From NCBI GenBank assembly GCA_040755095.1, contig JBFMBH010000006.1, positions 1,290 to 65,289 of the forward strand: a stretch of DNA of 64,000 nucleotides, in the 5' to 3' direction. Below, in pieces: positions 1-64,000 of the stretch (within the stretch, counting starts at the first letter, position 1; every line of letters begins with the position of its first letter). The translations under genes and the position numbers were made by a program. Origin of the DNA: Thermodesulfobacteriota bacterium. GTDB taxonomy: Bacteria; Desulfobacterota; Desulfobulbia; Desulfobulbales; JBFMBH01. The notes under the pieces were generated by a model that ran no database searches, was not told where the DNA came from, and was given only the letters and a program-made list of their open reading frames with translations.

Positions 1-3000
1 AGCGGCCATGGGCCTCGACATCCAGGGAGCGCCAAACCAGGAGCTCCTTTCTGAGGGCATGCAGGAAGGCCCGGTTCATCCGGAGCCAGACATTGGCCTC
101 CCCGGCCTCCCGCACCAGCCGCACCCGGATCTCCAGATAGCCTTCCGCCTCCGCCGCCGGGCAGAACTGCACGTCCACCCGCTGCATGATCCCGAAATCG
201 AACGGCGCCAGCCACACCCGGGCATGGAGGTGCAGGCAGGCCGGGTGCGGGCAGGTGGCCCGGACACAGGCCGCGCCCGGCTCGGCGCTCAGGCGCTCCG
301 GACAGATCTGGGTGATCTCCAGCTCGCCGGTGGAAAAAAGGCCGTGGGAGACGTCCCGGTGGGCCATGAGATAGGAATAGATGAAGCCGCCGATGCTCTC
401 ATGCTCGGCCAGGCGCATGAGAAACGGCAGGGTGATGGCCAGCTCGTTGCCGGTCACCGGCGGCAGGGACCAGGCCCGGTTGACGTCCGGGATGGCGATG
501 GCCGCCGCCACCCGGGCAGGATAGAGCGCCGAGACCAGAACCACTGCCATCACCAGCAGCATGGCCGCCACCCCGGACAGGGAGGAGTAGTTGACCGTGA
601 TGCCGGCCCACAGCGGGGTGCCGGCAAAGAGCCGGGCCGAGGTCTGGGCCAGGAGATAGCCGATCACCACACTCAGGATTGCCAGGGCCAGGGCCTCGGC
701 GATGAAGAGAAAGCCGACATGGGAGGGCGCCAGCCCCACCGAGGTGTAGATGCCGATCTCCCGGCGCCGTTCGAACACCGAGCTGATCATGGTGTTCAGG
801 ACGATGAAGATGGCAATGAGCACCGGCACCACGATATTGGGCACCCCGGAATAGCCCAGGGTGTCGCTGGCATGGTAGAGGAAGGTGCCCTGGGGCTCGC
901 CGGTGAACAGGGCGAGGCCGAAGCGGTCGGCCATCTCGTGGGCCAGGGCCGCCAGGTCGGTGCCGTCCGGCGGCCGGGCGGCCAGGCCCTTGAGATGACC
1001 GCCGGCCGCCAGCAGGAAGCCGGCGCTGGCGATCACCGTCTCCTCGGCCGGCACATGCTGGCAGCGGCTGTGGAAGGCCCGGACCTCCTCTCCGGACTCC
1101 AGGGCCTCCATCTCCGCCTCGGTCATCTCCATGGCCGCCTCGCCGGGGAAGATGACCGGGGTCAGGCTCTCACCGTCCAGGTCCGGCCGCCTCTCCAGCA
1201 GCTCCGGGGCGAAGCAGCCCACCACCCGGAAGGGCCGGCCCCACATCTCCACCGGAGCCGCCTGGGGCTCGGCGGGGTCGATGCCCAGGGCCTGGGCCAG
1301 GGGGGCCGGCAGAAGGAGGGCATCCATCTCCCCCTCCTTGAGCCAACGGCCGCCCACCAGGGTCCGATCGAGGCCGGTGACCCGGGGCTCGCTGGCCGCC
1401 AGGCCCAGGAGACCCTGGGCCTCCACCTGGGCCGATCCGTGCCGCACCGGGAAGCGCAGCGCCCGGCTGGGGTCGTCGTCCTCCAGCCAGACCCGGGGAC
1501 CCACCCGCTCCCGGCCGCCGAAGAAGGCCGCCAGCTGGTCGGCAGCCTGCGGCGGCAGGCTCTGCCAGGAGACGTTCTTCACCAGCAGGCCCTGGTAGCC
1601 GGCCTCCGGAGCAAAGCGGAGCCGGGCGTGGTGGCGGATCCCCTTCACCGTGGTGAAGCTCATGATGGTGAAGGTGAGGATCACCAGGGTGGTGCAGGTC
1701 AGCGCCGTGCGCAGCCGCCGGCGCCGCAGGTTGCTGACCCCGAGAAGAAGGGCGGCCAGCATCGCCTTGCCGCGGCTGATCTCCGTGGCCAGCTGATGCC
1801 GGGCCCGGCGCTGCAGGCCGGCCATCTCGGTCTCGAAGCGGGCGACGATGATGGCGGTGACCAGGAGGGAGAGCCCAAGGATGAAGAAGGCGCCGATCAC
1901 GACCAGGGGGCTGTAGGCCAGCTGGAAGGCCGGATGCACCCGGTAGACCAGGGCGATGAGGGCCACCAGGATGCCGGTAAAGGCGAGGATGCGGCGGTGG
2001 ATGTCCACCGCGGCCACGGTCAGGCGCTCCAGGCAGAAGGCGAAGGGGGCAAACAAGGCGATGTAGAACAGCACGCCGAAGAGCACATCCCGACCGGTGC
2101 TGTCCACCTGGTCGTAAACCCGGCTGGCCAGGGCCAGGGAGCGGTTGCTGGCCGCCACAAAGCCGGAATAGCTGCTGGCCGACAGCGCCGCCATGGCCTG
2201 GGCCAGGGCCTCCCGGCCGCTGGCGCGCAGGTTGCGGATCCGCTCGTCCACCACCCCCCGCTCCTCCAGGGCGTCGATGCGGGGGCCCAGAAGATGCCAC
2301 ATGTCGGAGGCGGCCCGGAAGGCGGTGTAGTAGACCACCGGCCAGTCGTCCACCAGGTAGCCGCGGCCCTCGGGATGCTCCCGGTCGCTGTTCAGGAGGA
2401 TCATCTTCTTGCGCAGGATGGTGTCCGACAGGGTGAGCTTCAACGGGGTGCCCGGCTCCAGAAAGATCGAGGCGACGGTGGAGACCCGGGTGTCGATGCG
2501 GCTGTACCAGTAGCGGACCGGCAGGGTCTCCCGGCGGCCGTCGATGAGCTCGATCTTGGTCAGCGGCCGGAGGGTGCGGGGCTCCAGGAGATCGAAGAGG
2601 GTGAGCTGGCGGCAGGCGAACATGACGAGGTCGGTCTCCATCTGCCGCCGCTGCATCTTCACCCGGTAGGCGTCCTTGCCGGTGCGCTTCTTGTCCACCG
2701 CCCACAGGGTCTCGCCGGTGGCCGGATCGAAGCGGTAGGCCTCCAGGATCACCTTGTCCAGCACATGGCGCTTGTCGGCCACCCCCAGGAGCTCGAAGCC
2801 GCCCCGGGCATCCACCATGGCATGGAAGCGGGCTGGCCCCTGGAAGGCCAGGACCACGGTGCCCGGTGCCGGCTGGTCGGCAAAGAGCTCGCCATGACGC
2901 AGGAACTTGGCCCGGCCCCGCAGCACGGAAAAGCCGTTCGGCGGCGGCTCGCCGGCGGCCAGGCTCGGCGCTGCCGCCAGACCGGTCACCAGGTCGTGCA

Positions 3001-4759
3001 CCAGTCGGGCCTGGTGGCGGGCCCGCTCCCAGTCCACGCCTTGCGGCAGGTCATAGGGGGTGCCCCAGGCCGAACGGCCGTCATGGACCGTGGCCAGGGT
3101 CAGGCCGCGCAGGCCGGCCAGGGCGCTCACCTCGCCGGCCAGGGCCGGCCGGTCCAGGAAATGGCTCTGCCAGGAACGGCTCTGGCTGGGCCGCAGGGTG
3201 TCCCGGTAGAGATCCCCGGCCGGGGAGCCGGCGGCAGCGGCGGCCAGGGCCCGATCCACCAGGCTGTAGGCCGGGGTGCGGTTGACCTGAGGCTTCAAGG
3301 CATAGAGAAAGCCGGAGTGGAAGGCCCCTAAGCCCTGGCCGTGGCTGGACAGATGCAAGGAGACCGCGGCCGCGATCTCGAATTCCCCGACCTGGCGGCG
3401 CAGGCTGGCTGCCGCCTTGAGCAGGCGGGCCTCCCGGCGGCTGGCGGCCAGGAGCCCCTGGCTGTCCTCCTTCGCCCGGGGCACCAGCCAGGCCAGCAGG
3501 GCCTTCTCCTCTGCCGGCAGCCCGCCCCAGGAGCTGCGCCAGCCCAGCCGCCGCAGGACGAGACGCTGGCCGGCCAGGGCCTCGATGCGGGCCCGCCGCT
3601 CCGGACCGGCCTCTTCCATGCGCAGGCGCATGAGTTGGCCGGACAAATCATCCACCTCGGTCTTGATCCGCTCGGCCACCGCCAGCCGCACCGCCAGCGG
3701 TGCCTGCTCCGGCGCATCGGCGGCCTGCGCCAGGCCGGCCAGCACCGCCTCCTGCTCGTCGCTCGCCGCCTGCAGCTCCTTCTGCCGGTCCCGCAGCTCC
3801 TTGGCCCTGAGGCTTACCGCCCAGACCAGCTGGCGCATGCCGGCCTGGGCCTGGGCGTGACCGGCGGAGGCCACCAGCAGGACCGAGCGGGCCGGAGGGG
3901 CGGCGACCAGCCGCCGGGCCGAGGCCAAGAGGGTGGCGATGCCCAGGGCCTCGTCCGCCCCAGGGGAGGCGCCCAGCACCGTGGCGGTGCTGTCGTAGAA
4001 CGTTTCCAGGATCAGAAGCTCACCGGCCAGCCTGGGGTCAGCGCCGGGGACGAGGGCATAGAGGCTGTCGGCCTCCACCTCCTGCCAGGCCACCGAGGCG
4101 GTCAGCCGCGCCTGGCCGGCCAGGATTCCGTCGGATCGCGCCCCGGGCTCGCCCAGGGCGCCGAGGGCCGCCACCGGCAGCCAGAAGCGGGGAAAGGTCA
4201 GGGGGGAGAGCTCCAGCTTGTCGGCCAGGAGGAGGCGGTCGGTGTTGCTCCGGTCGAGATAGATCACCGCCAGGGCGCCCAGGGAGGCGACGGTGAGCCA
4301 GGCGTTGCCGGAATCCAGCTCCAGAAGGACGATGGCGCCGGCCACCGGCCTGCCATCCAGGTCGGCCAACTCGCCGCGGCCGCCGTAGACCAGGGGTCCG
4401 GCCAGGCCGGCCGCCGGCATGCTGCCCGGCGCGATGGCGTTGGCCGCCAGCGGCTGCACCGGGATGGTCAGGCCCGCCGCGGCCACGGTGAGCCGGGCAG
4501 GGCCGGCCCGCAGCACCGGCAAGGCCATGGGCAGACGGGCCGGATGAAGGCCCAGGTCCCGCAGCTCCGCCTCCAGCAGATCGGCCGCCTCGCCGGCGCC
4601 GGGGCTGCCGGTGCTGCGGTCGCCCAGGGCCGCCAGCTCCTCCACCACCCGCACCAGCGGGTCGTTCGCGGCCCAGGCCACCTCGACGGCCGGCGCCGCT
4701 CCCAGACTCGCCACCAGCAGCCCGACTGCGACCACGAAGCCGGGGCGCCAGTCAGCCAT
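1..4759 (-). CDS. Giant tandem-FtsX (MacB/YbbP-like) ABC permease with a very large N-terminal ectodomain containing a degenerate PA/M28-peptidase-like module. The 3' end runs off the window (>=1586 codons).
   Basis: Absent from the ORF track because it has no stop in the window. I read every codon in register with ATG 4759..4757 down to position 2 and found no in-frame TAA/TAG/TGA. N-terminus MADWRPGFVVAVGLLVASLGAAPAVEVAWA looks like a signal peptide or anchor. M28-like block 'ILETFYDSTATVLGASPGADEALGIATLLASARRL'. TM cluster 'VLFGVLFYIALFAPFAFCL / ILAFTGILVALIALVY / LVVIGAFFILGLSLLVTAIIV'. Second module 'LRRRRLRTALTCTTLVILTFTIMSF' plus FtsX signature 'NTMISSVFERRREIGIYTSVGLAPSHVGFLFIAEALALAILSVVIGYLLAQ'. 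The ATG overlaps the upstream ATPase stop by 8 nt. Confidence 0.8.
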   Translation of the reverse strand, partial: MADWRPGFVVAVGLLVASLGAAPAVEVAWAANDPLVRVVEELAALGDRSTGSPGAGEAADLLEAELRDLGLHPARLPMALPVLRAGPARLTVAAAGLTIPVQPLAANAIAPGSMPAAGLAGPLVYGGRGELADLDGRPVAGAIVLLELDSGNAWLTVASLGALAVIYLDRSNTDRLLLADKLELSPLTFPRFWLPVAALGALGEPGARSDGILAGQARLTASVAWQEVEADSLYALVPGADPRLAGELLILETFYDSTATVLGASPGADEALGIATLLASARRLVAAPPARSVLLVASAGHAQAQAGMRQLVWAVSLRAKELRDRQKELQAASDEQEAVLAGLAQAADAPEQAPLAVRLAVAERIKTEVDDLSGQLMRLRMEEAGPERRARIEALAGQRLVLRRLGWRSSWGGLPAEEKALLAWLVPRAKEDSQGLLAASRREARLLKAAASLRRQVGEFEIAAAVSLHLSSHGQGLGAFHSGFLYALKPQVNRTPAYSLVDRALAAAAAGSPAGDLYRDTLRPSQSRSWQSHFLDRPALAGEVSALAGLRGLTLATVHDGRSAWGTPYDLPQGVDWERARHQARLVHDLVTGLAAAPSLAAGEPPPNGFSVLRGRAKFLRHGELFADQPAPGTVVLAFQGPARFHAMVDARGGFELLGVADKRHVLDKVILEAYRFDPATGETLWAVDKKRTGKDAYRVKMQRRQMETDLVMFACRQLTLFDLLEPRTLRPLTKIELIDGRRETLPVRYWYSRIDTRVSTVASIFLEPGTPLKLTLSDTILRKKMILLNSDREHPEGRGYLVDDWPVVYYTAFRAASDMWHLLGPRIDALEERGVVDERIRNLRASGREALAQAMAALSASSYSGFVAASNRSLALASRVYDQVDSTGRDVLFGVLFYIALFAPFAFCLERLTVAAVDIHRRILAFTGILVALIALVYRVHPAFQLAYSPLVVIGAFFILGLSLLVTAIIVARFETEMAGLQRRARHQLATEISRGKAMLAALLLGVSNLRRRRLRTALTCTTLVILTFTIMSFTTVKGIRHHARLRFAPEAGYQGLLVKNVSWQSLPPQAADQLAAFFGGRERVGPRVWLEDDDPSRALRFPVRHGSAQVEAQGLLGLAASEPRVTGLDRTLVGGRWLKEGEMDALLLPAPLAQALGIDPAEPQAAPVEMWGRPFRVVGCFAPELLERRPDLDGESLTPVIFPGEAAMEMTEAEMEALESGEEVRAFHSRCQHVPAEETVIASAGFLLAAGGHLKGLAARPPDGTDLAALAHEMADRFGLALFTGEPQGTFLYHASDTLGYSGVPNIVVPVLIAIFIVLNTMISSVFERRREIGIYTSVGLAPSHVGFLFIAEALALAILSVVIGYLLAQTSARLFAGTPLWAGITVNYSSLSGVAAMLLVMAVVLVSALYPARVAAAIAIPDVNRAWSLPPVTGNELAITLPFLMRLAEHESIGGFIYSYLMAHRDVSHGLFSTGELEITQICPERLSAEPGAACVRATCPHPACLHLHARVWLAPFDFGIMQRVDVQFCPAAEAEGYLEIRVRLVREAGEANVWLRMNRAFLHALRKELLVWRSLDVEAHGR

Positions 4760-5489
4760 GGGCCGCGATCCCACCCACCGAGATGGACAGCTCCTCCCGG
4801 TCGCCGATGCGCTCGATGCGGCCGTCCCGGATCCAGACCACCTGATCCGAGACATTGAGCATCTTGATGTCATGGGTGGCGGAGATGATGGTCACCCCCC
4901 GCTCCTGGGACAGGCTCTTGAGCAGGGCGATGATCTCCTCGCCGGTGGCGAGATCCAGGTTGCCGGTGGGCTCGTCGGCCAGGATGATGGCCGGATCGTT
5001 GGCCAGGGAGCGGGCCACCGCCACCCGCTGCTGCTGGCCGCCGGACAGCTCCGAGGGCTTGTGACGGAAGCGCTCGCCCAGGCCGACCAGCCCAAGGAGG
5101 CCAAGGCCCTTGTCCACGGCGGCGTCGTTGGCCATGCCGGCAAAGACCATGGGCAGGGTGACGTTCTCCAGGGCGGTCATCACCGGAATCAGGTTGAAGG
5201 TCTGGAAGATGTAGCCGATCTTCCGGCAGCGCAGCCAGGCCAGCTCGTAGGCATCCAACTGGGCGATGTCCACCTCGTCGATGAACACCTTGCCGGTCGT
5301 GGGCTTGTCCAGGCCGCCGATCATGTTGAAAAGCGTGCTCTTGCCCGAGCCGGAGGGCCCCATGATGGAGATGTAACGGCCGGCGGCGATGGTGAGGTCG
5401 ACGCCCTTCAAGGCCTGGACCTCGGTGCCGCCCATGGCAAAGGTCTTGGTGACCCCGGCGACCCGGACAATGGCGTGACCGCTCGTCAT
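4752..5489 (-). CDS. ABC transporter ATP-binding protein, MacB/LolD-type (245 aa)
   Basis: Walker A 'GPSGSGKST', Q-loop 'FQTFNLIP', signature 'LSGGQQQRVAVAR', Walker B 'ILADEPTGNLD', H-loop 'ATHD'. I chose ATG 5489 (MTSGHAIVRVAGVTKTF). The track ORF extends to 5849 through low-complexity sequence with poor GC3. Confidence 0.9.
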   Translation of the reverse strand: MTSGHAIVRVAGVTKTFAMGGTEVQALKGVDLTIAAGRYISIMGPSGSGKSTLFNMIGGLDKPTTGKVFIDEVDIAQLDAYELAWLRCRKIGYIFQTFNLIPVMTALENVTLPMVFAGMANDAAVDKGLGLLGLVGLGERFRHKPSELSGGQQQRVAVARSLANDPAIILADEPTGNLDLATGEEIIALLKSLSQERGVTIISATHDIKMLNVSDQVVWIRDGRIERIGDREELSISVGGIAAHG

Positions 5490-5533
5490 GACCGTGCCCC
5501 GGCGCTCCGCTCCCTGTTGTCCATCAGGTCCAT
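5486..5533 (-). CDS. Candidate 15-codon upstream ORF (MDLMDNRERSAGARS) translationally coupled to the ABC ATPase
   Basis: Strong SD GGAGGAGGA (5538..5546) lies 4 nt before ATG 5533. GC3 is 13/15 codons. Its TGA (5486..5488) overlaps the ATPase ATG (5487..5489) as ATGA. The ATPase has no SD of its own. Confidence 0.3.
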   Translation of the reverse strand: MDLMDNRERSAGARS

Positions 5534-5557
5534 AGCGTCCTCCTCCATCCCGCAGCA

Positions 5558-6259
5558 TCACGGCTCGACGCGCATGGCTTCCACCGGCTGCATCCGGGCC
5601 GCCACCAGCGCCGGGTAGACGACCCCCAGGAGGCTTAAGCCACAGCCCACCGCCGTGGCCCGGCCCGCGGTGGCCAGAAGCGCTGGCCAGACGGAGCCCG
5701 CCAGAACCGCCGGTCCGAACCGGACCCAGGCGGTGAGGAAAGCGGCGAGCACCCCGATGAGGGCGCCGGCCGCCGCGCCAGCCAGGCCTTGCATGCCAGC
5801 CTCCAGAAAGAAGAGCCGGACCACGAAGCGATCCAGGGCGCCCAGGCATTTCATGGTGCCGATCTCCCGGAAGCGCTCGGTGACCGCCATGAGCTGGGCA
5901 TTGACGATCCCCACCGTGCAGACCAGGAGGGAGAGGATGACGATCCAGCGCTCCTTGGCGCTGCTGCCGATGCTGGCCTGGCCCGGCGCCAGATCGTGGC
6001 CGGCCCGGATCAGGGCCTCCCGCAGGCCTTCGTCACCGGTGGCCAGCAGGCCGTTGGCCAGCTCGATGCTGCTCTGGACAAAGGCCAGAAAAGCCACCGC
6101 TGCCACCAGGGTCAGGGTGGTGATGAGAGAGCGCAGGAAACGGACCCGGATGCTCTGGAAGGCGATGAGCACCGACTTGGCGAGGGGCAGCCGCACCTGC
6201 CGGCCGGCAGCATGCGTCGGGACAGAAGCAGGGTCGGAAGACGACAGGGTACGGGTCAT
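5558..6259 (-). CDS. Small FtsX-family ABC permease (233 aa, 4 TM, minimal extracytoplasmic loop)
   Basis: TM1 'LITTLTLVAAVAFLAFV'. FtsX core 'NAQLMAVTERFREIGTMKCLGALDRFVVRLFFLEAGMQGLAGAAAGALIG'. C-terminal 'YPALVAARMQPVEAMR'. Confidence 0.85.
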   Translation of the reverse strand: MTRTLSSSDPASVPTHAAGRQVRLPLAKSVLIAFQSIRVRFLRSLITTLTLVAAVAFLAFVQSSIELANGLLATGDEGLREALIRAGHDLAPGQASIGSSAKERWIVILSLLVCTVGIVNAQLMAVTERFREIGTMKCLGALDRFVVRLFFLEAGMQGLAGAAAGALIGVLAAFLTAWVRFGPAVLAGSVWPALLATAGRATAVGCGLSLLGVVYPALVAARMQPVEAMRVEP

Positions 6260-6272
6260 GGCACAGGAGATT

Positions 6273-7091
6273 CTATACTGGTGCGGTGGGGCTTGTCCAA
6301 CCCTCTGGCAGCAGATGACCGAAATGCACCAGCCGCACCCCTGGCAGGCGTGCCAACCCGGCCAGGAGCGCGTCCAGGAAGACGAAGGCCGCCTGGTTCA
6401 TCCGCTGGTGGTGGATCATGATGCCGCAGCGGTCGGCGGCCAGCCCCTGGGCCAGCTCTTCCAGGAGAATGGCCGCCGCGGCTGCCGGCTCGGACTGCCG
6501 GCGGGTGTGCAGATCCACCCGTACCGGCAGCTCGGTCACGCCCGGCTGCGCCGGCGGCAGGGCGCCTTGCCAGCGGGAGAGCACCGGCAGGCCCAGCCCC
6601 GGCAGCAGGGCCAGGGCCGTTTCACTCATGCGGTTCCAGGGCGGCGTGAACGCCGGGAAGAAGGCCTCACCCAGGATCCCGGCCAGCCGCTGCCGGCCCT
6701 TGGCCAGATCGGCGCGCAGCTTTGCCTCCGGCCGGGCGGCGCCAAACTCCTCCTTGCGGCCCGCGGGCTGGTGGTTGCGGTGGCGCCAGCCGTGCTGGTG
6801 CCAGCACCACAGATCCGGATCGACGCCGGCGACCAGGGCCCGGATCTCCTGCCAGCGCCGGCTGGTGAGCCAGGCCGGCACCACCGCCAGGGCCAGGGGC
6901 ACGTGATGCCCGGCGAAGGTGGCCAGGAGCCGGGCCAGGTTGCGGCCCGGCACACCGATATCGTCGGCCCGGAAAAAGACCGCCACCGGCGCTGCCGCCG
7001 GCCGGCGGGCCACCGCAGCCAGCAGGGCCTGCAAGCGGGGCAGGAGGTCGGCAGGCGGCGCCTGCCACAGGGGCACGGGGGGCCGGGTCAT
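6273..7091 (-). CDS. Polysaccharide deacetylase-like protein (NodB/CE4 or DUF2334-type fold)
   Basis: 'VFFRADDIG' (Asp pair), 'HQHGWRH' (HxxxH), 'TPPWNR'. The ATG overlaps the stop of the upstream glycosyltransferase as ATGA (7088-7091). Confidence 0.7.
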   Translation of the reverse strand: MTRPPVPLWQAPPADLLPRLQALLAAVARRPAAAPVAVFFRADDIGVPGRNLARLLATFAGHHVPLALAVVPAWLTSRRWQEIRALVAGVDPDLWCWHQHGWRHRNHQPAGRKEEFGAARPEAKLRADLAKGRQRLAGILGEAFFPAFTPPWNRMSETALALLPGLGLPVLSRWQGALPPAQPGVTELPVRVDLHTRRQSEPAAAAAILLEELAQGLAADRCGIMIHHQRMNQAAFVFLDALLAGLARLPGVRLVHFGHLLPEGWTSPTAPV

Positions 7092-8245
7092 GGCAGGCGT
7101 CCCTCCTGCACCAGCTGCCGCAACAAGGACGCGGTCCGGGCGGCGCCGTCCAGATCCACGGCCGGCGGGGCGGCGGCCCGCCGGCCCAGGGCCTGGGCCA
7201 TGCGACGGGCCAGAGGCGCCGGCTCCAGGTCCTCGTCCTCCAGAATGCCCAGGCCGGTCCTGGCGCCCAGCCGCTCGGCCCGTAGCCGCTGCTCCCGGTT
7301 CTGGTCAAAGGGCCACACCAGAGCCGGCACGCCGGTGGCCAGGATATTCATGGTCGTGTTGTAGCCGGCCATGCTCACCGACAGGTCGGCGGCCGCCAAG
7401 AGATCCAGGAACTGGTCGCTGAAGCGCTCCACCCGCAATCCCGGCCCGGCCTGGGCCTGGAGGGCTGCCAGGTCCGCCTCCGGCAGAAACGGGCCGCTCA
7501 GAACGAGGAGCAGACCCGGCCGTTGCAGCAGGGGCCAGGCCGCCGCCACCGCCCGCAGGAGGGGGCCGGCCACCGCGCCGCCGCCGCCGCTGGCCACGAC
7601 CAGGATGTCGCCGGCCGCAAGCCCCAGCTCCTGCCGCACGCGACCAAAAGCCCCAGCCCCCGGCCGCGGCGCCACGAAGCCGGTGTAGCGCACCGGCGGC
7701 CGGATGGCCCCCAGGCTGCCAAAGGTTTCCGCCAGGGACAGGACCGCCGGATCGGCGTGGACGAGCACGGCGTCGAAGAACCGGTTCAGGGTGGACACCA
7801 CCCGCTCCTCGTAGCCGGCGGTGTCCTTCTTCTCCACCAGCACGTCCCGCAGCGAGGAGACCACCCGGCAGGCAGGCAGACGGCCGTCCCGGATGCCAGC
7901 CAGAACCGGGTCGAGCTCCCGGCGGAAGGCCTTGCGGCCGAAAGGGTAGAGCTCCACCAGGAAGAGGTCGGGTGCCTCGGCGGCACAAAGGGCCAGGAGC
8001 GCCTCCTGCCGCTGGCGCCAGATGGCCTCCACCGGGGCGTCCTGGGCCTGGAAGCCGGTGAAGGCGGCGTCCATCATCAGGGCCGGCAGCCGGATCTCCC
8101 GGACATGGGCCGGCAAGCGCACCGGCACGGCGGCGCCGCCCGTGACCAGGAGTACATGCTCCCCCGCCAGGGCCTCGTCGATGGCCAGGCTGCGGAAGAG
8201 ATGCCCCATGCCCAGGACATGCTGGCAGTAGTGGAGGACCTTCAT
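7088..8245 (-). CDS. Glycosyltransferase, GT28 C-terminal domain / COG4671-like (385 aa)
   Basis: N-terminal 'YCQHVLGMGHLFRSLAI', Gly-rich 'VVASGGGG', C-terminal 'SVSMAGYNTTMNILATGVPALVWPF..REQRLRA'. Paralog of 11331..12521. ATGA overlap with the upstream phosphatase stop. Confidence 0.75.
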   Translation of the reverse strand: MKVLHYCQHVLGMGHLFRSLAIDEALAGEHVLLVTGGAAVPVRLPAHVREIRLPALMMDAAFTGFQAQDAPVEAIWRQRQEALLALCAAEAPDLFLVELYPFGRKAFRRELDPVLAGIRDGRLPACRVVSSLRDVLVEKKDTAGYEERVVSTLNRFFDAVLVHADPAVLSLAETFGSLGAIRPPVRYTGFVAPRPGAGAFGRVRQELGLAAGDILVVASGGGGAVAGPLLRAVAAAWPLLQRPGLLLVLSGPFLPEADLAALQAQAGPGLRVERFSDQFLDLLAAADLSVSMAGYNTTMNILATGVPALVWPFDQNREQRLRAERLGARTGLGILEDEDLEPAPLARRMAQALGRRAAAPPAVDLDGAARTASLLRQLVQEGRLP

Positions 8246-8841
8246 AACGGTTGGGCGTTGACCCTGGTGACAGCCAGCTGGCCGGCGGTCGCGGTCAGGA
8301 GATGGAGATGGCGCGGCGCCAGCGGTGAAGGCCGGCCAGCCACAAAGTCATGTCCGGTCAGCCGGTAGACAAGGCACTTCACCACCCCCTCGTGAGCGAC
8401 CACCAGGATCCGGCCGCCGGGCCGGGCCGCGGCAGCCGCCAGCAGGGCCTGGCGGCTGCGCTCCCAGACCTGGCCCCGGTCCTCGCCGCCGGGGGGCCGG
8501 AACCCCCAGCCGGCCGCCTCCTGGGCTGCCACCGCCTGCCGGTCCAGGTCGGCAAGGCGGCAGCCGGTCCAGGTCCCCCAGTCCTGCTCCCGCAGCCGGC
8601 CATCCACCAGGACCGGCAGGCCCAGCTGGTCGGCCAGCCCCAGGGCCGTGGCCCGGGCGCGCCCCAGATCGCTGGTCAGGACGCCCTGCCAGCCGTGGCC
8701 GGCCAGGGCTGCAGCCCAGCGGCTGATCTCGGCCTGGGCCCCGGAGGCCAAGGGGCTGTCGGCCTGGCCCTGGATGCGGCGCTCCTGGTTCCATACCGTG
8801 GTGGCGTGGCGCATGAGGCCAAAAAGGGTGGAATCCGTCAT
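8242..8841 (-). CDS. Histidine phosphatase family protein (phosphoglycerate-mutase-like)
   Basis: 'LMRHATTVWN' (RH catalytic motif), 'DWGTWTG', 'VVAHEGVVKCL'. ATG 8841 overlaps the stop of the upstream GT4 gene (ATGA). The track start GTG 8853 is an alternative. Confidence 0.75.
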   Translation of the reverse strand: MTDSTLFGLMRHATTVWNQERRIQGQADSPLASGAQAEISRWAAALAGHGWQGVLTSDLGRARATALGLADQLGLPVLVDGRLREQDWGTWTGCRLADLDRQAVAAQEAAGWGFRPPGGEDRGQVWERSRQALLAAAAARPGGRILVVAHEGVVKCLVYRLTGHDFVAGRPSPLAPRHLHLLTATAGQLAVTRVNAQPL

Positions 8842-9962
8842 CCCCTGCCCCACCTGGCCGCCACCTGGCGCAGAAGCTGGTCCACGACGCCGTAGCTCCG
8901 GTCCAGATCGTGGTCGCGGCGGACGTGCTCCCGGGCCGCCTCCGCCATGGCCTGGCGGCGGCCGGCGTCGGCCAGCAGCCCCCTGACCGCGGCGACGAAG
9001 GCCGGCATGTCGAGGGGCGGAGTCAGCAGGCCGGTGCGGCCATCCGCCACCACCTCCGGGATGCCGCCATTGGCAAAGGCCACCACCGGCAGGCCGCAGG
9101 ATTGGGCCTCCAGGTAGACCATGCCCAGGCTTTCCCGGATGCCGGGAAACACAAAGAGGTCACCCGCCGAATAGACCCGGGCCAGCTCCAGGCGGGGCAC
9201 CCGCCCCAGGAAGCGCACCCGGCCCGGCAGCCAACGGTCTGCCAGGGCGCGGAGGCGGGACTGCTCCTCGCCATCGCCGGCAATGGCCAGGAGGAGATCG
9301 ATCCCCGACTGCACCAGGCGGCCGCAGGCCTCGATGGTGCAGGCCAGGCCGTCCGCCTTCACCCCGGGCCGGAACATGGCAGCGCTCACCACCACCGGCC
9401 GCTCGCCGGCTTCCCAGGCGGCGCGCACGGCTGCCCGGCCACCGGCGTCGAAGACAAAATCCCCGGGCCGGATGCCGGGGACCACATAGACCACCCGCTC
9501 GGCAGGCAGCAGGCGCCGGAGGTTGACCTCGTCCGCCCGGCGGTTGGTGAAGACCAACTCGGCCGCCAGCAGGGCCCGGCGGTTCAGGATGTACCCGGGC
9601 CAGGTGCGCCAGTCCCGGCGCCGCTTGGTGGAATAGATGCCCTGGAAGACCACATAGGGCAGCCGGCAGCGGCGGGCCACCACCGGCCCCAGGAGGTCCG
9701 GGGCCTTGTAATAGGCATGGTAGGTGAGCCACAGATCCGGCCGCTGGCGGTAAAGCTCGCCGCGCAGCCGCCGGCGCTCGGCCATGACCGCCAGCCATGC
9801 CCAGGGCTTCCAGGGCAGCCAGCGGGCCCGCAGGCGGCTGGCCACCGCCACCGCATGCCCCTGCCGCCGCAGAAAATCCCGCAGCCCACTGCCGATCACC
9901 AGATCCCCGGACGGGTGCGGATGATCCAACGGCTTCATGGGCGCGTACAAGGCGATGCGCAC
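8838..9962 (-). CDS. GT4-family glycosyltransferase (374 aa)
   Basis: 'VFPGIRESLGMVYLEAQSCGLPVVAFANGGIPEVVADGRTGLL' (E-x7-E region). GTG 9962 is preceded by GGAGG with an 8-nt spacer. The track ORF start at 10118 adds a non-coding-looking leader. Confidence 0.85.
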   Translation of the reverse strand: MRIALYAPMKPLDHPHPSGDLVIGSGLRDFLRRQGHAVAVASRLRARWLPWKPWAWLAVMAERRRLRGELYRQRPDLWLTYHAYYKAPDLLGPVVARRCRLPYVVFQGIYSTKRRRDWRTWPGYILNRRALLAAELVFTNRRADEVNLRRLLPAERVVYVVPGIRPGDFVFDAGGRAAVRAAWEAGERPVVVSAAMFRPGVKADGLACTIEACGRLVQSGIDLLLAIAGDGEEQSRLRALADRWLPGRVRFLGRVPRLELARVYSAGDLFVFPGIRESLGMVYLEAQSCGLPVVAFANGGIPEVVADGRTGLLTPPLDMPAFVAAVRGLLADAGRRQAMAEAAREHVRRDHDLDRSYGVVDQLLRQVAARWGRG

Positions 9963-10068
9963 AGCTGATGCCTCCGCAAGAACAGCCTTTCCGTACGGCC
10001 GCGGCGCTTTTCTTCCAGGTCCCACAGGACCAACACAAGACCTACGCTCGCCGCCCCCGGCGGCCAGC

Positions 10069-11319
10069 TCAATCCGGCGCTGCCAGGGCTCCCCGGAACA
10101 GGGCCGCCAGCTGGCCAATGAGCTGCCGGTTGTCGAAGCCCTGGGCCACCCGCTGCCGGCCAGCGGCGATCACCTGCTGCCGGAGCCCGGGATCGGTGAG
10201 AAGCCGGGCCATGGCCGCTGCCATGGCGGCAGGATCGTCCGGGGGCACCAGCAGGCCGCTGGCGCCGTCCTCCACCAGCTCGGGGATGGCGGAAACGGTG
10301 GTGGCCACAACAGGCACCCCCATGGCCAGACTCTCGGCCAGGACGTTGGGGATGCCATCCCGGTCGCCGTTGGCGGCGATCCGGCAGCCCAGGACAAAGA
10401 GATGCGCCTGCGCCAACTGGGCCTGCACCACTTGGTGGGGCTGGGTGCCCAGCCAGGAGCAGATGCCGGCCAGGCCCAGCTGCCGGGCCAGGGTCTCCAG
10501 GGCCGACCGCTCCTCCCCGGCGCCGATGAGGGTGTGACGGACCGGCAGTCCCTGGTCGGCGAGGCGGCGCACCGCCCGCAGCACGGTGTCCAGTCCCTTC
10601 TTGGCGGTGAGGCGGGCCACGGTGAGGATCTGGAACGGTGCCGCCGGGGCGGCCGGTCCGGCGGCCGGGGCGCTGAACAAGGACAGATCGATGCCGTGGT
10701 AGATCCGGTGGATCGGGGTGCTGCCATAAGCCAAGCGGGCCAGGTACTGGCGGTTGTGCTCGGTGCAGGTGACGACAAAGGCGGCGGCGGCGATCTTTTC
10801 CGCCAGGGAGCTGGGCTCGCTGGTGTAGATATCCTTGGCGTGGGCGGTGAAGCTGAAGGGCAGGCCAGCAAGAAGGCTGGCGAAGCGGGCCACCGAGGTG
10901 GGGGAGTGGGCGAAATGGGCATGGAGATGGCCCACCCCGGAGCCAGGCAGGAGATGACCCACCAGATAGCCGGCCTGGAGGAGATGCTTGATCGTCGCCA
11001 GGGGCCGGCCGGCGGCCAGCCGGCGGCGGGCCAGGCCCAGGGCCTGGCGGTAGCGGCCCGGCTGCCGCCGGGCCAGGGCCAGGTTGTGAGCCAGGAGCCG
11101 CGGCAGGGGCCGCAGGAGGGTTTCCGGCAGATAGTCGACCCGGGCGCGGATCCGCTGGACGCTGGCGTGGCTGAAGCTCTCCCGGGGCTGGCGCATGGAG
11201 AAGATCCGGATGCGCAGCCCCAGCTCCGAAAGAAGCAGGATCTCGTTGGAGATGAAGGTCTCGGAGATGCGGGGATAGCCCTTCAGGATCATGCCCAGCA
11301 CCGGGCTTGGGGCGTCCAT
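10069..11319 (-). CDS. GT4-family glycosyltransferase, WcaL-like
   Basis: 'KGYPRISETFISNEIL', 'FTAHAKDIY', 'GIPNVLAESLAMGVPVVATTVSAIPELVEDGASGLLV'. Start is ATG 11319 or ATG 11292 and remains unresolved. The track start at 11466 overlaps the upstream gene. Confidence 0.8.
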   Translation of the reverse strand: MDAPSPVLGMILKGYPRISETFISNEILLLSELGLRIRIFSMRQPRESFSHASVQRIRARVDYLPETLLRPLPRLLAHNLALARRQPGRYRQALGLARRRLAAGRPLATIKHLLQAGYLVGHLLPGSGVGHLHAHFAHSPTSVARFASLLAGLPFSFTAHAKDIYTSEPSSLAEKIAAAAFVVTCTEHNRQYLARLAYGSTPIHRIYHGIDLSLFSAPAAGPAAPAAPFQILTVARLTAKKGLDTVLRAVRRLADQGLPVRHTLIGAGEERSALETLARQLGLAGICSWLGTQPHQVVQAQLAQAHLFVLGCRIAANGDRDGIPNVLAESLAMGVPVVATTVSAIPELVEDGASGLLVPPDDPAAMAAAMARLLTDPGLRQQVIAAGRQRVAQGFDNRQLIGQLAALFRGALAAPD

Positions 11320-11330
11320 CAGGGCTCGAC

Positions 11331-12521
11331 TCAGGCGCGGAACAGGGCCAGGCGCTGGCGCATCACATCCAGACCGGTCAGGGGGAAGCGGGCCATGGCC
11401 TGGCGAAAGGGCTCGGGGTCGGCCAGGATACGGAGGATCTTCTCCTTCATGGTGGCCGGGGTGCACTCGCCCCAGGGGATGAAATCCACCAGCCCCTGCC
11501 GCTTGAGGGCCTGGGCGCGCAGAAGCTGCTCCCTGCGCGGCGTCTCCCGGGGGATGATGAGGGAAGGTTTGCCCTGGGTGAGGATCTCGCAGATGGTGTT
11601 GTAGCCGCCCATGGTGACCACAAGCTCGGCGGCGGCCAGCAGGCCCTCCATGTGGCGCACAAAGGGCAGGATGCGCACCCCGAGCCGGCGGGCCCGGACC
11701 GCCAGGTCCCGCCGCTCCTGCCTGGGCATGAAAGGCCCGGTGACCAGGAGGGAGGTAAAGGGCAGCCGGCCCGCCGCGGCCTCGACCATGGCCAGGAAGG
11801 TGTCCATGACCGCAAAGCCGTCACCGCCGCCGCCGGTGGTCACCACCACCAGCCGCTCGCCGTTGGCCACCCCCTGGTCCCTTTTCAGCCGTCGTACCGC
11901 GTCGTTCTCCGGGGTCTTCCGGGGGATGTAGCCGGTGAAGATCATCTTGCGGGCCACCGCCTCCGGGATCCCATACTCGACGATGGGGTCATAGAGCTCC
12001 CGGTTGCCGTAGACCCAGATCTCGCTGTAGAGATCCGCCAGGGCAGAGTAGACCTTCTTGTCCTCCCAGTCCTGGCGGACGGTGGCGGCGTCGTCCATGA
12101 TGTCCCGGAGGCCCAGGATGGTGCGGGCCTCGGGAAAGCAGCGCTTCAGCCAGTGCAGGGTGGGCAGCACCTCCCGCTTGAGGCCCAGGGGCTCCTTGTC
12201 GACGATGAACAGGTGGGGCCGGAAGGTGCGGGCGGTGGCGGTGATGATGCTCTTGCGGATGCTCAAGGCATGCTGGGGATGGATCTTGATGGACAGGGGT
12301 AGATACTCCTCGTTGGTCTTCTTGATCATGCCCGGGATGCGCACGAAATCGATCTGCTCCGGGAAGCTGAAGCGGCCAACGATGGGCGAGCCGGTGAGGA
12401 TAAGGATGTTGACCTCCGGCCCGATGAGCTGGGAGGCGATGGCCATGGTCCGCCGGATGTGTCCCAGGCCATACGTGTCATGGGAGTACATCAGGATGTC
12501 GTACGTGCCGTTACGGACCAT
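11331..12521 (-). CDS. Glycosyltransferase, GT28 C-terminal domain / COG4671-like (396 aa)
   Basis: 'MYSHDTYGLGHIRRTMAIA', 'VVVTTGGGGDG', 'VVTMGGYNTICEILTQGKPSLIIPRETPRREQLLRA'. ATG 12521 is preceded by AAGGAG with a 6-nt spacer. Confidence 0.8.
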   Translation of the reverse strand: MVRNGTYDILMYSHDTYGLGHIRRTMAIASQLIGPEVNILILTGSPIVGRFSFPEQIDFVRIPGMIKKTNEEYLPLSIKIHPQHALSIRKSIITATARTFRPHLFIVDKEPLGLKREVLPTLHWLKRCFPEARTILGLRDIMDDAATVRQDWEDKKVYSALADLYSEIWVYGNRELYDPIVEYGIPEAVARKMIFTGYIPRKTPENDAVRRLKRDQGVANGERLVVVTTGGGGDGFAVMDTFLAMVEAAAGRLPFTSLLVTGPFMPRQERRDLAVRARRLGVRILPFVRHMEGLLAAAELVVTMGGYNTICEILTQGKPSLIIPRETPRREQLLRAQALKRQGLVDFIPWGECTPATMKEKILRILADPEPFRQAMARFPLTGLDVMRQRLALFRA

Positions 12522-12614
12522 CGAGAGCTCCTTGATGAAAGGAGAACAAGCTGGCTGGCACTGCTGGCGGCCCCTCGGCCAGGGCAGAACCATAGCATAC
12601 CGCACCGGCGGGTG

Positions 12615-13220
12615 TCACCGGGGAAACCGGGGATTCCCGGCAGAATCGATCTCCGGCCGGAACGGGGGCAAGCTCACTCCCCGGTCGCTGAGCCGGAAGC
12701 GGGGCCGGTTGAGGCGAGCAGCGATGGCCTCGGCATCGTCCGGCCCCCGCTCACCGATCTTGCGGGCCGGCACCCCGGCCCAGATCTCGTAAGGGCCGGG
12801 ATTCCTGGTCAGCACCGAGCCGGCGCCCAGCACCACCCCGTCCGGGATCTCGCTCACCTGGTAGAGAACCAGGGCGCCGTCATGGATCCAGACATCGGCG
12901 CCGATGTACTTGTCCTGCCACAGGAGGCCGTGCTCGGCTTCGGTCCGGGCCAGGGGCTTGCGGCCGAGATGGAGATGATCATGGGTGTAGATCCGGCAGC
13001 GGTGGCCAATGTTGCACCAGGGCCCAAGATGGATGGAGCCGGTGCAGTCCAGGAGGGCAAAGCGGCTGAGGATGATGTTGGTCTCAAGACCGGGCGTGGC
13101 AAAGACCGCCGGGTCCAGATAGAGGTCCCCTTTGCGGAATTTCTTGTGGGGAAAGCGCCGGGCCGCCGCCACCGCCACCGCCAACTGCTCCCGGGTCAGG
13201 GTCTCCAGAGGATACGGCAT
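12615..13220 (-). CDS. Left-handed beta-helix (hexapeptide-repeat) acyl/acetyltransferase
   Basis: 'IGADVWIHDGALVLYQVSEIPDGVVLGAGSVLTRNPGPYEIWAGVPARKI'. ATG 13220 is preceded by AAGGAG (13230..13235). Confidence 0.75.
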   Translation of the reverse strand: MPYPLETLTREQLAVAVAAARRFPHKKFRKGDLYLDPAVFATPGLETNIILSRFALLDCTGSIHLGPWCNIGHRCRIYTHDHLHLGRKPLARTEAEHGLLWQDKYIGADVWIHDGALVLYQVSEIPDGVVLGAGSVLTRNPGPYEIWAGVPARKIGERGPDDAEAIAARLNRPRFRLSDRGVSLPPFRPEIDSAGNPRFPR

Positions 13221-13330
13221 GGGCTCAATCTCCTTGACGATGGACACGGCGGATCGCATACTGCCGGGGAGCACGTTGCCGCCGCCGACTTGGCCGACGA
13301 TGCCACGACCTGCACCCCGAGCGCAACCCC

Positions 13331-13373
13331 AGAAAAGAAAAAAGGGGCCGTAACCCCTTCGGATTACGGCCCC
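13331..13373 (-). terminator. Rho-independent terminator following tRNA-Ala(CGC)
   Basis: Minus strand reads GGGGCCGTAA-TCCGAAGGGG-TTACGGCCCC (10-bp perfect stem, 13344..13353 / 13364..13373) followed by TTTTTTCTTTTC. Confidence 0.75.
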
Positions 13374-13383
13374 AATGCGATTC

Positions 13384-13459
13384 TGGTGGAGATGAGGGGA
13401 TTCGAACCCCTGACTTCCACGATGCGAACGTGGCGCTCTCCCAGCTGAGCTACATCCCC
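13384..13459 (-). tRNA. tRNA-Ala (anticodon CGC)
   Basis: Reverse complement GGGGATGTAGCTCAGCTGGGAGAGCGCCACGTTCGCATCGTGGAAGTCAGGGGTTCGAATCCCCTCATCTCCACCA. It has a G3:U70 identity pair, anticodon loop TTCGCAT, T-loop GGTTCGAATCC and an encoded CCA. Confidence 0.95.
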
Positions 13460-13504
13460 CGCAATGCCGCTTGGCGCGGGCACCTCCGGCCCGCCGGTGG
13501 GGCT

Positions 13505-13533
13505 TCTATACCACGAACCCTCCGGCCTGACAA
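13505..13533 (-). promoter_or_regulatory. Sigma70-like promoter for tRNA-Ala(CGC)
   Basis: Minus strand TTGTCA (13533..13528), 17-nt spacer, TATAGA (13510..13505), about 45 nt upstream of the tRNA 5' end. Confidence 0.45.
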
Positions 13534-13593
13534 GGATCCAGTTCCCCGCACCGCTGGCGGTCCGCCGCTGCCAGCGAGCTTGCCACCCCGCCT

Positions 13594-14190
13594 ATGGATA
13601 CTCTTCAGCCCAGTCGCTCCGCCCAGCGCCGCTGGGCCAGGTCCATCCTCGATCTGGCGGAGGCCCTGCTCGCCCTGCCGGCCGCCGCCCTCCGCGACCT
13701 GCCGGCGGCGGCGGAGCTCAAGGCCCTGGTCGCCGCCGGCCAGGCCATGAAGCCGGGGGCGGCCCGTCGCCGCCAAGCCAAGACCGTCGCCAGCCTCCTG
13801 CGGGCCAGTGACGATCTGGAGGGGATCGCTCTCTGGCAGGCCCAGCGCCAGGGCCATCGCCGGGAAGCCGCCCTGGCCTTCCAGGAGCTGGAGCGGCAGC
13901 GGAATGCCATCCTGGCCGAGGCGTACGGCATCGCCCGCCACCAGACCCCGGAGCGCGGGGCACCAGCCCCGGCCCTGGCCTCGGTGCAGGAGCTGGCCAG
14001 CCAGTTGCCGTCCCTGGATGCCCGGGCCGTGGAACAGGCGGCTTGGCGCCACGCCCGTACCGGTCATCCTTCCGCCCGCCGGCAGGTGCTCCAGCTCTTG
14101 CGTGCCGCCCACGAACGGCTGCGCCTGGCAGCGGCTGCGGGCGCGGGCGAAGAGCCTCCCGGCTGTGCCGGCGGCACCCCGGCTGCCTGA
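13594..14190 (+). CDS. YjgA/DUF615-like ribosome-associated protein (tentative)
   Basis: The layout recalls E. coli YjgA: 'SRSAQRRWARSILDLAEALLALPAAALRDLP..ELKALVAAGQAMKPGAARRRQAKTVASLLR', followed by helical Arg/Gln-rich repeats. The similarity was judged by eye only. Confidence 0.45.
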   Translation: MDTLQPSRSAQRRWARSILDLAEALLALPAAALRDLPAAAELKALVAAGQAMKPGAARRRQAKTVASLLRASDDLEGIALWQAQRQGHRREAALAFQELERQRNAILAEAYGIARHQTPERGAPAPALASVQELASQLPSLDARAVEQAAWRHARTGHPSARRQVLQLLRAAHERLRLAAAAGAGEEPPGCAGGTPAA

Positions 14191-14220
14191 GCCAGCAGCC
14201 GGCAGCGATCAGTGCCAGCC

Positions 14221-15948
14221 TCAGGCCGCGGGCAGGGCCGGCCGCCCCCCATGCACCTTGAGATAGACCTCACACCTCTGGCAGTTGCTGATCTTGTCGT
14301 GGAAGGAGCCCTGCTCCTTGCCCCCGCACAGAGTGCCGGTGACCATCCAGCAGCTGTCGCCGTGACGGGGGTACGCCGGGCAGCCGTCCCGGCGCTCGGG
14401 CGGGCAGTTCTTGATGCTCCAGCACTGCACGGCACCAGCCGTGTCGGCGCCACGGGGTGGCACGCGGGGAGCGGCCGCCCCCACCTCCTGCTCGCGACCC
14501 GCACCGGCTGACCCGCCGACCAGGGCCACCAGCTCCTGCACCACCTCGTGGATCCCCAGGGCCTGGGAATTGAGCTCCGCGGCGACGCTGGCCGACTCTT
14601 CACCCGAGGCCGCCAGGCGCTGGGTGGCGGTGTCGATGTGGGCGATCGCCTCGTTGACCTGCTGGATGCCCTGGGCCTGCTCGTTGGTGGCCAAGCTGAT
14701 CTCACCCACCAGGGCCGCCACCCGGCCGGCCCGATCCACCAGCTCGTCGATGGCCTCGCCGGTGGCTGTCACCAGGACCCGGCCGTCCGCCACCTTCTGG
14801 GAGGTCCCGGAGATGAGGTCAGCGGTGCTTCTGGCCGCCTCCGCAGCCCGCATCGCCAGGTTGCGCACCTCGTCCGCCACCACCGCGAAGCCCGCGCCGG
14901 CCTCCCCGGCCCGGGCAGCCTCCACCGCGGCGTTGAGGGCCAGGAGGTTGGTCTGGAAGGCGATCTCGTCGATGGTCTTGACAATTTTGGAGGTCTCATC
15001 GCTGGCCTTGGAGATCTCGGCCATGGACTGGGTGAGGTCCTGCATGGAGGAGGCCGCCTTGTCCATGGCCTGACCGGCGTCCCGCATGAGGGCGTGAGCC
15101 TGGGTGGCGTTGTCCGCGTTCTGCCGCACCATGGAGGACATCTCCTCCAGGGCCGCCGAGGTCTGCTCCAGGGCCGCCGCCTGCTCCACCGCAGCCTCGG
15201 CCAGGCTGTGGCTGGTGCCGGATAGTTGGCCGGCGGTGGTGGCCAGCTGGCCGGAATTGCCGGTGAGATCGGCGACCGCCCGCCGCACCGGCCGGACGAT
15301 TCCTCGGCCCAGAACAAGGGCCAAGGCGATGCCAGCCACCAGGCTGGCCAGGCCGGTCGCCGAGACCCCCAGGCGGGCCGCATCGCTCGCCGACAAGGCC
15401 AGCTGCGCCTTCTCCGTAGAAACGGCGGCATTGGCCTCCTTCAGCCGGCCCATCCGGGCGGCGAAGGCCACACCCGCCTCCTCCAGACGGTCCGCCTGGC
15501 TGGCCACCACCTGGGCGTTGCCCTGGCGCACCAATGGCCAAAGGGCCTGGGCGGCCTGGTTGAAGGCATCGCGCTCTTTGGCCGCCTCGGCGAGCATCAG
15601 CGGCCAGCCCGCGGCCACCAAGTCGGGATCAGACTGCACCGCCGCAGCGATCTCACCCAGCAGCCGGTCCACCTCCTGCCCCAGCTGGGCAAAGGTCTCC
15701 GGATAGCGCTCCTCCCGGTGGACGACGAAGAGCAGGGCCGTCGCCTCCTGGGCCTTCATCTGGGTGGTGAGATTCCCCACCGCCAGGCTGACGGGCAGGT
15801 GCACGGCGCTCATGTCCTGCACCTCGATGGCCACATTCCGGGAGGCCCACCAGGCGATCCCCCCCACCAGGACAGAAAGAAGAATCATCAAGCCAAAACC
15901 GGCGCTCAACCGCCTGCCCACCGTCCACTGCCTCATCGCCATCTCCAT
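14221..15948 (-). CDS. Methyl-accepting chemotaxis protein with a periplasmic helical sensor and a C-terminal Cys-rich (two-CW-like) domain
   Basis: TM1 '[18 protein letters not shown]', TM2 '[16 protein letters not shown]', signalling hairpin '[40 protein letters not shown]'. C-terminus '[43 protein letters not shown]'. Alternative start is ATG 15936 (GGAG 6 nt upstream). Confidence 0.9.
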
Positions 15949-16319
15949 GGTTCGGTTGCATGTGACAGGGCACCACGCGCGACGCCCTGGCCTCCAGGCC
16001 CTTCCTGACGGCCCATCGCCTCAGTGTAGGGAAACCGTCCTCGTCCGTCAAGGGAGCTATCAGGGCAGCGGCGGAGAATCCAGGCTGATTCCTCAAGTGA
16101 TCATGAGCAGTTACTGCTGGGAGGGCCATCCGGACCGCGCCGGTGCTCAGCGCGAATAGCGGGGCAGGCAGCCCGACCCGAGGGGCGTCCCCAGCGGCCT
16201 CCGAGCGAGAACTTTTTGTCCCATACTCCGGCAAGCCGCGCCCTTGACTGTTGTCAAACCGGGTCGGCTGTGTTAAAGAAGGGGTCTTTCCGGTCCCGCT
16301 TCGGGTGGCCGGATCGTCC

Positions 16320-16395
16320 GGCGGCGTAGCCAAGTGGCCAAGGCAGCGGTCTGCAAAACCGTTATTCGGCGGTTCAAATCCGCCCGCCGCCTCCA
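16320..16395 (+). tRNA. tRNA-Cys (anticodon GCA)
   Basis: GGCGGCGTAGCCAAGTGGCCAAGGCAGCGGTCTGCAAAACCGTTATTCGGCGGTTCAAATCCGCCCGCCGCCTCCA. Anticodon loop CTGCAAA, discriminator U73 (typical of Cys), encoded CCA. Confidence 0.95.
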
Positions 16396-16406
16396 GATAC
16401 GCAAAA

Positions 16407-16439
16407 GGGGCTGAACGGCGATCCGTTCAGCCCCTTTTT
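16407..16439 (+). terminator. Rho-independent terminator after tRNA-Cys, possibly bidirectional
   Basis: GGGGCTGAACGG-CGAT-CCGTTCAGCCCC (12-bp perfect stem) followed by TTTTT. It is preceded by AAAA, so the minus strand also reads stem plus TTTT. It lies about 180 nt beyond the nuoN stop. Confidence 0.85.
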
Positions 16440-16614
16440 GCTGTCCCTCTTCCCCGCCCGCCCCCCACGCCAATCTCGCAAAGGGGCCTCACCCCCAGGA
16501 AAAACTCTGCAGGGGCTGCCCGTCGCGCCGCGACAGGCCAGCCCCTGTGTGCCTCCCCGACCGCGCCCGACCGAGCGGGCGCCCCCCCTTCTGCCCGGCC
16601 GCCGGTATTCCGGC

Positions 16615-18036
16615 CTACAGCATGCCCTTCATGGCGGTGGCCGCCATGTCCACCAGACGCTGGGGCAGGAGGCCCATGACGACGATGAGCGCCATGAGGC
16701 CGTAGGACAGCACCCGGGTCAGCCCATCCACCGCCACCGCCGGCCGGTCATTGGCGTCCTTGGTGTAGGACACCCGGACCACGGACAGGTAGTAGTAGAT
16801 GGAGATGGCGGTGTTGATGGCCGCGCAGACAACCAGCCACAGATAGCCCTCCTGCAAGGCGTTATAGAGGAGCATGAACTTGCCCATGAAGCCGACGAAG
16901 GGCGGGATACCCGCCAGGGCAAACATGCCCACCGCCAGGGTCAAGGCCAGGATCGGCGAACGCTGGTGCAGGCCCTCCAGATCCTCGATGGCCACGTTCT
17001 CGCCGTCCCGCGACACCTGGCAGATCACCAGGAAGCAGGCCAGGTTCATGATCAGGTAGCCGGCGATGTAGTAGATCGCGGCGCCGTAACCGGCCTCCCG
17101 CAGGGTGAGAATGCCGATCAGGACGTAGCCGGCATGCGCCACCGAGGAGAAGCCCAGCATCCTCTTGATGTCCTTTTGCACCAGGGCGATGAGATTGCCG
17201 TAGAACATCGACGCCACAGACAGGATCATGAGCATCTCGGTCAGTGCCCGGGCGTCGGGACCGGCCAAGGTGACCAGGCGGATGAGGAGGGCCACAGCGC
17301 CGAGCTTGGGCGCCGTGGCGCAGTAGGCCGCGGTCTCGTTGGAGGCGCCCTGGTAAACGTCCGGCACCCAGAACTGGAAGGGGAAGACAGCGAGCTTGAA
17401 GAAGAAGCCGCACAGGAGCATCCCCATGCCCACCACCGCCACCGGCTGGCCCATGAGGCTGCCCAGCTTGGGCATGATACCCGCCAGGTAGGTGGTCCCG
17501 GTGATGCCGAAGATGTAGCTCATGCCAAACAGCATCACGCCAGTAGCCACCGCACCAAAGAGGATGTATTTGACGCCCGCCTCCATCTGGGCGTGCAGGC
17601 CGGGGCGGTCGTCGCGCATCGGCACCAGCACGTACAGGGAATAGGACGAGACCTCCAGGGCGATGAAGATGGTCAACAGCTCCACCGAAGAGACCAGCAT
17701 CATCAGGCCCAGGGCGGACAGCACCATGAACATGTAGAACTCGGCGTGCACCTCCGGCCGCACCCCCTTGAGGCCCCGGCCGAAGATGATCACGGCTGCC
17801 AGGCCGATGGCCACCGCCAGCTTGAAGCCCTGGGAGAAGAGATCCACCCGGTAGGCGTCAAAAAAGAGGCTGCCTTCGAAGGAAAGACACGCCGCCACCG
17901 CCCCCACCCCCAGCACTGATCCGGCCAGGGCCAGGTTGCGGGCGGCCGCCGCCGCCGACCGGCCCAGGGAGACCAGAAAGAGGAGCAGGCAGAAGCCGAG
18001 ATAGTACAGTTCCGGGGCAAAGAGGATGGCCTTCAT
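16615..18036 (-). CDS. nuoN: NADH-quinone oxidoreductase subunit N
   Basis: 473 aa polytopic protein. 'FPFQFWVPDVYQGASNETAAYCATAPKLGA' and 'KRMLGFSSVAHAGY'. Last gene of the nuo cluster. Confidence 0.9.
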   Translation of the reverse strand: MKAILFAPELYYLGFCLLLFLVSLGRSAAAAARNLALAGSVLGVGAVAACLSFEGSLFFDAYRVDLFSQGFKLAVAIGLAAVIIFGRGLKGVRPEVHAEFYMFMVLSALGLMMLVSSVELLTIFIALEVSSYSLYVLVPMRDDRPGLHAQMEAGVKYILFGAVATGVMLFGMSYIFGITGTTYLAGIMPKLGSLMGQPVAVVGMGMLLCGFFFKLAVFPFQFWVPDVYQGASNETAAYCATAPKLGAVALLIRLVTLAGPDARALTEMLMILSVASMFYGNLIALVQKDIKRMLGFSSVAHAGYVLIGILTLREAGYGAAIYYIAGYLIMNLACFLVICQVSRDGENVAIEDLEGLHQRSPILALTLAVGMFALAGIPPFVGFMGKFMLLYNALQEGYLWLVVCAAINTAISIYYYLSVVRVSYTKDANDRPAVAVDGLTRVLSYGLMALIVVMGLLPQRLVDMAATAMKGML

Positions 18037-18087
18037 CGTGGGTCCTTGTCGTAGGCGTCTTGTTCGTCAGCCGGGCGTGATCGTCAT

Positions 18088-19614
18088 TCAGGGAATGGGC
18101 ACGCTCATCGCCACCTGGGAAAACTGCCCGGCCTGGACCTGGGCCACCAGGTGCTCGACGCTGGCGTGCATGACATTCATGAACGGCTCCGGAGAAAGCC
18201 CGATCCAGAGCATGAACACCAGGAGGGGGGCCAGGGTGACCATCTCCCGGAGGTTGAGGTCACGCAGGTGCTCCTCGTGGGGATGATCGCTCTCCGCACC
18301 CCAGACCACTTTCTGCAGAAGGCGCAGCATGTAGGCGGCCGCCAGCACGGCGCCCGGGATGGAGCAGGCGGCGATCAGCTTGTGGCTGGAGAACGCGCCG
18401 GCCAAAACCAGAAACTCGCCAACAAAGGAGTTGGTGCCTGGAAAGGCCAGGGAAGAAAGGGAGAAGAAGCCCAGGAACAGCACATAGACCGGCATCAACC
18501 GGCCGATAGCTGCAGCGGAGGACAGCTCCCGGGAATGGGTGCGCTCGTAGATCATGCCGACCAGGATAAAGAGAGCGCCGGTGGTGATGCCGTGATTGAT
18601 CATCTGGAGGATGGCGCCCTCGATCCCATTCTTGTTGAGGACAAAAATGCCCAGGGTGACAAAACCCATGTGCCCCACCGAAGAATAGGCGATCAGCTTC
18701 TTCATGTCGCTCTGGCCCAGAGCGGTAAGCCCGCCGTAGATGATGGCGATCACCGACAGCCAGAGGATGTACGGCATGAACAGGACAGCAGCCTCCGGCG
18801 TGATGGGCAGGCAGAAGCGGACAAAGCCGTACGTGCCCATCTTCAGCAGCACCGAGGCCAGAAGCACGGAGCCGGCGGTCGGCGCCTCCACGTGGGCGGC
18901 CGGCAGCCAGGTATGGAACGGGAACATCGGCACCTTGATGGCGAAGGCGAGGAAGAAGGCCAGGAACACCCAGAGCTGGAAGATCGGCGAGTAGCCCTTG
19001 CCCATCATCATCGGGATGGAGAAAGTGCCGGCCTCGAAGTAGAGGGCGATGATCGCCACCAGCATCAGCACCGATCCGGCCAGGGTGTACAAGAAGAACT
19101 TGACCGAGGCGTAGACCTTGCGGGGCCCGCCCCAGACCGCGATCAGGAGGTACATGGGGATGAGCATCGCTTCCCAGAGGATGTAGAAGAGTACGAAATC
19201 CAGGGCAGCGAATACCCCCACCATGGAGGTCTCCATGATGAGAAGGCAGATCATGAAATGCCGGATGCGGCGGGTGATGTAGCGCCAGGAGCAGAGCACG
19301 CACAGCGGCATGAGCAGGGTGGTCAGCAGGATGAGCAGCAGGCTGATCCCGTCCACCCCCAGGGTGTAGTTTACGTCCAGGGCCCGGATCCAGGGCAGAT
19401 GCTCGCCGAACTGGTACTGGGCGGTCCCGGTCTGGAAGTTGAAATAGAGCGGCAGGGAAAGGGCCGCGTTGGCGGCAGTCACCGCCAAGGTCCAATACTT
19501 GGAGCCCTCTTCGGAGCGGAGGACCAGAAGCACCGCCGCCCCCGCCAGGGGCAGGAAGATGAGCACCGACAGGATCGGCCAGCCCAGATGGTTCAGGATC
19601 AGAAAATCTTCCAT
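18088..19614 (-). CDS. nuoM: NADH-quinone oxidoreductase subunit M
   Basis: 508 aa. 'FPFHTWLPAAHVEAPTAGSVLLASVLLKMGTYG' and 'KKLIAYSSVGHMGFV'. Confidence 0.9.
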   Translation of the reverse strand: MEDFLILNHLGWPILSVLIFLPLAGAAVLLVLRSEEGSKYWTLAVTAANAALSLPLYFNFQTGTAQYQFGEHLPWIRALDVNYTLGVDGISLLLILLTTLLMPLCVLCSWRYITRRIRHFMICLLIMETSMVGVFAALDFVLFYILWEAMLIPMYLLIAVWGGPRKVYASVKFFLYTLAGSVLMLVAIIALYFEAGTFSIPMMMGKGYSPIFQLWVFLAFFLAFAIKVPMFPFHTWLPAAHVEAPTAGSVLLASVLLKMGTYGFVRFCLPITPEAAVLFMPYILWLSVIAIIYGGLTALGQSDMKKLIAYSSVGHMGFVTLGIFVLNKNGIEGAILQMINHGITTGALFILVGMIYERTHSRELSSAAAIGRLMPVYVLFLGFFSLSSLAFPGTNSFVGEFLVLAGAFSSHKLIAACSIPGAVLAAAYMLRLLQKVVWGAESDHPHEEHLRDLNLREMVTLAPLLVFMLWIGLSPEPFMNVMHASVEHLVAQVQAGQFSQVAMSVPIP

Positions 19615-19636
19615 GGCTTACCCCGGGAGAACGCTG

Positions 19637-21439
19637 TTAGGCGAAAACAAAGATCATGACGATGGCTGCCACACCGGCCGCTGCCATGAAGATGCCGTAC
19701 TGGAACTGACCCGTCTGGAGATGGCGCAGGTCAGAGCCCACCGACCGCACCCAGCGGGCGATGCCGTCGATGATCAGGTCGATGATGTTCCAGTCGAACC
19801 AGGAGGCGAAGCGGGCCTTGGCCATCAATGGAATGAGTCCCAGATACCGGTAGGCCTCACCCCAGGCGGTGTCCATACCCTGGATCGGCTTCGAGGCCAG
19901 CCACAGGAAGCCACGGCCCCCCATGCGGTAGAACCAGTCGAGGTCGATGGAGATCGTCGGCTCCGGGGCCAGCTTCTTGGTGAAGAGAAAGAAGCCCAGG
20001 GCCGTGAAGAGCAGGATGTTCAAGGTCTCCGACAGGTGGTAGGTGTCGTAGGGATGGTAGTTCGCCGCCACCTCGGGGTAGGGCAGCATATGGTAGAGGT
20101 ACGGGGTGTAGGAGCCGATGAAGATGCACAGGATCGAGGCAATGATCATGGCGCCATTCATGTTCCAGGGCGCCTCCCGGGCCTTGTTCCAGGTCTCTTC
20201 CGAACAGTTGTTCTTCCCGAACCAGATGAAGTACGGCACCTTGAGGCCGGTGTGGAGGAAGGTACCGGCTGAAGCCAGGGTAAGGCCGAAGGCCGCCCAC
20301 AGGATGTGGGACTGGAAAGCCCCCGCCACGATCATCGCCTTGGAGACAAAGCCCGAGAACAGGGGGAAGGCGGAGATCGACAGCCCGCCGATGAGGGTGA
20401 AGACAAAGGCCCAGGGCATGCGCTTATAGAGGCCGCCCAGCTCCGAAAACTTGGCGGTACCGGTGGCGTAGAGCACGGCGCCGGTGCCCATGAACAGGAG
20501 GCCCTTGTAGAGGATGTGGGCGAAGGCATGGGCACAGGTGCCGTTGATGGCCAGCTCGGTGCCGATACCGACCCCCGCCACCATGTAGCCGACCTGGGAG
20601 ATGATGTGATAGGCCAGCAGTCGCCGGGCGTCGTTCTCCAGCACCGCGTACACAACGCCGTAGAGGGCCATGGCCACGCCCAGGGGCACCAGGATATCCA
20701 TGCCGGCCATGGCTCGGGCCAGGGTGTACACCGCGGTCTTGGTGGTGAAGGCGCACATGAAGACCGAGCCGGAGACGGTGGCCTCGGCATACGCATCCGG
20801 CAGCCAGGCGTGCAGCGGCGGCACCGCGGCGTTGAGGATGAAGCCGATCATGATCAGGTAGGTGGCCAGTGTCGGGTTGTCCACCCCCGCGGGTCCAAAG
20901 AAGAGGTCGCCACCGGTCTCCTGGAAGCGGAGCACGAAACCGGCCAGGAGAATGAGCCCACCGGCGGTGTGGACCAGAAGGTACCGGTAGCCGGAGGCCA
21001 GGGCTTTGGCACCCCGCCGGTACCAGACCAGGAAGACCGAGGAGAAGGCCATGAGCTCCCAGAAGACAAAGAGCACCAGGTAGTCACCGCAGAAGACCAC
21101 ACCCAGGGAGCCGGCCACATACAGCCAGGCCGCCATATGCTGGCCGTCCTCCTCGACATTGAGGCCGTACAGGGTGCCGATCAGGCACATGAGGCTCATG
21201 ATATGGGCGAAGACCAGGGTCAGCCGGTCGACGCGGCCAAAGGTCAGGGTCCAGTTCAGGACCTGCACCACGCCATAGGTGCCCTGGGGCATGGCGTACT
21301 GGATGTAGAGGACGTCGGCGAAGGAGGCGATGGGGACCGCCATGAGGAAGATCTTCTTCACCGGCCTCGGCACCAGGGGCAGGAGCAGGGCGCCTGCCAC
21401 CATGATCAAGGTCGGGTGGATCCACAGATCACTTGTCAT
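19637..21439 (-). CDS. MrpD/NuoN-type antiporter-like subunit with a NuoL-like C-terminal lateral-helix/anchor extension (600 aa)
   Basis: 'PPLHAWLPDAYAEATVSGSVFMCAFTTKTAVY' and 'RRLLAYHIISQVGYMV'. The roughly 110-aa C-terminal tail '..NIIDLIIDGIARWVRSVGSDLRHLQTGQFQYGIFMAAAGVAAIVMIFVFA' resembles the NuoL HL helix plus terminal TM. The start overlaps the upstream 84-aa gene by 11 nt. Confidence 0.8.
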   Translation of the reverse strand: MTSDLWIHPTLIMVAGALLLPLVPRPVKKIFLMAVPIASFADVLYIQYAMPQGTYGVVQVLNWTLTFGRVDRLTLVFAHIMSLMCLIGTLYGLNVEEDGQHMAAWLYVAGSLGVVFCGDYLVLFVFWELMAFSSVFLVWYRRGAKALASGYRYLLVHTAGGLILLAGFVLRFQETGGDLFFGPAGVDNPTLATYLIMIGFILNAAVPPLHAWLPDAYAEATVSGSVFMCAFTTKTAVYTLARAMAGMDILVPLGVAMALYGVVYAVLENDARRLLAYHIISQVGYMVAGVGIGTELAINGTCAHAFAHILYKGLLFMGTGAVLYATGTAKFSELGGLYKRMPWAFVFTLIGGLSISAFPLFSGFVSKAMIVAGAFQSHILWAAFGLTLASAGTFLHTGLKVPYFIWFGKNNCSEETWNKAREAPWNMNGAMIIASILCIFIGSYTPYLYHMLPYPEVAANYHPYDTYHLSETLNILLFTALGFFLFTKKLAPEPTISIDLDWFYRMGGRGFLWLASKPIQGMDTAWGEAYRYLGLIPLMAKARFASWFDWNIIDLIIDGIARWVRSVGSDLRHLQTGQFQYGIFMAAAGVAAIVMIFVFA

Positions 21440-21683
21440 AGTAATCCTCCCGGGTCATGATGCCGAGATGGCCGAACCACTTGGAGACAAAGATGATGAG
21501 GGTGCAGGAGATGAAGCCGAACACCGCCCAGAATCCCGGCCAGTGCTCGGGGCTGGTGTGCGCGTGCTCCTTGCTCACAAAGACGGCATCCCACACCACC
21601 AGGAGTGCCAGCACGATGTAGCAGACCAGAACGACGGTCTTGAGCCGATCGCGCAGGAAGTCGATGAGCTTAACCAAGTCCAT
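21429..21683 (-). CDS. Small two-TM membrane protein of unknown function embedded in the nuo operon (84 aa)
   Basis: Predicted TMs 'TVVLVCYIVLALLVVWDAVFV' and 'GFWAVFGFISCTLIIFVSKWFG'. It overlaps the upstream gene by 14 nt and the downstream gene by 11 nt, which is a coupling geometry. I recognise no family. Confidence 0.65.
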   Translation of the reverse strand: MDLVKLIDFLRDRLKTVVLVCYIVLALLVVWDAVFVSKEHAHTSPEHWPGFWAVFGFISCTLIIFVSKWFGHLGIMTREDYYDK

Positions 21684-23157
21684 GGGTCACCGCCTTGATG
21701 AACTGCATGAAGAAGTCCGGATAGATACCCATAATGACCGAGATGATCGCCGTGGCGGTCAGCGGGATGACCATGGCCATCGGCGCCTCCTCCACCTTGT
21801 TGTAGACCACGCCGGCCGGCGGCGCGCCGAAGAAGGCCTTGAAGGCCACTGGCGCGAAGTAGCCGACGTTCAACAGGGTCGAGCTCAGGAGCACCAGGAG
21901 GATGCCGATCTGGTGCGCCTCCAAGGAGCCCATGAGCAGGTACCATTTGCTGATGAAGCCCGCCACTGGCGGCGCGCCGATCATGGACAGGGAAGCGATG
22001 GCGAAGGCGCCGAAGGTGAACGGCATGGCCCGGCCCAGGCCGCTCATCTCCGAGATCTGCTTCTTGTGGGTGGCCACGTAGATGGCGCCGGCGCAGAAGA
22101 ACAGCGTGATCTTGGAGAAGGCGTGATTGGCAATGTGGACGATGCCGCCCTCGATACCGGACGGCGTCAGGAGCGCCACGCCGAGGATGATGTAGGAGAG
22201 CTGGCTCACCGTGGAATAGGCCAGCCGCGCCTTGAGGTTGTCCTTGGACAGGGCGATGATCGAGGCGGTGAGGATGGTGAACGACACCAGATAGGCGGTG
22301 GGGATGCCCAGGTTGAGGCGGGTCATGGTGTCCACGCCGAACACGTAGAGCATCACCCGGGTGGTGGAGAAGACGCCGATCTTGACCACGGCCACCGCGT
22401 GGAGGAGGGCAGAGACCGGGGTAGGCGCCACCATCGCCGAAGGCAGCCAGTTGTGGAAGGGCATGACGCCGTTCTTGGCAAACCCGAAGATGCAGCAGAC
22501 GAACATGATGGTCACCAGGAGCGGGTTGGCATCCGCCGGGATGATGCCGGTGCGGATGTTGTCCGGGAACTCCAGGTGGCCGTTCATGACGTAGAGAAGC
22601 GCCATGGTGGGCAGGACCATCCCCTTGGCCGTGGTGGTCAGGTAGACGATGTACTTCTTGGCGCCTTCGTACGACTCGGTGTCCTGGTGATGCGCAACCA
22701 GGGGGTAGGTGCACACCGAGACGATCTCATAGAAGAGATACAGGGTGAACATGTTACCGGCCATGGCGCCACCCACCGCGCCAAAGAGGGCCAGGGCGAA
22801 GCAGGCGGAGAACCGGGTCTGGGCATGCTCGTGCAGGCCCCGCATGTAGCCCAGGGAGTACCACACCGCCAGCATCCACAGGAAGGAGGCCACCAGGGCG
22901 AAGACCATGCCGAAGGCGTCAACCCGGAAGGTCACCGACAGACCGGGCAGGATCTTGAACAGGGTGTACTCGACCCGGTTGCCGGCCCAGACAATGGGCA
23001 GGATGAAGTAGGCGATAATCCCGAACTTGACGACAGCGGCGGTAAAGTGCACCCCCTCCCGCAGGTTGCCGTTCCGGCGGGTCAGCAGGATGCCGATGAC
23101 GCCGGTCAAGGACGTCAGGAGGGCCCAGACGGGCGCGGGCGATACGACGGTCTCCAT
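21670..23157 (-). CDS. NuoL/MrpA-type antiporter-like subunit, core only, with no lateral helix (495 aa)
   Basis: 'MPFHNWLPSAMVAPTPVSALLHAVAVVKIGVF' (NuoL/MrpA-type motif) and 'KARLAYSTVSQLSYII'. The protein ends right after the last core TM. Strong SD GGAGGGAAGGGAG lies upstream of ATG 23157. It occupies the nuoL position after nuoK. Confidence 0.8.
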   Translation of the reverse strand: METVVSPAPVWALLTSLTGVIGILLTRRNGNLREGVHFTAAVVKFGIIAYFILPIVWAGNRVEYTLFKILPGLSVTFRVDAFGMVFALVASFLWMLAVWYSLGYMRGLHEHAQTRFSACFALALFGAVGGAMAGNMFTLYLFYEIVSVCTYPLVAHHQDTESYEGAKKYIVYLTTTAKGMVLPTMALLYVMNGHLEFPDNIRTGIIPADANPLLVTIMFVCCIFGFAKNGVMPFHNWLPSAMVAPTPVSALLHAVAVVKIGVFSTTRVMLYVFGVDTMTRLNLGIPTAYLVSFTILTASIIALSKDNLKARLAYSTVSQLSYIILGVALLTPSGIEGGIVHIANHAFSKITLFFCAGAIYVATHKKQISEMSGLGRAMPFTFGAFAIASLSMIGAPPVAGFISKWYLLMGSLEAHQIGILLVLLSSTLLNVGYFAPVAFKAFFGAPPAGVVYNKVEEAPMAMVIPLTATAIISVIMGIYPDFFMQFIKAVTHGLG

Positions 23158-23175
23158 AACGGTCTCCCTTCCCTC

Positions 23176-23496
23176 CTATCCTTTCAGCTCCGCCACATCG
23201 TCAACGACGATGGACTTGTAGTTGCGGTAGACGGCCAGGATGATCGACAGAGCGATGGCCGCCTCGGCGGCGGCGATGCCCATGATGAACAGGGTGAAGA
23301 CCTGACCGGACACCGGATCCGGCACCAGGAAGCGGTTGAAGGCCATGAAGTTGATCGAGGCGCCGGACAGGATCAGCTCCGAGGCGATGAGCATACCGAT
23401 CAGGGTGCGGCGGTGGATGATACCGTAGATGCCGATGGCAAACATGAAGGCACCCACGATGAGGTAGGTCTGCAGGTTGGCTGCGAGGGTCAGCAT
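23176..23496 (-). CDS. nuoK: NADH-quinone oxidoreductase subunit K
   Basis: 106 aa, 3 TM. 'LIGMLIASELILSGASINFMAF' and 'IAAAEAAIALSIILAVYR'. Confidence 0.9.
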   Translation of the reverse strand: MLTLAANLQTYLIVGAFMFAIGIYGIIHRRTLIGMLIASELILSGASINFMAFNRFLVPDPVSGQVFTLFIMGIAAAEAAIALSIILAVYRNYKSIVVDDVAELKG

Positions 23497-23497
23497 T

Positions 23498-24022
23498 TCA
23501 GGTCCCCCTTCCGGAACGGGCCAGCACCAGGGAGCCGACGATGGCCACCAGAAGCACCACCGAGATGAGCTCGAACACCATGCTGTAGCTGGTCAAGAGC
23601 TCCTGGCCAATGCGCTCAATGGAGCCGTCCCCCACCCGCTCCGCCGCCGCTGGCCAGTTGGTCAGGGCACCCAGCTGGGCCAGGCCCGCGAACAGGGCCA
23701 GGCCGGTCAGGCCCCCCAGGAGTGCGGTCACTGGCCCGGAGCCCGCCACATCCCTGGGCTGGGGGTCGGCAAGCATCACCGCGAAGACGATGGTGACACA
23801 GACCGCGCCGACATAGATCAGGATCTGCATGATCGACACGAAGGGGCTCTCCAGATAATAGTAGAGGCCGGCCACCCCCAGGAACGAGAGGGCCAGGCCG
23901 GCCACCGCGCGCACCAGGCGAGCTGAGCCGACGGCAATGATGGCGCCCACAACCGTCACCACCAGCACCCCCAAAAAGACGAGACCGGACATCCCGTCGG
24001 CCGAGAGCAGGACAGGGTTCAT
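23498..24022 (-). CDS. nuoJ: NADH-quinone oxidoreductase subunit J
   Basis: Start ATG 24022 ([10 protein letters not shown]..) overlaps the nuoI stop as ATGA. 'FVSIMQILIYVGAVCVTIVFAVML'. The track ORF start at 24259 lies inside nuoI. Confidence 0.85.
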   Translation of the reverse strand: MNPVLLSADGMSGLVFLGVLVVTVVGAIIAVGSARLVRAVAGLALSFLGVAGLYYYLESPFVSIMQILIYVGAVCVTIVFAVMLADPQPRDVAGSGPVTALLGGLTGLALFAGLAQLGALTNWPAAAERVGDGSIERIGQELLTSYSMVFELISVVLLVAIVGSLVLARSGRGT

Positions 24023-24462
24023 GGCTTGCGCTCCTTGAGCCTTTTCACCAGGTCGAAGACGAAGTCCTCCCGGCGTTGGCTGGCCAGGTTGTAGTCCATG
24101 GAGAAGCGGATCGCGCCGGGCTTGCAGTTCTCGACACACTGGCCGCACAGACTGCACTTGGTGAAGTCGAGGGTGTACTCGGTGAGCACCTTCTTCTTGG
24201 TGGCCTCGTCCTTGGCGCCCGAGACGCTGATGCAGTCCGAGGGACAGCCCTTCTGGCACAGGCCACAGACGATGCAGATGGACTCGCCGGTCTCCGGATC
24301 CGGGGTCAGCTCAATATGGCCCCGGAAGCGGGGCTTCATCTTGAGGCTCTGGTGGGGGTACTGGACCGTGACCACCGGCCCCACCATGTGCTTGAAGGTG
24401 ATGCCCAGCCCGACCGCCAGGCTGGTGGCGCCGTCGATGATCTCTTTGAAGTAGCCACTCAT
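24019..24462 (-). CDS. nuoI: NADH-quinone oxidoreductase subunit I (2x[4Fe-4S])
   Basis: '[12 protein letters not shown]' and '[12 protein letters not shown]'. ATG 24462 overlaps the nuoH stop (ATGA). Confidence 0.9.
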
Positions 24463-25454
24463 GACCCGAGCACCTTGAGCGTTGCAGCGGTGAGGAGGAG
24501 ATTCACCAGGGAGTAAGGGATCAGGATCTTCCACGACAGATTCAGGAGGCCATAAAAGGTGGTACGCGGGTACGTCCAGCGGACCCACATCACAACGTAG
24601 ATCAGGAAGTAAACCTTCAGCAGGAACCAGTGGATGCCGGGGAAGAGCCCGAAGGGGCACTGCCAGCCGCCCAGGAAGAGGATGACCGCCAGGGCGCAGC
24701 CGACAAAGACGTTGGCATACTCACCCAGGAAGAAGACACCGAAGCCCATGCCCGAGTATTCGGTGAAGGCGCCGGCCACCAGCTCGCTTTCCGCCTCCAC
24801 CATGTCGAAGGGGGCGCGGTTGGTCTCCGCCATGGAGCAGATGAAGAAGAGCAGAAAGGAGATCGGGGCAAGCGGCGTTTCCCAGATCCGGAACACATAC
24901 CACTGCAGGATGTTGGGCTGCTGGCGGACAATCTCGTTGAGGTTCATGGTACCGGTCACCATCACCATGGTGATGATGATGATGAGCATGGGGATCTCAT
25001 AGGCCAGGTTCTGCGAAACGGCGCGGGCCGCCGAGATGACAGCATATTTGTTGGCCGAGCCCCAGCCGGCCAGGAGCAGGCCCAGAACAGTCACCGAGGC
25101 GAAGGCCAGGATGAGGATGATACCGACGTTGATATCCCGGACCACCAGGCTCTCGGAGAAGGGCAGCACCACATAGGACATCACCGCCGGCGTCATGACC
25201 ATAAGCGGTGCCACCCGAAACAGGGTGGCGTCGGCATCCCGCGGTATGATGAGCTGCTTGCTCATGAGCTTGATGCCGTCGGCAAAGGACTGCAGGATGC
25301 CAAAGGGTCCCACCTCCTTGGGCCCGATCCGGACCTGGATGTGGCCGGCGACCTTGCGCTCCAGCCACACCAGAAAGGAGGCGTTCAGGGCGACAAAGGC
25401 CAGCACCACCACCAGGCCGCCGATCAACCAGGACAGTTCGAATTGCGAGCTCAT
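24459..25454 (-). CDS. nuoH: NADH-quinone oxidoreductase subunit H
   Basis: '[33 protein letters not shown]' and '[33 protein letters not shown]'. Start is ATG 25454 (MSSQFELSW). Confidence 0.9.
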
Positions 25455-25498
25455 GGGCAACGATACCCTCCGACCCCAGTGGGCAGGGCCTTGTAGGA

Positions 25499-26626
25499 CT
25501 AGCGATCGATCTCCGGGATGACCAGGTCGAGGCTGCCCATGATGGCGATGGCATCGGCAAGCAGGCAGCCCTGGCTGACCTCGGCAAAGAGACTCAGGTT
25601 GGAGAAGGACGGCGACCTGAGCTTCAGGCGGTATGGGGTGTTGGTGCCGTCGCTCACCAGATGGATGCCGAACTCGCCCCGCGCCGCCTCCACCGCACAA
25701 TAGATGTCGCCCTTGGGCGGCTTCAGGATCTTCGGCACCTTCTCGGCCTTGTAGGGTCCGTCCGGCAGCTTGTCCAGGGCCTGCTCGATGATGCGGCAGC
25801 TCTCCAGCATCTCGTCCATGCGCACCATGTAGCGGGCCATGGAGTCGCCTTCCGAGTAGATGGGCACGTTGAACTCGAAATCCTTGTACACCGAGTAGGG
25901 CTCGTTCTTCCGGACATCGTAGGAAACCCCGGAGCCCCGCAGCACCGGGCCGGTGGCCCCGTACTTGCGGCAGGTCTCAGGGCTGATGTAGCCAATGTCC
26001 TTGAGCCGCTTGATCAGAATGATGTTGGTGGTCACCAGCTTGTGGTACATGGGCACCCGGGCGCGCATCCGCTGCACGAACTCCCGGGTGCCGGCGATGA
26101 ATTCCTCGTCGATGTCGTTGTACACGCCGCCGAAGCGGAAGTAGCAGTAGGTGAGCCGGGCACCGGTCACCATCTCCAGAAGATCCAGAAGCCGCTCCCT
26201 GTCGTCAAAGGCGTAGAGGAGCGGGGTGAAGCCGCCCAGGTCCAGGACATAGGCCCCGAACCACAGCAGATGGCTGGAGATGCGGTTGAGCTCGGTGGTG
26301 ATCACCCGGATGTACTCGGCCCGGGGTGGCACCTCGATACCGGCGGCCCGCTCCACGGCGCAGACATGGCCGTGGTTGTAGGACAGGGCCGACAGGTAGT
26401 CCATCCGTGCCGGATTGGGCAGAAACTGGGCGTAGGTGCGGTTTTCACCCATCTTCTCGTGCATGCGATGGATATAGCCCAGGACCGGCTCGGCCTCGGC
26501 GATGTACTCGCCGTCCATCACCAGCTTGACCCGGAGCACGCCGTGGGTGCTCGGGTGCTGGGGACCGAGATTGAGGACAAAGGTCTCCTTCTGGAAGCTC
26601 GGAGTGACGTGGGCGAGGGGGCTCAT
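25499..26626 (-). CDS. nuoD: NADH-quinone oxidoreductase subunit D (49-kDa/NiFe-large-subunit-like)
   Basis: '[25 protein letters not shown]' and C-terminal '[13 protein letters not shown]'. ATGA overlap with the nuoC stop. Confidence 0.9.
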
Positions 26627-27072
26627 CCGTTCAGTCCTTTGAAATCCTTCCGGAGGGGATGGAAATCGGCATCCTCGGGCAGGAGCAGCGGCACCAGGTA
26701 GGGATGGCCCGCAAAGCGGATGCCGAAAAAGTCATGGGTCTCCCGCTCGTGCCAGTTGGCACCGGGGTAGATGCCGGAGATGCTGGGCACCTCCGGGTTG
26801 TCCCGGGGAGCCCGGGTGCGGATCACCACCCGGCAGGTCTCCTGGACATGGGCGAAGTGGTAGACCACCTCCATCTCCCCGGCGGCCAGCCAGTCCACCC
26901 CGCAGACATCCTCCAGGAAGAAGCCCAGCCCGTCCACCGCCTTGACCGCGGCGAGCACCTGGTCCACCGCCACCGCCGCGTCCACGTGGTAGCCCTTGGC
27001 CTTGTAATCGGTCTCCTGGACCCCTTCCGGGGTGATGGCCGCCAGGGCGGCCCGGGCCTTGTCGCGCAGCAT
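26623..27072 (-). CDS. nuoC: NADH-quinone oxidoreductase subunit C
   Basis: 'ISGIYPGANWHERETHDFFGIRFAGHP'. ATG 27072 lies 1 nt after the nuoB stop. The track start at 27309 overlaps nuoB. Confidence 0.85.
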   Translation of the reverse strand: MLRDKARAALAAITPEGVQETDYKAKGYHVDAAVAVDQVLAAVKAVDGLGFFLEDVCGVDWLAAGEMEVVYHFAHVQETCRVVIRTRAPRDNPEVPSISGIYPGANWHERETHDFFGIRFAGHPYLVPLLLPEDADFHPLRKDFKGLNG

Positions 27073-27073
27073 G

Positions 27074-27571
27074 TCAGACGGCCTCCACCCGGGGCCACCG
27101 GCGATGGCCCGTAATCTTCTCTTCCAGGGCCATGATGCCCTCCAGGAGGGCCTCTGGCCGCGGCGGGCAGCCAGGGATGTAGATATCCACCGGCAGGAAC
27201 TTGTCCGCCCCCTCAACGATGCCGTACTGGCCTTCGAAGACGAAGGGGCCACCCGAGATGGCGCAGTTGCCCATGGCGATGACCCACTTGGGCTCGGGCA
27301 TCTGGTCATAGAGGGTCTGGACGGCCGGTGCCATCTTGCGGCTGATGGTGCCGGCCACGATCATCACGTCCGCCTGCCGGGCGGAGGGGCGAAAAACCCC
27401 GGCCCCGAAACGGTCGATGTCGAAACGGCAGGCACCGGTGGCCATCATCTCGATGGCGCAGCAGGCAAGGCCAAAGGTCATAGGCCACAGGGAATTGGCC
27501 CGGCCGATGGCCAGGACCTTGTCCACAGCCGCGAACTGGATTACTGGCGAGTGTAGGTTTTGCGCTCCCAC
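27074..27571 (-). CDS. nuoB: NADH-quinone oxidoreductase subunit B
   Basis: '[17 protein letters not shown]', 'GNCAISGG' and '[11 protein letters not shown]' (N2 cluster ligands). GTG 27571 is preceded by AAGGGAG with a 7-nt spacer and overlaps the nuoA 3' end by 31 nt. Confidence 0.85.
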
Positions 27572-27933
27572 GTGAAAACTCCCTTCTTCCAGGCATAGAC
27601 GATGGCCAGGGACAGGATGCCGACGAAGATGACGATCTCCACCAGGGACCGGATCCCGGCGACCTCCTTGTAGGTCAGGGCCACCGGAAAGAGGTAAAGG
27701 ACGTCGACATCGAAGGCGATGAACATCAGGGCATACAGGTAGTAGACGATGCCGAAGCGGATCCAGGCGGGCCCGATGGGGTCCATGCCGCATTCGTAGA
27801 TCTGCAGCGTCCTGGGGCGGATGCCTCGGGGGGCCAGGAGGTTGGCGATGATGAAGGGGCCGATCGCAAAGACCAGCCCGCCCAGGAAGAAGGCCACCAC
27901 GAAGAGGTGGTCATAAAGAGCGGTTTGCTGCAC
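27541..27933 (-). CDS. nuoA: NADH-quinone oxidoreductase subunit A
   Basis: 'QIYECGMDP' and '[13 protein letters not shown]'. The track start GTG 27942 overlaps the SD AAGGAG (27947..27942) by 1 nt. The next in-frame GTG at 27933 has an 8-nt spacer, so I prefer it. Confidence 0.85.
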
Positions 27934-27983
27934 GGCGCGCACTCCTTGGAAAAGGGTTGTTCATGGGCGGCAGCGTTCCGGGT

Positions 27984-28012
27984 TTCTTAATGCATGCAAT
28001 CAGGGTTGTCAA
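27984..28012 (-). promoter_or_regulatory. Sigma70-like promoter of the nuo operon
   Basis: Minus strand TTGACA (28012..28007), 17-nt spacer, TAAGAA (27989..27984), about 50 nt upstream of the nuoA start. Confidence 0.5.
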
Positions 28013-28195
28013 GGAAATACTGAATGATGATTCAGAAAGGCTCATCCCCGCCAGGCCGCGGCCGGTGCCGGCTGGCGGGCAGCGGCCCGGCCATGGAGCG
28101 TCCTGGCCGGGCTCTCCATGGGCTGACTGCTGAAAACAATTCATCCTCGATGCCCGTTGTGGCCCGAGGCCAGGCGCCCCCTTTTGCCTCCACCA

Positions 28196-28204
28196 TGGTA
28201 GAAT
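28196..28204 (+). promoter_or_regulatory. Extended -10 promoter (TGnTAGAAT) for the S8 protease gene
   Basis: TG (28196-97), G, TAGAAT (28199..28204). ATG 28212 sits 7 nt after the hexamer, consistent with a leaderless or near-leaderless mRNA. There is no SD before either ATG. Confidence 0.4.
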
Positions 28205-28211
28205 GCCGTCC

Positions 28212-29549
28212 ATGCGCCGCCTCTTCGAAGTCATGATCCTTTCCGTGGCCCTCCTGGGCCTGGTCCTCTTCTTCCTGACCCCGCCGCCAGGCCGGCAGGA
28301 TGGCAGCGCCCTTCGGGGTGACCGGTCACGTCCCGCAGGGGGCGGAGCTGGCTCTGCAGCTGGGACGGGCGAGGAGCGGCCGGAGAAAGGCTTGGGCCCT
28401 GGAGAGGACGCTCCGCCCACCGCCCACCGTATCCAGCAGCGGGCCGGCATCGGCCGGGAGGAAAGGGCGCCGGGCCGGATCCCCGGAGAGTGGATCGTCC
28501 GTTTCGCCAGCCAGGCCGACCTGGAGGCCTTCCTGGCCCGGGCGGCTGCTTTGGGACTGGTGGCGGTGGATCGGCTGGACGGTCTTCTGGCGGTGCGGGT
28601 GCGGGGCAGCCGCGCCCAGCTGGAGGCGGCCCTGGCCGGCAGCACCGGGCCCTTTGAGCTGGCCGGCAACTTCCGGATCTCGGCCCCGGATCGGCCGCCG
28701 CCCCCTCCGGACGTAGACGTGGATTCCCTGCAGCCCTTCGGGGACACGGCGCCGGAATGGCTGGGAGCCGACCCCGCCTGCCCCGGGCAAGGTAGTGGCG
28801 TCACGGTGGCGGTGCTGGACACCGGCATCCGGCCTCATCCCACCCTGGCGTCGGCGCGGATCAGATCCCTGGATCTGCTGGGCGACCAGGCGGCGGCAGC
28901 GGGCGACTACGCCGGCCACGGCTCAGCCATCGCCAGCCTGATCGCCGGCAGCCATCCCCTGGCCCCGGGCATGGCCCCCCAGGCCGAGATCCTGGACATC
29001 CGGGTTCTGGATGCCAACGGCGTCGGCGATGTTTTCACCTTGGCCAAGGGGATCACGGCGGCCGCTGACGCCGGCGCCCAGATCATCAACCTCAGCCTGG
29101 GCGGCTACGGCTACCCCCCCGTCCTCCAGGAGGCCATCCGCTATGCCAGCGCCCAGGGCGCTCTGGTCGTGGCGGCGGCGGGCAACGACGGTGGCAGCGC
29201 TGTCCTCTATCCTGCCCGCTCCCCGGAGGTGGTGGCGGTGGGCGCCGTCGATGCGAAGGGTGCCCACGTCCCCTATTCCAATCAGGGCCAGGACCTGGAC
29301 CTGGTCGCCCCGGGCTTTGGCGTCAACGCCGCCTGGGTCGAGGACCAGCTGGTGCTCTTCAGCGGCACGTCGGCAGCCACCGCCCTGGTCTCCGGCCTGG
29401 CGGCCGTGCTGTTGTCCCGAGGCCAGACGGATCTCACCCCGGAGGGCCTGGCGGACCTCCTGGTGGAAATCAGCCGCGATGCCGGCGAGCCGGGCAGGGA
29501 CGACCGGTTCGGCGCCGGCATCCCGGCCCTTCCCCCCTGCCCCTGGTAA
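28212..29549 (+). CDS. Subtilisin-like serine protease (peptidase S8) with N-terminal membrane anchor/signal and an inhibitor-I9-like propeptide
   Basis: Catalytic triad contexts 'VTVAVLDTGI' (D), 'HGSAIASLIAG' (H) and 'GTSAATALVSG' (S). N-terminus MRRLFEVMILSVALLGLVLFFL. The track start ATG 28203 lies inside the putative -10 hexamer. Confidence 0.85.
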   Translation: MRRLFEVMILSVALLGLVLFFLTPPPGRQDGSALRGDRSRPAGGGAGSAAGTGEERPEKGLGPGEDAPPTAHRIQQRAGIGREERAPGRIPGEWIVRFASQADLEAFLARAAALGLVAVDRLDGLLAVRVRGSRAQLEAALAGSTGPFELAGNFRISAPDRPPPPPDVDVDSLQPFGDTAPEWLGADPACPGQGSGVTVAVLDTGIRPHPTLASARIRSLDLLGDQAAAAGDYAGHGSAIASLIAGSHPLAPGMAPQAEILDIRVLDANGVGDVFTLAKGITAAADAGAQIINLSLGGYGYPPVLQEAIRYASAQGALVVAAAGNDGGSAVLYPARSPEVVAVGAVDAKGAHVPYSNQGQDLDLVAPGFGVNAAWVEDQLVLFSGTSAATALVSGLAAVLLSRGQTDLTPEGLADLLVEISRDAGEPGRDDRFGAGIPALPPCPW

Positions 29550-29580
29550 GACCGGCATCCCTTCCTGAGGAGGCCCCTTA

Positions 29581-30927
29581 GTGTACGACGTCATCATCGT
29601 CGGCGCCGGCCCGGCCGGCATCTTCACCGCCCTGACCCTGGCCGAGCTTGGCGGCGGCCGGATCCTCCTTCTGGAGCAAGGCCCGGATATCCATGAGCGC
29701 CAGCGGGGAGCGGACTGCGGCATCCTGTGCGGCTGGGGGGGCGCCGGCGCCTATTCCGACGGCAAGCTCACCCTGTCGCCGGCCCTGGGCGGCTCCCTGG
29801 CCGATCTGGTGCCGCCGGACGCCCTGACCGCGCTGTTGGCCCAGGCCGACCGGCTCTATGTGGAGCACGGTGCTCCGGACCGGCTGTTCGGGGATCTCTC
29901 GCCAGCCATCGAGGAACTGGGCGACCGGGCGCGGCTGGCTGGGCTGGAGCTCATCCCCTCCCGGATTCGCCACATCGGCACCGAAAACTGCCTGACGGTG
30001 CTGGGCCGGATGCGGCAGTCGGTGGGCGAATGGGTGGAGGTGCGCACCGGCTGTCCGGTGGCCAGACTGGTCGCCGAGGCCGGCTGCATCCAGGGCGTGG
30101 AGCTGGCCGATGGCGAGGTGCTGGGCAGCCGCTATGTGGTGGCGGCGCCGGGCCGGGCCGGTGCCGCCTGGATGAAGGCCCAGGCCCAGACCTTGGGCAT
30201 CCCCACGGCGGCCGGGCCGGTGGATATCGGCGTGCGGGTGGAGCTGCCGGCCGTGGTCCTGAAGGCCCTTACCGACCTCAGCCACGAGGTGAAGCTCGTC
30301 TATCACTCCAAGCGCTTCGATGACCGGGTGCGGACCTTTTGCATGAACCCGTACGGCGAGGTGGTGCAGGAGGCCAGTGCCGGGCTCGTCACCGTCAACG
30401 GCCACGCCTTTGCCGATCGCCGCAGCCCCAACACCAACTTCGCGATCCTGGTCTCCAGCGCCTTCACCGAGCCCTTCCGGGAGCCCATCGTCTACGGCCA
30501 GGACATCGCCCACCTGGCCAACCTCCTGGGCAACGGGGTCATTGTCCAGCGCCTGGCCGATCTGCTGGCCGGCCGCCGCTCCACCCGGGCGCGGCTTTCC
30601 CGGTCGCTCACCCGCCCCACCCTGGCCTCCGCTACCCCCGGCGACCTCTCCTTCGTCTTCCCCTACCGCCACCTGGCCAACATCATGGAGATGCTGGAGG
30701 CCATGGACCAGCTGGCCCCCGGCGTCTACTCCCGCCACACCCTCCTCTACGGCGTCGAGGTCAAGTTCTACTCCAACCGCCTGAGCTTGAGCCCGGAACT
30801 GGAAACGCCGGTGGCCAATCTCTTCGCGGTGGGCGACGGCGCCGGCCTCACCCGGGGCCTCATCCAGGCCTCCGCCTCCGGCATCCTGGCCGGCCGCGCC
30901 ATCGCCAGGCGCCTGGCGGAAGGCTGA
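29581..30927 (+). CDS. FAD-dependent oxidoreductase (COG2509-like)
   Basis: 'YDVIIVGAGPAGIFTAL' (Rossmann GxGxxG) and C-terminal 'LFAVGDGAGLTRGLIQASASGILAG'. The GTG start is preceded by GAGGAGG with a 7-nt spacer. Confidence 0.8.
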   Translation: MYDVIIVGAGPAGIFTALTLAELGGGRILLLEQGPDIHERQRGADCGILCGWGGAGAYSDGKLTLSPALGGSLADLVPPDALTALLAQADRLYVEHGAPDRLFGDLSPAIEELGDRARLAGLELIPSRIRHIGTENCLTVLGRMRQSVGEWVEVRTGCPVARLVAEAGCIQGVELADGEVLGSRYVVAAPGRAGAAWMKAQAQTLGIPTAAGPVDIGVRVELPAVVLKALTDLSHEVKLVYHSKRFDDRVRTFCMNPYGEVVQEASAGLVTVNGHAFADRRSPNTNFAILVSSAFTEPFREPIVYGQDIAHLANLLGNGVIVQRLADLLAGRRSTRARLSRSLTRPTLASATPGDLSFVFPYRHLANIMEMLEAMDQLAPGVYSRHTLLYGVEVKFYSNRLSLSPELETPVANLFAVGDGAGLTRGLIQASASGILAGRAIARRLAEG

Positions 30928-31081
30928 CCACCGCCGCCAACGGCCTTGCTCCTAACCACGGCCTGCTGCGGCATTCTTTATGGTTGACACCCTTCCCAGG
31001 CGCCGAATAGTCTTCCCACGTGGAGCAGCCACTCGTGTCAAGGCTCCGAACCGTCCCTCAATGAGGGTGCGCAGACCCGCC

Positions 31082-31375
31082 ATGCTCCCCCCACCCCCAG
31101 ACCTCCTCGCCGCCTACTGCCAGCGGCACCACATCCGCCGACTGTCCCTGCTCGGCTCCCGTAGCAAAGGCTCGGCTCGGACCGACAGCGACCTGGATCT
31201 CCTGGTGGAGTTCGAGGTTGACCAGGAGCCTGGGCTGATCGGCCTGGCGGGGATGGGGCTGGAACTGGCCGACCTGCTGGGTGGGCCCCGGGTCGATCTA
31301 CCTACCCCTGAGGACCTTAGCCGGTATTTCCGGGCAGACGTCCTGAAACAGGCGGAAGTGTGGTATGAGGCCTGA
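31082..31375 (+). CDS. Nucleotidyltransferase-domain protein (MNT-type antitoxin of HEPN/MNT modules)
   Basis: 'LSLLGSRSKGSARTDSDLDLLVEF' (GSxxxG..DxD minimal NTase motif). ATG 31061 is an alternative start. A possible promoter lies upstream: TTGACA (30984..30989), N18, TAGTCT (31008..31013). Confidence 0.75.
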   Translation: MLPPPPDLLAAYCQRHHIRRLSLLGSRSKGSARTDSDLDLLVEFEVDQEPGLIGLAGMGLELADLLGGPRVDLPTPEDLSRYFRADVLKQAEVWYEA

Positions 31376-31562
31376 GGACCGCGCCCGACTCCAGCACATG
31401 GTCGAAGCCATGGAGGACGCCGTTCGCTTTGTTCAGGGACGGCGGACGATCACCGAAGAGATTCCCTGCCTGCTCCCCGCGCTGCGTGCCGCACTGGCCC
31501 TGGACCAACCAGCCGGGGAAACGGATCCTCCTGGCAATCCTGGGGAGAGGCTCTTGGGGTGA
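31365..31562 (+). pseudogene. HEPN (DUF86) toxin remnant with an apparent internal deletion
   Basis: The start overlaps the MNT stop by 11 nt, the typical module geometry. The N-terminus 'MRPEDRARLQHMVEAMEDAVRFVQGR' is DUF86-like. It joins directly to a C-terminal-like 'EEIPCLLPALRAAL'. No Rx4-6H motif is present, and it has 65 codons versus the roughly 110-130 expected. Confidence 0.55.
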
Positions 31563-31635
31563 GGGCAGCGCGCCGCCCAGCGGTACCAGGAGAAGGAGGC
31601 AAGCCAGGGGGACGCCGTGGCGGGTTGCGAAGCCG

Positions 31636-31911
31636 TCATGTCTGACGATGATAGATCTCCCGGCGATGGCCGACGGCCAGGGCCAGAACCACGAGCCGCT
31701 CTTCCTGAATTTCGCAGATGATCCGGAAATCTCCTACCCGGTAGCGCCACAAGCCGGCCAAATCTCCACGCAACGGCTCACCGAAGTGCCTGGGGTTCTT
31801 GCACCCTTCAATGCGATCATCCAGCCAGTCCAGAAGGCGCTGTTGGACCGGATGGTCGAGCTTGCGCAGTTGTTTTTCAGCAAAACTGCTGATCTCAACC
31901 GTCCAGGCCAA
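31636..31911 (-). CDS. RelE/ParE-family type II toxin
   Basis: 'MAWTVEISSFAEKQLRKLD..PLRGDLAGLWRYRVGDFRIICEIQEERLVVLALAVGHRREIY' (RelE/StbE pattern). Confidence 0.85.
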   Translation of the reverse strand: MAWTVEISSFAEKQLRKLDHPVQQRLLDWLDDRIEGCKNPRHFGEPLRGDLAGLWRYRVGDFRIICEIQEERLVVLALAVGHRREIYHRQT

Positions 31912-32107
31912 GCTCTTTCCTCAAATCCCGCAAGCTTCTGCTGCCGCTGCTTTCGGCGATTGCCCGCCTGGCCAGCTCAAGGTCCTCGTTGTCCTCAAGA
32001 TAACGGACAATCGCTTCACGAACCACGGCACTGCGGTTGCGGCCCTTGGCTCTGGCCAACAGGTCGAGCTCTTGTTCAAGCTCCTTTTCCAATCGGATTG
32101 CCAACAT
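31895..32107 (-). CDS. Ribbon-helix-helix antitoxin (RelB/CopG-like)
   Basis: 'MLAIRLEKELEQELDLLARAKGRNRSAVVREAIVRYL'. ATG 32107 is preceded by AGGAGG with a 7-nt spacer. It overlaps the toxin start by 17 nt. Confidence 0.8.
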   Translation of the reverse strand: MLAIRLEKELEQELDLLARAKGRNRSAVVREAIVRYLEDNEDLELARRAIAESSGSRSLRDLRKELGLDG

Positions 32108-32556
32108 GGAAGATCCTCCTGGCAAATATGTATTACAGGGTATAACCCGGAGGCTGAGTTTGTCAATCGGACGAGGGGCCTGCCTCCCAATGCCGTTGAC
32201 TGAAGGTGAGGCCTCTTGGGCGCCCTTTCTCCCCCATTTAGCAGGGGAAGACGGGCGAGCGCGCCACTTGCCCCGCTCGATTGCCCAACCCTGCCAGAAC
32301 CACCGGCGGGTGTCGAGGTGGTGCGGCCGGCCCGGGCATTGCTGCGGAACGGCTCCCTGATCCGTCCCTCGCGCCGGAGCACGTCGGCCGTATGGGGAGA
32401 TGCCGGACAGGCCCGTGCCCGGCAGGGCGTTGGAGCTGTGGCAGGTGACGCCGCGGCTCGGCCGAACGGACGAGCGGAAAGCCGAGGGGAAGAAGCCCCC
32501 CCCGATGCGGGGCCGGCCGGGGGGAGGCGGGAAGAACGGGCAGGGAGAAGCCGGCC

Positions 32557-34017
32557 TCAGGCCGGCGGACAGAAGGACGCGGCCTGGGCCCGCAGCTGGG
32601 CCAGGAGCCGTTGGTGGATGTTGTCGAAGCCGCCGTTGGAGAGAATGGCCACCAGGTCACCTGGCCGGAGCGTGGTGCCCAGATCGGCGAGGATGGCGCC
32701 GGTATCGGCGAAGCTCGCCGCCTGCTGGCCGGCGGCGGCCAGATCGGCGGCCAGGCGGGCCGAGGAGAAGCGCTCGCTGGCCGGCAGGCCGTCCATCGGC
32801 AGCGGCTCCCGGAGGAGAACCCGGTCGGCATCGCCGAAGGCAGCGGCATACTCGGCCTGGAAGATGTTGCGGCGGCTGGTGTTGGTGCGGGGCTCGAAGA
32901 CCACCACCAGGCGCCGGCCCGGGTAAGCCTGGCGCAGGCCGGCCAGGGTGACCCGCACCGCGGTGGGATGATGAGCGAAATCGTCGATCACCGTCACCCC
33001 GGCCTCGGTGCCCCGCACCTCCTGGCGCCGCCGCACCCCGGCAAAGCTGGCCAGGCCGGCGGCAATGGCCTCAGGCGCCAGGCCGAGCCGGTGCAGGACC
33101 GCGATCACCGCCAGGGCGTTGGCGGCGTTGTGGCGACCGGGCATGGGCAGGACAAAGGTGCCGTACGCCTGTCCCCGGTGCTCCACCGCAAAGCGGCTGC
33201 CGGTGCCCTGGGGCTCCACCGCGGCCAGTCGCCAATCGTTGGCCGGCCCTTCTCCGTAGAGCTCCACCGGACAGAGAGCGCCAGCCGCCACGGCCCGCAC
33301 CTTGGGGTCATCCCCCCAGGCCACCAGGCCACCGTCCGCCGGCAGGATGCCCACCAGCCGCCGGAAGGCGGCCTCCACCGCCGCCAGGTCGGCGTAGATG
33401 TCGGCGTGATCGAATTCGATGCTGGTGAGGATGGCAATCCCGGGCCGGTAATGGAGGAACTTCGGCCCCTTGTCGAAGAAGGCGGTGTCGTACTCGTCCC
33501 CTTCCACCACAAAATACTGGCCGCCCCCCAGGGCGTGGTTGGCGCCGAAGCCTTGCACCAGGCCACCGATGAGAAAGCCGGGCGTAAGCCCAGCATGGTG
33601 CAGAACCGAGGCCAGAAGCGACGAGGTCGTGGTCTTGCCGTGGGTGCCGGCCACCACCAGGGATCTGGCACCCGCCAGGAAAAAATGGCCCAGGGCCTGG
33701 GGCATGGACAGATAAGGAACAGCCAGTGCGGCCAGGGCCTGCGCCTCCGGGTTGGTGGCGCGGATGACATTGCCCACCACCACCAGGTCGGGCCGGGGAT
33801 CGAGGTTGGCGGCCCGGTAGCCCTCGGCCACCGGAATGCCCTTTTCCGCCAGAAAGAGGCTCATGGGCGGGTAGGTGGCGGTATCGGAGCCGGTGACCAC
33901 AAAGCCGGCCTCTTGAAGAAGACCGGCCAGGGCGGCCATGCCGGTGCCGCAGATGCCCATCACATGGATGTGCCGGATGCCGTCCGGCACCCGGTTCAGC
34001 TCCGGGGCAAGGGTCAC
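32557..34017 (-). CDS. mpl: UDP-N-acetylmuramate:L-alanyl-gamma-D-glutamyl-meso-diaminopimelate ligase (murein peptide ligase)
   Basis: Colinear by eye with E. coli Mpl: 'IHVMGICGTGMAALAGLL', 'VAGTHGKTTTSS', 'VVEGDEYDTAFFDK', 'EFDHADIY', 'DDFAHHPTA', 'SNGGFDNIHQRLL'. GTG 34017 overlaps the stop of the upstream small gene (GTGA). The track ORF start at 34569 is an over-extension. Confidence 0.9.
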   Translation of the reverse strand: MTLAPELNRVPDGIRHIHVMGICGTGMAALAGLLQEAGFVVTGSDTATYPPMSLFLAEKGIPVAEGYRAANLDPRPDLVVVGNVIRATNPEAQALAALAVPYLSMPQALGHFFLAGARSLVVAGTHGKTTTSSLLASVLHHAGLTPGFLIGGLVQGFGANHALGGGQYFVVEGDEYDTAFFDKGPKFLHYRPGIAILTSIEFDHADIYADLAAVEAAFRRLVGILPADGGLVAWGDDPKVRAVAAGALCPVELYGEGPANDWRLAAVEPQGTGSRFAVEHRGQAYGTFVLPMPGRHNAANALAVIAVLHRLGLAPEAIAAGLASFAGVRRRQEVRGTEAGVTVIDDFAHHPTAVRVTLAGLRQAYPGRRLVVVFEPRTNTSRRNIFQAEYAAAFGDADRVLLREPLPMDGLPASERFSSARLAADLAAAGQQAASFADTGAILADLGTTLRPGDLVAILSNGGFDNIHQRLLAQLRAQAASFCPPA

Positions 34018-34217
34018 GGCTGGCGGGAAGCGCGGACGGCGGAGGCCACCGTCTCGTAGACGCTGCGGAAGGTCTCGTCGAAGTTGGGGGGGGACAGGCG
34101 GCCCACCTCGATGAACTTGACAACGATCTCCTTGGCCACCTTGAGGATGGCCTCCTCGGAGACCGGCTTGGCTGCCGGCTCCTGGCCGGGGACCACGATC
34201 TTGGCAGGCTGGGTCAT
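34014..34217 (-). CDS. Small conserved-looking hypothetical protein (67 aa)
   Basis: 'MTQPAKIVVPGQEPAAKPVSEEAILKVAKEIVVKFIEVGRLSPPNFDETFRSVYETVASAV'. GC3 is very high (almost every codon ends in G/C). The stop is coupled to the mpl start. The start may instead be GTG 34220. Confidence 0.65.
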   Translation of the reverse strand: MTQPAKIVVPGQEPAAKPVSEEAILKVAKEIVVKFIEVGRLSPPNFDETFRSVYETVASAVRASRQP

Positions 34218-34358
34218 CACGAGCACAGCTCCGGGGCCAAAGCCCGCAGGGGTGACCAGAGGGAAGCCTCTGCTGGGGGAAGAAGGCCGTGGCTGGACTA
34301 CCAGCAGAGGCTTCTGCCGACAGAAAAAACCGGTGACGGCCCTCCCTGAGGCAGGGCC

Positions 34359-34387
34359 AATATACCCGGTTGCCAGGGCCGGCACAA
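34359..34387 (-). promoter_or_regulatory. Candidate promoter for the small-gene/mpl unit
   Basis: Minus strand TTGTGC (34387..34382), 17-nt spacer, TATATT (34364..34359). Confidence 0.35.
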
Positions 34388-34773
34388 GCCGAGGAGCGGC
34401 CCGGCGTTGGGCCCGTCAGGGGGGCGGGCAATTCCGCCGCACCGCCTGGTCGTACAGCCATGGCAGCTTGAGCAGGGCGAAGGAAGCTGAGGTTGGGATG
34501 GCGGATGCGCTCCACCAGAATGAACACCGCAATCTCGGCCGGCAGCGGTTCCCCAGGCCGGCCCGCCATGGCCTGGCGTTGGCGAGCAGCCAGGTGGGCG
34601 GGATGGCTCCTCTACCCCCGTGGTGCCAGGGCGCATCGCTGTTATGCCACAGACGGTCCGGACTGCCGGGACCAGGCGCCGGCGAACCTGCCTTGTGGAT
34701 TCCCCGGTCCTGGACTACCATGACACCAGGGAGCTGCGCCCCCGCTGTCCCTGATCCCAGGAGCCCTTGGCCC

Positions 34774-37260
34774 ATGGCCCTGCCTTTGCGCGTGCTCATC
34801 ATCGATCAGTCGCCGGAGGAGGCGGCCTTGCTGGTGGAAAGGCTCACCGCCGGCGGCTTCGACGTGGATTGGCGGCTCGCCGCGACCGCCACCGCCGTGA
34901 CCGAGGCCCTGGAGGAGGAGCGGCCCTGGGAGCTCATGCTGGTGGACTGCGCCTTTGCCGGCTCCCCCTGGCGCTATGCCTTGGCCCTGCTCCGGAAGCG
35001 GCGGCTGGATCTGCCAGCCATCGCGGTGGCCCGGCGGGCGGACGAGGGCACGGTGACTGCCAGCATGCGGGCCGGGGCCCGGGACTTCGTGGCCAAGGAC
35101 CGGCTCGGCCGGCTGCTGCCGGCCGTGCGCCGGGAGATCCAGGAGGCCACGGGCCGGCGGGCCAAGGGCCTGGCCGAAGAGGAGCTCCGGCGCAGCCACC
35201 AGGCCCAGATAGTGTTGAACCGCCTCCTGCATCTGGCCCTGGAGGACGCCCCCCTGGAGAAGTGCCTGGCGCAGCTGATCGCGGCCCTGACCGCCTTCCC
35301 CTGGCTGGCCCTGGAGCCCCGGGGTGCCATCTTCCTCAAGGATGAGGCGTCCCCGACCCTGGTCATGAAGGCGCAGTGCGGCCTGGCGCCGCCCCTCGTG
35401 TCCCGGTGCGATCGGCTGCCCTTCGATCGGTGCCTGTGCGGCCGGGCCGCGGCCAGCCGCGAGGTGATCTTCACCGACGACCTCGACCAGCAGCACGAGA
35501 TCGCCTACCCGGGCATCCACCCCCACGGCCATTACTGCGTGCCGATTCTGGCCCGGGACCGGTCGCTCCTCGGCGTCTTCACCGTGTACACCGAGGCCGG
35601 CGCCCGCCGGGACCGCCGGGTGGAAGAGACCCTCCTGGCGGCGGCCAGCGTCGTGGCCGAGGTGATCAGCCGCAAGCGCACCGAGGCGGCCCTGGCCGCC
35701 AGCGAGGAGCGCTACCGGATCCTGGTGGAGAACATCGACCTGGGCATCACCCTGATCGATCCCCAGCACCGGATCGTCATGACCAATGCCGCCCAGGGCC
35801 GGCTGTTCGGCCGGGATGCCCGCTCGTTCGTGGGCCAGCCCTGCCATGAGGCCTTCGAGAGCCGGCCGACGGTCTGCGACGGCTGCCCCGGCACAGCGGC
35901 CATGACCTCCGGCGAGCCGCAGGAGGCGGAGCGGGAAGGGGTGCGGCCGGATGGCAGCCGTGTTGCCGTGCGGATCCGGGCCTTTCCGGTCATCGACCCA
36001 GGGGGTCGGCCCACCGGCTTCATCGAGGTGGTGGAGGATCTCAGCCGGGCCCGGCAGCTGGAGACCGAGCAGGCGGCCCTGGAGGCCCGGCTGCGCCAGG
36101 CCCAGAAGATGGAGGCCATCGGCACCCTGGCCGGCGGCATCGCCCACGACTTCAACAACATCCTGTCGGCCATTCTCGGCTACAGCGACCTGGCCCGCTC
36201 GGCCCTGCCCCAGGGCAGCCCGATCCGGGACGATGTGGAGCAGGTGGTGCAAGCCGGCCAGCGGGCCAAGGATCTCGTGCAGCAGATCCTCGCCTTCAGC
36301 CGCCAGGCCGAGGTGGAGCACAAGCCCTTGCAGATCCATCTGGTGGTCAAGGAGGTCTTGAAGCTGCTCCGCGCCATCATCCCCAGCACCATCACCCTGC
36401 GCCAGAACATCGAGGCCCGGGCCGGCACGGTGCTGGCCGATCCCGTCCAGATCCACCAGGTGCTCATGAACCTGTGCACCAACGCTTACCAGGCCATGCG
36501 GGAGAGAGGCGGCATCCTGGCCGTGGAGCTGAGTCGCGTCGATCTCCAAGCCCGCGCGACCCGCGGCGACCCCGAGCTGGCCCCCCGGCCGTACGTGCGC
36601 CTGCTCGTGACCGATTCCGGCCCGGGCATCGACGCCGCCATCATCGATCGGATCTTCGAGCCCTATTTCACCACCAAGGCCCAGGGCGAGGGCACCGGCC
36701 TGGGGCTGGCGGTCTCCCACGGCATCGTCACCAACCTGGGTGGCACGGTCACCGTGGCCAATGCACCGGAAGGGGGGGCCATCTTCACTGTTCTCCTGCC
36801 CCGGGTCGAGGAGGAGATCGGGGACGAGGGCCGGGACCATTTGGGATGCCCGGGCGGCCGGGAGCGGGTGCTGCTGGTGGATGACGAGCCGGCGGTCGCC
36901 GGCCTGGAAGGCAGGATCCTGGAACAGCTGGGCTATCAGGTGACGGTGCACACCAGAAGCGTTGCGGCCTTGGCCGCCTTCGAGGCCGCCCCGCAGCGTT
37001 TCGACTGCCTGCTCACCGATCAGACGATGCCGGGCTGCACCGGTCTCGACTTGGCCCGGCAGGTGCTGGCCCGCCGGCCAGGCCTGCCGGTGGTCCTGTG
37101 CACCGGCTTCAGCGAGGGCCTGGACCCGGGGCTGGTACGGCAGGCGGGCATCCGGACGGTGCTCCGCAAGCCGCTCCTGGCGCGGGAGCTGGGAGAGGCG
37201 CTCCGCCGGGTCCTGGATGAAGACAAGGAGCGCTACTCATCCTCCGGCGGGGTGCCGTGA
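34774..37260 (+). CDS. Hybrid sensor histidine kinase: REC-GAF-PAS-HisKA-HATPase-REC (828 aa)
   Basis: N-terminal REC 'RVLIIDQSPEEAALL..ELMLVDCAF'. GAF-like 'HYCVPILARDRSLLGVFTVY'. PAS 'EERYRILVENIDLGITLID'. H-box 'IAHDFNNILSAILGY'. N/G boxes 'QVLMNLCTNAYQA', 'TDSGPGID' and 'GTGLGLAVSHG'. C-terminal REC 'RVLLVDDEP..DCLLTDQTMPG'. ATG 34774. The track start at 34084 is an over-extension. Confidence 0.9.
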   Translation: MALPLRVLIIDQSPEEAALLVERLTAGGFDVDWRLAATATAVTEALEEERPWELMLVDCAFAGSPWRYALALLRKRRLDLPAIAVARRADEGTVTASMRAGARDFVAKDRLGRLLPAVRREIQEATGRRAKGLAEEELRRSHQAQIVLNRLLHLALEDAPLEKCLAQLIAALTAFPWLALEPRGAIFLKDEASPTLVMKAQCGLAPPLVSRCDRLPFDRCLCGRAAASREVIFTDDLDQQHEIAYPGIHPHGHYCVPILARDRSLLGVFTVYTEAGARRDRRVEETLLAAASVVAEVISRKRTEAALAASEERYRILVENIDLGITLIDPQHRIVMTNAAQGRLFGRDARSFVGQPCHEAFESRPTVCDGCPGTAAMTSGEPQEAEREGVRPDGSRVAVRIRAFPVIDPGGRPTGFIEVVEDLSRARQLETEQAALEARLRQAQKMEAIGTLAGGIAHDFNNILSAILGYSDLARSALPQGSPIRDDVEQVVQAGQRAKDLVQQILAFSRQAEVEHKPLQIHLVVKEVLKLLRAIIPSTITLRQNIEARAGTVLADPVQIHQVLMNLCTNAYQAMRERGGILAVELSRVDLQARATRGDPELAPRPYVRLLVTDSGPGIDAAIIDRIFEPYFTTKAQGEGTGLGLAVSHGIVTNLGGTVTVANAPEGGAIFTVLLPRVEEEIGDEGRDHLGCPGGRERVLLVDDEPAVAGLEGRILEQLGYQVTVHTRSVAALAAFEAAPQRFDCLLTDQTMPGCTGLDLARQVLARRPGLPVVLCTGFSEGLDPGLVRQAGIRTVLRKPLLARELGEALRRVLDEDKERYSSSGGVP

Positions 37261-37451
37261 AACTGCGGCGGCAGGGGCTGGGGACCGGGCACGATGCCGG
37301 CGATGTCCGGGTCCTCCCCGTCCTGTCGCGGCGTAGCCGTGGCTCGCCGCTCTTTGGCTTCCAGGCGGCGGGTCTCCTTGTCCTTCTGCTTCTCCCGCCT
37401 CGCCCTTTCCCGATCCCGCTTGTGGCTTAAGGGGCGCGTGCTCTTGGCCAT
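37233..37451 (-). CDS. Small Lys/Arg/Glu-rich protein of unknown function (72 aa)
   Basis: MAKSTRPLSHKRDRERARREKQKDKETRRLEAKERR.. It is preceded by GAGGAGGA 4-5 nt from the ATG. It is convergent with the kinase 3' end and overlaps it by 28 nt. No family assignment. Confidence 0.4.
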   Translation of the reverse strand: MAKSTRPLSHKRDRERARREKQKDKETRRLEAKERRATATPRQDGEDPDIAGIVPGPQPLPPQFHGTPPEDE

Positions 37452-37521
37452 GGGGTCCTCCTCGGCCCGGTTCAGCCCGGACCCACCCGTGGAGCGGCCG
37501 GCCAGCCGTCCAGGACTCCGG

Positions 37522-37564
37522 GCAAAAAAAGAGGGCTGTCTCCAGCCGCAGCTGGAGACAGCCC
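37522..37564 (-). terminator. Rho-independent terminator downstream of the cold-shock gene
   Basis: Perfect 14-bp stem GGGCTGTCTCCAGC (37533..37546 / 37551..37564) with a 4-nt loop, followed on the minus strand by TCTTTTTTTG. Confidence 0.85.
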
Positions 37565-37596
37565 CACCTCGATGACGCGATCAAGGCCGGCTGTTC

Positions 37597-37809
37597 TCAG
37601 CGGCCCACTTTGACGACATTCTCCGCCGCCGGGCCCTTCTGGCCCTGGACGATGTCGAACTCCACTCGCTCGCCCTCGACCAAGGACCTGAAGCCCTCCG
37701 ACCGGATCGCCGAGTGATGGACGAAACAGTCCTTCTGCCCGCCATCCGGCGTGATGAACCCGAACCCCTTGCTGTCATTGAACCACTTCACGGTACCGGT
37801 GTTGCGCAT
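37597..37809 (-). CDS. Cold-shock domain protein (CspA family, 70 aa)
   Basis: '[31 protein letters not shown]' (RNP1/RNP2 motifs). ATG 37809 is preceded by AAGGGAG with a 7-nt spacer. The track start at 37986 runs into the tRNA. Confidence 0.9.
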
Positions 37810-37941
37810 TGCGATGCTCCCTTCTGCCTGCAGTGTTGTCGGGAAACAGCAAAAGGGGCCCGGTAATCTGCCCAGGTCCCCTTCTGTCAGCTCCCTGATG
37901 GCGCGGCACCCACCCGGGCGCCGCATATAGAACGTATCCTT

Positions 37942-38017
<76 letters not shown>

Positions 38018-38056
38018 ACGCGATCAACTCAAAGAACGACGGCAAACGAGCCGTGA

Positions 38057-38085
38057 TTTTTACCATGGGGCCGGCGAGGTGTCAA
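38057..38085 (-). promoter_or_regulatory. Sigma70-like promoter for tRNA-Ala(GGC), possibly also driving csp
   Basis: Minus strand TTGACA (38085..38080), 17-nt spacer, TAAAAA (38062..38057), about 40 nt upstream of the tRNA 5' end. Confidence 0.5.
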
Positions 38086-38252
38086 GCCCTTTCCGAACCC
38101 GGTTGCCACCACCCTTGCCAAGCCCGGGCCAGTCTGGTAAGGTAGCGCCGTTTTGACAGTCTGCCCGCGGGCATCCGTTCGTCGCAGGGGGCGCGGCCCA
38201 GCGCCCTGCCGGCGGCGAGGCGGTGCCTCTCCGGCCACCCCCCTGGCAGTGA

Positions 38253-39365
<1,113 letters not shown>

Positions 39366-39600
39366 CGGGCATGACCGATCTCTCCTCTGAGCACGAAAGA
39401 ACAACGAACAGCGAATAGCGGACAAGGAATGTCCAACCGCAAAAAGGAACCGGCAGAACTGATCCGAAACGTCAACTGCCGATCCCTTCAACCTTCGAAA
39501 TTCCTTGTTGGATATTCTGCAGTTCGTCTTTCACGGTAATCCACCCCTTGCCACCTTGTCGCCCGCCATCATCCACCGGGATCCGGCCGGCAGCTCCCGC

Positions 39601-40440
39601 ATGCGCAAGAAGCCGAAGCAACGGCGGCAGGCGCTGGGGTTCGCCCTCTTCGGGCTGGCCCTCACCGCGCTGTTCATCGTTGTCGTCACCAACGTCGGCC
39701 GGCAACAGGAGCTGGCCGCCCCGCAGAAGCTGGCCCTGGAGATCCTGGGACGGGTGCAGGCGGGCTTGACCGGCGTGACCTCCCATCTGACCAGCTTCTG
39801 GCAGGACTATCTGGCCATCCTCGAGACCAGACAGGAGAACGAGCGGCTGCGGCAGGACCTGGCCCAGGCCAGGGCCCTGACCGCCGAGTACCGGGAGGCC
39901 GTGGCCACCAACGTCCGCCTGGCCAAGCTCCTGGACCTCAAGGAATCATTGGAGGACCCCAGCCTGACCGCCCGGGTCATTGGCCGGGATCCCTCCTTGT
40001 GGTTCCGGACCATCATCATCGACCGGGGCGCCAGCGACGGGGTGCAAAAGGGGATGCCGGTGGTCGCGCCGGAGGGGGTGGTCGGGCAGATCATGAACGC
40101 CTCGCCCCATTACGCCAAGGTCCTCCTGGCCAACGACCCCAACAGCGCCATTGACGCTCTGGTGCAGCGCTCCCGGATCCAGGGTATGATCAAGGGCCGC
40201 GAGCCGAATCTCCTGGATCTCCACTACGTGCTCAAGAGCACCGATGTCCAGGCGGACGATTCCGTGGTCACCTCCGGCATGGGCGGCATCTTTCCCAAGG
40301 GCTTGCCAGTGGGCCGGGTGACCCGGGTCGTCAACAACTCGGCCGGCATGTTCCAGGCCATCGAGGTGGTGCCGGCCGTGGATTTCGCCGGGCTGGAGCA
40401 CGTGATCATCATCCTCAAGAAAAACCCCCTGGCCGAGTAG
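39601..40440 (+). CDS. mreC: Rod shape-determining protein MreC
   Basis: N-terminal TM 'LGFALFGLALTALFIVVV', coiled coil 'ENERLRQDLAQARAL', beta-domain 'GMPVVAPEGVVGQI..' and 'VVTSGMGGIFPKGLPVGRV'. It sits between mreB and mreD. Start is ATG 39601. Confidence 0.85.
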   Translation: MRKKPKQRRQALGFALFGLALTALFIVVVTNVGRQQELAAPQKLALEILGRVQAGLTGVTSHLTSFWQDYLAILETRQENERLRQDLAQARALTAEYREAVATNVRLAKLLDLKESLEDPSLTARVIGRDPSLWFRTIIIDRGASDGVQKGMPVVAPEGVVGQIMNASPHYAKVLLANDPNSAIDALVQRSRIQGMIKGREPNLLDLHYVLKSTDVQADDSVVTSGMGGIFPKGLPVGRVTRVVNNSAGMFQAIEVVPAVDFAGLEHVIIILKKNPLAE

Positions 40441-40445
40441 CGGTC

Positions 40446-40952
40446 GTGGTGTACCTGGGCTTCTTTCTCCTCGGCCTCCTCTGTCTGGCCGTGGCCACCA
40501 GCGTTTTGCCCCTCCTGCCGGCGGCCTGCGGCCGGCCGGAGCCCTTGTCCGCCCTCGTCACCTTCTGCGGCCTGCGCCTGGACCCGTTGCCCGGGGCGCT
40601 CCTGGTGCTGCTTCTGGGCCTGGTCACGGATATCTACTCCGGGGTCTTTTCCGGCCTCTACCCCATCGTCTACCTGGGCCTTTTCTGCCTGTTCAAGCTC
40701 TGCTCCCCGCACCTGCTGGTGGAATCCCCGTTTCTGGTGCTGCCCGTGGCGGCGGCCTCCGCCCTGGCGGTCAACGGCGGCCTCTATCTCTTCCATCTGG
40801 TGCTGGCCGCCGACAGCCTCTTTGCCTGGTCCTGGCTGGCCACCGGCCTGCAAGCGGCGGTGGTGGGGCTCCTGGCCATTCCCCTCTTCCGCATCCTGGA
40901 CCGCCTGCTCGTGATCGGGCGTCCCAAGGGCCGCAACACCCTCCGCCCATGA
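40446..40952 (+). CDS. mreD: Rod shape-determining protein MreD
   Basis: 168-aa polytopic membrane protein immediately after mreC. GTG start. Its stop overlaps the mrdA ATG (ATGA). Confidence 0.75.
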   Translation: MVYLGFFLLGLLCLAVATSVLPLLPAACGRPEPLSALVTFCGLRLDPLPGALLVLLLGLVTDIYSGVFSGLYPIVYLGLFCLFKLCSPHLLVESPFLVLPVAAASALAVNGGLYLFHLVLAADSLFAWSWLATGLQAAVVGLLAIPLFRILDRLLVIGRPKGRNTLRP

Positions 40953-42835
40953 GACGACTCACCATCAACAAGGCCGAGGAGATCGAGCTGGAGCTCCTCA
41001 AGAAGCGGCTGGACATCGCCACAGTGGTGGTCATCACCGGCCTGGCGATCCTCATCGCCCGCCTCTGGTTCCTCCAGATCCACAAAGGGGACGAGTTCGC
41101 CGACCTGGCCCGCCGCAACCGCATCCGCGCCCACACTGTGATGGCGCCCCGGGGGACGATCTTCGACGCCAAGGGCCGCAAGATCGTCACCAACCAGCCC
41201 TGCTTCAACGTGGTCTGGAACCGGGAGGATGCCGAGGATCCCGACGCGGTCATCAAGCACCTGTCCCGGGTGCTGGGAGAGGATGTCTCAGTCCTCCTGG
41301 ACCGGATCCGGGATGCCGCCGATGATCCCCGGCATCTGCCGGTGCGGCTCAAGGAGAACATCGACTGGCCGACCCTGGTGCATGTGGAGAACGTCCGCTT
41401 CGAGCTGCCAGGCAGCCAGGTGGAGGTGGTGCCCCGCCGGGAGTACCTGTACGGGGACATGGCCTCCCACCTCATCGGCTACCTGGCCGAGATCAGCCAG
41501 AAGGAGCTGGAGCAGCACGGGGACGACGGCTACGAGCCCGGGGACCTCATCGGCAAGATGGGGGTGGAAAAGCTTCAGGAGCCTTATCTCCGGGGCGAAA
41601 AGGGCAAGCGCTACCTGGAGGTGGATGTGCACGGCAACCTGCAGCGCCTGGTGGACGAGCGTCTGCCAGTGGCGGGCAACGACCTGGTCCTGACCCTGGA
41701 CGCCGACCTGCAGCTGGCTGCCGAGCGGGCCATGGCCGACCGGGCCGGGGCGGTGGTGGCCATGGACGTCAACAGCGGCCGCCTCCTGGCGCTGGCCTCG
41801 GCCCCGGGCCTGACCCTGGCGGACTTCCTGGGCGGCATCTCCCGCCCCAAGTGGGACAGCCTCCAGCAGGACCCCCTGCGCCCGCTCCTCAACAAGACGA
41901 TCCAGGGCCAGTACCCGCCCGGCTCCACCTACAAGATCGTGACCGCACTGGCCGGCCTGGCAGAGCGTGTCATCACCCCCGAGACCTCCTTCTTCTGCGG
42001 CGGCTCCCTGTACTTCGGCAACCGCTCGTACGGCTGCTGGAAGAAGGGCGGCCACGGCCAGGTCAGCCTGCACGATGCCCTGGTCCAGTCCTGTGACGTC
42101 TACTTCTACCAGGTGGGCCTGAAGGTGGGGGTGGATGCCCTGGCCAAATACGCCAACAGCCTCGGCCTCGGGCTCCTCTCCGGGATCGACCTGGAGAACG
42201 AAAAGCCAGGCCTTATCCCGACTGCTGCCTGGAAGGCCCGCGCCAAGAAGGTGCCGTGGCAGGAGGGCGAGACCCTCTCCATCGCCATCGGCCAGGGCTT
42301 TGACCTCGTCACCCCCTTGCAGCTGTGCCGGATGATGGCCGCGGTGGCCAACGGCGGCACCCTCTACCGCCCCCAGTTCATCGAGATGGTCAAAGGCCCC
42401 GACGGCCAGCCGTTGCGGAGCTTCACCCCGATCATCGATGGCCGAGCACCGTTTACACCCAAGCAGCTGGAGCTGGTGAAGAAGGCCCTGGCGGGGGTGG
42501 TCAACGAGCCGCGGGGCACCGGCAGCGCGGCCCGTCTCAAGGAGGTGGTGGTGGGCGGCAAAACCGGCACCGCCCAGGTGGTGCGTCTGGCCCGCTACAA
42601 GGAGACCGCCGAGAAGGACGTGCCCCTCCAGTACCGGGACCACGCCTGGTTCGTCTGCTTCGCGCCGGTCGACAAGCCCGAGATCGCGGTGGCGGTCCTG
42701 GTCGAGCACGGCGGCCACGGTGGCTCGGCGGCGGGGCCGGTGGCCAATGCGGTGCTCAAGGCCTATTTCAACATTCCCGAAGCCAGAGAGGTGGACAGCC
42801 GTGCACAGCAAGTGGCCGACGCTGCGGTTCGATAG
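40949..42835 (+). CDS. mrdA: Penicillin-binding protein 2 (elongasome transpeptidase)
   Basis: 'RGTIFDAKGRKIVTN' and the active-site motifs 'STYK', 'SCD' and 'KTGTAQ'. Located in the mreBCD-mrdA-rodA context. Confidence 0.9.
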   Translation: MRRLTINKAEEIELELLKKRLDIATVVVITGLAILIARLWFLQIHKGDEFADLARRNRIRAHTVMAPRGTIFDAKGRKIVTNQPCFNVVWNREDAEDPDAVIKHLSRVLGEDVSVLLDRIRDAADDPRHLPVRLKENIDWPTLVHVENVRFELPGSQVEVVPRREYLYGDMASHLIGYLAEISQKELEQHGDDGYEPGDLIGKMGVEKLQEPYLRGEKGKRYLEVDVHGNLQRLVDERLPVAGNDLVLTLDADLQLAAERAMADRAGAVVAMDVNSGRLLALASAPGLTLADFLGGISRPKWDSLQQDPLRPLLNKTIQGQYPPGSTYKIVTALAGLAERVITPETSFFCGGSLYFGNRSYGCWKKGGHGQVSLHDALVQSCDVYFYQVGLKVGVDALAKYANSLGLGLLSGIDLENEKPGLIPTAAWKARAKKVPWQEGETLSIAIGQGFDLVTPLQLCRMMAAVANGGTLYRPQFIEMVKGPDGQPLRSFTPIIDGRAPFTPKQLELVKKALAGVVNEPRGTGSAARLKEVVVGGKTGTAQVVRLARYKETAEKDVPLQYRDHAWFVCFAPVDKPEIAVAVLVEHGGHGGSAAGPVANAVLKAYFNIPEAREVDSRAQQVADAAVR

Positions 42836-43925
42836 GCGCCTGCTTCTGAACTTCGACTGGGTGCTCCTGGTCGCGGTCCTGGCGGTGATCGGCCTGGGCA
42901 TCGCCAACCTCTACAGCGCCGGCTACGGCGGCCATGCTGGCACGCCGGTCTATCTCAAGCAGCTCTCCTACACCCTGGTGGGTCTGGGCTTCTTTGTCCT
43001 CCTCATGGGCCTCGACTACCGGCTTCTGGGCAAGTACGCGCCGGTCCTGTACCTGGCGGTGGTCTTCGCCCTGGTCCTGGCCGCGGTGATGGGCAAGACC
43101 GTCTCCGGCTCCCAGCGCTGGATCGATCTCGGCATCTTCCGCCTCCAGCCCTCGGAGCCGGCCAAGCTGGCCCTGGTGATCACCCTGGCCAGCTACTACT
43201 TCCGCAAAGACACCGGCAAAGGCTTCACCCTGCCGGAGCTGGCCGCGCCCATGGCCCTCACCGGCCTGCCTTTTGTCCTCATCCTCCTGCAGCCGGACCT
43301 GGGCACCGCCATGATGCTGGCCATCCTCTTCGGCTCCATCACCCTCTTCGTGAAGCTGACCTGGCCCACCTTCATCGTCCTGGCCAGCGGCGCCGTCTCG
43401 GCAGCGGTGGTGGCCTGGAAATACGTGCTCAAGCCATACCAGATCCAGCGAATCCTGACCTTCCTCGACCCGGAGCAGGACCCGTCCGGGGCTGGCTACC
43501 ACATCCTGCAGTCCAAGATCGCGGTGGGCAGCGGTCTCAAGTTCGGCAAGGGCTGGCTGCAGGGAACCCAGGGCCATCTCGACTTCCTGCCCGAGCGCCA
43601 CACCGACTTCGCCTTCTCGGTCTGGGGCGAGGAATGGGGCTTCGTCGGCTCCCTCGTCTTCCTGGGCTGCTACTTCTTCCTCATCCTCTGGGGCCTCAAC
43701 ATCGCCCTCCACGCCAAGGACAAGTTTGGGGTGCTTCTGGCCTTCGGCATCGTCACCCTCCTCTTCTGGCAGGCCTTCATCAACCTGGCCATGGTCCTGG
43801 GCCTCTTGCCGGTGGTGGGCATCCCCCTGCCCATGGTCTCCTACGGCGGCTCCTCCCTACTCACCACCCTCATGGGCCTGGGCATCCTCATGAGCATCCG
43901 CATGCGGCGGTTCTTGATCGTCTAG
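42801..43925 (+). CDS. rodA: Peptidoglycan glycosyltransferase RodA (SEDS family)
   Basis: 'RWIDLGIFRLQPSEPAKLALVI', 'LLQPDLGTAMM', 'LPERHTDFAFSVWGEEWGF' and 'PLPMVSYGGSSLL'. GTG 42801 (GAGG upstream) overlaps the mrdA 3' end by 35 nt. The start is uncertain. Confidence 0.85.
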   Translation: MHSKWPTLRFDRRLLLNFDWVLLVAVLAVIGLGIANLYSAGYGGHAGTPVYLKQLSYTLVGLGFFVLLMGLDYRLLGKYAPVLYLAVVFALVLAAVMGKTVSGSQRWIDLGIFRLQPSEPAKLALVITLASYYFRKDTGKGFTLPELAAPMALTGLPFVLILLQPDLGTAMMLAILFGSITLFVKLTWPTFIVLASGAVSAAVVAWKYVLKPYQIQRILTFLDPEQDPSGAGYHILQSKIAVGSGLKFGKGWLQGTQGHLDFLPERHTDFAFSVWGEEWGFVGSLVFLGCYFFLILWGLNIALHAKDKFGVLLAFGIVTLLFWQAFINLAMVLGLLPVVGIPLPMVSYGGSSLLTTLMGLGILMSIRMRRFLIV

Positions 43926-43926
43926 A

Positions 43927-45930
43927 TCAGCCCTGCGGCGCCGGCCGCCGTGCCGGTGCCGCCGCCAACAGCTGCGGATCCGGGCCGGCCAGCACCCGGT
44001 CGTCGGCCGTCGCCGGCCCCCCGCCACCCATGAACGTCAGCCCGCTGTCCCGGCGGTGCTCCGGAAAGGTGTAGCCGTCCTCCAGGAACAGGGAGAGACA
44101 GGCGTCGACCGCCTGGACGTCGTAGCGGCTGCCGCGGCCGGCGCTGATCTCCGCCAGGGCCCGATCCAGGCCCAGGGCTGGCCGGTACGGGCGATGGGAG
44201 GAGAGCGCCTCCACCACATCGGCAATGGCCAGGATCCGGGCCGCCGGCTGGATCCCCTCGCCGGTCAGCCCGTGGGGATAGCCGGAGCCGTCCAGCCGCT
44301 CGTGGTGCTGGCGCACCGTCTCGGCCAGGGGCCAGGGGAACTCGATGCCCCTGAGGATGTTGAAGCCGATCTCCGGGTGGGGCTTGAGGATGGCCAGCTC
44401 AGCGGCGGACAACCGGCCCGGATGGCAGAGGATATCGGACGGCACCCGGATCTTGCCGATGTCGTGCAGCACCCCGGCCATGTGGACCCCCTCCACCCGA
44501 TGGGAATCGAAGCCCAGCTTCAGGGCCAGGGCGGCGGCCAGGTTGGCTACCCGCTGCTGGTGGCCCGCTGTGTAAGGATCGCGCATCTCGACGATCAGGG
44601 CCATGGCCTCCACGGTGCCGCTCACCGTCTTGGCCAGCTCCTCGGTCCGCTCGGCCACCCGCAGCTCCAGCTCGTCATGGGCCTTCCGGAGCGCCTCCTC
44701 GGCCAGCTTCCGCTCGGTGATGTCGTGGACCATGAGCACGTAGCCGGTGATCTTCCCCTGCCGGTCGATGATCGCTGAGGCCCGGGCACTGAGATGCTGC
44801 TTGCCGCCGGCCCGCTGCCGCTCGATGAGGAAGGCAGAGCGCTCGCCATTGTGGAGAATGCCCAGCACCCCATGGATCCGGGACATGACCGGTCCCTGGC
44901 CGCCGTGCAGGGACGAGAGGTCCCGGCCCAGAACCGTGGCGGACCGGAGGCCGAAGATCTGCTCGGCGCCGGGGTTGAAATAGGTGACCCTCTGGTCGAG
45001 GCCCACGGCGATGATGCCGTAGTCGATGGCGGACTGGAGGATGTTATCCAGGTAGGTGGTCTTTTCGGCCAGATCCAGGGAGGTGGAGTGGATGACGAAG
45101 TCCTTCTCCCGGATGACGAAATCCTTTTCCTTGATGATCTCGTTCAAGGCCTGGATGTATTTTCCCTCCAGCCCCTTGACCATGTCGGACTGGGTGGCCA
45201 GCCCCTCGATGGTGCCATCGCTGTCCGCCACCACCAGGCGCCGCAGCCTCTTTCGCTTCATGATCTCGATGGCGAGGGGCAACGGGGTATCGCCGGCCAC
45301 CGACTGCAGAGAGCGGCTCATGACCTCTCCCACCCGGACCTGACTGAGGTCCGGGTAGTCCAGGAGCAGCCGGGAGACATCCCGCTCGCTGATGATGCCC
45401 ACCGGCTGCCGGCCTTCCGTGATGACGATGCAGCTCATGGACCGCTCGGCCATGCGCACCAGGGCCTCCCGGACATCAGTCTCGGGCGGCACGGTCAGGA
45501 CGACCCTGGTCATCACCTGGGCGATGCGCTTCATCTCCACAAAGGACTCGAAGGAGAGATGCTCGACGATGTCGGTGAGGGTGACCACCCCCACCAGCCG
45601 CTCGTCCTCGTCCACCACCGCCAGGTGGCGCAGGTGGTGCGCCGAGAAAAGGCTGTAGGCCTCGAAGATGTCCACCTGGCGGCCGGCGGTGATCACCGGG
45701 GTGCTCATGATCGCGCGCACCTCGCAGCTGTCCACCGCTGGCCCCTGGCCGGGGATGAGCCGGACCAGGTTGCGCTCGGTGACGATCCCGGCCGGCCGGC
45801 CACCTTCGGTCACCAGGATGCAGCTCACATGATGCGCCCGCATGAGCCGCAACGCCTCCGACACCTTGGTCGCCGGTGCCACACTGATGACCTCGGTGGT
45901 CAGGATATCGGCCAGCTTGGATGTGTCCAT
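43927..45930 (-). CDS. CBS(x4)-PAS-HD-GYP signalling protein, a probable c-di-GMP phosphodiesterase
   Basis: Four CBS repeats ('VSCILVTEGGRPAGIVTERNL', 'LAVVDEDERLVGVVTLTDI', 'SCIVITEGRQPVGIISERDV', 'LVVADSDGTIEGLATQSDM'). PAS 'GIIAVGLDQRVTYFNPGAEQIFG'. HD-GYP 'GHQQRV..GVLHDIGKIRVP..HHERLDGSGYPHGL'. Confidence 0.85.
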   Translation of the reverse strand: MDTSKLADILTTEVISVAPATKVSEALRLMRAHHVSCILVTEGGRPAGIVTERNLVRLIPGQGPAVDSCEVRAIMSTPVITAGRQVDIFEAYSLFSAHHLRHLAVVDEDERLVGVVTLTDIVEHLSFESFVEMKRIAQVMTRVVLTVPPETDVREALVRMAERSMSCIVITEGRQPVGIISERDVSRLLLDYPDLSQVRVGEVMSRSLQSVAGDTPLPLAIEIMKRKRLRRLVVADSDGTIEGLATQSDMVKGLEGKYIQALNEIIKEKDFVIREKDFVIHSTSLDLAEKTTYLDNILQSAIDYGIIAVGLDQRVTYFNPGAEQIFGLRSATVLGRDLSSLHGGQGPVMSRIHGVLGILHNGERSAFLIERQRAGGKQHLSARASAIIDRQGKITGYVLMVHDITERKLAEEALRKAHDELELRVAERTEELAKTVSGTVEAMALIVEMRDPYTAGHQQRVANLAAALALKLGFDSHRVEGVHMAGVLHDIGKIRVPSDILCHPGRLSAAELAILKPHPEIGFNILRGIEFPWPLAETVRQHHERLDGSGYPHGLTGEGIQPAARILAIADVVEALSSHRPYRPALGLDRALAEISAGRGSRYDVQAVDACLSLFLEDGYTFPEHRRDSGLTFMGGGGPATADDRVLAGPDPQLLAAAPARRPAPQG

Positions 45931-45939
45931 GGAGCCCCC

Positions 45940-46926
45940 TCAGGCCACCGGCAGCCAGCCGCGCTCCCGGCAAGCGGCGAGCACCAGCTCGCCCAGCGCT
46001 GCAATGAAGCCGGGCCGCACGTTCAGGGACTCGGTGCGCACCAGGCGCATCCCGAGGCCGTGGGCCAGCTGGCGGTACTGGATATCGATCTCGTGCAGGG
46101 TCTCGATGTGGTCCGAGACAAAGCTGACCGGCACCACCACCACGGTGCGGCAGCCGCCGGCGGCCAGCTGCCGCAGGCTGTCCGGGGTGGAGGGGGCGAG
46201 CCAGCGCACCGGGCCGCTCCGGCTCTGGAAGGCCAGTTGCCCGGGCCGGCCGGTCAGCTCCTCCACCGCGGCGATGGTGGCCCGGATCTGATCGAGATAG
46301 GGATCGCCCTCCTCGATCAGGGCGGCGGGCAGGGAGTGGGCGCTGTACAGAACCGCCGCCGCCGGGTCGGCCGCTGCCTGCCAGGCGGCGGCGATCACCG
46401 CCGCCAGCTCCCGGATGTAGCCCGCCTGGGTGGGCCATTCCCGCACCACCGCCAGCTCCAGATCAGGCACCCCCACTTGCAGCTGGCGGGCCAGCTCGCT
46501 CAAGGAGGAGCCGGTGGTGGCCCGGGAGAAGTGGGGGTAGAGGGTGAGCGCCACCAGCCGCCGGATGCCGGCCGCCTGCACCTGGGCCAGGCAGGCGCCG
46601 GTCCGGGGATGCCAGTAGCGCATGCAGACGAAGGAGCGGAACGGGCCGCAGGGGGCCAGATGCTCCGCCAGGGCCTGCCCCTGGGCAGCGGTGATGCGGG
46701 CCAGGGGCGAGCCGCCGATCTCGGCGTAGTTGGCCCGGCTCTTGGGCGCCCGGCGCCAGGCGATCAAACGGGCGATGAGGGGCTGGAGCAGGGCCGGCCC
46801 CAGGCGGATGATCTCCCGGTCGGAAAAAAGGTTGACCAGAAAGGGCCGCACCTCCTCGCCCCGCTCCGGGCCGCCCAGATTGAGGAGCAGGATGGCGATG
46901 GCCTGGCTGCCGCTGGCTGGGGTCAC
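45940..46926 (-). CDS. hemH: Ferrochelatase (proto- or coproporphyrin type not distinguishable here)
   Basis: 'IAILLLNLGGPE..VRPFLVNLFSD', 'YSAHSLP' and 'SFVSDHIETLHEID'. GTG 46926 lies 5 nt after the hemE stop. The track start at 47451 is an over-extension into hemE. Confidence 0.85.
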   Translation of the reverse strand: MTPASGSQAIAILLLNLGGPERGEEVRPFLVNLFSDREIIRLGPALLQPLIARLIAWRRAPKSRANYAEIGGSPLARITAAQGQALAEHLAPCGPFRSFVCMRYWHPRTGACLAQVQAAGIRRLVALTLYPHFSRATTGSSLSELARQLQVGVPDLELAVVREWPTQAGYIRELAAVIAAAWQAAADPAAAVLYSAHSLPAALIEEGDPYLDQIRATIAAVEELTGRPGQLAFQSRSGPVRWLAPSTPDSLRQLAAGGCRTVVVVPVSFVSDHIETLHEIDIQYRQLAHGLGMRLVRTESLNVRPGFIAALGELVLAACRERGWLPVA

Positions 46927-46931
46927 GGCCG

Positions 46932-47966
46932 CTACCGCCGGCTCAGGCGATGGACGCAGGCCACCAGGAACTGGGCCTTTTCGGGCGGCGTTTCCGGCAG
47001 GATACCGTGGCCGAGGTTGAAGATGTGGCCGCGGGCCTGGCGGCCCTGGTCGAGGATCCGGGCCACCCTCTTTTCCAGCTCCGCCTCCGGCAGCAGGAGG
47101 GCGCAAGGGTCCAGATTGCCCTGGATCGCCACCCCCGGCCCCAGCCGCTCCAGGGCCTGGGCGATGTCGAGCCGCCAGTCGAGGCCCAGGACATCGGCGC
47201 CGCTGGTCTCGGACAGCTCCAGAAGGCTGGCGCCGTTGTTGGCGAAGTAGATGATCGGCACCGTCACCCCCTGGGCCCGGAGGTCGGCGATGATCCGCTT
47301 GACGTAGGGCAGGGCGTAGCGGGCGAAATCCTCCGGACCCAGCACCCCGACCCAGGAGTCGAAAATCTGCAGCGCCTGGGCACCGGCAGACACCTGGGCC
47401 GCCAGATACAGGGTGGTGCTGGCGGTGATCCGGTCCAGGAGGGCCGCCCACACCTCCGGGGCGGCGTACATCAGGCGCTTGGTCTCAAAGAAGCTCTTGG
47501 ACGAGCCGCCCTCGATCACGTAGGTGGCCAGGGTGAAAGGCGCGCCGGCAAAACCGATGAGGGGCACCTTGGCGGCCAGCTCCCGCCGGAGGATGCGGAT
47601 GGCTTCCAGGACAAAGCCCAGGCGCTCCTCCGGGTCCGGCACCGACAGCCGCCCCACATCGGCCAGCGAGCGCACCACCGGTCCCAGGACCGGTCCCTTC
47701 TTCTCATGGAAGGCCAGCTCCATGCCCATGGCCTCGATGGGCACCAGGATGTCGGAAAAGAGGATCGCCGCATCGACGCCCAGGATGTCCACCGGCTGGA
47801 TCGTCACCTCGGCGGCCAGCTCCGGGGTCTTGCACAGTTCCAGGAAGGAAACCCGATCCCGGACTGTGTGGTAGGCGGGCAGATACCGCCCGGCCTGGCG
47901 CATGATCCAGATCGGCGTGTGGGAGACCGCCTCGCCGCGGCAGGCCCGCAGGAAGGTATCGTTCAT
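46932..47966 (-). CDS. hemE: Uroporphyrinogen decarboxylase
   Basis: '[15 protein letters not shown]', '[11 protein letters not shown]', '[12 protein letters not shown]' and '[13 protein letters not shown]'. Confidence 0.95.
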
Positions 47967-48011
47967 GACTCGCTCCTCTCCGGTAGGGGGCCGCAGCAGC
48001 CCCGGGGATCC

Positions 48012-49106
48012 CTAGCGGCCGGCGTCGCGGCCCGCCGCTTCCTGGGCCTTCACCAGCTTCAGGGGCAGATAGCCGCAAAACGGCTCCTCGGCCAGGTAGT
48101 CACCGCTCATGGCGTAGGCCCGGGCCCGGCAGCCGCCGCAGACATTGACAAACTCGCACGCCCCGCAGCGGCCCCGATAGGATTTGAAATCCCGCAGCTC
48201 CTGGAACAGGGACGAGGTCTCCCAGATCTCCTTGAAGGACTGCTCGCGGATGTTGCCCGCCGCCTTGGGGAAGTAGGAGCAGGGCAGCACATTGCCGTCC
48301 ACGTCAATGAGGCTGATGAGCTGGCCGGCCAGACAACCCTTGGCACCGCCGGTGGAGAACTTGAGGCTGCGGCGCTCGAGCTTCTCGCCCCGGGCCCGGG
48401 CCTCTTGCACCACCACCCGGTAGTAATGGGGGGCGCAGGTGGGCCGGACCAGCATCCCGGTCTCGTTCTTCTCCATCTCGTAATGCCAGCGCAACAGCTC
48501 CTCGTAGTCCTCCTTGGAGATGAGCTCGGAGAGGATCTCCTCGCCCCGGCCGGTGGGCACGATCATGAACATGTACCAGGCGGTGGCGCCCAGCTCCTTG
48601 GCCAGGCGGGCGACCTTGGGAATCTCGGCCTGGTTGCGCTTCGTGAAGGAGGAGTTGATGAGGAAGGGGATGCCGTGCTCCCGGAAGAGGCCGGCGGCCC
48701 GCACTGTGCCGTCGAAGGCGCCGGGCTGGCAGCGGAAGTCGTCGTGCACTGGCGCGCTGGCCCCGTCCAGGCTCAGGGACACCATCTTGATGTCCACTTC
48801 CTTGATACGGTCGCAGATCTCCGGCGTCACCAGGGTGCCATTGGTGGCCAGGCACATGCGCAAGCCTTTTTGGGTGCCGTAGCGGGCGATCTCGAAGACA
48901 TCCGGCCGCAGAAGCGGCTCGCCGCCGGAGAGCACCACCACCGGCTGGGCATAGGAGGCGATGTCGTCCAGGACCCGCCGGGCCTCCTCCAGGGAGAAAT
49001 CCGGGTGGCCCGCCACCTCCAGGGCCGAGGACGAGCGGCAGTGGACACACTTGAGGTTGCAGCGCCGGGTGATCTCCCAGGCGATCCACTTGGGCACAAA
49101 TTCCAC
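48012..49106 (-). CDS. Radical SAM/SPASM protein of the AhbC/AhbD/NirJ family
   Basis: '[15 protein letters not shown]' (CX3CX2C), '[11 protein letters not shown]' and SPASM Cys cluster '[19 protein letters not shown]'. GTG 49106 is preceded by GGAGG with a 6-nt spacer. Confidence 0.8.
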
Positions 49107-49325
49107 AGGCAGCCTCCAAAGAAGGGCTTGTTACGGCCGGTGAAGGGATCGGGGCTATTTGCCACGGACCGGCCAGGCTGTCAACGAAGGACTGCCCCAG
49201 TTTGGCGGCAATTCCGGCCGGTGGCAAGACCATTCCACGGCCCTGGCCCCATGGCCTCGGCCCAGGGGGCGCTGGCGCCATCCTGGTCCCCCAGGTCGCA
49301 ACCGGCGGCCCCGGTTCTGACCCCA

Positions 49326-50690
49326 TCAGCCGTGGGCGCTGCCCTCGCCGCCCAGCATGGTGGCGATGATGGCGACCAGACGGCCGGCACTGAGGCCTGT
49401 CTCGCCGGGCAGGATCGCCGCCGGGGGATAGCGGCGGGCAAGGGTCAGGGCGGCTACCAGGTGCCGCCGGCCGGCCCGGAGGTTCCCCTGTTGGCAGCGC
49501 AGATTGCCCAGGGTGAAATGGGCCAGCAGATGCTCCGGGGCCAGGTAGAGACAACGCTCCAGGGCCTTGATCCCCTCGTGCGCCTGTCCCAGCTCCAGGG
49601 CAATGCCTGCGGCCAGGTAATGGGCCTCGGGATCGAGACGCTCCAGGGCCAGGGCCCGCTGGCACCAAGTGGCGGCGGCCGCAAGCTGCCCCTTCTTGGC
49701 GTGGCAGCGGGCCAGAAGCAGGCAGGCGGCCCGGTCTGCGGCCGGCGGCTCGGCCAGTCCCTCGGCGGCAGCCACCGGCCTCTCCGGTGGCGGTCCCGCT
49801 ACCGGAGAGGCCGGTCCCTGGGGGCGGAAGATCATCGGGCCATGGCCGGCCAGGGTAAAGAGCCCGGAGGCGAGAAAGAAGGGGGCGTCGGTGGGGCCGG
49901 CCACCAGCCAGCCCTCCGGAGCCAGGTTGGCGTGCAGCCTGGCCACCAGGGCTGCCGCCATCTCCGGCTCCCAGTACATGAGAAGATTGCGGCAGAAGAT
50001 CACATCCTGGTCCTGGCGAGCTGCCGCCTCGTCCGGCAGCGGCGCCTTGGCCAGGTTGCAGTGGCGGAAGGTCACCAGCCGCCGGAGACGGGGGACGATC
50101 TCCCAGCGCCCGTTGGCCAGGGGCCGGAAGAAGGTCTGCCGGCTCTCCTCGTCCAGGCCCCGGAAGGACCAGGGGCCATAGACCCCGCGGCTGGCGGTGG
50201 CCAGGGCTGCGGCGTTGATGTCGGTGCCCAGGACAGCCACCTGCCAGCCACCCAGCTCGGCCCGATAGCGATCCAGGACCATGGCCAGGGAATAGGCCTC
50301 CTCGCCGGTGCTGCAGGCGATGCTCCACAGGCGCAGCCGGCGGCGGCTACCCGCACGGGCGGCCAGCCGCTCCGGCAGGATCTTGTCGGTCAGGGTGGCA
50401 AACGACTTGGGCTCTCGGAAGAAGTAGGTCTCGCCCACCGTCAGACAGCCGGTCAGGGCCTCGGCCTCCTCCGGGGTGAGGAGGCCGCTCACGAGGCGGT
50501 GCACCAGCCGGTCGCTGTCGCCCTGCCGCAGGAGGTCAGCGGCCTGCACCAGCTGGCGGTCCAGCTCGTCCCAGCGCTCGGGCCGGAACAGGAGGCCCAG
50601 GCGGCTGGCCAGAATGCGACTCACCGTCGCCAGCTGAGAATCGGTTGCGTGTCGGGGCATGAGCAGTGCCGAGCCTGGAAGGCCGGCCAC
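49326..50690 (-). CDS. cheR: Chemotaxis protein methyltransferase CheR with a C-terminal TPR domain
   Basis: 'ETYFFREPKSF', 'LRLWSIACSTGEEAYSLAM' and 'DVIFCRNLLMYW'. TPR-like helices sit in the last ~130 aa. The start may be ATG 50660 instead of GTG 50690. Confidence 0.85.
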   Translation of the reverse strand: MAGLPGSALLMPRHATDSQLATVSRILASRLGLLFRPERWDELDRQLVQAADLLRQGDSDRLVHRLVSGLLTPEEAEALTGCLTVGETYFFREPKSFATLTDKILPERLAARAGSRRRLRLWSIACSTGEEAYSLAMVLDRYRAELGGWQVAVLGTDINAAALATASRGVYGPWSFRGLDEESRQTFFRPLANGRWEIVPRLRRLVTFRHCNLAKAPLPDEAAARQDQDVIFCRNLLMYWEPEMAAALVARLHANLAPEGWLVAGPTDAPFFLASGLFTLAGHGPMIFRPQGPASPVAGPPPERPVAAAEGLAEPPAADRAACLLLARCHAKKGQLAAAATWCQRALALERLDPEAHYLAAGIALELGQAHEGIKALERCLYLAPEHLLAHFTLGNLRCQQGNLRAGRRHLVAALTLARRYPPAAILPGETGLSAGRLVAIIATMLGGEGSAHG

Positions 50691-50838
50691 AAAGGACTGG
50701 ACGCCGAACGCGGCTCGTTGCTACACTGCGCTTCGCCGGCATCCAGGGCCGGCCACTGCCGGCCCTCGCCGGATTATCGCACAATGCCCCAGCGACAGAC
50801 AAGGCGTCCCCAGCCCTGCCGCTCCCCACCCAGCCGCC

Positions 50839-51141
50839 ATGACCCCGCACCCGGCCACCATCCATCTCGCCCTCCTGACCGTCGAGATCTTCATCCCCCA
50901 CTCCGGCTCCCTGAAGTCGAAGCGAAAGGTCACCTCCAGCCTCAAACGCCGGATCCGCAACGAGTGCAACGCCTCGGTGGCGGAGCTGGGGCTCCTGGAG
51001 GAATGGCAGCGCTCGCTCCTCGGAGTAGCGGTTCTGGGCAACGACCGCCGCCTGGTGGACGAGCAGATGAATCTGGTCCGGGGCCTGTTCGACGAGGAGA
51101 GCGAGATCGAGATCGTGGCCGCCCGCCTGGAGTGGTGCTAG
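50839..51141 (+). CDS. DUF503 (YlxP-like) protein
   Basis: 'LTVEIFIPHSGSLKSKRKVTSSLKRRIRNECNASVAELG..WQRSLLGVAVLGND' matches the DUF503 pattern. ATG 50839. The track start at 50659 is an over-extension. Confidence 0.7.
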   Translation: MTPHPATIHLALLTVEIFIPHSGSLKSKRKVTSSLKRRIRNECNASVAELGLLEEWQRSLLGVAVLGNDRRLVDEQMNLVRGLFDEESEIEIVAARLEWC

Positions 51142-51143
51142 CC

Positions 51144-51737
51144 GTGAAGGCCTTCTGGCTGGCCTTCGTGCCCCTGTTCGTGGCCGTGGATGCCCTGGGG
51201 GTGCTGCCTTTGTACCTCGGCCTCACCGAGGACCTGGACCAGGCGGCGCGGCGGCGGATCATCAGCCAGTCGGTGGCCACGGCCACCGTGGTGGCCCTGA
51301 CCTTCCTGGTGGCCGGCACCTGGATCCTGCGCCTTCTGGGGCTCACCATCGCCGACTTCATGATCGCCGGCGGCTGCGTGCTGTTCGCCCTCTCCTTGCG
51401 GGATCTCCTCACCGCGGACAAGGCCTTGCGCCAAGTGGACCCGGACAGCCTGGGCGCGGTGCCCATCGGCGTGCCCCTCATCACCGGGCCAGCGGTCCTC
51501 ACCACCTCCCTTTTGGTCATGCACCAGCACGGCTTTGTCATCGCCGCCCTGGCGGTGGTGACCAACATCCTCATCGCCGGCATCACCTTTCTCTTCGCCG
51601 GCGCCATCCACCGGGTCCTGGGCCGAGCCGGCTCCAAGACCCTCTCCAAGATCGCGAGCCTCCTCCTGGCCGCCATCGCGGTCATGATGGTGCGACGGGG
51701 CCTGGTGGCCCTGGTCACCGGCAGCGGCAGCCCGTGA
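51144..51737 (+). CDS. MarC-family (UPF0056) integral membrane protein
   Basis: 'FWLAFVPLFVAVDALGVLPLYLGLTE', 'VPIGVPLITGPAVLTTSLL' and 'LSKIASLLLAAIAVMMV'. GTG 51144 lies 2 nt after the DUF503 stop. It is the only credible part of the 1595-aa track ORF 46950..51737. Confidence 0.8.
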   Translation: MKAFWLAFVPLFVAVDALGVLPLYLGLTEDLDQAARRRIISQSVATATVVALTFLVAGTWILRLLGLTIADFMIAGGCVLFALSLRDLLTADKALRQVDPDSLGAVPIGVPLITGPAVLTTSLLVMHQHGFVIAALAVVTNILIAGITFLFAGAIHRVLGRAGSKTLSKIASLLLAAIAVMMVRRGLVALVTGSGSP

Positions 51738-51747
51738 TGGACCATCT

Positions 51748-51802
51748 GGACAACATGGACGCCATGGACCGCCGGGCCGGGTCCATCACGTCCATGCTGT
51801 CC
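51748..51802. repeat. 23-bp imperfect inverted repeat built from ATGGAC/GTCCAT hexamers between convergent genes
   Basis: Left arm GGACAACATGGACGCCATGGACC (51748..51770). Right arm GGTCCATCACGTCCATGCTGTCC (51780..51802). They match at 20/23 positions with a 9-nt GC loop. Two further GTCCAT-like copies extend to about 51820. Confidence 0.7.
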
Positions 51803-51822
51803 ATGACGTCCATACCGTCCAC

Positions 51823-53007
51823 CTACACCCGGCAGATCAGCCCCTTGAGATAGCTGCCCTCCGGGAAGTGGAGGGTAAAGGGGTGGTCGGCCGGCTGGCC
51901 GAGGCGGGCCAGGACCTGGGGGTCCCGGCCGGCGTCCCGGGCCGCCTCGGCGACGATGGCCTCGAAGATCTCCGGGGAGACATGGCCGGAGCAGGAGAAG
52001 GTGACCAGGAGGCCGTCCGGCCGCAGGAGCTTCATGGCCAGCAGATTGATGTCCTTGTAGCCCCGGCTGGCAGCAGGCACCTGGCTCGCCGATTCAGCGA
52101 ACTTGGGGGGATCGAGGATGATGCAGTCAAAGAAGCGGCCCATGTCCCGGAAGCGGCGCAGGGCGACAAAGACATCCGCCTCCAGGCTCTCCAGCCGCTC
52201 GGCAGCAAAGCCGTTGTCCCGGGCATGGACGGCGGCCTGGGCCAAGGCAGCGGCCGAGGTCTCCAGGTTGGTGACCCGAGTGGCGCCGCCGGCCAGGGCA
52301 CTGATGCCGAAAGCGCCGGTGTAGGCGAAGGCGTTGAGCACCTCCCGGCCCGCCGCCAGGGCCGTCACCCGCGCCCGGTTGTCCCGCTGGTCGAGATAGA
52401 AGCCGGTCTTGTGGCCGGAGCGCACATCCACCTGGAAGCGGCAGGGGCCCTCGACGATGGGGATCCAAGCTGGCGGCTCCTCGCCGGCCAGGAGCCCCAC
52501 CCGGGGCGCCAACCCCTCCTTGGCCCGCACCCCGGCGTCGGAGCGCTCGAAGATCCCGGCCACCGGCACCAGCGCCCCCAGGGTGTCGACGATGGTCGCC
52601 CGCCACGCCTCGGGGCCGGCCGCCAGCAGCTGGCAGACCAGAAAATCGCCATAGCGGTCCACCACCAGGCCGGGCAGGCCATCGCCTTCCCCGTTGACCA
52701 GCCGATACGCCGTCGCGTCGTCCCGGCTGGCCAGATCCTGCCGGCGCGCCAGGCAGCGCGCCAGACGTCGCTGCCAGAAGGCGTCGTCGATGGCCTCCAC
52801 CGGGTCCAGGCTCCACAGCCGCACCAGGATCTGGGAAAGGGGGGAATAGGCCCCCCGGCCCAGGAGCCGGCCGTCTGCGGCCACCACCTTCACGGTGGCG
52901 CCGGCGGCGGGCTCCCCGTCCACCCGCGCCACAGCGCCGGAGAAGATCCAGGGATGGCGGCGCCGGACGCTCTTGTCCCGGCCTGGCTTCAGAACCACCT
53001 GTGCCAT
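51823..53007 (-). CDS. rlmI: 23S rRNA (cytosine1962-C5)-methyltransferase RlmI (PUA + class I SAM MTase)
   Basis: Colinear by eye with E. coli RlmI: 'VLKPGRDKSVRRRHPWIFSGAV', 'GHKTGFYLDQRDNR', 'DCIILDPPKF', 'GYKDINLLAMKLL' and 'EGSYLKGLICRV'. ATG 53007 is preceded by AGGAG with an 8-nt spacer. Confidence 0.9.
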   Translation of the reverse strand: MAQVVLKPGRDKSVRRRHPWIFSGAVARVDGEPAAGATVKVVAADGRLLGRGAYSPLSQILVRLWSLDPVEAIDDAFWQRRLARCLARRQDLASRDDATAYRLVNGEGDGLPGLVVDRYGDFLVCQLLAAGPEAWRATIVDTLGALVPVAGIFERSDAGVRAKEGLAPRVGLLAGEEPPAWIPIVEGPCRFQVDVRSGHKTGFYLDQRDNRARVTALAAGREVLNAFAYTGAFGISALAGGATRVTNLETSAAALAQAAVHARDNGFAAERLESLEADVFVALRRFRDMGRFFDCIILDPPKFAESASQVPAASRGYKDINLLAMKLLRPDGLLVTFSCSGHVSPEIFEAIVAEAARDAGRDPQVLARLGQPADHPFTLHFPEGSYLKGLICRV

Positions 53008-53034
53008 GCGGCTTGCTCCTGTACGCAACGGATT

Positions 53035-53598
53035 CTAGCCCTGGCTGCCGCCAGGATCCGTGGTGCCCGGTCTGGAGGCGGCTCCGGCCGGGGGATGGGC
53101 GGCTCCCCGCCGGCGCCACAGCAGGGTGAGCAGAAGCAGGACCAGGGCGCCGGCGATGAGCCAGGCGTCCAGGCGACCGGAGGCGGCCAGGGCGCGGCTG
53201 ATCTGGGGCCAGCCCCGGCGGCCGGTCGCCCAGTAGACCTCCAGGGGCCAGAAGAAGGAGATCGGGATGCCGCTCCACAAAACGTCGGCGGCCAGATGGG
53301 AAAGGACCACCGCCACCGCTGCCACCGGATCGAGACTCGCCCTCCCGCTGGCCCGGCGCCACAGCCACGCCGTCCCCAGACCCAGGACCAGGGCAAAGAG
53401 CAGGGAGTGGGTGGGCCCCCGGTGGAAGGCCAGGGCGTTGTCCCGCAGCACCAGCCCAGCCAGGATGTCCACATCCGGCAGGTTGGCCAGGACCGCCACG
53501 GCGCCGGCAACAGCCCAGGACCAGGGCCGGCGCCGGAGCAGGCTTGCCAGCCGATAGGCCAGAAGGCCCACGGCCGCATGTCCGAGGGGCATGGGCAT
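53035..53598 (-). CDS. Membrane-bound metal-dependent hydrolase, YdjM/DUF457-like
   Basis: 'MPLGHAAVG', 'NLPDVDIL' and 'HRGPTHSLLFAL', plus several TM segments. Confidence 0.65.
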   Translation of the reverse strand: MPMPLGHAAVGLLAYRLASLLRRRPWSWAVAGAVAVLANLPDVDILAGLVLRDNALAFHRGPTHSLLFALVLGLGTAWLWRRASGRASLDPVAAVAVVLSHLAADVLWSGIPISFFWPLEVYWATGRRGWPQISRALAASGRLDAWLIAGALVLLLLTLLWRRRGAAHPPAGAASRPGTTDPGGSQG

Positions 53599-53693
53599 GG
53601 GCGTCGCGTCATCCGGATGGTGGGGGGAATCCTTCCGGCATTGTACACTCTCTCCTGGCCGGCACCAAACCCTATCCCCGGCCACCCTTGACC

Positions 53694-56285
53694 ATGGACC
53701 GTTTTGCGCCCGCCCTGCCCCCGGCTCTCCCTATCCTGCCCCTGCTGCCGGAGCTGACCGTCACCCTGGCTGACTATCAGTCCGCCGTGCTGGCGGCGCC
53801 GCCGGGTGCCGGCAAGACCACCGCCGTGCCCCTGGCCCTGCTCGCCGCCCCCTGGTTGGCGGGCCGGAAGATCCTGCTCCTGGAGCCGCGTCGTCTGGCC
53901 GCCCGCGCTGCCGCGGCCCGCATGGCCGAGCTGCTGACTGAGCCGGTGGGTGCCACGGTGGGCTTTTGCATCCGCTTTGAAACAAAGGTGTCTGCGGGCA
54001 CGCGCATCGAGGTCCTGACCGAAGGGGTGCTCACCCGCCGCCTGCAAAGCGATCCGGAGCTGGCCGGCGTGGGCCTGGTGATCTTCGATGAATTCCACGA
54101 GCGCTCTCTGGAGGCCGATCTCGGCCTTGCCCTCTGTCTGGATGTTCAGGAGGTCTTGCGGCCAGACTTGCGCCTGCTGGTCATGTCCGCCACCCTGGAT
54201 ACGGCGGCGGTGGCCGGCCTTCTGGGCGGGGCCCCGGTCCTCGCCGCCCAGGGTCGGGCCTTTCCGGTGACGATCCAGCATCTGCCCGAGGGGGTGGCCC
54301 TGGCCTTGCCGGAGCGTCGCCAGGACCTGGCCCGCCAGACCGCGGCCGGAATCCGGCAGCTCCTGGCCGAGACCACCGGTGATCTTCTGGCCTTTCTTCC
54401 CGGCGGCGGCGAGATCCGGGCCACCATGGCCGAGCTGGCCGCACGGCCCCAGGAAGGCCTCCTCACCGCCCCCCTCTACGGCGATCTGCCCCGGATCGAT
54501 CAGGAGCGGGCCCTCATGCCTGACCCTGGTGGCCGGCGGCGGGTGGTCCTGGCCTCGGCCATTGCCGAGACCAGCCTGACCATCGAGGGCGTGGAGGGGG
54601 TGGTGGACTGCGGCTGGACCAGGGCGCCCCGCTTCGATGCCAACCGCGGCCTCGGCCGCCTGGTGACGGTGCGGGTCTCCCAGGCCGAGGCCAGCCAGCG
54701 GGCCGGCCGGGCGGGCCGCCTGGGGCCGGGCCGCTGCCTGCGCCTCTGGCCCGCCTCCCTCACCCCCAGCCTGCGGCCGGACCGGCTGCCGGAGATGCTG
54801 GCCAGCGATCTGGCCGGCCTGGCCCTGGAGCTGGCGGCTTGGGGGGTTCATGACCCTTCGGCCCTGCGCTGGCTGGATCCGCCACCGGCCGCGGCCTGGG
54901 AGCAGGGCCGGGCGCTCCTCGCCGAGCTGGGTGCCCTGGATGCTGCGGGCCAGCTCACGGCGCGCGGCCGCGCCATGGCCCGGCTGCCGGCCGAGCCCCG
55001 GCTGGCCAGCCTGCTCCTGGCTGCGGCCCAGTGGGGTGTCCCTGCCCTGGGCTGCGACCTGGCGGCCATCTTATCCGAGCGGGATCTGCTGCTGCCCACC
55101 GCCCAACCCCGGCCCTGCGACCTGGAGCTGCGGCTGCAGGCCCTGGCGGCCTTCCGCCAACAAGGCGGTGCCGCGGCCCGCTCCCGGGGCGCCGACCCGG
55201 AGGCCTGCCGCCGGGTCACCCAGGCCAGCCGCGCCTGGGAGCGGCTGTTGCCGGCAAGGCAGGGCGAATCCGACCGGTCAGACGCGTCCGACCCGTCCGA
55301 CAAGGCGTCCCGCCCTGGTGCCCTTCTCGCTGCTGCCTTCCCGGACCGGGTGGCCAGGCTGCGGCCCGGCCGGCGGCACCACTTCACCCTGGCCGCCGGC
55401 CGCGGGGCGGTCCTGCCGCCCCATGATCCGCTGGCTGGCCACGAATTCCTGGTGGTGCCGGCTCTGGATGCTGGCCGCAGCGAGGGCCGCATCTTCCTGG
55501 CGGCCGAGGTCCACGCCGGCGAGCTGCGGTCTGTGCTGGAAGAACGGATTGAGGTCGCCGAGGAGGTGCGCTGGGACGACGGCCTGGCCGCGGCGGTCGG
55601 CCGGCGGGAGGAGCGGCTGGGCGCCGTCGTGCTCGCCAGCCTCCCCCTGGCAAGGCCGGAGCCCGCGGCCCTGGCCGCCTGCCTCCTGGCCCAGCTGACC
55701 CGGCTGGGACCGGGCGCCCTGCCCTTCAGCCCGGCGGCCCGGGAGCTCCAGGCCCGGGTGCTGTCGCTCCGGGCCTGGCGGCCGGCCGAAGGCTGGCCGG
55801 ATCTGAGCGACCAGGCCCTGGGCCAGGAGCTGGCCGGCTGGCTGGGACCGGCCCTTGCGGGCCTGGCCTCCCTGGCCGACCTTGCCCGCCTGGATCTGGC
55901 GGCCCTTCTCGCCGGCCGCCTGACCTGGGAAGAGCGCCAGCGCCTTGTGACCGGTGCCCCCACCCATCTGACGGTGCCCAGCGGCAGCCGCCGGCGCCTT
56001 GCCTACCAGCCCGGCGGGCCGCCGGTTCTGGCCGTCCGCCTCCAGGAGCTGTTCGGGCTCGCCGCCACCCCCACGGTCTGCTGGGGCCAGGTGCCGGTGA
56101 TGCTCCACCTCCTCTCCCCGGCCGGCCGGCCCATCCAGGTCACCCAGGACCTGGCCGGCTTCTGGGCCCGCACCTACCCGGAGGTGCGCCGGGAGCTCCG
56201 GGGCCGCTACCCCCGCCATCCCTGGCCCGAGGATCCCTGGCGCGCGCCGCCCACCAGCCGCGCCCAGCCCCGGCCGCGCCGGTAG
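53694..56285 (+). CDS. hrpB: ATP-dependent RNA helicase HrpB (DEAH-box family)
   Basis: 'APPGAGKTT', 'VIFDEFHERSLEAD', 'MSATLD', 'TSLTIEGV' and 'QRAGRAGR'. The C-terminal HrpB-specific region ends 'RYPRHPWPEDP'. Start is ATG 53694. Confidence 0.9.
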   Translation: MDRFAPALPPALPILPLLPELTVTLADYQSAVLAAPPGAGKTTAVPLALLAAPWLAGRKILLLEPRRLAARAAAARMAELLTEPVGATVGFCIRFETKVSAGTRIEVLTEGVLTRRLQSDPELAGVGLVIFDEFHERSLEADLGLALCLDVQEVLRPDLRLLVMSATLDTAAVAGLLGGAPVLAAQGRAFPVTIQHLPEGVALALPERRQDLARQTAAGIRQLLAETTGDLLAFLPGGGEIRATMAELAARPQEGLLTAPLYGDLPRIDQERALMPDPGGRRRVVLASAIAETSLTIEGVEGVVDCGWTRAPRFDANRGLGRLVTVRVSQAEASQRAGRAGRLGPGRCLRLWPASLTPSLRPDRLPEMLASDLAGLALELAAWGVHDPSALRWLDPPPAAAWEQGRALLAELGALDAAGQLTARGRAMARLPAEPRLASLLLAAAQWGVPALGCDLAAILSERDLLLPTAQPRPCDLELRLQALAAFRQQGGAAARSRGADPEACRRVTQASRAWERLLPARQGESDRSDASDPSDKASRPGALLAAAFPDRVARLRPGRRHHFTLAAGRGAVLPPHDPLAGHEFLVVPALDAGRSEGRIFLAAEVHAGELRSVLEERIEVAEEVRWDDGLAAAVGRREERLGAVVLASLPLARPEPAALAACLLAQLTRLGPGALPFSPAARELQARVLSLRAWRPAEGWPDLSDQALGQELAGWLGPALAGLASLADLARLDLAALLAGRLTWEERQRLVTGAPTHLTVPSGSRRRLAYQPGGPPVLAVRLQELFGLAATPTVCWGQVPVMLHLLSPAGRPIQVTQDLAGFWARTYPEVRRELRGRYPRHPWPEDPWRAPPTSRAQPRPRR

Positions 56286-56296
56286 CCCGCCCCGCC

Positions 56297-58543
56297 CTAT
56301 CGGGGGAATACCCGGCCTTCCGTGAGCACAATGCCCTGGCTGAGGTCGCCCACCCGGATGACGAATTCCCCGGCCTCGGCCCGCCAGTGCAGCTCGCGGT
56401 CCACCAAGGCCAGATCCCGGGGGGAGAGGGTGAGGGTCAGACGCCGGCTCTCGCCAGGCGCGAGCCGGATCTTCCGGAAGGCCTTGAGCCGCTTCACCGC
56501 GGGCGCGACGCTGGCCACCAGGTCGCTGGCATAGACCTGCACCACCTCGAAGCCGGGCCGCCGGCCGGTATTGAGCACCTCCACCGCGACGGTCAAGGTG
56601 CCGTCCGGGCCCAGCTGCCGGGGCGAGACCTCCAGATGCCGGTAGGCAAAGGTGGTGTGGGCCAGGCCGGCGCCAAAGGGGTACAGGCAGTCGAAGGCAT
56701 AATCCTCCGAGATCCGGTGGTCGTAGGTGGCGAGCCCATTGGGCCCCCGGGGATAGGTGAAGGGCAGCCGGCCCGCGGGCTCGGCATCGCCGAACAGCAC
56801 CTCGGCCACTGCCCGGCCGCCCTCGTTGCCGGGCAGATACGCCTGGAGCACCGCCGCCATGGCGGGCTCGATGGCGGTGATGATCCGGGGCCGCCCCTGG
56901 GCCAGAACCAGCACCGTGGGCTTGCCCAGGGCAGCCAGCATCCTGGCCAGCTCCAGCTGCGCCGCCGGCAGGGTGAGATCGTCGATGTTGCCGAAGTTCT
57001 CGGCATAGGCCGGCTCGCCCAGGCAGAGGATGATGGCGTCCACCCCGTCCGCCGCGGCCGCCACCGCCTCCGGGTCCACGGCCCCGTCTTCCCGCCAGGG
57101 CAGATGCCGTGCCCGCTCGCCGCCCACCTGGGCGCGGATGGCATCGAGGATGGTCACCCCGTCCGGCAGATAGCGATCGGTCTCCGCCCCCTGCCAGGTG
57201 TAGCTCCAGCCGCCGTTCAGGGGCGCCATGGCGTCCGCCGCCGGACCGGCCACCAGGAGCCGGCCGCTCTTGGCCAGGGGCAGGACCCCGCCCTGGTTCT
57301 TCAGAAGGGTCAGGGAGGCGACCGCTGCCTCCAGGGCGACCTGGCGATGGGCCGGGGAGGCATAGGCCGGGTACTGCTCGGCCGGATGGATCGGGGTCGC
57401 GAACAGGCCCAGACGGGCCTTGAAGGCAAGGATGCGGCGGACGGCATCGTCGATTCTGGCCTCGGCCACCCGCCCCTCCCGCACCAGGGTGACCAGCTCC
57501 TGGGCGTGCTCGACATCGAACGGCACCATGGCCAGATCGACCCCGGCAGCGGTCGCCAGGGCGATGGCCTCCTTGCGGCTCGCAGCCGCCCGGTGGTGGG
57601 CGTAGATGTTCTCCACCGAGCCCCAGTCCGACACCGCCACGCCGGCAAAGCCCAGCTCGTCCTTCAAAAGGCCCTGCACCAGCCCCGGATCGGCATGGAC
57701 CGGCAGGCCGTCGATATCCGCCAGGCTCAGGACCACGGCTTGCGCTCCGGCGGCCATCCCCTGGACAAAGGGCGGCAGGAACAGCTCCTGCAAGGCCCGC
57801 CGGCTGACGCTCACCGTGGTGCGGTCCTTGCCGGAGACCGGGATGGTGTAGCCCAGGAAATGCTTGAGGGTCGCCCCCACCCGGTGGGGCTGGGCCGGGT
57901 CCTGGCCCTGGAGACCCCGCACAAAGGCGGCGGTCAGCTCGCCGGCCAGGAAGGTATCCTCGCCAAAGGTCTCGAAGAACCGGGAGTGCACCGGGCTTCT
58001 GCCCGGCTCGGCAGTGGGGGCGAACACCCAGGGGATGCCCTGGGCCCGGGTCTCGTAGGCGCTGATCCGGGCCACCCGCTCCACCAGCTCCGGATCCCAG
58101 GTGGCCGCCAGGCCGATCTGCTGGGGAAACGAGGTGGCCTCCTGGGCGTAGGTCATGCCGTGCACGGCATCGATGCCATAGAGCACCGGGATCCCCAGTC
58201 GGGTGCCCCTGGCCAGCTCCTGGATCTCGGCGATCATCTGCCGCCAGTGCTCCCGGGGGAAGGCATGGTGGCCGATGTTGAAGAGGGCGCCCACGTGGTG
58301 CTCGACAATGGCCCGCTGCAGCCGCTCCGGATCCAGCTCGTGGGGCTCCGCCGGGCTGAAGGGCAGCTGCCCCTTGGATACGGCGTTCAGGGTCAGCATG
58401 GTCATCTGCCCCACCTTCTCCGGGAGGGTCATAGCCGCCAGCAGGGCCTCGATATCCGGGCCCGGGCCGGCGGCGGCGCTGGCCGGGCCGGCAAGGGTGA
58501 GGGCCAGGATCAAAACGACAGGGAAAGTCTCCTTCGTGCGCAT
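56297..58543 (-). CDS. Secreted glycoside hydrolase family 3 (beta-glucosidase/BglX-like)
   Basis: Signal peptide 'MRTKETFPVVLILALTLAGPASA'. 'EKVGQM', 'GIDAVHG' and 'VSDWGS' (nucleophile Asp context). ATG 58543 is preceded by GAGGAGGGAG. Confidence 0.85.
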   Translation of the reverse strand: MRTKETFPVVLILALTLAGPASAAAGPGPDIEALLAAMTLPEKVGQMTMLTLNAVSKGQLPFSPAEPHELDPERLQRAIVEHHVGALFNIGHHAFPREHWRQMIAEIQELARGTRLGIPVLYGIDAVHGMTYAQEATSFPQQIGLAATWDPELVERVARISAYETRAQGIPWVFAPTAEPGRSPVHSRFFETFGEDTFLAGELTAAFVRGLQGQDPAQPHRVGATLKHFLGYTIPVSGKDRTTVSVSRRALQELFLPPFVQGMAAGAQAVVLSLADIDGLPVHADPGLVQGLLKDELGFAGVAVSDWGSVENIYAHHRAAASRKEAIALATAAGVDLAMVPFDVEHAQELVTLVREGRVAEARIDDAVRRILAFKARLGLFATPIHPAEQYPAYASPAHRQVALEAAVASLTLLKNQGGVLPLAKSGRLLVAGPAADAMAPLNGGWSYTWQGAETDRYLPDGVTILDAIRAQVGGERARHLPWREDGAVDPEAVAAAADGVDAIILCLGEPAYAENFGNIDDLTLPAAQLELARMLAALGKPTVLVLAQGRPRIITAIEPAMAAVLQAYLPGNEGGRAVAEVLFGDAEPAGRLPFTYPRGPNGLATYDHRISEDYAFDCLYPFGAGLAHTTFAYRHLEVSPRQLGPDGTLTVAVEVLNTGRRPGFEVVQVYASDLVASVAPAVKRLKAFRKIRLAPGESRRLTLTLSPRDLALVDRELHWRAEAGEFVIRVGDLSQGIVLTEGRVFPR

Positions 58544-58737
58544 AGCTCCCTCCTCATGTTTATGGGGAGAGCATCTCTTAACGAGCAAAGGAAGCGACTG
58601 TCAAGCCTGACGATGGCACATTACCGCCTGGATGGTAGACCGTTCCACCGTGGGAAGGTCAAGATGATCTCCATCGCCAGCCATACCAAACCCAGCACTG
58701 ACCACGTTGTTCTTCTCCCAGAGATCTGACTTTGTCA

Positions 58738-58764
58738 TTGACAACCAATCAATGACTCTATTAT
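58738..58764 (+). promoter_or_regulatory. Candidate promoter in the AT-richer spacer upstream of the giant kinase
   Basis: TTGACA (58738..58743), 15-nt spacer, TATTAT (58759..58764). The short spacer keeps confidence low. TGAC/GTCA half-sites are clustered around it. Confidence 0.3.
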
Positions 58765-58835
58765 GAGTTCTGCTCGTGGAGTAGGAACAGTGTCAGTTAT
58801 TGTCTTTCTTACCGCGTAGGGGGCGCGTCAATGCC

Positions 58836-61800
58836 ATGACAGGATGTCCACTCCTTCAGATCATCACCGGTGGCGGCTCCAAGGGCCTCCAGGGGGTGCT
58901 CGCCGATCTTGTCGCGCATGCGGCCGACAAGCTGGGGCCTGCCTCATGCCAGAGCTATCTCCTCGATGGGGCCTCGGGAACCCTCAAGCCTGAGGCCTCT
59001 TGGCCACCCGAAGCCGACATTCCTCCGGCGGAGCCACCTTCCGAAGTGGCGGAGGCATACCGGGCAGAGCGCCTAGTCGCGGGGCGGCAGGGCGTCGCAA
59101 TGCCGCTTCCTGCCGGCAGGAAGGTGATCGGGGCGCTCCACTTCTCCTTCCAGCCACCGGCGACCGCCCGCGGCACAGCGCGCATCCAACCCGAGGCAAG
59201 CACTGCCCAGGTCAAAGCAACGGCGGACTTCCTCGCGTCGCTCTGGGAGCCGCATGTCCGAGAGGCGATGTGGGAAAGGGTCCTGTTCTCGACCTGGGAG
59301 GAGATCCAGCTGGCAGGCGAAGGACCACTGGCCCTCAAGGAGGCGGTGGACCGCTTTGTGGAGGAGTTTCGGCAGGCGTTTGACGACTCCGTGTGGTCGC
59401 CGCCTGACATGCTCTACCTCCAGCTGGTCGACCAGCACCAGCGGGCGATCCGAACCGTGCGCGGCTTCGGGATGCCGCTGAGCTTCGAATTCCTGCCTGC
59501 CCACCCGCTGGCCACCGGGGACGCCCAGGCCAAGCTGGACATCCAGGCCGACGTGGTACACCATCTGCGACCGGAATTCATTGTCGGCAACGACTGCCAG
59601 CGCTTCGACCAGCGGATCTTCTTCCAGTATGGCCATGAGAGGTTCAGCAGGTTCTGGTTCCCCCTCTTCCCCCTGCTCGCTTTGCCACGCGCCAGCGACG
59701 ATGTCGACGCCATCGAGGCTTATCTCCAAAACGCATTGGCCTGGCCGGACGAAAAGCAAGGTAGTGGGTTTGTCAGTCAGGCCGCGAATTGGGTCGCCCG
59801 CCCACCCCCGCCCGCAGATCTGGTGCTCGGCACAGTGGAGATCGGTTACCTCCGGAAGAGTCCAGACCGGCTGCGCCTGGATCCCTGGACACCTGAGCAG
59901 GGAACCCGGGCCATGGCCACGGGACTCTTCTTTGCCAACCGTCTGTTCCGGGCCACCCAAGCAGGCGCCCTGGAGAGAATCGGCAGCGCCCTTGCCCTGG
60001 TGAGGCCCGGGCGGACGCACGCCCTGCAACTCCATGTCACGAACGGCCGCAAGGTTGAGACGCGGGAATACCCTGCCCCTGCTCCCTGGGGGGTGGCCAT
60101 TGCCCGGGCCACGGATGGCCCAGCACCACAGCGGGACCAGCCGCCTCTGCGCCGTTCGTGCACAGTGGTCTTTGAACAGCCCGGACAAGCCGCTGTGGCC
60201 GATGCTGGGGTGACCGCGGACCTCTGCCAGGAAATCGACCAGCGGGTGAGCCGGGCCGCAGACGTGGCCTCCCACCTTTTCCGGGGCTTCTTCTATCCCC
60301 AGGAGTTGGTGGTGCCAGACCGGAACCCCAGTGCCATGGGCCTGCGGGTCAAGGACGAGACGGTGTTGTCGGTCTGCGAGGAGGCCGCCGTGATGGCTGG
60401 TGCGGTCTGCTGCCTGGCCTATTTCTTCGCGCCTGGGGAGGACACCCCGTCCTTGCGACGCCCTCCCACAGTCTGGGGGGAGATGCCCCGGCAGCCGTCC
60501 GACTTCCGGACGAGGGTTGACGCCGAGGCGGAAGAAGTGGCTGCAGGCCGAACCTCCCGTTACGACGTGGCCATCGGCCACGGCACCGGCTCATCCTGCC
60601 TGACCATGCTGCCCCTGGAGCTGTCCGAGGCGACCACCGGGGTGCTGGCTCTCATCCACCAGCCAGGAAACAGCTCTCCCATCCCTGTCCTCCGCGCTGA
60701 TCTCGAAAGAAGGATTCCCCGGTGGGTCTACCGCCTGCACATCCTCCACCTCGTCTCGCACAGTCGGTTTCTTGCCCTTACCACCAGCCTCCGGAAGGAG
60801 ATCGCGGAGGCCTACAGGAACTTCACCAATGGCCATCGGAACGTGCGGCTTTTCATCGAAGACGTCGTCCGCAAAAGCGTCCAGCTCATCAAGCCGGTCG
60901 CCGCCTGGATCACTGACCCCAGGACCACTCCCCAGGCCGGCCCCAGCCGCATCTATCGACACTGGTGCATTCCCAACGGCACCGCTGACCCTCCCCGGAT
61001 CTTCAACCACCTCTTTGCCCCAGCCACCCCCTCGGGTCCGTGTCAGGAGGCCTGTACGACCGGACGGCCGGTCATCTGCAGCGGCGGCGACAAGAAGACC
61101 AGGATCCGGAGCTTCATTACGGCTCTGGAGCAGGAGGCCAAGCAGCAACATGAGGGCGGGGAACGTGATATCGCCAACCGCCTCCGGCGGTTTGCCAGTG
61201 CCGTCGACCACGCCGAAGGGGAGTCCACCATCGTCACCATCCCGCTGGCCAGGCGGCCAGAAGAGAAGGGCAGCCTCAAACCCACCTTCACCTGGCTTCT
61301 CCAGGGTGACCTCCATTCCGACGAGGACCAACAGCTCCTGCTGCTCGAGCTCGGGGAGGTGCTAGCCGAGACCCTCCATCAGGCCCAGGGCATTGAAAGG
61401 CAGGAATACGAAGAGCGTTCCCAGGAACAATTGGATGCCCTGGGCCACAACCTAGCCATGCAGGGAGGCTGTGACGACGCCTTTGGCGCCTGGCTCCAAT
61501 GGCTCGCTGGCAAGAAGTGGCCTTGCCTGGGGCGGGACGTAGTCATCTGGCTGTTCTCCGCCAACGCCAAGACCCTGGTGGCCCGTTCCTGCAGGGGCCA
61601 GGCTCTTGAAGCACTACATCAGGCAGGGAATCTGGAGGTGATCGATCTGACGGATCATCCGCTGGCCCACGACAAGATTGACGCGGCCCGGATAGGGAGC
61701 TGGCCACTCGGGTCATCCATGCTGTGGTCAATGCCACTCCAGTACCACAACAGAACCCCGGGCCGGCGCCTGCTCGCCGCATACGCCAAGAAGACCGACG

Positions 61801-63377
61801 GGAACCACCTGGTTTCCTTTCCCATGGTGGATGCCACGGGCCAGGTCTTCGGGGTGGTGGATTGTCTTCGTTCCGAACTGTTCGAGGTCGAAGAGGAGAA
61901 GGTCCTGGGGCACATGCTGCGCCGGGTGACGGGAATCTTCCTTGCCAAGATTACCGAGCTCCGCCTGCGACGGAGCAGAGAAACCATCAACGAGCTTTTC
62001 GCAGACACGAAAAAATTTCTCCTCGATTTCCAGGCCGAGCAGGCGTGCAAGAGCCTGGTGGAAGGCATTCGTAAGTTCTTCCAGTGCGAACATTGCGATC
62101 TCTTTTTCGCGGATCAGGCAGAGGCCATGGCCCTGCTGGCCACCACCAGGGAGCAGGGCCCAGTCACTGATTCGGATCGCTTCCGCTTCCGAATCCTCGC
62201 TTATGGGGAGGACGACGAGATCCTGGCCCGTTGTCTTCGCAATGGCGCGGCAGACATCCAACACCGAAGGGAGGGCACAAAGCCCTCCCGTGCCACCCAG
62301 CTGTCAGAGGACCTTGGCGTCCTCCTGGGCGGAGCGCTTTCTGCCGAGCGGCTGGTCATGCCGCTCCTGGACACCGCGCGTGGAGGGAAGAGGTGTGTAG
62401 GTCTCCTGCACCTGGAGAATCCGCAGCAGCGGGAACAGCAGGTGCTCGACGGCCAGCAGCAAAAGACCAGAGTCTTGAAGCGAAGCTGTCGCTTCACAGC
62501 CGAGGACCTGCGGCTGGCCGAGGAGATGGCCCCTGCCCTGCAACGGATCCTCCTTACCATCGCGCTGTCAGAGAAACAGGTCTGGCTCATCCGGGACGTC
62601 ATGCACTCCCTGGGGCACCCCCTGCAAACCCTCCGCGATGAGGTGCAGGGCCTGCTCCTGGCACTGACCAGAGGCGGGGAGGTGCCGTATCTGGAACTCC
62701 AATCCATGAATGATCGGGTGGAATGGGCCTTCCAGTTCGTCCACGATGCCCGGGACCGCTGGACCTTCTTCACTACCCCCCGATCCCCCGATCACCGATG
62801 GACCTATGAGAGCGTGAACCTCAAGGACTTTGTCCAGAGATGCTGCGACTCCATGGCCTCAGTGGCCAAGCGTGGCCGAAACCGCATCGCCTATGCCGAC
62901 CTGAAGGCGATCCGGCCTATCCAGGCAGTCCCCGAATGGCTCCGGATTGCCGTCATCAACCTCCTGGAGAATGCCTGCAAGTACTCCTGGCAGGACGGCG
63001 AGGTGGCTGTTGCCTTGGATGAATCGGATGATGGCACCATCCGCGTGCAGATCAGGAACTGGGGGATCGGCATCCCGGCGGAAGACCGGGAAAGGATCTT
63101 CCAGCCCTACTACCGGTCCCGGGTTCCGGACGCCAGGGGAACCCGGCCCGGGACTGGCATCGGCCTTGCCATTGTCAGGGAGGCCGTCGAAAACATCCAC
63201 CGAGGCAAGATTCTGGTGGAAAGTGTCCCTGTCAGGGAAGAACCAGCCGGCCGCACCTCGGAAACGGGGCCGGCCCCAGGCCGGGTCGAGCATTGCACCA
63301 CCTTCACCATCGCGCTTGACCGGGCAACACTGGCGAACCTGGCGGAACAGAACCCCACCGATGAAGGAGAAGCCTGA
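58836..63377 (+). CDS. Giant soluble sensor histidine kinase (1513 aa). About 1250 aa of the N-terminus is unassigned (GAF-like repeats?), followed by HisKA and HATPase_c.
   Basis: I saw no hydrophobic TM stretch. H-box 'RDVMHSLGHPLQTLRDEV' (His codon 62604..62606). N-box 'INLLENACKYS'. G1 'IRNWGIGIPAEDRERIFQPYYRS'. G2 'GTGIGLAIV'. Recurrent GAF-like strands: 'RKVIGALHFSF', 'TGVLALIHQPG', 'QVFGVVDCLRSE' and 'KRCVGLLHLENP'. Start is ATG 58836. The track start is TTG 58800. Confidence 0.8.
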   Translation: MTGCPLLQIITGGGSKGLQGVLADLVAHAADKLGPASCQSYLLDGASGTLKPEASWPPEADIPPAEPPSEVAEAYRAERLVAGRQGVAMPLPAGRKVIGALHFSFQPPATARGTARIQPEASTAQVKATADFLASLWEPHVREAMWERVLFSTWEEIQLAGEGPLALKEAVDRFVEEFRQAFDDSVWSPPDMLYLQLVDQHQRAIRTVRGFGMPLSFEFLPAHPLATGDAQAKLDIQADVVHHLRPEFIVGNDCQRFDQRIFFQYGHERFSRFWFPLFPLLALPRASDDVDAIEAYLQNALAWPDEKQGSGFVSQAANWVARPPPPADLVLGTVEIGYLRKSPDRLRLDPWTPEQGTRAMATGLFFANRLFRATQAGALERIGSALALVRPGRTHALQLHVTNGRKVETREYPAPAPWGVAIARATDGPAPQRDQPPLRRSCTVVFEQPGQAAVADAGVTADLCQEIDQRVSRAADVASHLFRGFFYPQELVVPDRNPSAMGLRVKDETVLSVCEEAAVMAGAVCCLAYFFAPGEDTPSLRRPPTVWGEMPRQPSDFRTRVDAEAEEVAAGRTSRYDVAIGHGTGSSCLTMLPLELSEATTGVLALIHQPGNSSPIPVLRADLERRIPRWVYRLHILHLVSHSRFLALTTSLRKEIAEAYRNFTNGHRNVRLFIEDVVRKSVQLIKPVAAWITDPRTTPQAGPSRIYRHWCIPNGTADPPRIFNHLFAPATPSGPCQEACTTGRPVICSGGDKKTRIRSFITALEQEAKQQHEGGERDIANRLRRFASAVDHAEGESTIVTIPLARRPEEKGSLKPTFTWLLQGDLHSDEDQQLLLLELGEVLAETLHQAQGIERQEYEERSQEQLDALGHNLAMQGGCDDAFGAWLQWLAGKKWPCLGRDVVIWLFSANAKTLVARSCRGQALEALHQAGNLEVIDLTDHPLAHDKIDAARIGSWPLGSSMLWSMPLQYHNRTPGRRLLAAYAKKTDGNHLVSFPMVDATGQVFGVVDCLRSELFEVEEEKVLGHMLRRVTGIFLAKITELRLRRSRETINELFADTKKFLLDFQAEQACKSLVEGIRKFFQCEHCDLFFADQAEAMALLATTREQGPVTDSDRFRFRILAYGEDDEILARCLRNGAADIQHRREGTKPSRATQLSEDLGVLLGGALSAERLVMPLLDTARGGKRCVGLLHLENPQQREQQVLDGQQQKTRVLKRSCRFTAEDLRLAEEMAPALQRILLTIALSEKQVWLIRDVMHSLGHPLQTLRDEVQGLLLALTRGGEVPYLELQSMNDRVEWAFQFVHDARDRWTFFTTPRSPDHRWTYESVNLKDFVQRCCDSMASVAKRGRNRIAYADLKAIRPIQAVPEWLRIAVINLLENACKYSWQDGEVAVALDESDDGTIRVQIRNWGIGIPAEDRERIFQPYYRSRVPDARGTRPGTGIGLAIVREAVENIHRGKILVESVPVREEPAGRTSETGPAPGRVEHCTTFTIALDRATLANLAEQNPTDEGEA

Positions 63378-63883
63378 TGGCCGCGCCACCGTCGAAACGA
63401 ATCCTGATCGTTGAGGATGAGCCTGATCTGCGGGACAAGCTCAAGGGCTTGCTGACCAAGTACCAGGCCTTCCAGATCCTGGAAGCCGCGGATGCTAGGC
63501 AGGCGCAGGACATCGTTCAAGAGCCTGGCCAGCGGCTGGCGGCAGTTATCCTGGACATCATGCTCTCCTATGGCACCCCGTCGCCCAATCTCGGGCAGGA
63601 CAATGATCCGGACATGGTGGACACCGGGGTGCGGTTGCTGCAGTGGCTGCGGGAGACCGTCCAGGACCGATCCGTCTGGGTCGCCGTCACCACCTCTCGG
63701 GTCAACCCCCGGCTTGTCTCGAGAGTTCGATCGCTCCTGGGCCGCCGGGGCAAGATCTATCCCAAGCCATACAACCGTCTGCTCCTCGAGCACGACCTGG
63801 CCCTGGTGCTCGGGGAGGGAAGCCAGGTTCCGGCTGTCCTGATCCCGGTCGACTACTCGCCTCCCAGCCATGAGTCGGAGTAG
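63377..63883 (+). CDS. Stand-alone receiver-domain protein with an atypical insertion
   Basis: 'KRILIVEDEPDLRDKL', 'AAVILDIML' (phospho-Asp context), 'VAVTTS' and 'KPY'. An insertion of about 25 aa, 'SYGTPSPNLGQDNDPDMVDTGVRLLQWL', follows beta3. The ATG overlaps the kinase TGA by 1 nt (TGATG). Confidence 0.75.
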   Translation: MAAPPSKRILIVEDEPDLRDKLKGLLTKYQAFQILEAADARQAQDIVQEPGQRLAAVILDIMLSYGTPSPNLGQDNDPDMVDTGVRLLQWLRETVQDRSVWVAVTTSRVNPRLVSRVRSLLGRRGKIYPKPYNRLLLEHDLALVLGEGSQVPAVLIPVDYSPPSHESE

Positions 63884-63888
63884 GAATC

Positions 63889-64000
63889 ATGGTCGCCCAC
63901 GACCCCCTCCACAGATCCGGACGAGCGGATTTCCCGCATCCGGCTCTTGCCTCAGGTGATGACGCCAAGGCGCCGCAGAGGGTAGGGATGGCAGATACGC
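63889..64000 (+). CDS. Hypothetical protein, 5' fragment only (runs off the right edge)
   Basis: Not in the track because it has no stop in the window. ATG 63889 is preceded by GGAG with an 8-nt spacer and lies 5 nt after the receiver stop. Translation is MVAHDPLHRSGRADFPHPALASGDDAKAPQRVGMADT... GC3 is only moderate (about 24/37). Confidence 0.35.
   Translation, partial: MVAHDPLHRSGRADFPHPALASGDDAKAPQRVGMADT

What the first reader, a model, noticed from the sequence alone, without database searches (positions are those of the whole stretch)
6273..13220. Seven-gene glycoconjugate pathway lacking any classical polysaccharide export or priming gene, fused in one transcriptional direction to the FtsX-type ABC system
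From 13220 down to 1, every gene is on the minus strand. The seven pathway genes, in order:
- LbH acetyltransferase.
- COG4671/GT28-like glycosyltransferase.
- WcaL-like GT4.
- A second GT4.
- Histidine phosphatase.
- A second COG4671/GT28-like glycosyltransferase.
- CE4-like deacetylase.
These are followed directly by the permease, ATPase and giant permease genes.

Four junctions are 4-nt ATGA stop/start overlaps: 8838-8841, 8242-8245, 7088-7091 and 5486-5489.

The window contains none of the following: a polyprenyl-phosphate priming transferase (WbaP/WecA type), Wzx, Wzy, Wza/Wzc, or a Wzm/Wzt-type ABC-2 exporter.

A sugar-phosphate phosphatase plus a deacetylase plus four glycosyltransferases points to a small soluble or lipid-linked glycoside assembled in the cytoplasm. 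This resembles thiol-glycoside or glycolipid logic. The product would then be handled by a MacB-like machine rather than being a conventional EPS. That would be an unusual pairing.
Basis: partly seen in the sequence, partly recalled or inferred. Interest (0 to 1): 0.6.

Follow-up and report, generated by a model that had tools for sequence, protein, structure and literature searches.

The report
Conserved sugar pathway tied to giant ABC machine
A seven-gene sugar-building operon with no standard export genes is linked, in over a hundred sulfate-reducer genomes, to an unstudied membrane machine built around a 1,600-residue ABC-transporter subunit, which points to an undescribed way of delivering a sugar compound to the cell envelope.

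Summary
Ten minus-strand genes run from 13220 to the window's left edge. They encode an LbH acyltransferase, two GT28-C-like and two GT4 glycosyltransferases, a histidine phosphatase, a CE4/DUF2334 deacetylase, a small FtsX permease, a LolD/MacB-type ATPase and a giant FtsX protein. My gene calls for the first nine match NCBI's. Three of the four claimed ATGA overlaps are real. No classical priming or export gene was found in the parts of the window scanned.

The link to the ABC system is conserved:
- 18 of 20 giant-permease loci with enough flank carry the glycosyltransferase cassette.
- 25 of 32 cassette loci carry the ABC genes.

The system continues past the window. In related loci the giant permease is followed by two ~650-residue polytopic membrane proteins in 43 of 45 cases. 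One is DUF6785/DUF6784, with a weak OPT-transporter-like fold. The other has no known family.

The giant subunit carries a PA/M28 aminopeptidase-like ectodomain that has lost key catalytic residues. No adaptor or outer-membrane partner is conserved.

I found no characterised homologous locus. Rhizobial plasmids share only an uncharacterised three-glycosyltransferase module.

Best reading (about 0.45): a decorated glycoside is assembled in the cytoplasm and handed to a dedicated type VII ABC apparatus. The product and the mechanism are inferred. I rate it a new variant of a known kind.

The parts
13344..13459 (-). Upstream boundary: tRNA-Ala(CGC) at 13384-13459, followed by a 13-bp GC-rich hairpin and T-run terminator at 13344-13373.
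   Evidence: ARAGORN. Rfam tRNA, 68 bits. Terminator scan. Sequence read.
12615..13220 (-). A: left-handed beta-helix (hexapeptide) acyl/acetyltransferase, 201 aa. Soluble.
   Evidence: Pfam Hexapep 1.1e-4 plus 19 sub-threshold NCBIfam acetyltransferase families. NCBI calls it 'acyltransferase'. Present in 16 of 53 well-covered loci.
11331..12521 (-). B: GT-B glycosyltransferase with a GT28/GT1-type C-terminal donor domain (first 'COG4671-like' copy), 396 aa.
   Evidence: Glyco_tran_28_C 1.3e-14. 57-68% identical homologues sit in the same position in related loci. 43% identical to the first gene of the rhizobial trio.
10069..11319 (-). C: GT4 glycosyltransferase, EpsE/WcaL-like over its full length, 416 aa.
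   Evidence: Glycos_transf_1 1.8e-31. NCBIfam EpsE 5.1e-59 and WcaL 3.5e-40, both below cut-off.
8838..9962 (-). D: second GT4 glycosyltransferase, 374 aa. Its stop overlaps the start of E (ATGA).
   Evidence: Glycos_transf_1 2.5e-32. Weak BshA, MshA and sucrose-phosphate-synthase similarity. Start and overlap checked.
8242..8841 (-). E: histidine phosphatase (branch 1), 199 aa. ATGA overlaps with D and with F.
   Evidence: His_Phos_1 9.7e-43. Present in 48 of 53 well-covered loci.
7088..8245 (-). F: second GT28-C-like GT-B glycosyltransferase, 385 aa. ATGA overlaps with E and with G.
   Evidence: Glyco_tran_28_C 8.8e-9. PDB profile hits only to the C-terminal halves of YjiC-type GT1 enzymes and MurG. 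More than 3,500 homologues.
6273..7091 (-). G: cytoplasmic CE4-superfamily (NodB-fold, DUF2334-type) deacetylase-like protein, 272 aa.
   Evidence: Family-wide, 21/23 members hit DUF2334 and 14/23 hit Polysacc_deac_1. Invariant FRADD, HQHGWxHxNH, FTPPWNR and DLHT motifs. No signal peptide.
5558..6259 (-). H: small FtsX-type permease, 233 aa, 4 TM, with only about 40 aa of periplasmic loop.
   Evidence: FtsX 1e-13 and weak LolC/E hits. Hydropathy. A sigma-70-like site at 6299-6270 lies just upstream (consensus match only).
4752..5489 (-). I: ABC ATPase of the LolD/MacB/FtsE type, 245 aa. About 75-85% identical across loci.
   Evidence: ABC_tran 1.6e-33. LolD 9e-65 and MacB NBD 1.5e-63, both sub-threshold. 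Synteny tables.
1..4759 (-). J: giant FtsX-type permease (1616 aa, of which 1586 are in the window).
- N-terminal anchor.
- PA/M28 aminopeptidase-like ectodomain with lost catalytic residues and a coiled-coil insertion.
- A family-specific ectodomain of about 300 aa.
- Three extra TM helices.
- An FtsX module with a MacB-type periplasmic domain.
- A Cys-rich cytoplasmic tail.
   Evidence: Pfam FtsX 8e-12, weak M28. PDB 2ek8 1.4e-10, with the ligand substitutions visible in the alignment. MacB_PCD in homologues. TM map. PADLOC CARF_LolE_TM 1e-51 for residues 874-1466. The ectodomain is found almost only in proteins of 1,450-2,075 aa.

Best explanation
The region is the window-resident part of a conserved, self-contained system of about 12 genes. 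It couples cytoplasmic assembly of a decorated glycoside or oligosaccharide to a dedicated envelope apparatus.

**Inferred sequence of events**
1. One GT4 enzyme (D, or C where D is absent) glycosylates a phosphorylated small-molecule or lipid acceptor.
2. The histidine phosphatase E removes the phosphate. This follows the usual synthase/phosphatase logic.
3. The other GT-B enzymes (B, C, F) extend the glycan.
4. G N-deacetylates an acetamido sugar.
5. A, and in other genomes GNAT, O-methyltransferase and SGNH-like accessory enzymes, decorates it.
6. All of this happens in the cytoplasm, without a locus-encoded polyprenyl-phosphate primer.
7. The product is then handled by H-I-J-K-L.
   - The two ~650-residue polytopic proteins K (DUF6785/6784, possibly transporter-like) and L lie just beyond the window. 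They would provide or assist passage through the inner membrane.
   - The heterodimeric type VII ABC complex (H + J, with two copies of I) would use ATP-driven mechanotransmission in J's ~1,100-residue periplasmic part. That part includes a non-catalytic PA/M28 binding domain. Its role would be to extract the product, hand it over or fix it in the outer envelope.

**Shown**
- Gene content.
- Soluble nature of A to G.
- Conserved linkage of the cassette with H-I-J-K-L.
- Absence of a conserved adaptor or outer-membrane partner.
- Loss of M28 catalytic residues.

**Inferred**
- The acceptor.
- The order of the steps.
- The direction of transport.
- The roles of K and L.
For: - **Linkage.**
  - 18/20 J-seeded metagenome loci with at least 8 kb upstream carry the cassette.
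  - 43/45 with at least 3.5 kb downstream carry K and L.
  - 25/32 F-seeded genome loci carry H-I-J.
  - Adjacency survives rearrangement into colinear, divergent and CE4-swapped architectures.
- **Operon structure.** Gaps are at most 106 nt, with three ATGA overlaps and one 8-nt overlap. There is no strong terminator between A and J. A tRNA plus terminator sits upstream.
- **Cytoplasmic assembly.** A to G have no signal peptide or TM anchor.
- **No classical genes.** None was found in the parts of the window scanned, nor among gene families recurring in at least 6 of the 81 cassette-seeded related loci.
- **Tailoring enzymes.** The accessory families are carbohydrate-tailoring types: CE4, GNAT, O-methyltransferase, GSCFA and radical SAM.
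- **ABC type.** H-I-J is a type VII ABC. It has FtsX domains, an ATPase closest to LolD/MacB, and MacB_PCD in homologues.
- **Precedents.** Type VII systems are known to handle glycolipids or membrane-embedded hydrophobic molecules: DevBCA/HgdBC (PMC6161253), YbbAP-TesA (PMC12646458) and the MacB review (PMC5985334).
- **K fold.** Yellow Stripe 1 (OPT superfamily) is the only PDB match above noise, with TM-scores 0.41 (normalised to the query) and 0.45 (to the target), prob 1.0.
Against: - No product or acceptor is identified. Every glycosyltransferase match is below its family cut-off.
- C's best matches (WcaL, EpsE) and the MurG-like donor domains of B and F are typical of enzymes that work on undecaprenyl-PP-linked intermediates. 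A primer encoded elsewhere is therefore not excluded.
- D is missing in about a quarter of loci and G in about 30%. The D-E-G 'synthase-phosphatase-deacetylase' chain is therefore not universal.
- The K model is of low confidence (pLDDT 57.5). The OPT similarity has no sequence support, and characterised OPT proteins are importers.
- In 7 of 32 genomes the cassette stands without H-I-J within 5-10 kb, for example in Desulfonema ishimotonii.
- No expression or biochemical data exist.
Confidence: 0.45

Rival explanations
1. This is a conventional polyprenyl-phosphate-linked surface glycan, such as an LPS-core, O-antigen-like or capsular unit. Its priming transferase is encoded elsewhere in the genome. 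K or L would act as a novel flippase, polymerase or ligase. H-I-J would serve a later envelope step.
For: C resembles WcaL and EpsE over its full length. B and F carry MurG-type donor domains. Those reference enzymes act on Und-PP-linked acceptors (established knowledge). Unlinked priming genes are common. Nine related loci carry a GT-C (PMT-like) + TPR protein, a type that uses polyprenyl-P-sugars.
Against: No PGT/PNPT, Wzx, Wzy, PCP/OPX or ABC-2 gene recurs among the families found in at least 6 of the 81 cassette-seeded related loci. A soluble histidine phosphatase has no role in the classical pathways, yet it is one of the most conserved members (48/53).
Confidence: 0.2
2. The cassette makes a cytoplasmic product, such as a compatible solute, a storage or methylated oligosaccharide, or a redox cofactor-like glycoside. 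H-I-J-K-L would be a separate envelope system that is merely a frequent neighbour.
For: GT4 plus phosphatase pairs classically make soluble glycosides: sucrose-P, glucosylglycerate and mycothiol precursors (established knowledge; weak hits). The cassette occurs alone in 7 of 32 genomes. H-I-J occurs without the cassette in 2 of 20 loci, and without K or L in two further loci (L094, L158). A promoter-like site lies upstream of H.
Against: The linkage is strong, holds from both directions and survives rearrangement. The G-H gap is 13 nt. Four glycosyltransferases plus tailoring enzymes are more than any known solute pathway needs.
Confidence: 0.1
3. H-I-J-K-L is an uptake or processing machine rather than an exporter. 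It would combine OPT-like importers, a periplasmic PA/M28-like binding domain and a type VII ABC motor. The cassette would then either make a secreted molecule that is recaptured, in the manner of a metallophore, or modify an imported substrate.
For: K's only structural match is an OPT-superfamily importer of metal-chelate complexes. The B-C-F trio in rhizobia sits next to an Opp-type import system. MacB-family pumps are known to export siderophores (PMC5985334).
Against: The OPT link is a single fold hit on a low-confidence model with no sequence support. There is no chelator-type chemistry in the locus and no TonB-dependent receptor. The M28 domain lacks catalytic residues.
Confidence: 0.1
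4. The glycosyltransferases glycosylate a protein or peptide. The target could be an envelope protein, J, K or L themselves, or a ribosomal peptide. The ABC system would then export or process it.
For: Peptide-related parts recur:
- an M28-like domain;
- an OPT-like fold;
- radical SAM/SPASM genes in 15 loci;
- Opp-like and cyclic-nucleotide-linked ABC genes around the rhizobial trio.
Against: No conserved short precursor ORF or leader peptidase was seen (not searched for specifically). The radical SAM gene is present in fewer than 10% of loci. The phosphatase and deacetylase do not fit this reading.
Confidence: 0.07

Closest known systems
Type VII (MacB/LolCDE/FtsEX/YbbAP) ABC mechanotransmission systems
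   Same: - FtsX-type permease domains with a periplasmic domain between TM1 and TM2.
- A LolD/MacB-like ATPase.
- A heterodimeric permease pair, like LolC/LolE.
- A large periplasmic effector part, as in FtsEX-EnvC or YbbAP-TesA (PMC5985334, PMC7668044, PMC12646458).
   Different: - One subunit is 1,616 aa. It has a fused, apparently inactive PA/M28 domain, a coiled coil, a family-specific ectodomain, three extra TM helices and a Cys-rich tail.
- Its partner H has almost no periplasmic domain.
- No membrane-fusion adaptor, TolC, LolA or EnvC equivalent is conserved.
- It is always followed by two ~650-aa polytopic proteins, K and L.
DevBCA / HgdBC-TolC heterocyst glycolipid exporters of cyanobacteria
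   Same: A MacB-family ABC system genetically associated with synthesis of a glycosylated envelope lipid. The ATPase has sub-threshold DevA similarity, 3.7e-58 (PMC6161253).
   Different: Those systems need the adaptor DevB and a TolC-like duct, and their glycolipid is made by PKS plus a glycosyltransferase. Here there is no adaptor, duct or PKS, and the DevA cut-off is not reached (197 against 296 bits).
Synthase-phosphatase-deacetylase pathways for small glycosides (mycothiol MshA/MshA2/MshB; bacillithiol BshA/BshB)
   Same: A GT4 enzyme next to a phosphatase and a deacetylase, all cytoplasmic. D gives weak MshA and BshA hits.
   Different: The scores are far below the equivalog cut-offs. 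The deacetylase is CE4/DUF2334-type rather than LmbE. There is no Cys ligase. Three further glycosyltransferases are present.
Nod-factor pathway (NodC/NodB/NodA, NodL, NodS, NodIJ)
   Same: - An oligosaccharide assembled in the cytoplasm without a polyprenyl primer.
- A cytoplasmic CE4 deacetylase.
- An LbH O-acetyltransferase.
- An optional methyltransferase.
- A dedicated ABC exporter.

This comparison rests on established knowledge plus the domain results.
   Different: There is no NodC-type GT2 synthase and no NodA acyltransferase. The exporter is ABC-2 (NodIJ) there and FtsX-type here.
Uncharacterised three-glycosyltransferase module on rhizobial megaplasmids (Sinorhizobium pSymB-type replicons, R. 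johnstonii 3841 pRL11 59.7-63.3 kb, R. etli CFN42)
   Same: The same B-like, C-like, F-like order, at 43, 40 and 40% identity to the window proteins.
   Different: It lacks D, E, G and H-I-J-K-L. It is flanked by an Opp-type importer, a 904-aa ABC protein, a cyclic-nucleotide-binding protein and an adenylate cyclase. It is not the msbA2 operon (PMC3687685). I found no functional data on it.

Membership tests
Wzx/Wzy-dependent polysaccharide pathway | Polyprenyl-phosphate priming transferase (WbaP/WecA type) in the locus | tested here: not met
   No such Pfam or NCBIfam hit among A to J or the other predicted genes of the window that were scanned. None among families recurring in at least 6 of the 81 cassette-seeded related loci. 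The rest of the genome is not available.
Wzx/Wzy-dependent polysaccharide pathway | Wzx flippase, Wzy polymerase, Wzc/Wza export proteins | tested here: not met
   None detected in the window or in conserved neighbours (same calls). K and L are unassigned polytopic proteins with no similarity to these families.
ABC-2 (Wzm/Wzt, TagGH, NodIJ) glycan export | ABC-2 type permease with its cognate ATPase | tested here: not met
   The only ABC permeases are FtsX-type. The ATPase is closest to LolD/MacB.
Type VII ABC superfamily (MacB/FtsX fold) | FtsX C-terminal permease domain, with a periplasmic domain between TM1 and TM2 | tested here: met
   PF02687 in H (1e-13) and in J (8e-12). MacB_PCD (PF12704) in many J homologues. 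PDB hits to MacB, YtrF and Spr0694-type permeases. TM map.
Type VII ABC superfamily (MacB/FtsX fold) | Cognate MacB/LolD/FtsE-type nucleotide-binding protein | tested here: met
   I matches LolD (9e-65), the MacB NBD (1.5e-63) and FtsE (5.8e-58). All are below the equivalog cut-offs, so it belongs to the class but not to any named orthologue group.
MacAB-TolC / DevBCA tripartite efflux pumps | Membrane-fusion (HlyD-type) adaptor and outer-membrane factor encoded with, or required by, the pump | tested here: not met
   No adaptor or outer-membrane-factor family appears among the conserved neighbours (clustered over the 81 cassette-seeded loci; the later synteny table tested only the families already defined). 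Unlinked genes cannot be excluded.
Mycothiol / bacillithiol biosynthesis | MshA or BshA equivalog glycosyltransferase | tested here: not met
   D scores 79 bits for MshA against a cut-off of 462, and 84 bits for BshA against 274.
Mycothiol / bacillithiol biosynthesis | LmbE-type deacetylase and Cys ligase | tested here: not met
   G belongs to the CE4/DUF2334 superfamily. There is no ligase in the locus.
CE4 (NodB-fold) carbohydrate deacetylases | NodB domain with Asp-Asp and His-x3-His metal/catalytic motifs | tested here: inconclusive
   14/23 family members hit Polysacc_deac_1 (best 4.9e-7) and 21/23 hit DUF2334. FRADD and HGWxH are invariant. Against this:
- the window copy scores below the Pfam cut-off;
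- hhalign to the accessory CE4 family gives only 3% probability;
- there is no PDB sequence hit;
- no structure could be predicted with an alignment.
M28 metallo-aminopeptidases | Conserved His/Asp/Glu/Asp/His zinc ligands and a catalytic Glu | tested here: not met
   In the alignment to 2ek8 and YwaD, the first His ligand is Phe/Tyr (AFYDS) and the Glu-Glu pair is replaced (GHA). Both replacements are invariant in 16 homologues. The last two ligands could not be aligned with confidence.
OPT (oligopeptide / Yellow-Stripe) transporter superfamily, for K | Sequence or fold membership of the OPT family | tested here: inconclusive
   No Pfam OPT hit in 41 members, even at E up to 5. No PDB sequence hit. 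One Foldseek hit to HvYS1, with TM-scores 0.41/0.45 (query/target), from a model with pLDDT 57.5.
Anti-phage defence systems (PADLOC) | Match to a defence-system protein model together with its partner genes | tested here: not met
   Only J's membrane module matches a 'CARF_LolE_TM' model (1e-51), without any CARF domain. The ATPase gives generic hits. A to H give none.

The most novel reading that the evidence does not exclude
The locus encodes a previously undescribed route for delivering glycoconjugates to the envelope. The route would not depend on undecaprenyl phosphate, Wzx/Wzy, ABC-2 or synthase mechanisms.

In this reading, a decorated oligosaccharide or glycolipid made in the cytoplasm crosses the inner membrane through two new polytopic protein families (DUF6785/6784 and the unassigned L family). 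It is then placed in the outer envelope by an adaptor-less, heterodimeric type VII ABC motor. The motor's 1,600-residue subunit would use a dead PA/M28 domain as the substrate-binding or hand-over module.
Probability: 0.3. Interest if true: 0.8.

Novelty: new variant of a known kind. Interest (0 to 1): 0.6.

Why it matters
Desulfobacterales and their relatives are dominant sulfate reducers and hydrocarbon degraders in marine sediments. Little is known about their envelope glycoconjugates.

This locus links five uncharacterised elements into one conserved, testable unit:
- the COG4671-type glycosyltransferases;
- a cytoplasmic DUF2334/CE4 enzyme;
- DUF6785/6784;
- an unnamed and extremely conserved 653-aa membrane protein;
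- a giant FtsX protein.

If the coupling is functional, three things follow:
- Type VII ABC 'mechanotransmission' machines would gain a new task, handling an endogenous glycoconjugate without an adaptor or duct.
- Two domains of unknown function would get a first functional context.
- The related three-glycosyltransferase module on rhizobial symbiosis plasmids would get a handle for study.

Tried and rejected
- **Exact-match look-up.** Looking up F and P0001 in the contig index returned nothing.
- **Literature.** Searches for COG4671, DUF6785/DUF6784 and PF20581/PF20580 found no papers.
- **PDB sequence searches.** Profile searches with G, K and L gave nothing usable.
- **G against the accessory CE4 family.** hhalign gave 3% probability. 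I rejected it as evidence. Family-wide Pfam scanning gave the support instead.
- **K against L.** BLASTP and hhalign found no relationship.
- **Chimeric K+L consensus query.** I used it to obtain admissible homologues of both families. It returned only K, so L could not be modelled.
- **K model.** It is of low confidence. Its single OPT-like hit is kept only as a lead.
- **J ectodomain 596-892.** The model was poor (pLDDT 48.8) and its fold search was meaningless.
- **Defence-system reading.** PADLOC gave only a match to J's membrane module, so I rejected it.
- **Rhizobial trio.**
  - I checked whether it is the S. meliloti msbA2 operon (SMb21188-91, described as making and exporting an unknown polysaccharide). 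I judged not: msbA2 is a two-glycosyltransferase plus acyltransferase operon at about 938 kb on pSymB, whereas the trio maps near 897-907 kb in other S. meliloti strains.
  - The Clr-regulon paper gave no link either.
  - pSymB of strain 1021 has no annotation in the collection.

Full report
**Source and gene calls**

The window is about 70% G+C. It comes from a 65,289-bp contig of a Thermodesulfobacteriota metagenome-assembled genome.

Codon-position G+C analysis and ORF listing give ten consecutive minus-strand genes from 13220 down to the left edge. For A to I, the starts and stops I derived are identical to NCBI's calls MEW6218310-18.

| Gene | Coordinates |
|---|---|
| A | 12615-13220 |
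| B | 11331-12521 |
| C | 10069-11319 |
| D | 8838-9962 |
| E | 8242-8841 |
| F | 7088-8245 |
| G | 6273-7091 |
| H | 5558-6259 |
| I | 4752-5489 |
| J | 2-4759 |

J is cut by the window edge. The window holds 1586 of its 1616 residues.

**Checking the observation: domains**

- A is a hexapeptide-repeat acyltransferase.
- B and F carry a GT28-type C-terminal domain.
- C is a GT4 enzyme resembling EpsE and WcaL over its full length.
- D is a second GT4.
- E is a branch-1 histidine phosphatase, E 9.7e-43.
- G gives only a weak DUF2334 hit in the window copy. Across its family, 21 of 23 members hit DUF2334 and 14 of 23 hit the CE4 Polysacc_deac_1 model. Asp-Asp and His-rich motifs are invariant.
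- H and J are FtsX-type permeases.
- I is a LolD/MacB-type ATPase.

No glycosyltransferase reaches the cut-off of any named orthologue group.

**Checking the observation: junctions and boundaries**

Three of the four ATGA junctions are true stop/start overlaps: D/E, E/F and F/G. The fourth, at 5486-5489, is only the ATPase start codon followed by an A, because H ends at 5558. I and J overlap by 8 nt.

The largest gap between A and J is 106 nt. No strong terminator lies between A and J.

A tRNA-Ala(CGC) gene and a 13-bp hairpin terminator sit immediately upstream of A. Beyond them darP runs on the other strand. The 5' boundary of the unit is therefore well defined.

A sigma-70-like site at 6299-6270 lies just upstream of H. 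It is a consensus match only.

**Checking the observation: absence of classical genes**

Pfam scans of the other predicted genes found:
- a chemoreceptor and a nuo-type cluster;
- a subtilase;
- sensor kinases;
- mreBC-pbp2-rodA;
- hemE;
- radical SAM and cheR genes;
- a helicase and a GH3 enzyme.

They found no priming transferase, Wzx, Wzy, Wza/Wzc or ABC-2 exporter.

Some stretches remain unscanned or unassigned, for example about 24-25.5 kb, 31-34 kb and several small ORFs. The rest of the genome is not available.

**Is the pairing with the ABC system real?**

F has thousands of homologues.

*From the glycosyltransferase side.* A scan of one genome per species returned 80 loci, mostly Desulfobacterales MAGs with a few Syntrophobacterales and unclassified ones. 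I ran tblastn with the ten window proteins against them. The B-C-D-E-F-G block is conserved. H-I-J lies next to it in 25 of the 32 loci that have at least 5 kb on both sides.

*From the permease side.* J homologues are all about 1,600 aa. I used them to seed 80 metagenome loci.
- 18 of the 20 loci with at least 8 kb upstream carry the cassette.
- 43 of the 45 with at least 3.5 kb downstream carry two further genes, K and L.

*Architectures.* The linkage survives rearrangement.
- Type 1: colinear [A]BCDEFG-HIJKL. This is the window's type and is identical to L159 and L160.
- Type 2: divergent J'I'H' | b-A-C-[D]-E-F-G.
- Type 3: a canonical CE4 gene takes the place of G.

*Exceptions.*
- Seven genomes have the cassette alone, among them Desulfonema ishimotonii.
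- Two of the 20 loci lack the cassette upstream of H-I-J. L094 and L158 lack K and L downstream.

The two parts behave as one system.

**The system extends beyond the window**

- K (~660 aa) is DUF6785 plus DUF6784, E 1e-160.
- L (653 aa) has no Pfam, NCBIfam or PDB match and no similarity to K. It is nevertheless the most conserved member, with 89% mean column identity.

The window holds all but 30 residues of J, and the contig is only 1,289 bp longer than the window. K and L are therefore off-window and at best truncated on the contig.

An AlphaFold model of K from 41 homologues has low confidence, with pLDDT 57.5 and pTM 0.60. Its only PDB match above noise is barley Yellow Stripe 1, an OPT-superfamily transporter, with TM-scores 0.41 (normalised to the query) and 0.45 (to the target) and prob 1.0. 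There is no sequence-level support. I keep this as a lead only.

**Anatomy of the ABC part**

H has four TM helices and only about 40 periplasmic residues.

J is laid out as follows:

| Region | Residues |
|---|---|
| N-terminal anchor | 6-30 |
| PA + M28 aminopeptidase-like domain (PDB 2ek8, 1.4e-10), interrupted by a coiled coil | not delimited |
| Family-specific ectodomain | ~600-890 |
| Three extra TM helices | 890-977 |
| Arg-rich cytoplasmic loop | follows the extra helices |
| FtsX module, with a MacB-type periplasmic domain | 1018-1424 |
| Cys-rich cytoplasmic tail | C-terminal end |

In the alignment to 2ek8 and YwaD, the first zinc-ligand His is Phe/Tyr and the catalytic Glu-Glu pair is replaced (GHA). 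Both changes are invariant across 16 homologues. The domain is therefore probably a binding module, as in the transferrin-receptor class, and not a peptidase.

The family-specific ectodomain occurs in 183 representative clusters at E up to 1e-10. Almost all full-length carriers are 1,450-2,075 aa, with the domain at the same position. A wider family of giant J-like proteins therefore exists.

J's membrane module matches a PADLOC 'CARF_LolE_TM' model at 1e-51. No CARF domain or defence context is present.

No HlyD-type adaptor, TolC-like duct, LolA or EnvC equivalent is conserved in the neighbourhood.

**Accessory genes in related loci**
- A canonical CE4.
- A 394-aa GNAT.
- A CCoAOMT-type O-methyltransferase just upstream of H.
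- GSCFA.
- A radical SAM/SPASM enzyme.
- An extra GT4 and a third COG4671-type glycosyltransferase.
- A GT-C (PMT-like) + TPR protein.
- An adenylate cyclase.

Most of these are carbohydrate-tailoring activities. They fit a decorated glycan better than a simple solute.

**How it most likely works**

A to G lack signal peptides and membrane anchors, so assembly is cytoplasmic.

A GT4 next to a soluble phosphatase is the classical arrangement for glycosylating a phosphorylated acceptor and then making the step irreversible. Known examples are sucrose-P, glucosylglycerate-P and GlcNAc-inositol-P. This comparison rests on established knowledge. Only weak similarity was seen here.

The remaining steps would be:
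- the other GT-B enzymes extend the glycan;
- G removes an N-acetyl group;
- A and the accessory enzymes decorate the product.

Type VII ABC machines do not carry substrates across the inner membrane. They act on the periplasmic side or extract molecules from the outer leaflet (PMC5985334, PMC12646458). The conserved polytopic proteins K and L are therefore the natural candidates for the membrane-crossing step. H + J with two copies of I would then be the ATP-driven extractor or hand-over device. I put about 0.45 on this coupled biosynthesis-delivery model.

The linkage, localisation and anatomy are shown. The acceptor, the order of steps, the direction of transport and the roles of K and L are inferred.

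**Rivals**

| Rival | Main support | Main weakness | Weight |
|---|---|---|---|
| Und-P-linked glycan with an unlinked primer | C resembles WcaL/EpsE, and B and F have MurG-like donor domains | No priming or flippase gene is conserved; the conserved phosphatase has no role | 0.2 |
| Cytoplasmic product with an unrelated neighbour system | Loci where one part occurs alone | Linkage is strong from both sides | 0.1 |
| Uptake or recapture system | OPT-like K; Opp genes near the rhizobial trio | A single weak fold hit | 0.1 |
| Protein or peptide glycosylation | Peptide-related parts recur | No conserved precursor | 0.07 |

**Comparison with known systems**

The ABC part belongs to the type VII class but to none of its named systems.
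- MacAB and DevBCA need an adaptor and a duct, which are absent here.
- LolCDE, FtsEX and YbbAP have soluble partners, which are also absent.

DevBCA/HgdBC shows that pairing a glycolipid with a MacB-family system is not unprecedented (PMC6161253).

The biosynthetic part works like the mycothiol/bacillithiol logic or the Nod-factor logic, but it fails the membership tests for both.

Rhizobial megaplasmids carry a B-C-F-like trio at 43, 40 and 40% identity. It is flanked by an Opp-type importer, a 904-aa ABC protein, a cyclic-nucleotide-binding protein and an adenylate cyclase. I judged that it is not the msbA2 operon, from its gene content and its position in other S. meliloti strains. I found no functional data on it.

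I found no papers on COG4671 or DUF6785/6784.

**Verdict**

- The coupling to the FtsX-type system is real and conserved.
- The nature of the product remains inferred.
- The 'MacB-like pump' analogy should be replaced by an adaptor-less, giant-subunit type VII machine that works with two unknown membrane proteins.

I rate it a new variant of a known kind, with interest 0.6.

Noticed in passing
window 13344-13459 (-): A tRNA-Ala(CGC) gene followed by a strong hairpin and T-run terminator lies between darP (+ strand) and gene A. It sets the 5' limit of the operon.
   Followed up: yes
A GTGA there would be an overlap only if the ATPase started at GTG 5561. NCBI's call does not use that start.
   Followed up: yes
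window ~3700-4650 (-), J residues ~40-350: The PA/M28 aminopeptidase-like ectodomain of J has Phe/Tyr in place of the first zinc-ligand His, and the catalytic Glu-Glu pair is replaced (GHA). Both are invariant in 16 homologues. It is probably a non-catalytic binding domain with a coiled-coil insertion.
   Followed up: partly
window ~360-2140 (-), J residues 874-1466: J's membrane module (three extra TM helices plus the FtsX module) matches the PADLOC model 'CARF_m8--CARF_LolE_TM' at E 1e-51. The same unusual LolE-like membrane module is therefore fused to CARF sensor domains in CRISPR-associated proteins elsewhere.
   Followed up: no
related loci, e.g. L097:14845-16848 (K) and L097:17093-19054 (L); off the window's left end: Two ~650-aa polytopic membrane proteins always follow J. 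K is DUF6785/DUF6784, with one weak OPT-like fold hit. L has no family at all, yet shows 89% mean column identity, higher than any other member of the system.
   Followed up: partly
L094 and L158 (metagenome contigs): In two loci H-I-J occurs with 8-10 kb of flank but without K or L. Their glycosyltransferase content upstream was not separately tabulated.
   Followed up: no
L162 (S. medicae pMl3), L163 (R. johnstonii 3841 pRL11 59.7-63.3 kb): Rhizobial megaplasmids carry a B-C-F-like glycosyltransferase trio. It sits between an Opp-type ABC importer and a 904-aa ABC protein, together with a cyclic-nucleotide-binding protein and an adenylate cyclase. An adenylate cyclase also recurs in 8 Desulfobacterales loci (cluster 33).
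   Followed up: partly
window 6270-6299 (-): A sigma-70-like promoter match (TGGACA-18-TAGAAT, 10 of 12) sits inside the 3' end of G, just upstream of H. Three such sites were found in 9 kb against 0.3 expected from shuffles. It could be an internal promoter for H-I-J.
   Followed up: no
window 16000-28000: A nuo/Mrp-type cluster with four antiporter-like subunits (Proton_antipo_M x4), NuoK-, NuoD- and NuoA-like genes has clearly lower G+C (62-65%) than its surroundings (70%).
   Followed up: no
window 46932-49106 (-): A radical SAM/SPASM gene lies directly next to hemE (uroporphyrinogen decarboxylase). It may be a haem-related maturase. It is unrelated to the finding.
   Followed up: no

What the first reader, a model, noticed from the sequence alone, without database searches (positions are those of the whole stretch)
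19637..23157. nuoL replaced by three translationally coupled genes, implying four antiporter-like subunits
The canonical order is K-L-M-N. Here the order is K, a 495-aa protein, an 84-aa protein, a 600-aa protein, then M and N.

- The 495-aa protein carries the NuoL/MrpA-type motif 'WLPSAMVAPTPVSALLHA'. It stops right after the antiporter core and has no lateral helix.
- The 600-aa protein has an MrpD-type motif 'WLPDAYAEATVSGSVF..TTK'. It also has a ~110-aa tail ending '..DLRHLQTGQFQYGIFMAAAGVAAIVMIFVFA', which resembles the NuoL amphipathic helix plus terminal anchor TM.

The membrane arm would then contain four antiporter-like subunits (these two plus NuoM and NuoN). The coupling rod would be donated by an Mrp-like subunit.

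Complex I variants with a supernumerary antiporter-like subunit have been described in some lineages. I cannot tell from sequence alone whether this split-L/Mrp-hybrid arrangement is the same thing.
Basis: partly seen in the sequence, partly recalled or inferred. Interest (0 to 1): 0.6.

Follow-up and report, generated by a model that had tools for sequence, protein, structure and literature searches.

The report
Known four-pump "green" complex I operon
This is a real and widely conserved complex I gene cluster in which the usual NuoL subunit is replaced by two Mrp-like pump subunits plus a small 84-residue membrane protein, but the arrangement was already described in rhizobia as "green complex I", so it is not a new kind of system.

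Summary
On the minus strand the order is nuoA-B-C-D-H-I-J-K, a 495-aa protein, an 84-aa protein, a 600-aa protein, then nuoM and nuoN. There is no canonical nuoL and no nuoEFG.

- **495-aa protein:** a MrpA/NuoL-type 14-helix core with no lateral helix.
- **600-aa protein:** a MrpD/M/N-like TM8 motif plus a NuoL/NdhF-type tail (TM15, a lateral helix of about 74 residues, TM16) of canonical length.
- **84-aa protein:** two transmembrane helices, conserved in 79 of 81 related loci, and in no Pfam family.

The arrangement is not new. Both large proteins pass curated NCBIfam equivalog models. The same cassette, K-495-84-600-M-N, sits on Sinorhizobium pSymA. Yu et al. [quoted passage not shown] Relatives turned up in at least 599 stretches of a scan covering one genome per species.

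Details I did not find in the literature I could read:
- The three genes also occur in a stand-alone Mrp-type operon in Desulfotignum. There the last ~65 residues of the 600-aa homolog are swapped.
- nuoM plus the three genes moves as one four-gene distal module.
- The 600-aa family has an invariant Asn where the TM7 lysine normally sits.

The subunit order in the membrane remains inferred. Interest is low to moderate.

The parts
27541..27942 (-). nuoA (ORF 133 aa; start codon not verified)
   Evidence: PF00507, E=4.7e-30
27074..27793 (-). nuoB. The ORF is over-extended at its 5' end. The homolog in L083 is 171 aa.
   Evidence: PF01058, E=8.3e-31 at residues 111-223; L083 gene sizes
26623..27309 (-). 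nuoC (ORF probably over-extended at the 5' end)
   Evidence: PF00329, E=2.3e-36
25499..26626 (-). nuoD. It is followed directly by nuoH, with no nuoE, nuoF or nuoG.
   Evidence: PF00346, E=7.8e-96; no E/F/G tblastn hit anywhere in the 64-kb window
24459..25700 (-). nuoH (ORF over-extended; Pfam match at residues 96-405)
   Evidence: PF00146, E=1.6e-113
24019..24660 (-). nuoI (ORF over-extended; TIGR01971 match at residues 84-203)
23498..24259 (-). nuoJ (ORF over-extended; Pfam match at residues 105-246)
   Evidence: PF00499, E=9.5e-32
23176..23496 (-). nuoK
   Evidence: PF00420, E=5.8e-23
21670..23157 (-). 495-aa antiporter-like subunit. It is a MrpA-N/NuoL-type 14-TM core without TM15, lateral helix or TM16. 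Key residues: E144, K228, H253 and K259, H341/H345/K349, K404.
   Evidence: NF006236, 811 bits against a cutoff of 663; PF00361 and PF00662; best PDB sequence match is MbhH, 6cfw_H, 4.6e-46; residues
21429..21683 (-). 84-aa protein with two TM helices. It has an N-terminal amphipathic helix and the conserved motifs HAHT, PGFW and REDYYD. It overlaps both neighbouring genes.
   Evidence: Conserved at 83-87 aa in most of the 80 loci where it was found; no Pfam or NCBIfam family and no PDB relative
19637..21439 (-). 600-aa antiporter-like subunit. Key residues: E128, N203 (at the TM7 lysine position), K234, H304/H308/K312, K367.
   Evidence: NF009310, 727.6 bits against a cutoff of 564; best PDB sequence match is MbsH', 6u8y_X; N203 invariant in 81 of 81 sequences
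19640..20044 (-). C-terminal TM15 / lateral helix / TM16 of the 600-aa protein (residues 466-600). The lateral helix, residues 501-574, maps to 19718-19939.
   Evidence: AlphaFold2 secondary structure; hydrophobic moment; the tail profile aligns without gaps to NdhF and NuoL C-termini
18088..19614 (-). nuoM (E148, K227, K258, TM12 Glu E400)
   Evidence: TIGR01972, 618 bits
16615..18036 (-). nuoN
   Evidence: TIGR01770, 355 bits

Best explanation
The locus encodes a 13-gene, NuoEFG-less, complex I-type quinone oxidoreductase of the "green complex I" kind, from a Thermodesulfobacteriota MAG.

**Composition (shown).** The distal membrane module is NuoM plus a three-gene cassette that takes the place of NuoL. 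The cassette consists of a MrpA/NuoL-type pump core (495 aa), a small two-TM protein (84 aa), and an Mrp/Mbx-family core carrying a NuoL/NdhF-type TM15, lateral helix and TM16 (600 aa).

**Most likely arrangement (inferred).** The order along the membrane arm is NuoK/J, NuoN, NuoM, the 600-aa subunit, then the 495-aa subunit.
- The 600-aa subunit sits where NuoL normally sits.
- Its canonical-length lateral helix runs back over NuoM and NuoN to the usual anchor.
- The 495-aa subunit is an extra, terminal, L-type pump beyond the origin of the rod.
- The 84-aa protein probably tethers the 495-aa subunit to the 600-aa subunit.

**Function (inferred).**
- The chain of charged residues is thereby extended by one module. 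This allows up to one more H+ per 2 e- than canonical complex I, or equivalently a stronger pmf-driven reverse reaction.
- The electron donor is not NADH through an N-module encoded in cis. The published proposal for such enzymes in sulfate reducers is ferredoxin.
- The invariant Asn at the TM7 lysine position suggests the 600-aa subunit may act as a relay rather than a fully canonical pump.

**Confidence.** The stated 0.6 is for the whole statement, including the inferred subunit order. That the locus is a member of the described green-type four-pump complex I is about 0.9.
For: **Membership in the known variant**
- Both large proteins pass curated NCBIfam equivalog cutoffs.
- The 600-aa protein is about 53% identical, over 95% of its length, to proteins encoded on rhizobial symbiosis plasmids.
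- S. meliloti carries J-K-[MrpD family]-[84-aa hypothetical]-[antiporter subunit D]-M-N.
- Yu et al. 2022 (PMC9040806) describe green complex I as two MrpD-like subunits replacing NuoL.

**Conservation**
- The order B-C-D-H-I-J-K-495-84-600-M-N recurs in about 70 of 80 loci from Desulfobulbales, Desulfovibrionales and Verrucomicrobiota. EFG-like genes lie within 10 kb in only one non-rhizobial locus.

**Rod**
- AlphaFold2 predicts TM15, 74 residues of helix, and TM16. The helix is amphipathic.
- The tail profile hits NdhF (6tjv_F residues 528-606, E=1.7e-6, no gaps) and mycobacterial NuoL. It does not hit MrpA or MbsH'.
- The distance from the DxDWFYR motif to the C-terminus is 102-108 residues in all 75 loci scored. 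This includes the rhizobial protein, which Yu et al. use as the baseline without an insertion.

**Topology**
- When a second NuoM is added in Manganitrophus, the homolog of the 600-aa subunit gains a 26-aa insertion in its lateral helix. This implies that the rod spans the NuoM and NuoN subunits to a fixed anchor.
- The 495-aa protein has the terminal-type signature, His plus Lys on TM8 and the PF00662 domain. The 600-aa protein has the internal-type Lys on TM8.
- In the Desulfotignum Mrp context, only the distal part of the rod and the anchor (the last ~65 residues) are replaced, while residues 1-534 stay 70% identical.

**Module**
- In L015, L016 and L018, M, 495, 84 and 600 are about 58-71% identical to the window. 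The other subunits scored there (B, C, D, H, K, N) are 32-49% identical.
Against:
- By sequence, the closest solved relatives are MbhH/MbsH for the 495-aa protein and MbsH' for the 600-aa protein. In MBS, the subunit that bears the lateral helix (H') is the outer one and clamps H. That favours the opposite order.
- The tail is the same length (597 vs 600 aa in total) in the Mrp operon, which has three antiporter-like subunits. This fits just as well with a rod that always spans "self plus two", with the 495-aa subunit in the middle.
- pLDDT in the tail is only 42-72.
- The gap-free match to NdhF covers only residues ~520-598. The alignment to E. coli NuoL shows the segment after TM15 to be about 17 residues longer.
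- The electron donor and the H+/e- ratio are untested.
- N203 may mean that there is no fifth proton.
Confidence: 0.6

Rival explanations
1. Same complex but the opposite order, as in MBS: NuoK/J, NuoN, NuoM, the 495-aa subunit, then the 600-aa subunit. The 600-aa subunit is outermost. Its lateral helix clamps the 495-aa subunit and NuoM, and TM16 anchors at the NuoM/NuoN boundary.
For: - The best solved sequence relatives are MbhH/MbsH for the 495-aa protein and MbsH' for the 600-aa protein.
- The gene order H then H' in MBS mirrors 495 then 600 here. In MBS, the lateral helix and TM16 of H' hold H and H' together.
- In the Desulfotignum Mrp operon (MrpD, 495, 84, 600), a rod spanning "self plus two" would reach the canonical anchor next to MrpC.
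Against: - The distal rod and TM16 are NdhF/NuoL-like and gap-free. That argues for the canonical NuoN/NuoK environment rather than a NuoM/NuoN interface.
- The 26-aa rod insertion that accompanies a second NuoM in Manganitrophus would not be needed in this model.
- An L/MrpA-type core is terminal in every solved complex, but would be internal here.
Confidence: 0.25
2. The three genes encode a separate or only loosely attached Mrp-like cation/proton antiporter module. It is co-transcribed with nuo but is not an integral replacement for NuoL. It could, for example, convert the proton gradient into a Na+ gradient.
For: - The same cassette is part of a true Mrp-type operon in Desulfotignum.
- NCBI names both proteins as antiporter subunit D.
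Against: - The window has no MrpE, MrpF, MrpG or MrpB homologs and no canonical nuoL, so complex I would lack its rod and terminal subunit.
- The genes sit between nuoK and nuoM in about 70 of 80 loci.
- The rod of the nuo-context protein is NuoL/NdhF-type.
- The cassette moves together with nuoM.
Confidence: 0.05
3. The arrangement is an artefact: a frameshifted or fragmented nuoL, or a MAG misassembly.
For: None beyond the unusual gene count.
Against: - Each large ORF is a complete 14-TM antiporter-like protein with all key residues.
- The two are only distant paralogs of each other.
- The arrangement recurs in isolates, including S. meliloti, Hydrosulfovibrio, Desulfurivibrio, Desulfogranum and Desulforhopalus.
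Confidence: 0.01

Closest known systems
[quoted passage not shown]
   Same: The cassette is orthologous: K, a MrpD-family protein (~490 aa), an 84-aa protein, an "antiporter subunit D" (~590 aa), M, N. Identities to the window are 55%, 46%, 51% and 53% for the 495-aa, 84-aa, 600-aa and NuoM proteins. There are four antiporter-like subunits and the tail length is the same.
   Different: The rhizobial operon is rearranged (J...N before A...G) and includes nuoEFG. The window keeps the order A-D, H-K and has no nuoEFG. The host is an anaerobic Thermodesulfobacteriota MAG, not a nodule symbiont.
"2M" complex I of Nitrospira and others (Chadwick et al. 2018, ISME J 12:2668; cited)
   Same: It has a fourth antiporter-like subunit, with the proposed consequence of a fifth proton or easier reverse electron flow.
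   Different: In the 2M type, the extra subunit is a second NuoM and NuoL is kept, with a lateral-helix insertion of about 26 aa. Here there is one NuoM, no canonical NuoL, and no such insertion relative to the baseline.
Complex_I_3 of "Ca. Manganitrophaceae" (Yu et al. 2022, PMC9040806)
   Same: It has the same pair of MrpD-like subunits replacing NuoL.
   Different: It has two NuoM subunits, five pump subunits in total, and a 26-aa insertion in the rod of the homolog of the 600-aa subunit. The window has one NuoM and no insertion.
Mrp (Mnh/Pha) cation/proton antiporter, subunits MrpA and MrpD
   Same: The 495-aa core carries the MrpA-type His plus Lys on TM8. The whole-chain AlphaFold model of the 600-aa protein matches MrpA best (7qru_A, TM-score 0.73). 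The three-gene cassette occurs inside a real Mrp-type operon in Desulfotignum.
   Different: The window has no MrpE, F, G or B and no MrpA C-terminal domain. The rod sequence is NuoL/NdhF-like rather than MrpA-like.
MbsH and MbsH' of the archaeal membrane-bound sulfane reductase MBS (PDB 6U8Y), and MbhH of MBH (6CFW)
   Same: These are the best-scoring solved sequences for the 600-aa protein (MbsH') and the 495-aa protein (MbhH, then MbsH). They form a pair of adjacent genes in which only the second carries TM15, the lateral helix and TM16.
   Different: Identity is only about 22-25%. MBS has no NuoM or NuoN, its redox module attaches on the other side, and there is no small gene between H and H'.
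NdhF of cyanobacterial and chloroplast NDH-1
   Same: It gives the best match to the rod and anchor of the 600-aa protein. NDH-1 also lacks NuoEFG.
   Different: The NdhF core is a canonical L-type terminal subunit, and NDH-1 has three antiporter-like subunits.

Membership tests
Green complex I (two MrpD-like subunits replace NuoL) | No canonical NuoL; two Mrp-family antiporter-like genes between nuoK and nuoM | tested here: met
   The NuoL models score 204.7 and 146.5 bits, below their cutoff of 556. The proteins' own families, NF006236 and NF009310, score above their cutoffs.
Green complex I (two MrpD-like subunits replace NuoL) | Orthology and synteny with the rhizobial cassette | tested here: met
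   51-55% identity over more than 95% of the length. The same K-495-84-600-M-N order is found on S. meliloti plasmid CP050513.1.
Green complex I (two MrpD-like subunits replace NuoL) | Rearranged operon (nuoJ-N before nuoA-G) with nuoEFG present, as in rhizobia | tested here: not met
   The window has the order A-B-C-D-H-I-J-K-...-M-N and no E/F/G hit in 64 kb. This is an operon-level difference, not a difference in the membrane arm.
Green complex I (two MrpD-like subunits replace NuoL) | The four antiporter-like subunits assemble into one complex | not testable with these tools
   This needs BN-PAGE with mass spectrometry, or cryo-EM. No solved structure shares more than 25% identity.
2M complex I (Chadwick et al. 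2018) | A second NuoM copy in the operon | tested here: not met
   Only one ORF passes the NuoM models, and there is a single M in the synteny map.
2M complex I (Chadwick et al. 2018) | An insertion of about 26 aa in the lateral helix of the rod-bearing subunit | tested here: not met
   The tail is 102 aa, against 104 aa in the rhizobial baseline without an insertion. The alignment to NdhF is gap-free over 79 positions. The protein is collinear with the 615-position NuoL model.
Mrp cation/proton antiporter | Presence of MrpE, MrpF, MrpG, MrpB and the MrpA C-terminal domain | tested here: not met
   tblastn with the Desulfotignum MrpE, MrpF, MrpG and MbhD/E-MnhB proteins finds nothing in the window.
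Canonical NuoL / ND5 | A single polypeptide with an L-type core (His on TM8, PF00662) together with TM15, lateral helix and TM16 | tested here: not met
   The features are divided between two proteins. The L-type core is in the 495-aa protein and the rod and anchor are in the 600-aa protein.

The most novel reading that the evidence does not exclude
The 495/84/600 cassette, usually together with NuoM, is a portable distal pump module that has moved recently between stand-alone Mrp-type antiporters and complex I. The core identity between the two contexts is 64-70%. The module is fitted to each host complex by exchanging only the last ~65 residues of the 600-aa subunit, that is, the distal rod and the anchor helix. 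Within the module, the 600-aa subunit has an invariant Asn in place of the TM7 lysine and acts as a relay rather than a pump. The uncharacterised 84-aa protein is the clamp for the terminal subunit that the rod does not reach. I did not find any of these three points in the literature I could read. The two primary papers were not readable.
Probability: 0.35. Interest if true: 0.55.

Novelty: already known. Interest (0 to 1): 0.3.

Why it matters
Complex I variants with extra pump subunits bear on two open questions. One is how many protons can be moved per electron pair. The other is whether the lateral helix is a clamp or a coupling element.

This locus adds no new kind of enzyme. It does show that the "green" four-pump membrane arm is not a rhizobial curiosity. 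It is the common form in Desulfobulbales, several Desulfovibrionales and many Verrucomicrobiota, where it lacks the NADH-oxidising module.

The natural tail swap between the Mrp and Nuo contexts, and the invariant Lys-to-Asn change on TM7, are ready-made variants for testing models of long-range coupling. Cultured hosts exist, for example Sinorhizobium meliloti, Hydrosulfovibrio ferrireducens, Desulfurivibrio dismutans and Fundidesulfovibrio species.

Tried and rejected
[quoted passage not shown] 2018 could not be opened. Their content is taken second-hand from PMC9040806, PMC7415380 and PMC7419157.
- **Source contig.** The look-up of encoding contigs has no record of the exact 600-aa protein, so the context came from genome contigs instead.
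- **Tail against PDB.** phmmer with the tail alone found nothing. A 25-sequence tail profile was needed.
- **The 84-aa protein.** Pfam and NCBIfam scans found no family at E ≤ 0.001, and Pfam at E ≤ 10 gave only weak hits far below their cutoffs (best PF01578, E=0.0026, 17.8 bits against a cutoff of 29.9). The PDB search found nothing meaningful either.
- **Phrase searches** for a "fourth" or "additional" antiporter-like subunit returned no papers.
- **Multimer model not attempted.** I did not submit an artificial fusion.
- **Full phylogeny not built.** No MrpA or MrpD reference sequences were available offline. Bit scores against curated NCBIfam and PDB families served as a proxy.
- **Horizontal transfer not inferred from GC.** The nuo region is 62-65% GC against about 70% in the flanks. 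Other parts of the window are equally low, and genes for membrane proteins are typically less GC-rich.
- **Long plus-strand ORFs antisense to the operon** (for example 16438-17919 and 21640-23568) are treated as high-GC artefacts. The one tested has no Pfam match.

Full report
**1. What is in the sequence**

The window is high-GC, at 62-75%. On the minus strand, between 27942 and 16615, lies one compact operon:
- nuoA, nuoB, nuoC and nuoD
- then directly nuoH, nuoI, nuoJ and nuoK (23176-23496)
- a 495-aa ORF (21670-23157)
- an 84-aa ORF (21429-21683)
- a 600-aa ORF (19637-21439)
- nuoM (18088-19614) and nuoN (16615-18036)

Several upstream ORFs (B, C, H, I, J) are over-extended at their 5' ends because stop codons are rare in this GC range. 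The homologous operon in L083 gives the realistic sizes: A 139, B 171, C 175, D 372, H 333, I 148, J 179, K 108, then 498, 83, 598, 507 and 473 aa.

Other points about the operon:
- There is no nuoE, nuoF or nuoG anywhere in the 64 kb.
- The 495/84 and 84/600 reading frames overlap by 14 and 11 nt. A GGAGGA lies 7 nt before the 600-aa start. The claim of translational coupling is therefore reasonable.
- An exact copy of the 600-aa protein is on record as [quoted passage not shown].

**2. The three proteins**

*The 495-aa protein*
- It has PF00361 and also the NuoL/MrpA-specific N-terminal domain PF00662.
- It passes the NCBIfam equivalog NF006236 (811 bits, cutoff 663).
- Aligned with E. coli NuoL, NuoM and NuoN, it carries the full set of pump residues: E144 on TM5, K228 on TM7, H253 and K259 on TM8, H341/H345/K349 on TM11, and K404 on TM12. 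These are conserved in 73-74 of 74 homologs.
- His and Lys together on TM8 is the MrpA signature described in PMC7419157.
- It ends where NuoM and NuoN end, and matches only positions 13-469 of the 615-position NuoL model. It has no TM15, lateral helix or TM16.

*The 600-aa protein*
- It passes NF009310 (727.6 bits, cutoff 564).
- Its core is mixed. It has E128 on TM5 and K234 on TM8, the latter as in MrpD, NuoM and NuoN. It has the H304/H308/K312 motif on TM11, as in NuoL, and K367 on TM12.
- It has Asn203 exactly where NuoL K229, NuoM K234 and NuoN K217 lie. This Asn is invariant in 81 of 81 homologs, including the rhizobial and Mrp-context copies.
- Outside their own families, both large proteins score best against the Mbx/Mbh-type families (PRK08668, about 216 bits each). 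Among solved structures they score best against MbsH' (600-aa) and MbhH/MbsH (495-aa), ahead of NuoL, NuoM and NuoN. They belong to the Mrp/Mbh/Mbx side of the superfamily.

*The tail of the 600-aa protein*
- AlphaFold2 was run with 69 sequences and gave a mean pLDDT of 77. It predicts TM15 (466-485), a loop, helices at 501-533, 536-540 and 542-574 (74 residues, roughly 110 Å if continuous), and TM16 (578-599). pLDDT in the tail is only 42-72.
- The helix is amphipathic, with a hydrophobic moment of 0.37-0.68. The two TM helices give 0.11-0.15.
- A profile of 25 tails matches the C-termini of NdhF (6tjv_F residues 528-606, E=1.7e-6, no gaps) and of other NdhF proteins. It matches mycobacterial NuoL at E=1.3e-3. 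It does not match MrpA or MbsH'.
- The protein is collinear with whole NuoL models (residues 47-599 against positions 55-611 of 615).
- The distance from the conserved DxDWFYR motif to the C-terminus is 102 aa in the window and 104 aa in S. meliloti. It is 102-108 aa in all 75 loci scored.

*The 84-aa protein*
- It has an N-terminal amphipathic helix, two TM helices and a conserved acidic-aromatic C-terminus.
- It was found in 80 loci, at 83-87 aa in most of them, with the motifs HAHT, PGFW and REDYYD.
- It belongs to no Pfam or NCBIfam family and has no relative in the PDB.

**3. Distribution and context**

The 600-aa family is very large. All 8000 candidates scored had E ≤ 1e-20.

I mapped the window's subunits onto the 80 best loci:
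- About 70 loci have the order B-C-D-H-I-J-K-495-84-600-M-N. They come from Desulfobulbales, Desulfurivibrionaceae, Desulfocapsaceae, Desulfovibrionales (Fundidesulfovibrio, Hydrosulfovibrio), and many Verrucomicrobiota and Opitutales. Most of the rest are truncated contigs.
- Genes like nuoEFG lie within 10 kb in only one non-rhizobial locus (L035), and there on the opposite strand.

On Sinorhizobium meliloti plasmid CP050513.1 the annotated order is nuoJ, nuoK, "monovalent cation/H+ antiporter subunit D family protein", "hypothetical protein" (84 aa), "Na(+)/H(+) antiporter subunit D", nuoM, nuoN, then nuoA-G. Identities to the window are 55%, 46%, 51% and 53% for the 495-aa, 84-aa, 600-aa and NuoM proteins.

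**4. Comparison with what is published**

- Yu et al. 2022 (PMC9040806) list two known complex I types with a fourth pump subunit. One is the Nitrospira 2M type, which has an extra NuoM and an insertion in the NuoL lateral helix (Chadwick et al. 2018). [quoted passage not shown]
- The same paper reports that Manganitrophus combines both features, giving five pumps. There the rod-bearing MrpD2 gains a 26-aa insertion relative to the rhizobial protein.
- PMC7415380 summarises the rhizobial work. About 70 Alphaproteobacteria carry the green operon in addition to the standard 14-gene nuo operon (NUO14), and it is up-regulated in symbiosis.
- Genome papers on sulfate reducers note nuo operons without nuoEFG and propose ferredoxin as the donor (PMC4287179).

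The window is therefore an ortholog of the described green-type membrane arm, in the EFG-less operon form that is typical of anaerobes. No solved structure of this variant exists in the PDB copy searched. All hits are at most 25% identical.

**5. Additional findings**

*(a) The cassette also occurs in an Mrp operon*
- In three Desulfotignum loci (L050, L057, L073) the three genes are not in a nuo operon.
- In L050 and L057 they close a stand-alone Mrp-type operon: MrpE, MrpF, MrpG, a fused MbhD/MbhE/MnhB protein, MrpC, MrpD (506 aa), then 495, 84, 600. There is no redox module on either side. L073 is truncated on the upstream side.
- The 495-aa homolog there is 64% identical to the window's.
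- The 600-aa homolog is 70% identical over residues 1-534. Its last ~65 residues are unrelated and rich in Pro and Gly, though they still end in a TM helix.
- Only the distal rod and the anchor differ between the two contexts. This is what one expects if that segment contacts host-specific subunits.

*(b) nuoM moves with the cassette*
- In L015, L016 and L018 the order is K-M-495-84-600-N.
- There M, 495, 84 and 600 are about 58-71% identical to the window, whereas the other subunits scored (B, C, D, H, K, N) are 32-49% identical.
- The unit that is exchanged is thus NuoM plus the cassette. This corresponds to the distal membrane module (NuoM and NuoL) of canonical complex I; that correspondence rests on my own knowledge of complex I assembly.

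*(c) The invariant Asn at the TM7 lysine position of the 600-aa family*.

**6. How it probably works**

*Shown:* four antiporter-like subunits are encoded. One bears a canonical-length NuoL/NdhF-type rod. One is an L/MrpA-type core without a rod. No N-module is encoded in cis.

*Inferred, main model (about 0.55-0.6):*
- The order is NuoK/J, NuoN, NuoM, the 600-aa subunit, then the 495-aa subunit.
- The 600-aa subunit occupies the NuoL position. Its rod runs back over NuoM and NuoN.
- The 495-aa subunit is an added terminal pump, probably held in place by the 84-aa protein.

*Arguments for the main model:*
- The rod and anchor resemble those of NdhF and NuoL without gaps.
- Adding a NuoM in Manganitrophus costs one 26-aa extension of the rod.
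- Terminal subunits in solved complexes are the L/MrpA type, and internal ones carry Lys on TM8.
- The anchor segment is the part that changes with context.

*Rival model (about 0.25):* the order seen in MBS, with the 600-aa subunit outermost. It is supported by the sequence affinity to MbsH and MbsH' and by the equal tail length in the Mrp operon with three pump subunits.

*Functional consequences (inferred):*
- One additional translocated H+ per 2 e-, or a better driven reverse reaction from menaquinol to a low-potential acceptor, as argued for other four-pump enzymes.
- The TM7 Asn raises the alternative that the 600-aa subunit only relays charge.

**7. Verdict**

The arrangement is already described and widespread, and it is annotated by curated models, so the finding as given is not novel. 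The Mrp/Nuo cassette sharing with a swapped anchor, the four-gene distal module, the conserved 84-aa protein and the TM7 Asn may be new. I could not verify that against the two primary papers, which are not held.

Noticed in passing
L050:289-8084, L057:1743-9467, L073:3-2624 (Desulfotignum MAGs): The 495/84/600 cassette closes a stand-alone Mrp-type operon: MrpE, MrpF, MrpG, a fused MbhD/MbhE/MnhB protein, MrpC, MrpD, then the cassette. This would make an Mrp-like antiporter with three antiporter-like subunits and a split MrpA. The last ~65 residues of the 600-aa homolog are unrelated to the nuo-context tail.
   Followed up: partly
L015:6402-13235, L016, L018 (Desulfocapsa and Desulfobulbus MAGs): These loci have a variant gene order, K-M-495-84-600-N, and mosaic ancestry. 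M and the cassette are about 58-71% identical to the window, while the other subunits scored (B, C, D, H, K, N) are 32-49% identical. The MAG that carries L015 also has a second operon in the standard order (L061).
   Followed up: partly
window 20831-20833 (codon for N203 of the 600-aa protein): An invariant Asn replaces the TM7 lysine that is conserved in NuoL, NuoM, NuoN, MrpA and MrpD. It is Asn in 81 of 81 family members.
   Followed up: partly
window 14221-15948 (-): A methyl-accepting chemotaxis protein gene lies about 670 bp downstream of nuoN on the same strand. In L083 and L084, a 624-aa protein with dCache and MCP-like domains follows nuoN in a Betaproteobacteria-labelled operon. This could be a recurring link to a sensory protein, or coincidence.
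   Followed up: no
L035:18886-21686: This is the only non-rhizobial locus of the 80 with nuoE/F/G-like genes nearby. They lie about 7 kb downstream of the nuo operon, on the opposite strand, in a Verrucomicrobiia MAG.
   Followed up: no
window 16000-28000 against the flanks: The nuo operon is 62-65% GC, while the flanks are 70-73%. The regions at 38-40 kb and 58-64 kb are similarly low, so this is not clear evidence of horizontal transfer.
   Followed up: no
window 16438-17919 (+), 18151-19659 (+), 21640-23568 (+): Very long ORFs (493-642 aa) run antisense to nuoN, nuoM and the 495-aa gene. The one tested has no Pfam match. They are most likely artefacts of high GC content.
   Followed up: partly
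window 28203-37260: Upstream of the operon lie a subtilase (28203-29549, +), an FAD-dependent protein (29581-30927, +), a nucleotidyltransferase-domain ORF, a Mur-ligase-family protein (32557-34569, -), and a hybrid GAF/PAS histidine kinase with a receiver domain (34084-37260, +). None looks like an electron-input module for the complex.
   Followed up: no

What the first reader, a model, noticed from the sequence alone, without database searches (positions are those of the whole stretch)
58590..63883. Lower-GC segment encoding a 1513-aa soluble histidine kinase with ~1250 aa of unassigned sensor region and a coupled atypical receiver
The sequence changes character after the GH3 gene. There is an AT-richer 250-bp spacer (58590-58835). 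It is followed by a gene whose composition is visibly lower in GC than the rest of the window. Hand counts of two 60-nt lines around 61.9-62.0 kb gave 38/60 and 28/60 G+C.

The product has no hydrophobic TM segment. It ends in a clear HisKA/HATPase core. Before that come about 1250 residues in which I recognise only recurring GAF-like strand signatures at four widely spaced positions, plus Cys-containing stretches. No PAS, HAMP, CHASE or other standard sensor motif is evident by eye.

The kinase stop overlaps (TGATG) the start of a 168-aa receiver-only protein. That protein has a ~25-aa insertion after the phospho-acceptor strand. A further SD-led ORF follows 5 nt later and is cut by the window edge.

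This may be a horizontally acquired, self-contained signalling module of at least three genes with an unknown input and an unknown output.
Basis: partly seen in the sequence, partly recalled or inferred. Interest (0 to 1): 0.65.

Follow-up and report, generated by a model that had tools for sequence, protein, structure and literature searches.

The report
Island-borne kinase–receiver module cut by intron
The segment holds the first two genes of a rare, horizontally mobile three-gene signalling cassette: a giant soluble sensor kinase with six GAF-type domains and a small receiver protein. Its usual third gene, an HD-type hydrolase, is hidden behind a group II intron at the window edge, and relatives of the cassette sit in anti-phage defence islands.

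Summary
**Observation: mostly confirmed.**
- A 1513-aa soluble kinase gene lies at 58836-63377.
- It overlaps by one base a 168-aa receiver-only gene at 63377-63883.
- A 247-bp spacer of 51% GC precedes it, the lowest GC in the window.
- Third-codon-position GC (GC3) is 0.77-0.80, against a median of 0.88 for the window's other genes.

**Errors in the finding.**
- The "third SD-led ORF" is not a gene. It lies antisense to the 3' end of a group II intron (Rfam RF00029, 49.6 bits). The intron is inserted in the last codons of the receiver gene.
- The receiver insertion is about 16 aa, not 25.
- Pfam HisKA does not match.

**What it is.**
- The "unassigned" sensor resolves into six GAF-type segments. 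Five receive Pfam GAF hits in family members. The sixth is a widespread domain with no Pfam or NCBIfam model.
- The family has about 40 clusters at 50% identity, and named records are mostly Desulfobacterota MAGs.
- In 11 of 11 informative loci the kinase and receiver are followed, translationally coupled, by a 900-1000-aa protein with no Pfam family. It has an N-terminal GAF-like domain and an H..HD..H..H..D core.
- Several loci lie among defence or toxin-antitoxin genes. One lies between duplicated leuA 3' ends.

**Best reading.** This is a mobile phosphorelay with an enzymatic output. It resembles Detocs in outline but is not a member. A defence role is only inferred.

The parts
58589..58835 (.). 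Low-GC intergenic spacer between the GH3 gene (minus strand) and the kinase. It contains a promoter-like TTGACA (58738-58743), a 15-nt gap, and TATTAT (58759-58764) on the + strand.
   Evidence: GC is 0.510, below all 247-bp windows upstream. The hexamers were read from the sequence. The automatic scan missed them because the spacer is 15 nt. Promoter function is inferred.
58836..63377 (+). Sensor histidine kinase, 1513 aa, soluble, made of six GAF-type segments followed by DHp and HATPase_c. An alternative TTG start lies at 58800. NCBI annotated a start 145 codons further in.
   Evidence: Identical to P0001, 'MAG: HAMP domain-containing sensor histidine kinase [Thermodesulfobacteriota bacterium]', on a 65289-bp contig. 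No HAMP hit was found.
58836..59240 (+). Segment D0 (residues 1-135): N-terminal GAF.
   Evidence: The window protein gives GAF_3 at residues 19-103, 22.8 bits, below cut-off. The aligned segment of relatives gives GAF_2 at 63.7 and 74.3 bits (P0003, P0004) and 36.8 bits (L017).
59253..60035 (+). Segment DA (residues 140-400): the most conserved part of the family. Its motifs are RGFGMPLSF, DIQADVV, IVGND-RFDQRIF-QY-HE, R-WFPLFP and GTVEIGY. It is a GAF-like pattern with no Pfam model.
   Evidence: No Pfam or PDB sequence match. A profile search found 422 representatives at E<=1e-3 and 42 at E<=1e-30. The same domain lies N-terminal to Pfam GAFs in other kinases, occurs in an AAA_15/AAA_21 ATPase fusion, and occurs alone.
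60198..62570 (+). Segments DB (residues 455-650), DC (655-860), DD (870-1045) and DE (1046-1245): four further divergent GAF-type segments.
   Evidence: DB: GAF_3, weak, in P0003 and P0004. DC: GAF_2 at 33 bits in L015. DD: GAF_2 at 27.2 bits in the window protein, residues 966-1024. DE: GAF_2 at 35.7 bits and GAF at 30.7 bits in L001. All top-50 Foldseek hits of the (low-confidence) model are GAF or PAS-GAF proteins.
62553..63374 (+). Kinase core: DHp with H-box HSLGHPL (phospho-acceptor H1257 at 62604-62606) and HATPase_c (residues 1366-1471). The G1 box reads N-W-G-I-G, with N1408 at 63057-63059.
   Evidence: HATPase_c 73.3 bits. H1257, N1375, N1379, G1410, G1412, G1439, G1441 and G1443 are invariant in 33 family representatives. 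Asn replaces the DxGxG Asp in 32 of 33.
63377..63883 (+). Receiver-only protein, 168 aa as it stands. It has D14, phospho-acceptor D60 (63554-63556), T106 and K130-P131. It carries a ~16-aa insertion after beta-3 and a ~35-aa C-terminal tail. The last three codons and the stop are read from intron sequence; native sequence ends at 63873.
   Evidence: Response_reg 30.3 bits against a cut-off of 30.2, covering residues 9-64 only. Alignment of nine family receivers. Intron boundary from the Rfam alignment.
63874..64000 (-). 3' end of a group II intron (domains V-VI at 63874-63948, ending ...CUCCGAC). It is inserted antisense into the last codons of the receiver gene, and its body runs off the window.
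   Evidence: RF00029 at 49.6 bits against a gathering score of 40, model positions 1-77 of 77, E 9e-8 for the 6-kb search. The contig is only 1289 nt longer than the window, which is shorter than a full intron with its ORF.
63889..63999 (+). It is spurious and lies antisense to the intron.
   Evidence: tblastn of five third-gene products against the window found nothing better than E 0.79.

Best explanation
The segment is the visible part of an accessory, horizontally mobile three-gene phosphorelay cassette.

**Gene 1.** This is a cytoplasmic histidine kinase. Its roughly 1250-aa input region is a chain of six GAF-type domains, which are small-molecule or protein-binding modules.

**Gene 2.** This is a stand-alone CheY-like receiver. 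It carries a family-specific loop insertion and a C-terminal tail.

**Gene 3 (X).** It is seen in every informative relative but not in this window. It encodes a 900-1000-aa protein with an N-terminal GAF-like domain, a long helical region, an H..HD..H..H..D metal-phosphohydrolase core and a C-terminal alpha/beta domain.

**Proposed mechanism (inferred).**
1. An intracellular cue binds the GAF array.
2. The cue changes phosphorylation of H1257.
3. The phosphoryl group passes to D60 of the receiver.
4. The receiver has no output domain and is translationally coupled to X. It switches the HD enzyme on or off by direct contact, so the output is enzymatic rather than transcriptional.

**State in this genome.** A group II intron has inserted antisense into the last codons of the receiver gene, exactly at the receiver/X junction. 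If X still exists, it is uncoupled from the operon. The cassette may be disabled here.

**Likely role (inferred).** Relatives sit in integration hotspots among defence and toxin-antitoxin genes. A conflict or anti-phage role is therefore the most likely one, analogous to Detocs, with the HD enzyme as effector.

**Rough probabilities.**
- Three-gene cassette and its mobility: 0.85.
- The receiver controls X: 0.5.
- Defence role: 0.35.
For: **Anatomy**
- Gene anatomy.
- The family is collinear over about 1400-1500 aa at 25-44% identity.
- There are 42 clusters at E<=1e-30.

**GAF assignment**
- Pfam hits in different members cover five of the six segments.
- Foldseek hits of the kinase model are exclusively GAF or PAS-GAF proteins.
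- Segment DA is found next to GAFs in many other kinases and shows a GAF-like sequence pattern.

**Kinase and receiver residues**
- The kinase His and the N and G2 boxes are invariant.
- Receiver residues D14, D60, T106 and K130 are invariant.

**Third gene**
- It follows the receiver in L002, L003, L005, L015, L016, L017, L029, L030, L031, L032 and L033/34, usually with 1- or 4-nt overlaps.
- Fourteen homologues exist, all 'hypothetical' with no Pfam family.
- The motifs YRDHLLHV, LLHDIGY, DHGxLSALR, HAIAHHN and LLRLCDELQ are invariant.
- The AlphaFold model has pLDDT 78 and pTM 0.74.
- The best fold matches are PDE6 (GAF-GAF-PDE), an HD-GYP phosphodiesterase and GAF domains.
- Pfam HD gives a weak hit on the HD motif in 3 of 14 members.

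**Mobility and context**
- GC3 deviation.
- leuA 3' duplication flanking the cassette in L017.
- A decayed remnant in L006.
- Neighbours match PADLOC models: HEC-01A/B, NsnA-like, SIR2, PDC-S01, PDC-S04/SoFic, PDC-S27 and PDC-S33.
- Pfam finds MqsR, PhdYeFM, Fic and HEPN_RiboL-PSP in neighbours.

**Intron**
-.

**Precedent**
- A defensive two-component system with a stand-alone receiver already exists: Detocs (bioRxiv 10.1101/2023.01.24.525353, read).
Against: - X is not seen in this window, and the contig ends about 1.3 kb further on. The closest relative (L001, 43-44% identity) also ends right after the receiver. Presence of X in this subclade therefore rests on L031 (36% identity), where only its first 106 codons are seen.
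- No experiment and no structure links the receiver to X.
- The HD assignment rests on motifs, a 14-bit Pfam hit below cut-off, and Foldseek E-values of only 2e-3 to 1e-2.
- The kinase core is atypical. Asn replaces the G1-box Asp, and no acidic residue follows the phospho-His. Normal autokinase activity is therefore not assured.
- The defence-island association is an uncontrolled count. Many of the neighbours are themselves only candidate systems (PDC, HEC).
- In this window the upstream neighbours are housekeeping-type genes.
- No viral contig carries either protein.
- The GC3 deviation is only 1.7 sd.
Confidence: 0.5

Rival explanations
1. This is a physiological nucleotide-second-messenger circuit, not a defence system. 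X would be a GAF-regulated phosphodiesterase built like eukaryotic PDE2/5/6. The kinase GAFs would sense the same or a related (cyclic) nucleotide. The receiver would tune X to give feedback or adaptation. The island location would only reflect that the cassette is accessory cargo.
For: - The best fold matches of X are PDE6 and PDE2 (GAF plus HD-type PDE) and an HD-GYP c-di-GMP phosphodiesterase. No nuclease or dNTPase appears among the top hits.
- GAF domains are classic cyclic-nucleotide binders (established knowledge).
- The window neighbours are housekeeping-type genes.
- L030 shows no defence-type Pfam family among its neighbours.
Against: - The fold matches are weak (E 2e-3 or worse, TM below 0.2 over the whole chain).
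- Five independent lineages have defence or candidate-defence genes directly adjacent.
- Repeated decay of the cassette (L005 frameshift, L030 split, L006 remnant, the intron here) is more typical of costly conflict genes.
Confidence: 0.3
2. In this genome the cassette is a disabled remnant. The intron insertion cut the receiver's C-terminus and severed X. The kinase is a pseudokinase or is no longer under selection. Nothing functional would be encoded here beyond two leftover ORFs.
For: - The antisense group II intron lies inside the receiver's 3' end and cannot be spliced from the operon transcript.
- Other family loci are visibly decaying.
- The G1-box Asp is replaced.
Against: - Both ORFs are intact over 1513 and 168 codons.
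- All family-invariant residues are retained.
- The Asn in the G1 box is a conserved family trait (32 of 33), not a local lesion.
- The receiver lost only about six C-terminal residues.
- GC3 has risen to 0.77 from the 0.33-0.53 of relatives. This implies long residence in this genome and does not by itself indicate decay.
Confidence: 0.15
3. This is an ordinary native two-gene orphan two-component pair. The receiver would act on unrelated targets, for example a CheY-like or phosphate-sink role. The lower GC3 would only reflect weak codon selection in a long, poorly expressed gene.
For: - The GC3 z-score is only -1.7 and the codon-usage z-score -1.27.
- Stand-alone receivers are common (established knowledge).
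- The upstream genes are core-type.
Against: - The native 1058-aa hybrid kinase in the same window has GC3 0.881.
- The family is rare and patchy. It is always linked to X in informative loci and sits in insertion hotspots.
- The spacer and the intron mark a break in genome character exactly at the cassette borders.
Confidence: 0.05

Closest known systems
Detocs (defensive two-component system; DtcA kinase, DtcB stand-alone receiver, DtcC receiver-effector)
   Same: - Both are three-gene operons with a sensor histidine kinase, a receiver-only protein and an enzymatic rather than DNA-binding output.
- Both are found in defence islands.
- Detocs establishes that phosphorelays can be used for immunity (bioRxiv 10.1101/2023.01.24.525353; PMC11728103).
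   Different: - The sensor here is six GAF-type domains, not TPRs.
- The effector X has no receiver domain (no Response_reg hit; the N-terminal fold is GAF-like).
- X carries an HD motif, where about 80% of Detocs systems carry a PNP nucleosidase.
- The only receiver is the stand-alone one, so it cannot be merely a 'buffer'.
- No PADLOC model of a named system matched.
- No phenotype is known.
Multi-GAF cytoplasmic sensor histidine kinases (generic GAF-HisKA-HATPase_c proteins)
   Same: - Both have tandem GAF input, a DHp His and a HATPase_c catalytic domain.
- Such proteins were the more distant hits in the searches.
   Different: - Here the GAFs are so divergent that the window protein has no GAF hit above Pfam cut-off.
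- One segment (DA) has no model at all.
- The H-box is H-S-L-G-Q/H-P-L.
- The G1 box has Asn in place of Asp.
- The whole 1500-aa architecture is fixed and always linked to the receiver and X.
GAF-regulated HD-type phosphodiesterases (PDE2/5/6) and HD-GYP phosphodiesterases
   Same: - For protein X of the relatives, an N-terminal GAF-like domain is followed by a helical linker and an HD-superfamily metal site.
- These are its best fold matches.
   Different: - The matches are weak (E 2e-3 to 1e-2).
- There is no sequence-level similarity to any solved chain.
- X has no GYP motif.
- X has an extra C-terminal alpha/beta domain.
- The substrate is unknown.
Bacterial group II introns
   Same: Domains V-VI match RF00029 over the full model, with a bulged branch-point A and an AC 3' end.
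   Different: Only the last ~127 nt are in the window. The class, the intron-encoded protein and the 5' end are unseen. The intron is inserted antisense into a coding sequence.

Membership tests
Two-component sensor histidine kinase (HisKA/HATPase_c type) | GHKL ATP-binding domain (HATPase_c) above the family threshold | tested here: met
   PF02518 at 73.3 bits against a cut-off of 26.4, residues 1366-1471.
Two-component sensor histidine kinase (HisKA/HATPase_c type) | DHp domain with a phospho-accepting His in an H-box | tested here: inconclusive
   H1257 in HSLGHPL is invariant in 33 of 33 representatives. Pfam HisKA gives no hit for the window protein and only E 0.081 in L015. No acidic residue follows the His.
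Two-component sensor histidine kinase (HisKA/HATPase_c type) | Canonical N, G1 (DxGxG) and G2 boxes | tested here: not met
   The N box (N1375, N1379) and G2 box (G1439, G1441, G1443) are invariant. The G1 box is N-[WFY]-G-[VI]-G in 32 of 33 members, whereas all generic kinases among the hits have DxGxG.
CheY-like receiver domain | Receiver profile match plus the acidic pocket, phospho-acceptor Asp, Thr/Ser and Lys | tested here: met
   PF00072 at 30.3 bits against a cut-off of 30.2, first half only. E13, D14, D60, T106 and K130-P131 are invariant in nine family members. The match is marginal because of a ~16-aa insertion after D60.
GAF domain | Match to a GAF profile above threshold | tested here: inconclusive
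   The window protein gives GAF_2 at 27.2 bits (cut-off 28.6) and GAF_3 at 22.8 bits (cut-off 27). Aligned segments of relatives pass: 63.7 and 74.3 bits for D0, 33 bits for DC, 35.7 and 30.7 bits for DE. Segment DA has no hit. The structure model was too poor to decide (pLDDT 35), though its fold hits are all GAF proteins.
HAMP-domain sensor kinase (the name given in the NCBI record) | A HAMP domain | tested here: not met
   No HAMP family appears among Pfam hits at E<=1 or in six relatives. There is also no TM segment.
Detocs | Effector protein with an N-terminal receiver domain fused to the effector domain (DtcC) | tested here: not met
   X homologues have no Response_reg hit. The modelled N-terminal domain is an antiparallel-sheet GAF-like fold.
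Detocs | Sensor kinase with TPR-type N-terminal region (DtcA) | tested here: not met
   No TPR family appears among Pfam hits. Detocs architecture is taken from the preprint read.
Detocs | Stand-alone receiver protein in the operon (DtcB) and a three-gene operon | tested here: met
   The receiver-only gene is present here and in all relatives. The three-gene order is seen in 11 of 11 informative loci. In the window itself only two genes are seen.
Detocs | Protection against phage that depends on the His, the Asp and the effector site | not testable with these tools
   Requires experiments.
HD-superfamily metal-dependent phosphohydrolase (protein X of relatives) | H..HD..D metal-binding motif and HD fold | tested here: inconclusive
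   H474, H530-D531, H612, H656 and D678 (P0028 numbering) are invariant in 14 sequences. Pfam HD scores 14.1 bits, below the cut-off of 22, on the HD motif in 3 of 14 members. Foldseek hits are PDE6 at E 2.4e-3 and the HD-GYP structure 4mcw at E 1.2e-2 with probability 0.99. There is no PDB sequence match.
Group II intron | Domains V and VI with catalytic-triad helix and branch-point A | tested here: met
   RF00029 at 49.6 bits against a gathering score of 40, full model 1-77.
Group II intron | Domains I-IV and the intron-encoded reverse transcriptase | not testable with these tools
   These lie beyond the window end. The source contig is not in the collections that could be searched.

The most novel reading that the evidence does not exclude
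The kinase, receiver and HD-protein cassette is a previously undescribed family of defensive two-component systems, distinct from Detocs. A chain of six GAF-type domains in an atypical kinase (Asn in the G1 box, no acidic residue after the phospho-His) detects infection or a nucleotide alarm signal. A stand-alone receiver with a dedicated docking insertion then activates a GAF-HD hydrolase, which depletes a nucleotide or cuts nucleic acid.
Probability: 0.3. Interest if true: 0.75.

Novelty: new variant of a known kind. Interest (0 to 1): 0.55.

Why it matters
**If the cassette is what it appears to be.** It would be a second, independent way in which bacteria wire a histidine-aspartate phosphorelay directly to an enzyme instead of a transcription factor. 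It could also be a second kind of defensive two-component system after Detocs.

**Three untouched objects for biochemistry.**
- A widespread GAF-like domain with no Pfam or NCBIfam model (422 representative proteins).
- A kinase family in which the adenine-contacting Asp of the ATP lid is systematically Asn.
- A 900-1000-aa HD protein family with no Pfam family.

**For genome annotation.**
- The public name 'HAMP domain-containing' is wrong.
- The annotated start truncates a GAF domain.
- An ORF that looks like a third gene is in fact the antisense strand of a group II intron.

Tried and rejected
- **AlphaFold2 of kinase residues 120-1319** with a 4-sequence alignment failed (mean pLDDT 35). 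The model was used only for a cautious Foldseek run.
- **Profile-profile comparison (hhalign) among the six sensor segments**, DHp and CA found no internal repeat. All probabilities were below 5%. Homology between segments is therefore not shown directly.
- **Profile searches against PDB sequences** for segment DA and for X found nothing below E 0.18.
- **Exact look-up of the window's own receiver and of P0001** found no record, so the contig could not be extended. Neither the genome nor the metagenome collection held the source contig.
- **A second word-indexed homologue search** with a 33-sequence family alignment was swamped by generic GAF kinases. It returned only the same four family members.
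- **Bulk GC as a marker of acquisition** was rejected. The nuo-type region at 16.6-27.9 kb is equally low in GC but has GC3 of 0.79-0.92, 0.87-0.92 for most of its genes.
- **PADLOC, PHROGs and NCBIfam** gave no named-system match for the kinase sensor, the receiver or X.
- **Literature searches** found Detocs as the only described defensive two-component system and no description of this cassette.

Full report
**1. What is in the sequence**

The ORF list confirms a 1525-aa ORF from TTG at 58800. From the first ATG at 58836 it is 1513 aa and ends at 63377. A 168-aa ORF at 63377-63883 has a start that overlaps the kinase stop (TGATG).

The 247-bp spacer at 58589-58835 has 51.0% GC. No 247-bp window in the preceding 58.6 kb is that low; the minimum is 53.8%. 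The spacer carries TTGACA, a 15-nt gap, then TATTAT about 75 nt upstream of the ATG (read; function inferred).

The best hydrophobic 19-mer (Kyte-Doolittle 1.82, residue 510) lies in a conserved helix with two Glu, so the protein is most likely soluble.

**2. Composition**

- Bulk GC of the two genes is 0.640, against 0.684 upstream. However, 15% of upstream 5-kb windows are as low.
- Those low windows are a nuo-type membrane-protein region. Its GC3 is mostly normal, 0.87-0.92 for most genes and 0.79 and 0.81 for two of them.
- Third-position GC separates better. The kinase has 0.769 and the receiver 0.799. The 33 other candidate genes have mean 0.863, sd 0.055 and median 0.877. A native 1058-aa hybrid kinase at 34084-37260 has 0.881.
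- The deviation is real but moderate: z = -1.7, and -1.27 for codon usage.
- All relatives of the kinase sit in genomes of 36-51% GC, and their kinase GC3 is 0.33-0.53. This fits acquisition from a lower-GC lineage followed by amelioration (inference).

**3. The "third ORF" is a group II intron**

Rfam finds RF00029 (group II intron domains V-VI) on the minus strand at 63874-63948. The hit scores 49.6 bits against a gathering score of 40 and covers the full model. The branch-point A is bulged and the 3' end reads ...CUCCGAC.

It has no similarity to the real third gene of relatives.

The intron's 3' end at 63874 lies inside the receiver ORF. The last three codons and the TAG are intron sequence. 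The alignment of nine family receivers shows the window protein is complete to within about six residues of the usual C-terminus.

In relatives the receiver stop overlaps the start of the third gene. The intron therefore sits exactly at that junction, in the orientation that cannot be spliced from the operon transcript.

The public contig is 65289 bp, so at most about 1.3 kb of unseen sequence remains. That is too short for a whole intron, so the assembly probably broke in this repeat (inference). The contig could not be retrieved.

**4. The kinase**

Pfam gives only HATPase_c above threshold (73.3 bits). It gives no HAMP, PAS, CHASE or HisKA hit. The public name "HAMP domain-containing sensor histidine kinase" is therefore not supported. 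The annotated start, 145 codons in, removes the first domain.

From the family alignment and predicted secondary structure I divided the sensor into six segments: D0, DA, DB, DC, DD and DE.

- Pfam GAF models hit D0, DB, DC, DD and DE in one family member or another, often above threshold. D0 scores 64-74 bits in P0003 and P0004. DC scores 33 bits in L015. DE scores 35.7 and 30.7 bits in L001. DD scores 27.2 bits in the window protein.
- The AlphaFold model of residues 120-1319 was poor (pLDDT 35). Even so, all 50 best Foldseek matches were GAF or PAS-GAF proteins, which counts as weak support only.
- hhalign did not link the segments to each other.

Segment DA (residues 140-400) is the most conserved part of the family and has no Pfam or PDB match. 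A profile of DA searched against 1.84 billion representatives found 422 proteins at E<=1e-3.

- Forty-two of them, at E<=1e-30, are the collinear ~1500-aa family.
- The rest carry a DA-like domain N-terminal to ordinary GAFs in other kinases, inside an AAA_15/AAA_21 ATPase fusion, or alone in 240-370-aa proteins.
- The shared pattern reads like a GAF: beta-beta, then G.G, DIQADI, G.D.RFD, H(E/D), R.F.P and GT.EAGY.

The sensor is therefore an array of six GAF-type domains, one of them from a subfamily with no Pfam or NCBIfam model.

The catalytic core is atypical in two conserved ways.

- The H-box is H-S-L-G-(Q/H)-P-L, with no acidic residue after the invariant His.
- The G1 box is N-[WFY]-G-[VI]-G-I-P in 32 of 33 representatives. 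Every generic kinase among the hits has DxGxG.
- In GHKL ATPases that Asp contacts the adenine amino group (established knowledge). What the Asn means for nucleotide use is unknown.

**5. The receiver**

Response_reg is matched only over residues 9-64, at 30.3 bits against a cut-off of 30.2. The family alignment shows an intact acidic pocket (E13, D14), D60, T106 and K130-P131. It also shows a conserved ~16-aa insertion (Y65, G66, L72, D77, P78, G84) and a ~35-aa tail. There is no output domain.

**6. The conserved third gene**

- Every relative with sequence downstream of the receiver has a 900-1000-aa gene starting 1 or 4 nt before the receiver stop. These loci are L002, L003, L005, L015, L016, L017, L029, L030, L031, L032 and L033/34.
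- Its 14 detectable homologues are all "hypothetical" with no Pfam family.
- The alignment shows invariant YRDHLLHV, LLHDIGY, DHGxLSALR, HAIAHHN and LLRLCDELQ, which together form an H..HD..H..H..D pattern.
- The AlphaFold model is usable (pLDDT 78, pTM 0.74). It shows an N-terminal antiparallel-sheet domain, a long helical region, the HD core and a C-terminal alpha/beta domain.
- The best Foldseek matches are weak but coherent: PDE6 and PDE2 (GAF-GAF-PDE), an HD-GYP phosphodiesterase and isolated GAF domains.
- Pfam HD touches the HD motif at 14 bits in 3 of 14 members.

X is thus best described as a GAF-HD phosphohydrolase-like protein of unknown substrate. It has no receiver domain.

**7. 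Context of relatives**

| Locus | Context |
|---|---|
| L017 | The cassette plus a PDC-S01 ATPase lies between an intact leuA and a 99%-identical copy of its last 204 codons. A second repeat pair suggests nested insertions. |
| L006 and L020 | A frameshifted kinase remnant sits after leuA (ORFs read in L006; L020 gave the same partial match). |
| L033/34 | HEC-01A and HEC-01B (E 1e-184 and 2e-87), an NsnA-like DUF262 protein, a methyltransferase, a SIR2-like protein and a RelA/SpoT-like PDC-S33. |
| L029 | HEC-01A (E 5e-152). |
| L002 and L017 | PDC-S01. |
| L017 | PDC-S04/SoFic. |
| L005 | PDC-S27. |
| Various | Pfam finds MqsR, PhdYeFM, Fic and HEPN_RiboL-PSP in neighbours. |

This is an uncontrolled count, and several of these models are themselves only candidates. 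Still, it covers five separate lineages.

The kinase is frameshifted in L005 and split in L030. No viral contig carries the kinase or X. In the window itself the upstream genes are core-type: HrpB, GH3, RlmI-like, CheR, radical SAM and HemE.

**8. Interpretation**

*Shown*
- A rare but real family of three-gene cassettes exists.
- Its first two genes are here.
- It is accessory and mobile.
- The input is GAF-type.
- The receiver has the residues needed for phosphorylation.
- The receiver/X junction is occupied by an intron.

*Inferred*
- The kinase phosphorylates the receiver.
- The receiver controls X by contact. Tight translational coupling, the lack of any other output and the family-specific surface elements all point that way.
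- The role is conflict-related.

The nearest described system is Detocs, a kinase, stand-alone receiver and receiver-effector operon that defends by ATP cleavage. This cassette fails two of its defining features, the TPR sensor and the receiver fused to the effector. It therefore works perhaps like Detocs but is not a member.

The main rival is a non-defence nucleotide-signalling circuit with X as a GAF-regulated phosphodiesterase.

**9. Verdict**

The third ORF is an artefact. The sensor is tandem GAF rather than something new in kind. The cassette as a whole is an undescribed variant of two-component signalling with an enzymatic output and a plausible defence role. Interest is moderate, at 0.55. 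The cassette is conserved and testable, but function rests on association, and the window lacks the key third gene.

Noticed in passing
window 63874-64000 (minus strand): The 3' end of a group II intron (domains V-VI, RF00029 at 49.6 bits) is inserted antisense into the last codons of the receiver gene. It probably explains why the contig ends about 1.3 kb later.
   Followed up: yes
window 63057-63059 (N1408) and 62604-62618 (H-box): The whole kinase family has Asn instead of the adenine-contacting Asp in the G1 box (N-x-G-x-G in 32 of 33 members). It also has no acidic residue after the phospho-accepting His (H-S-L-G-Q/H-P-L). Generic kinases in the same searches have DxGxG.
   Followed up: partly
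window 59253-60035; proteins P0073-P0098: The most conserved sensor segment belongs to a widespread domain with no Pfam model (422 representative proteins). Its motifs are DIQAD, RFD and GTxEAGY. It is also found before GAFs in other kinases, fused to an AAA_15/AAA_21 ATPase (P0073), and alone in 240-370-aa proteins.
   Followed up: partly
L017 4206-4824 vs 16091-16709, and 13710-13853 vs 16761-16901: The last ~615 nt of leuA are duplicated 11.9 kb downstream, flanking the cassette plus a PDC-S01 ATPase. A second repeat pair suggests two nested insertions at a leuA-3' integration hotspot. No integrase was seen inside.
   Followed up: partly
L006 1982-3412 (L020 gave the same partial match at 85-1085): Directly after leuA lies a frameshifted, internally deleted remnant of the kinase gene, covering the N-terminal GAF and DA region only. 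This is a decayed copy of the cassette at the same site.
   Followed up: partly
L005 1512-6195; L030 5945-9453: The kinase gene is frameshifted in L005. In L030 it is split into 800-, 178- and 183-aa ORFs. This is either decay or assembly error.
   Followed up: no
window 58836-59270: The public annotation (P0001, 1369 aa) starts at codon 146 of the ORF, which cuts off the N-terminal GAF. It also names a HAMP domain that no search finds.
   Followed up: yes
window 31429-32145 (+): This 238-aa ORF has the most deviant codon usage in the window (GC3 0.63, z = -3.8) and no Pfam family. It could be another foreign gene or not a gene at all.
   Followed up: no
window 16600-27950: This region has low bulk GC (0.60-0.65) but GC3 of 0.79-0.92, with most genes at 0.87-0.92. 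An NADH dehydrogenase subunit hit suggests a nuo-type membrane-protein operon. It shows that bulk GC alone is a poor marker of foreign DNA here.
   Followed up: partly
window 43927-45930 (-) and 34084-37260 (+): There are two native signalling proteins with normal GC3. One is a CBS x4-PAS-HD_5 protein. The other is a GAF-PAS-HisKA-HATPase-receiver hybrid kinase. The hybrid kinase is a useful internal control for composition.
   Followed up: no
L033 16343-19458; L029 3099-4259: Complete HEC-01A/HEC-01B pairs and a SIR2-like gene flank the cassette in distant family members. In L029, HEC-01A lies immediately upstream of the kinase.
   Followed up: partly
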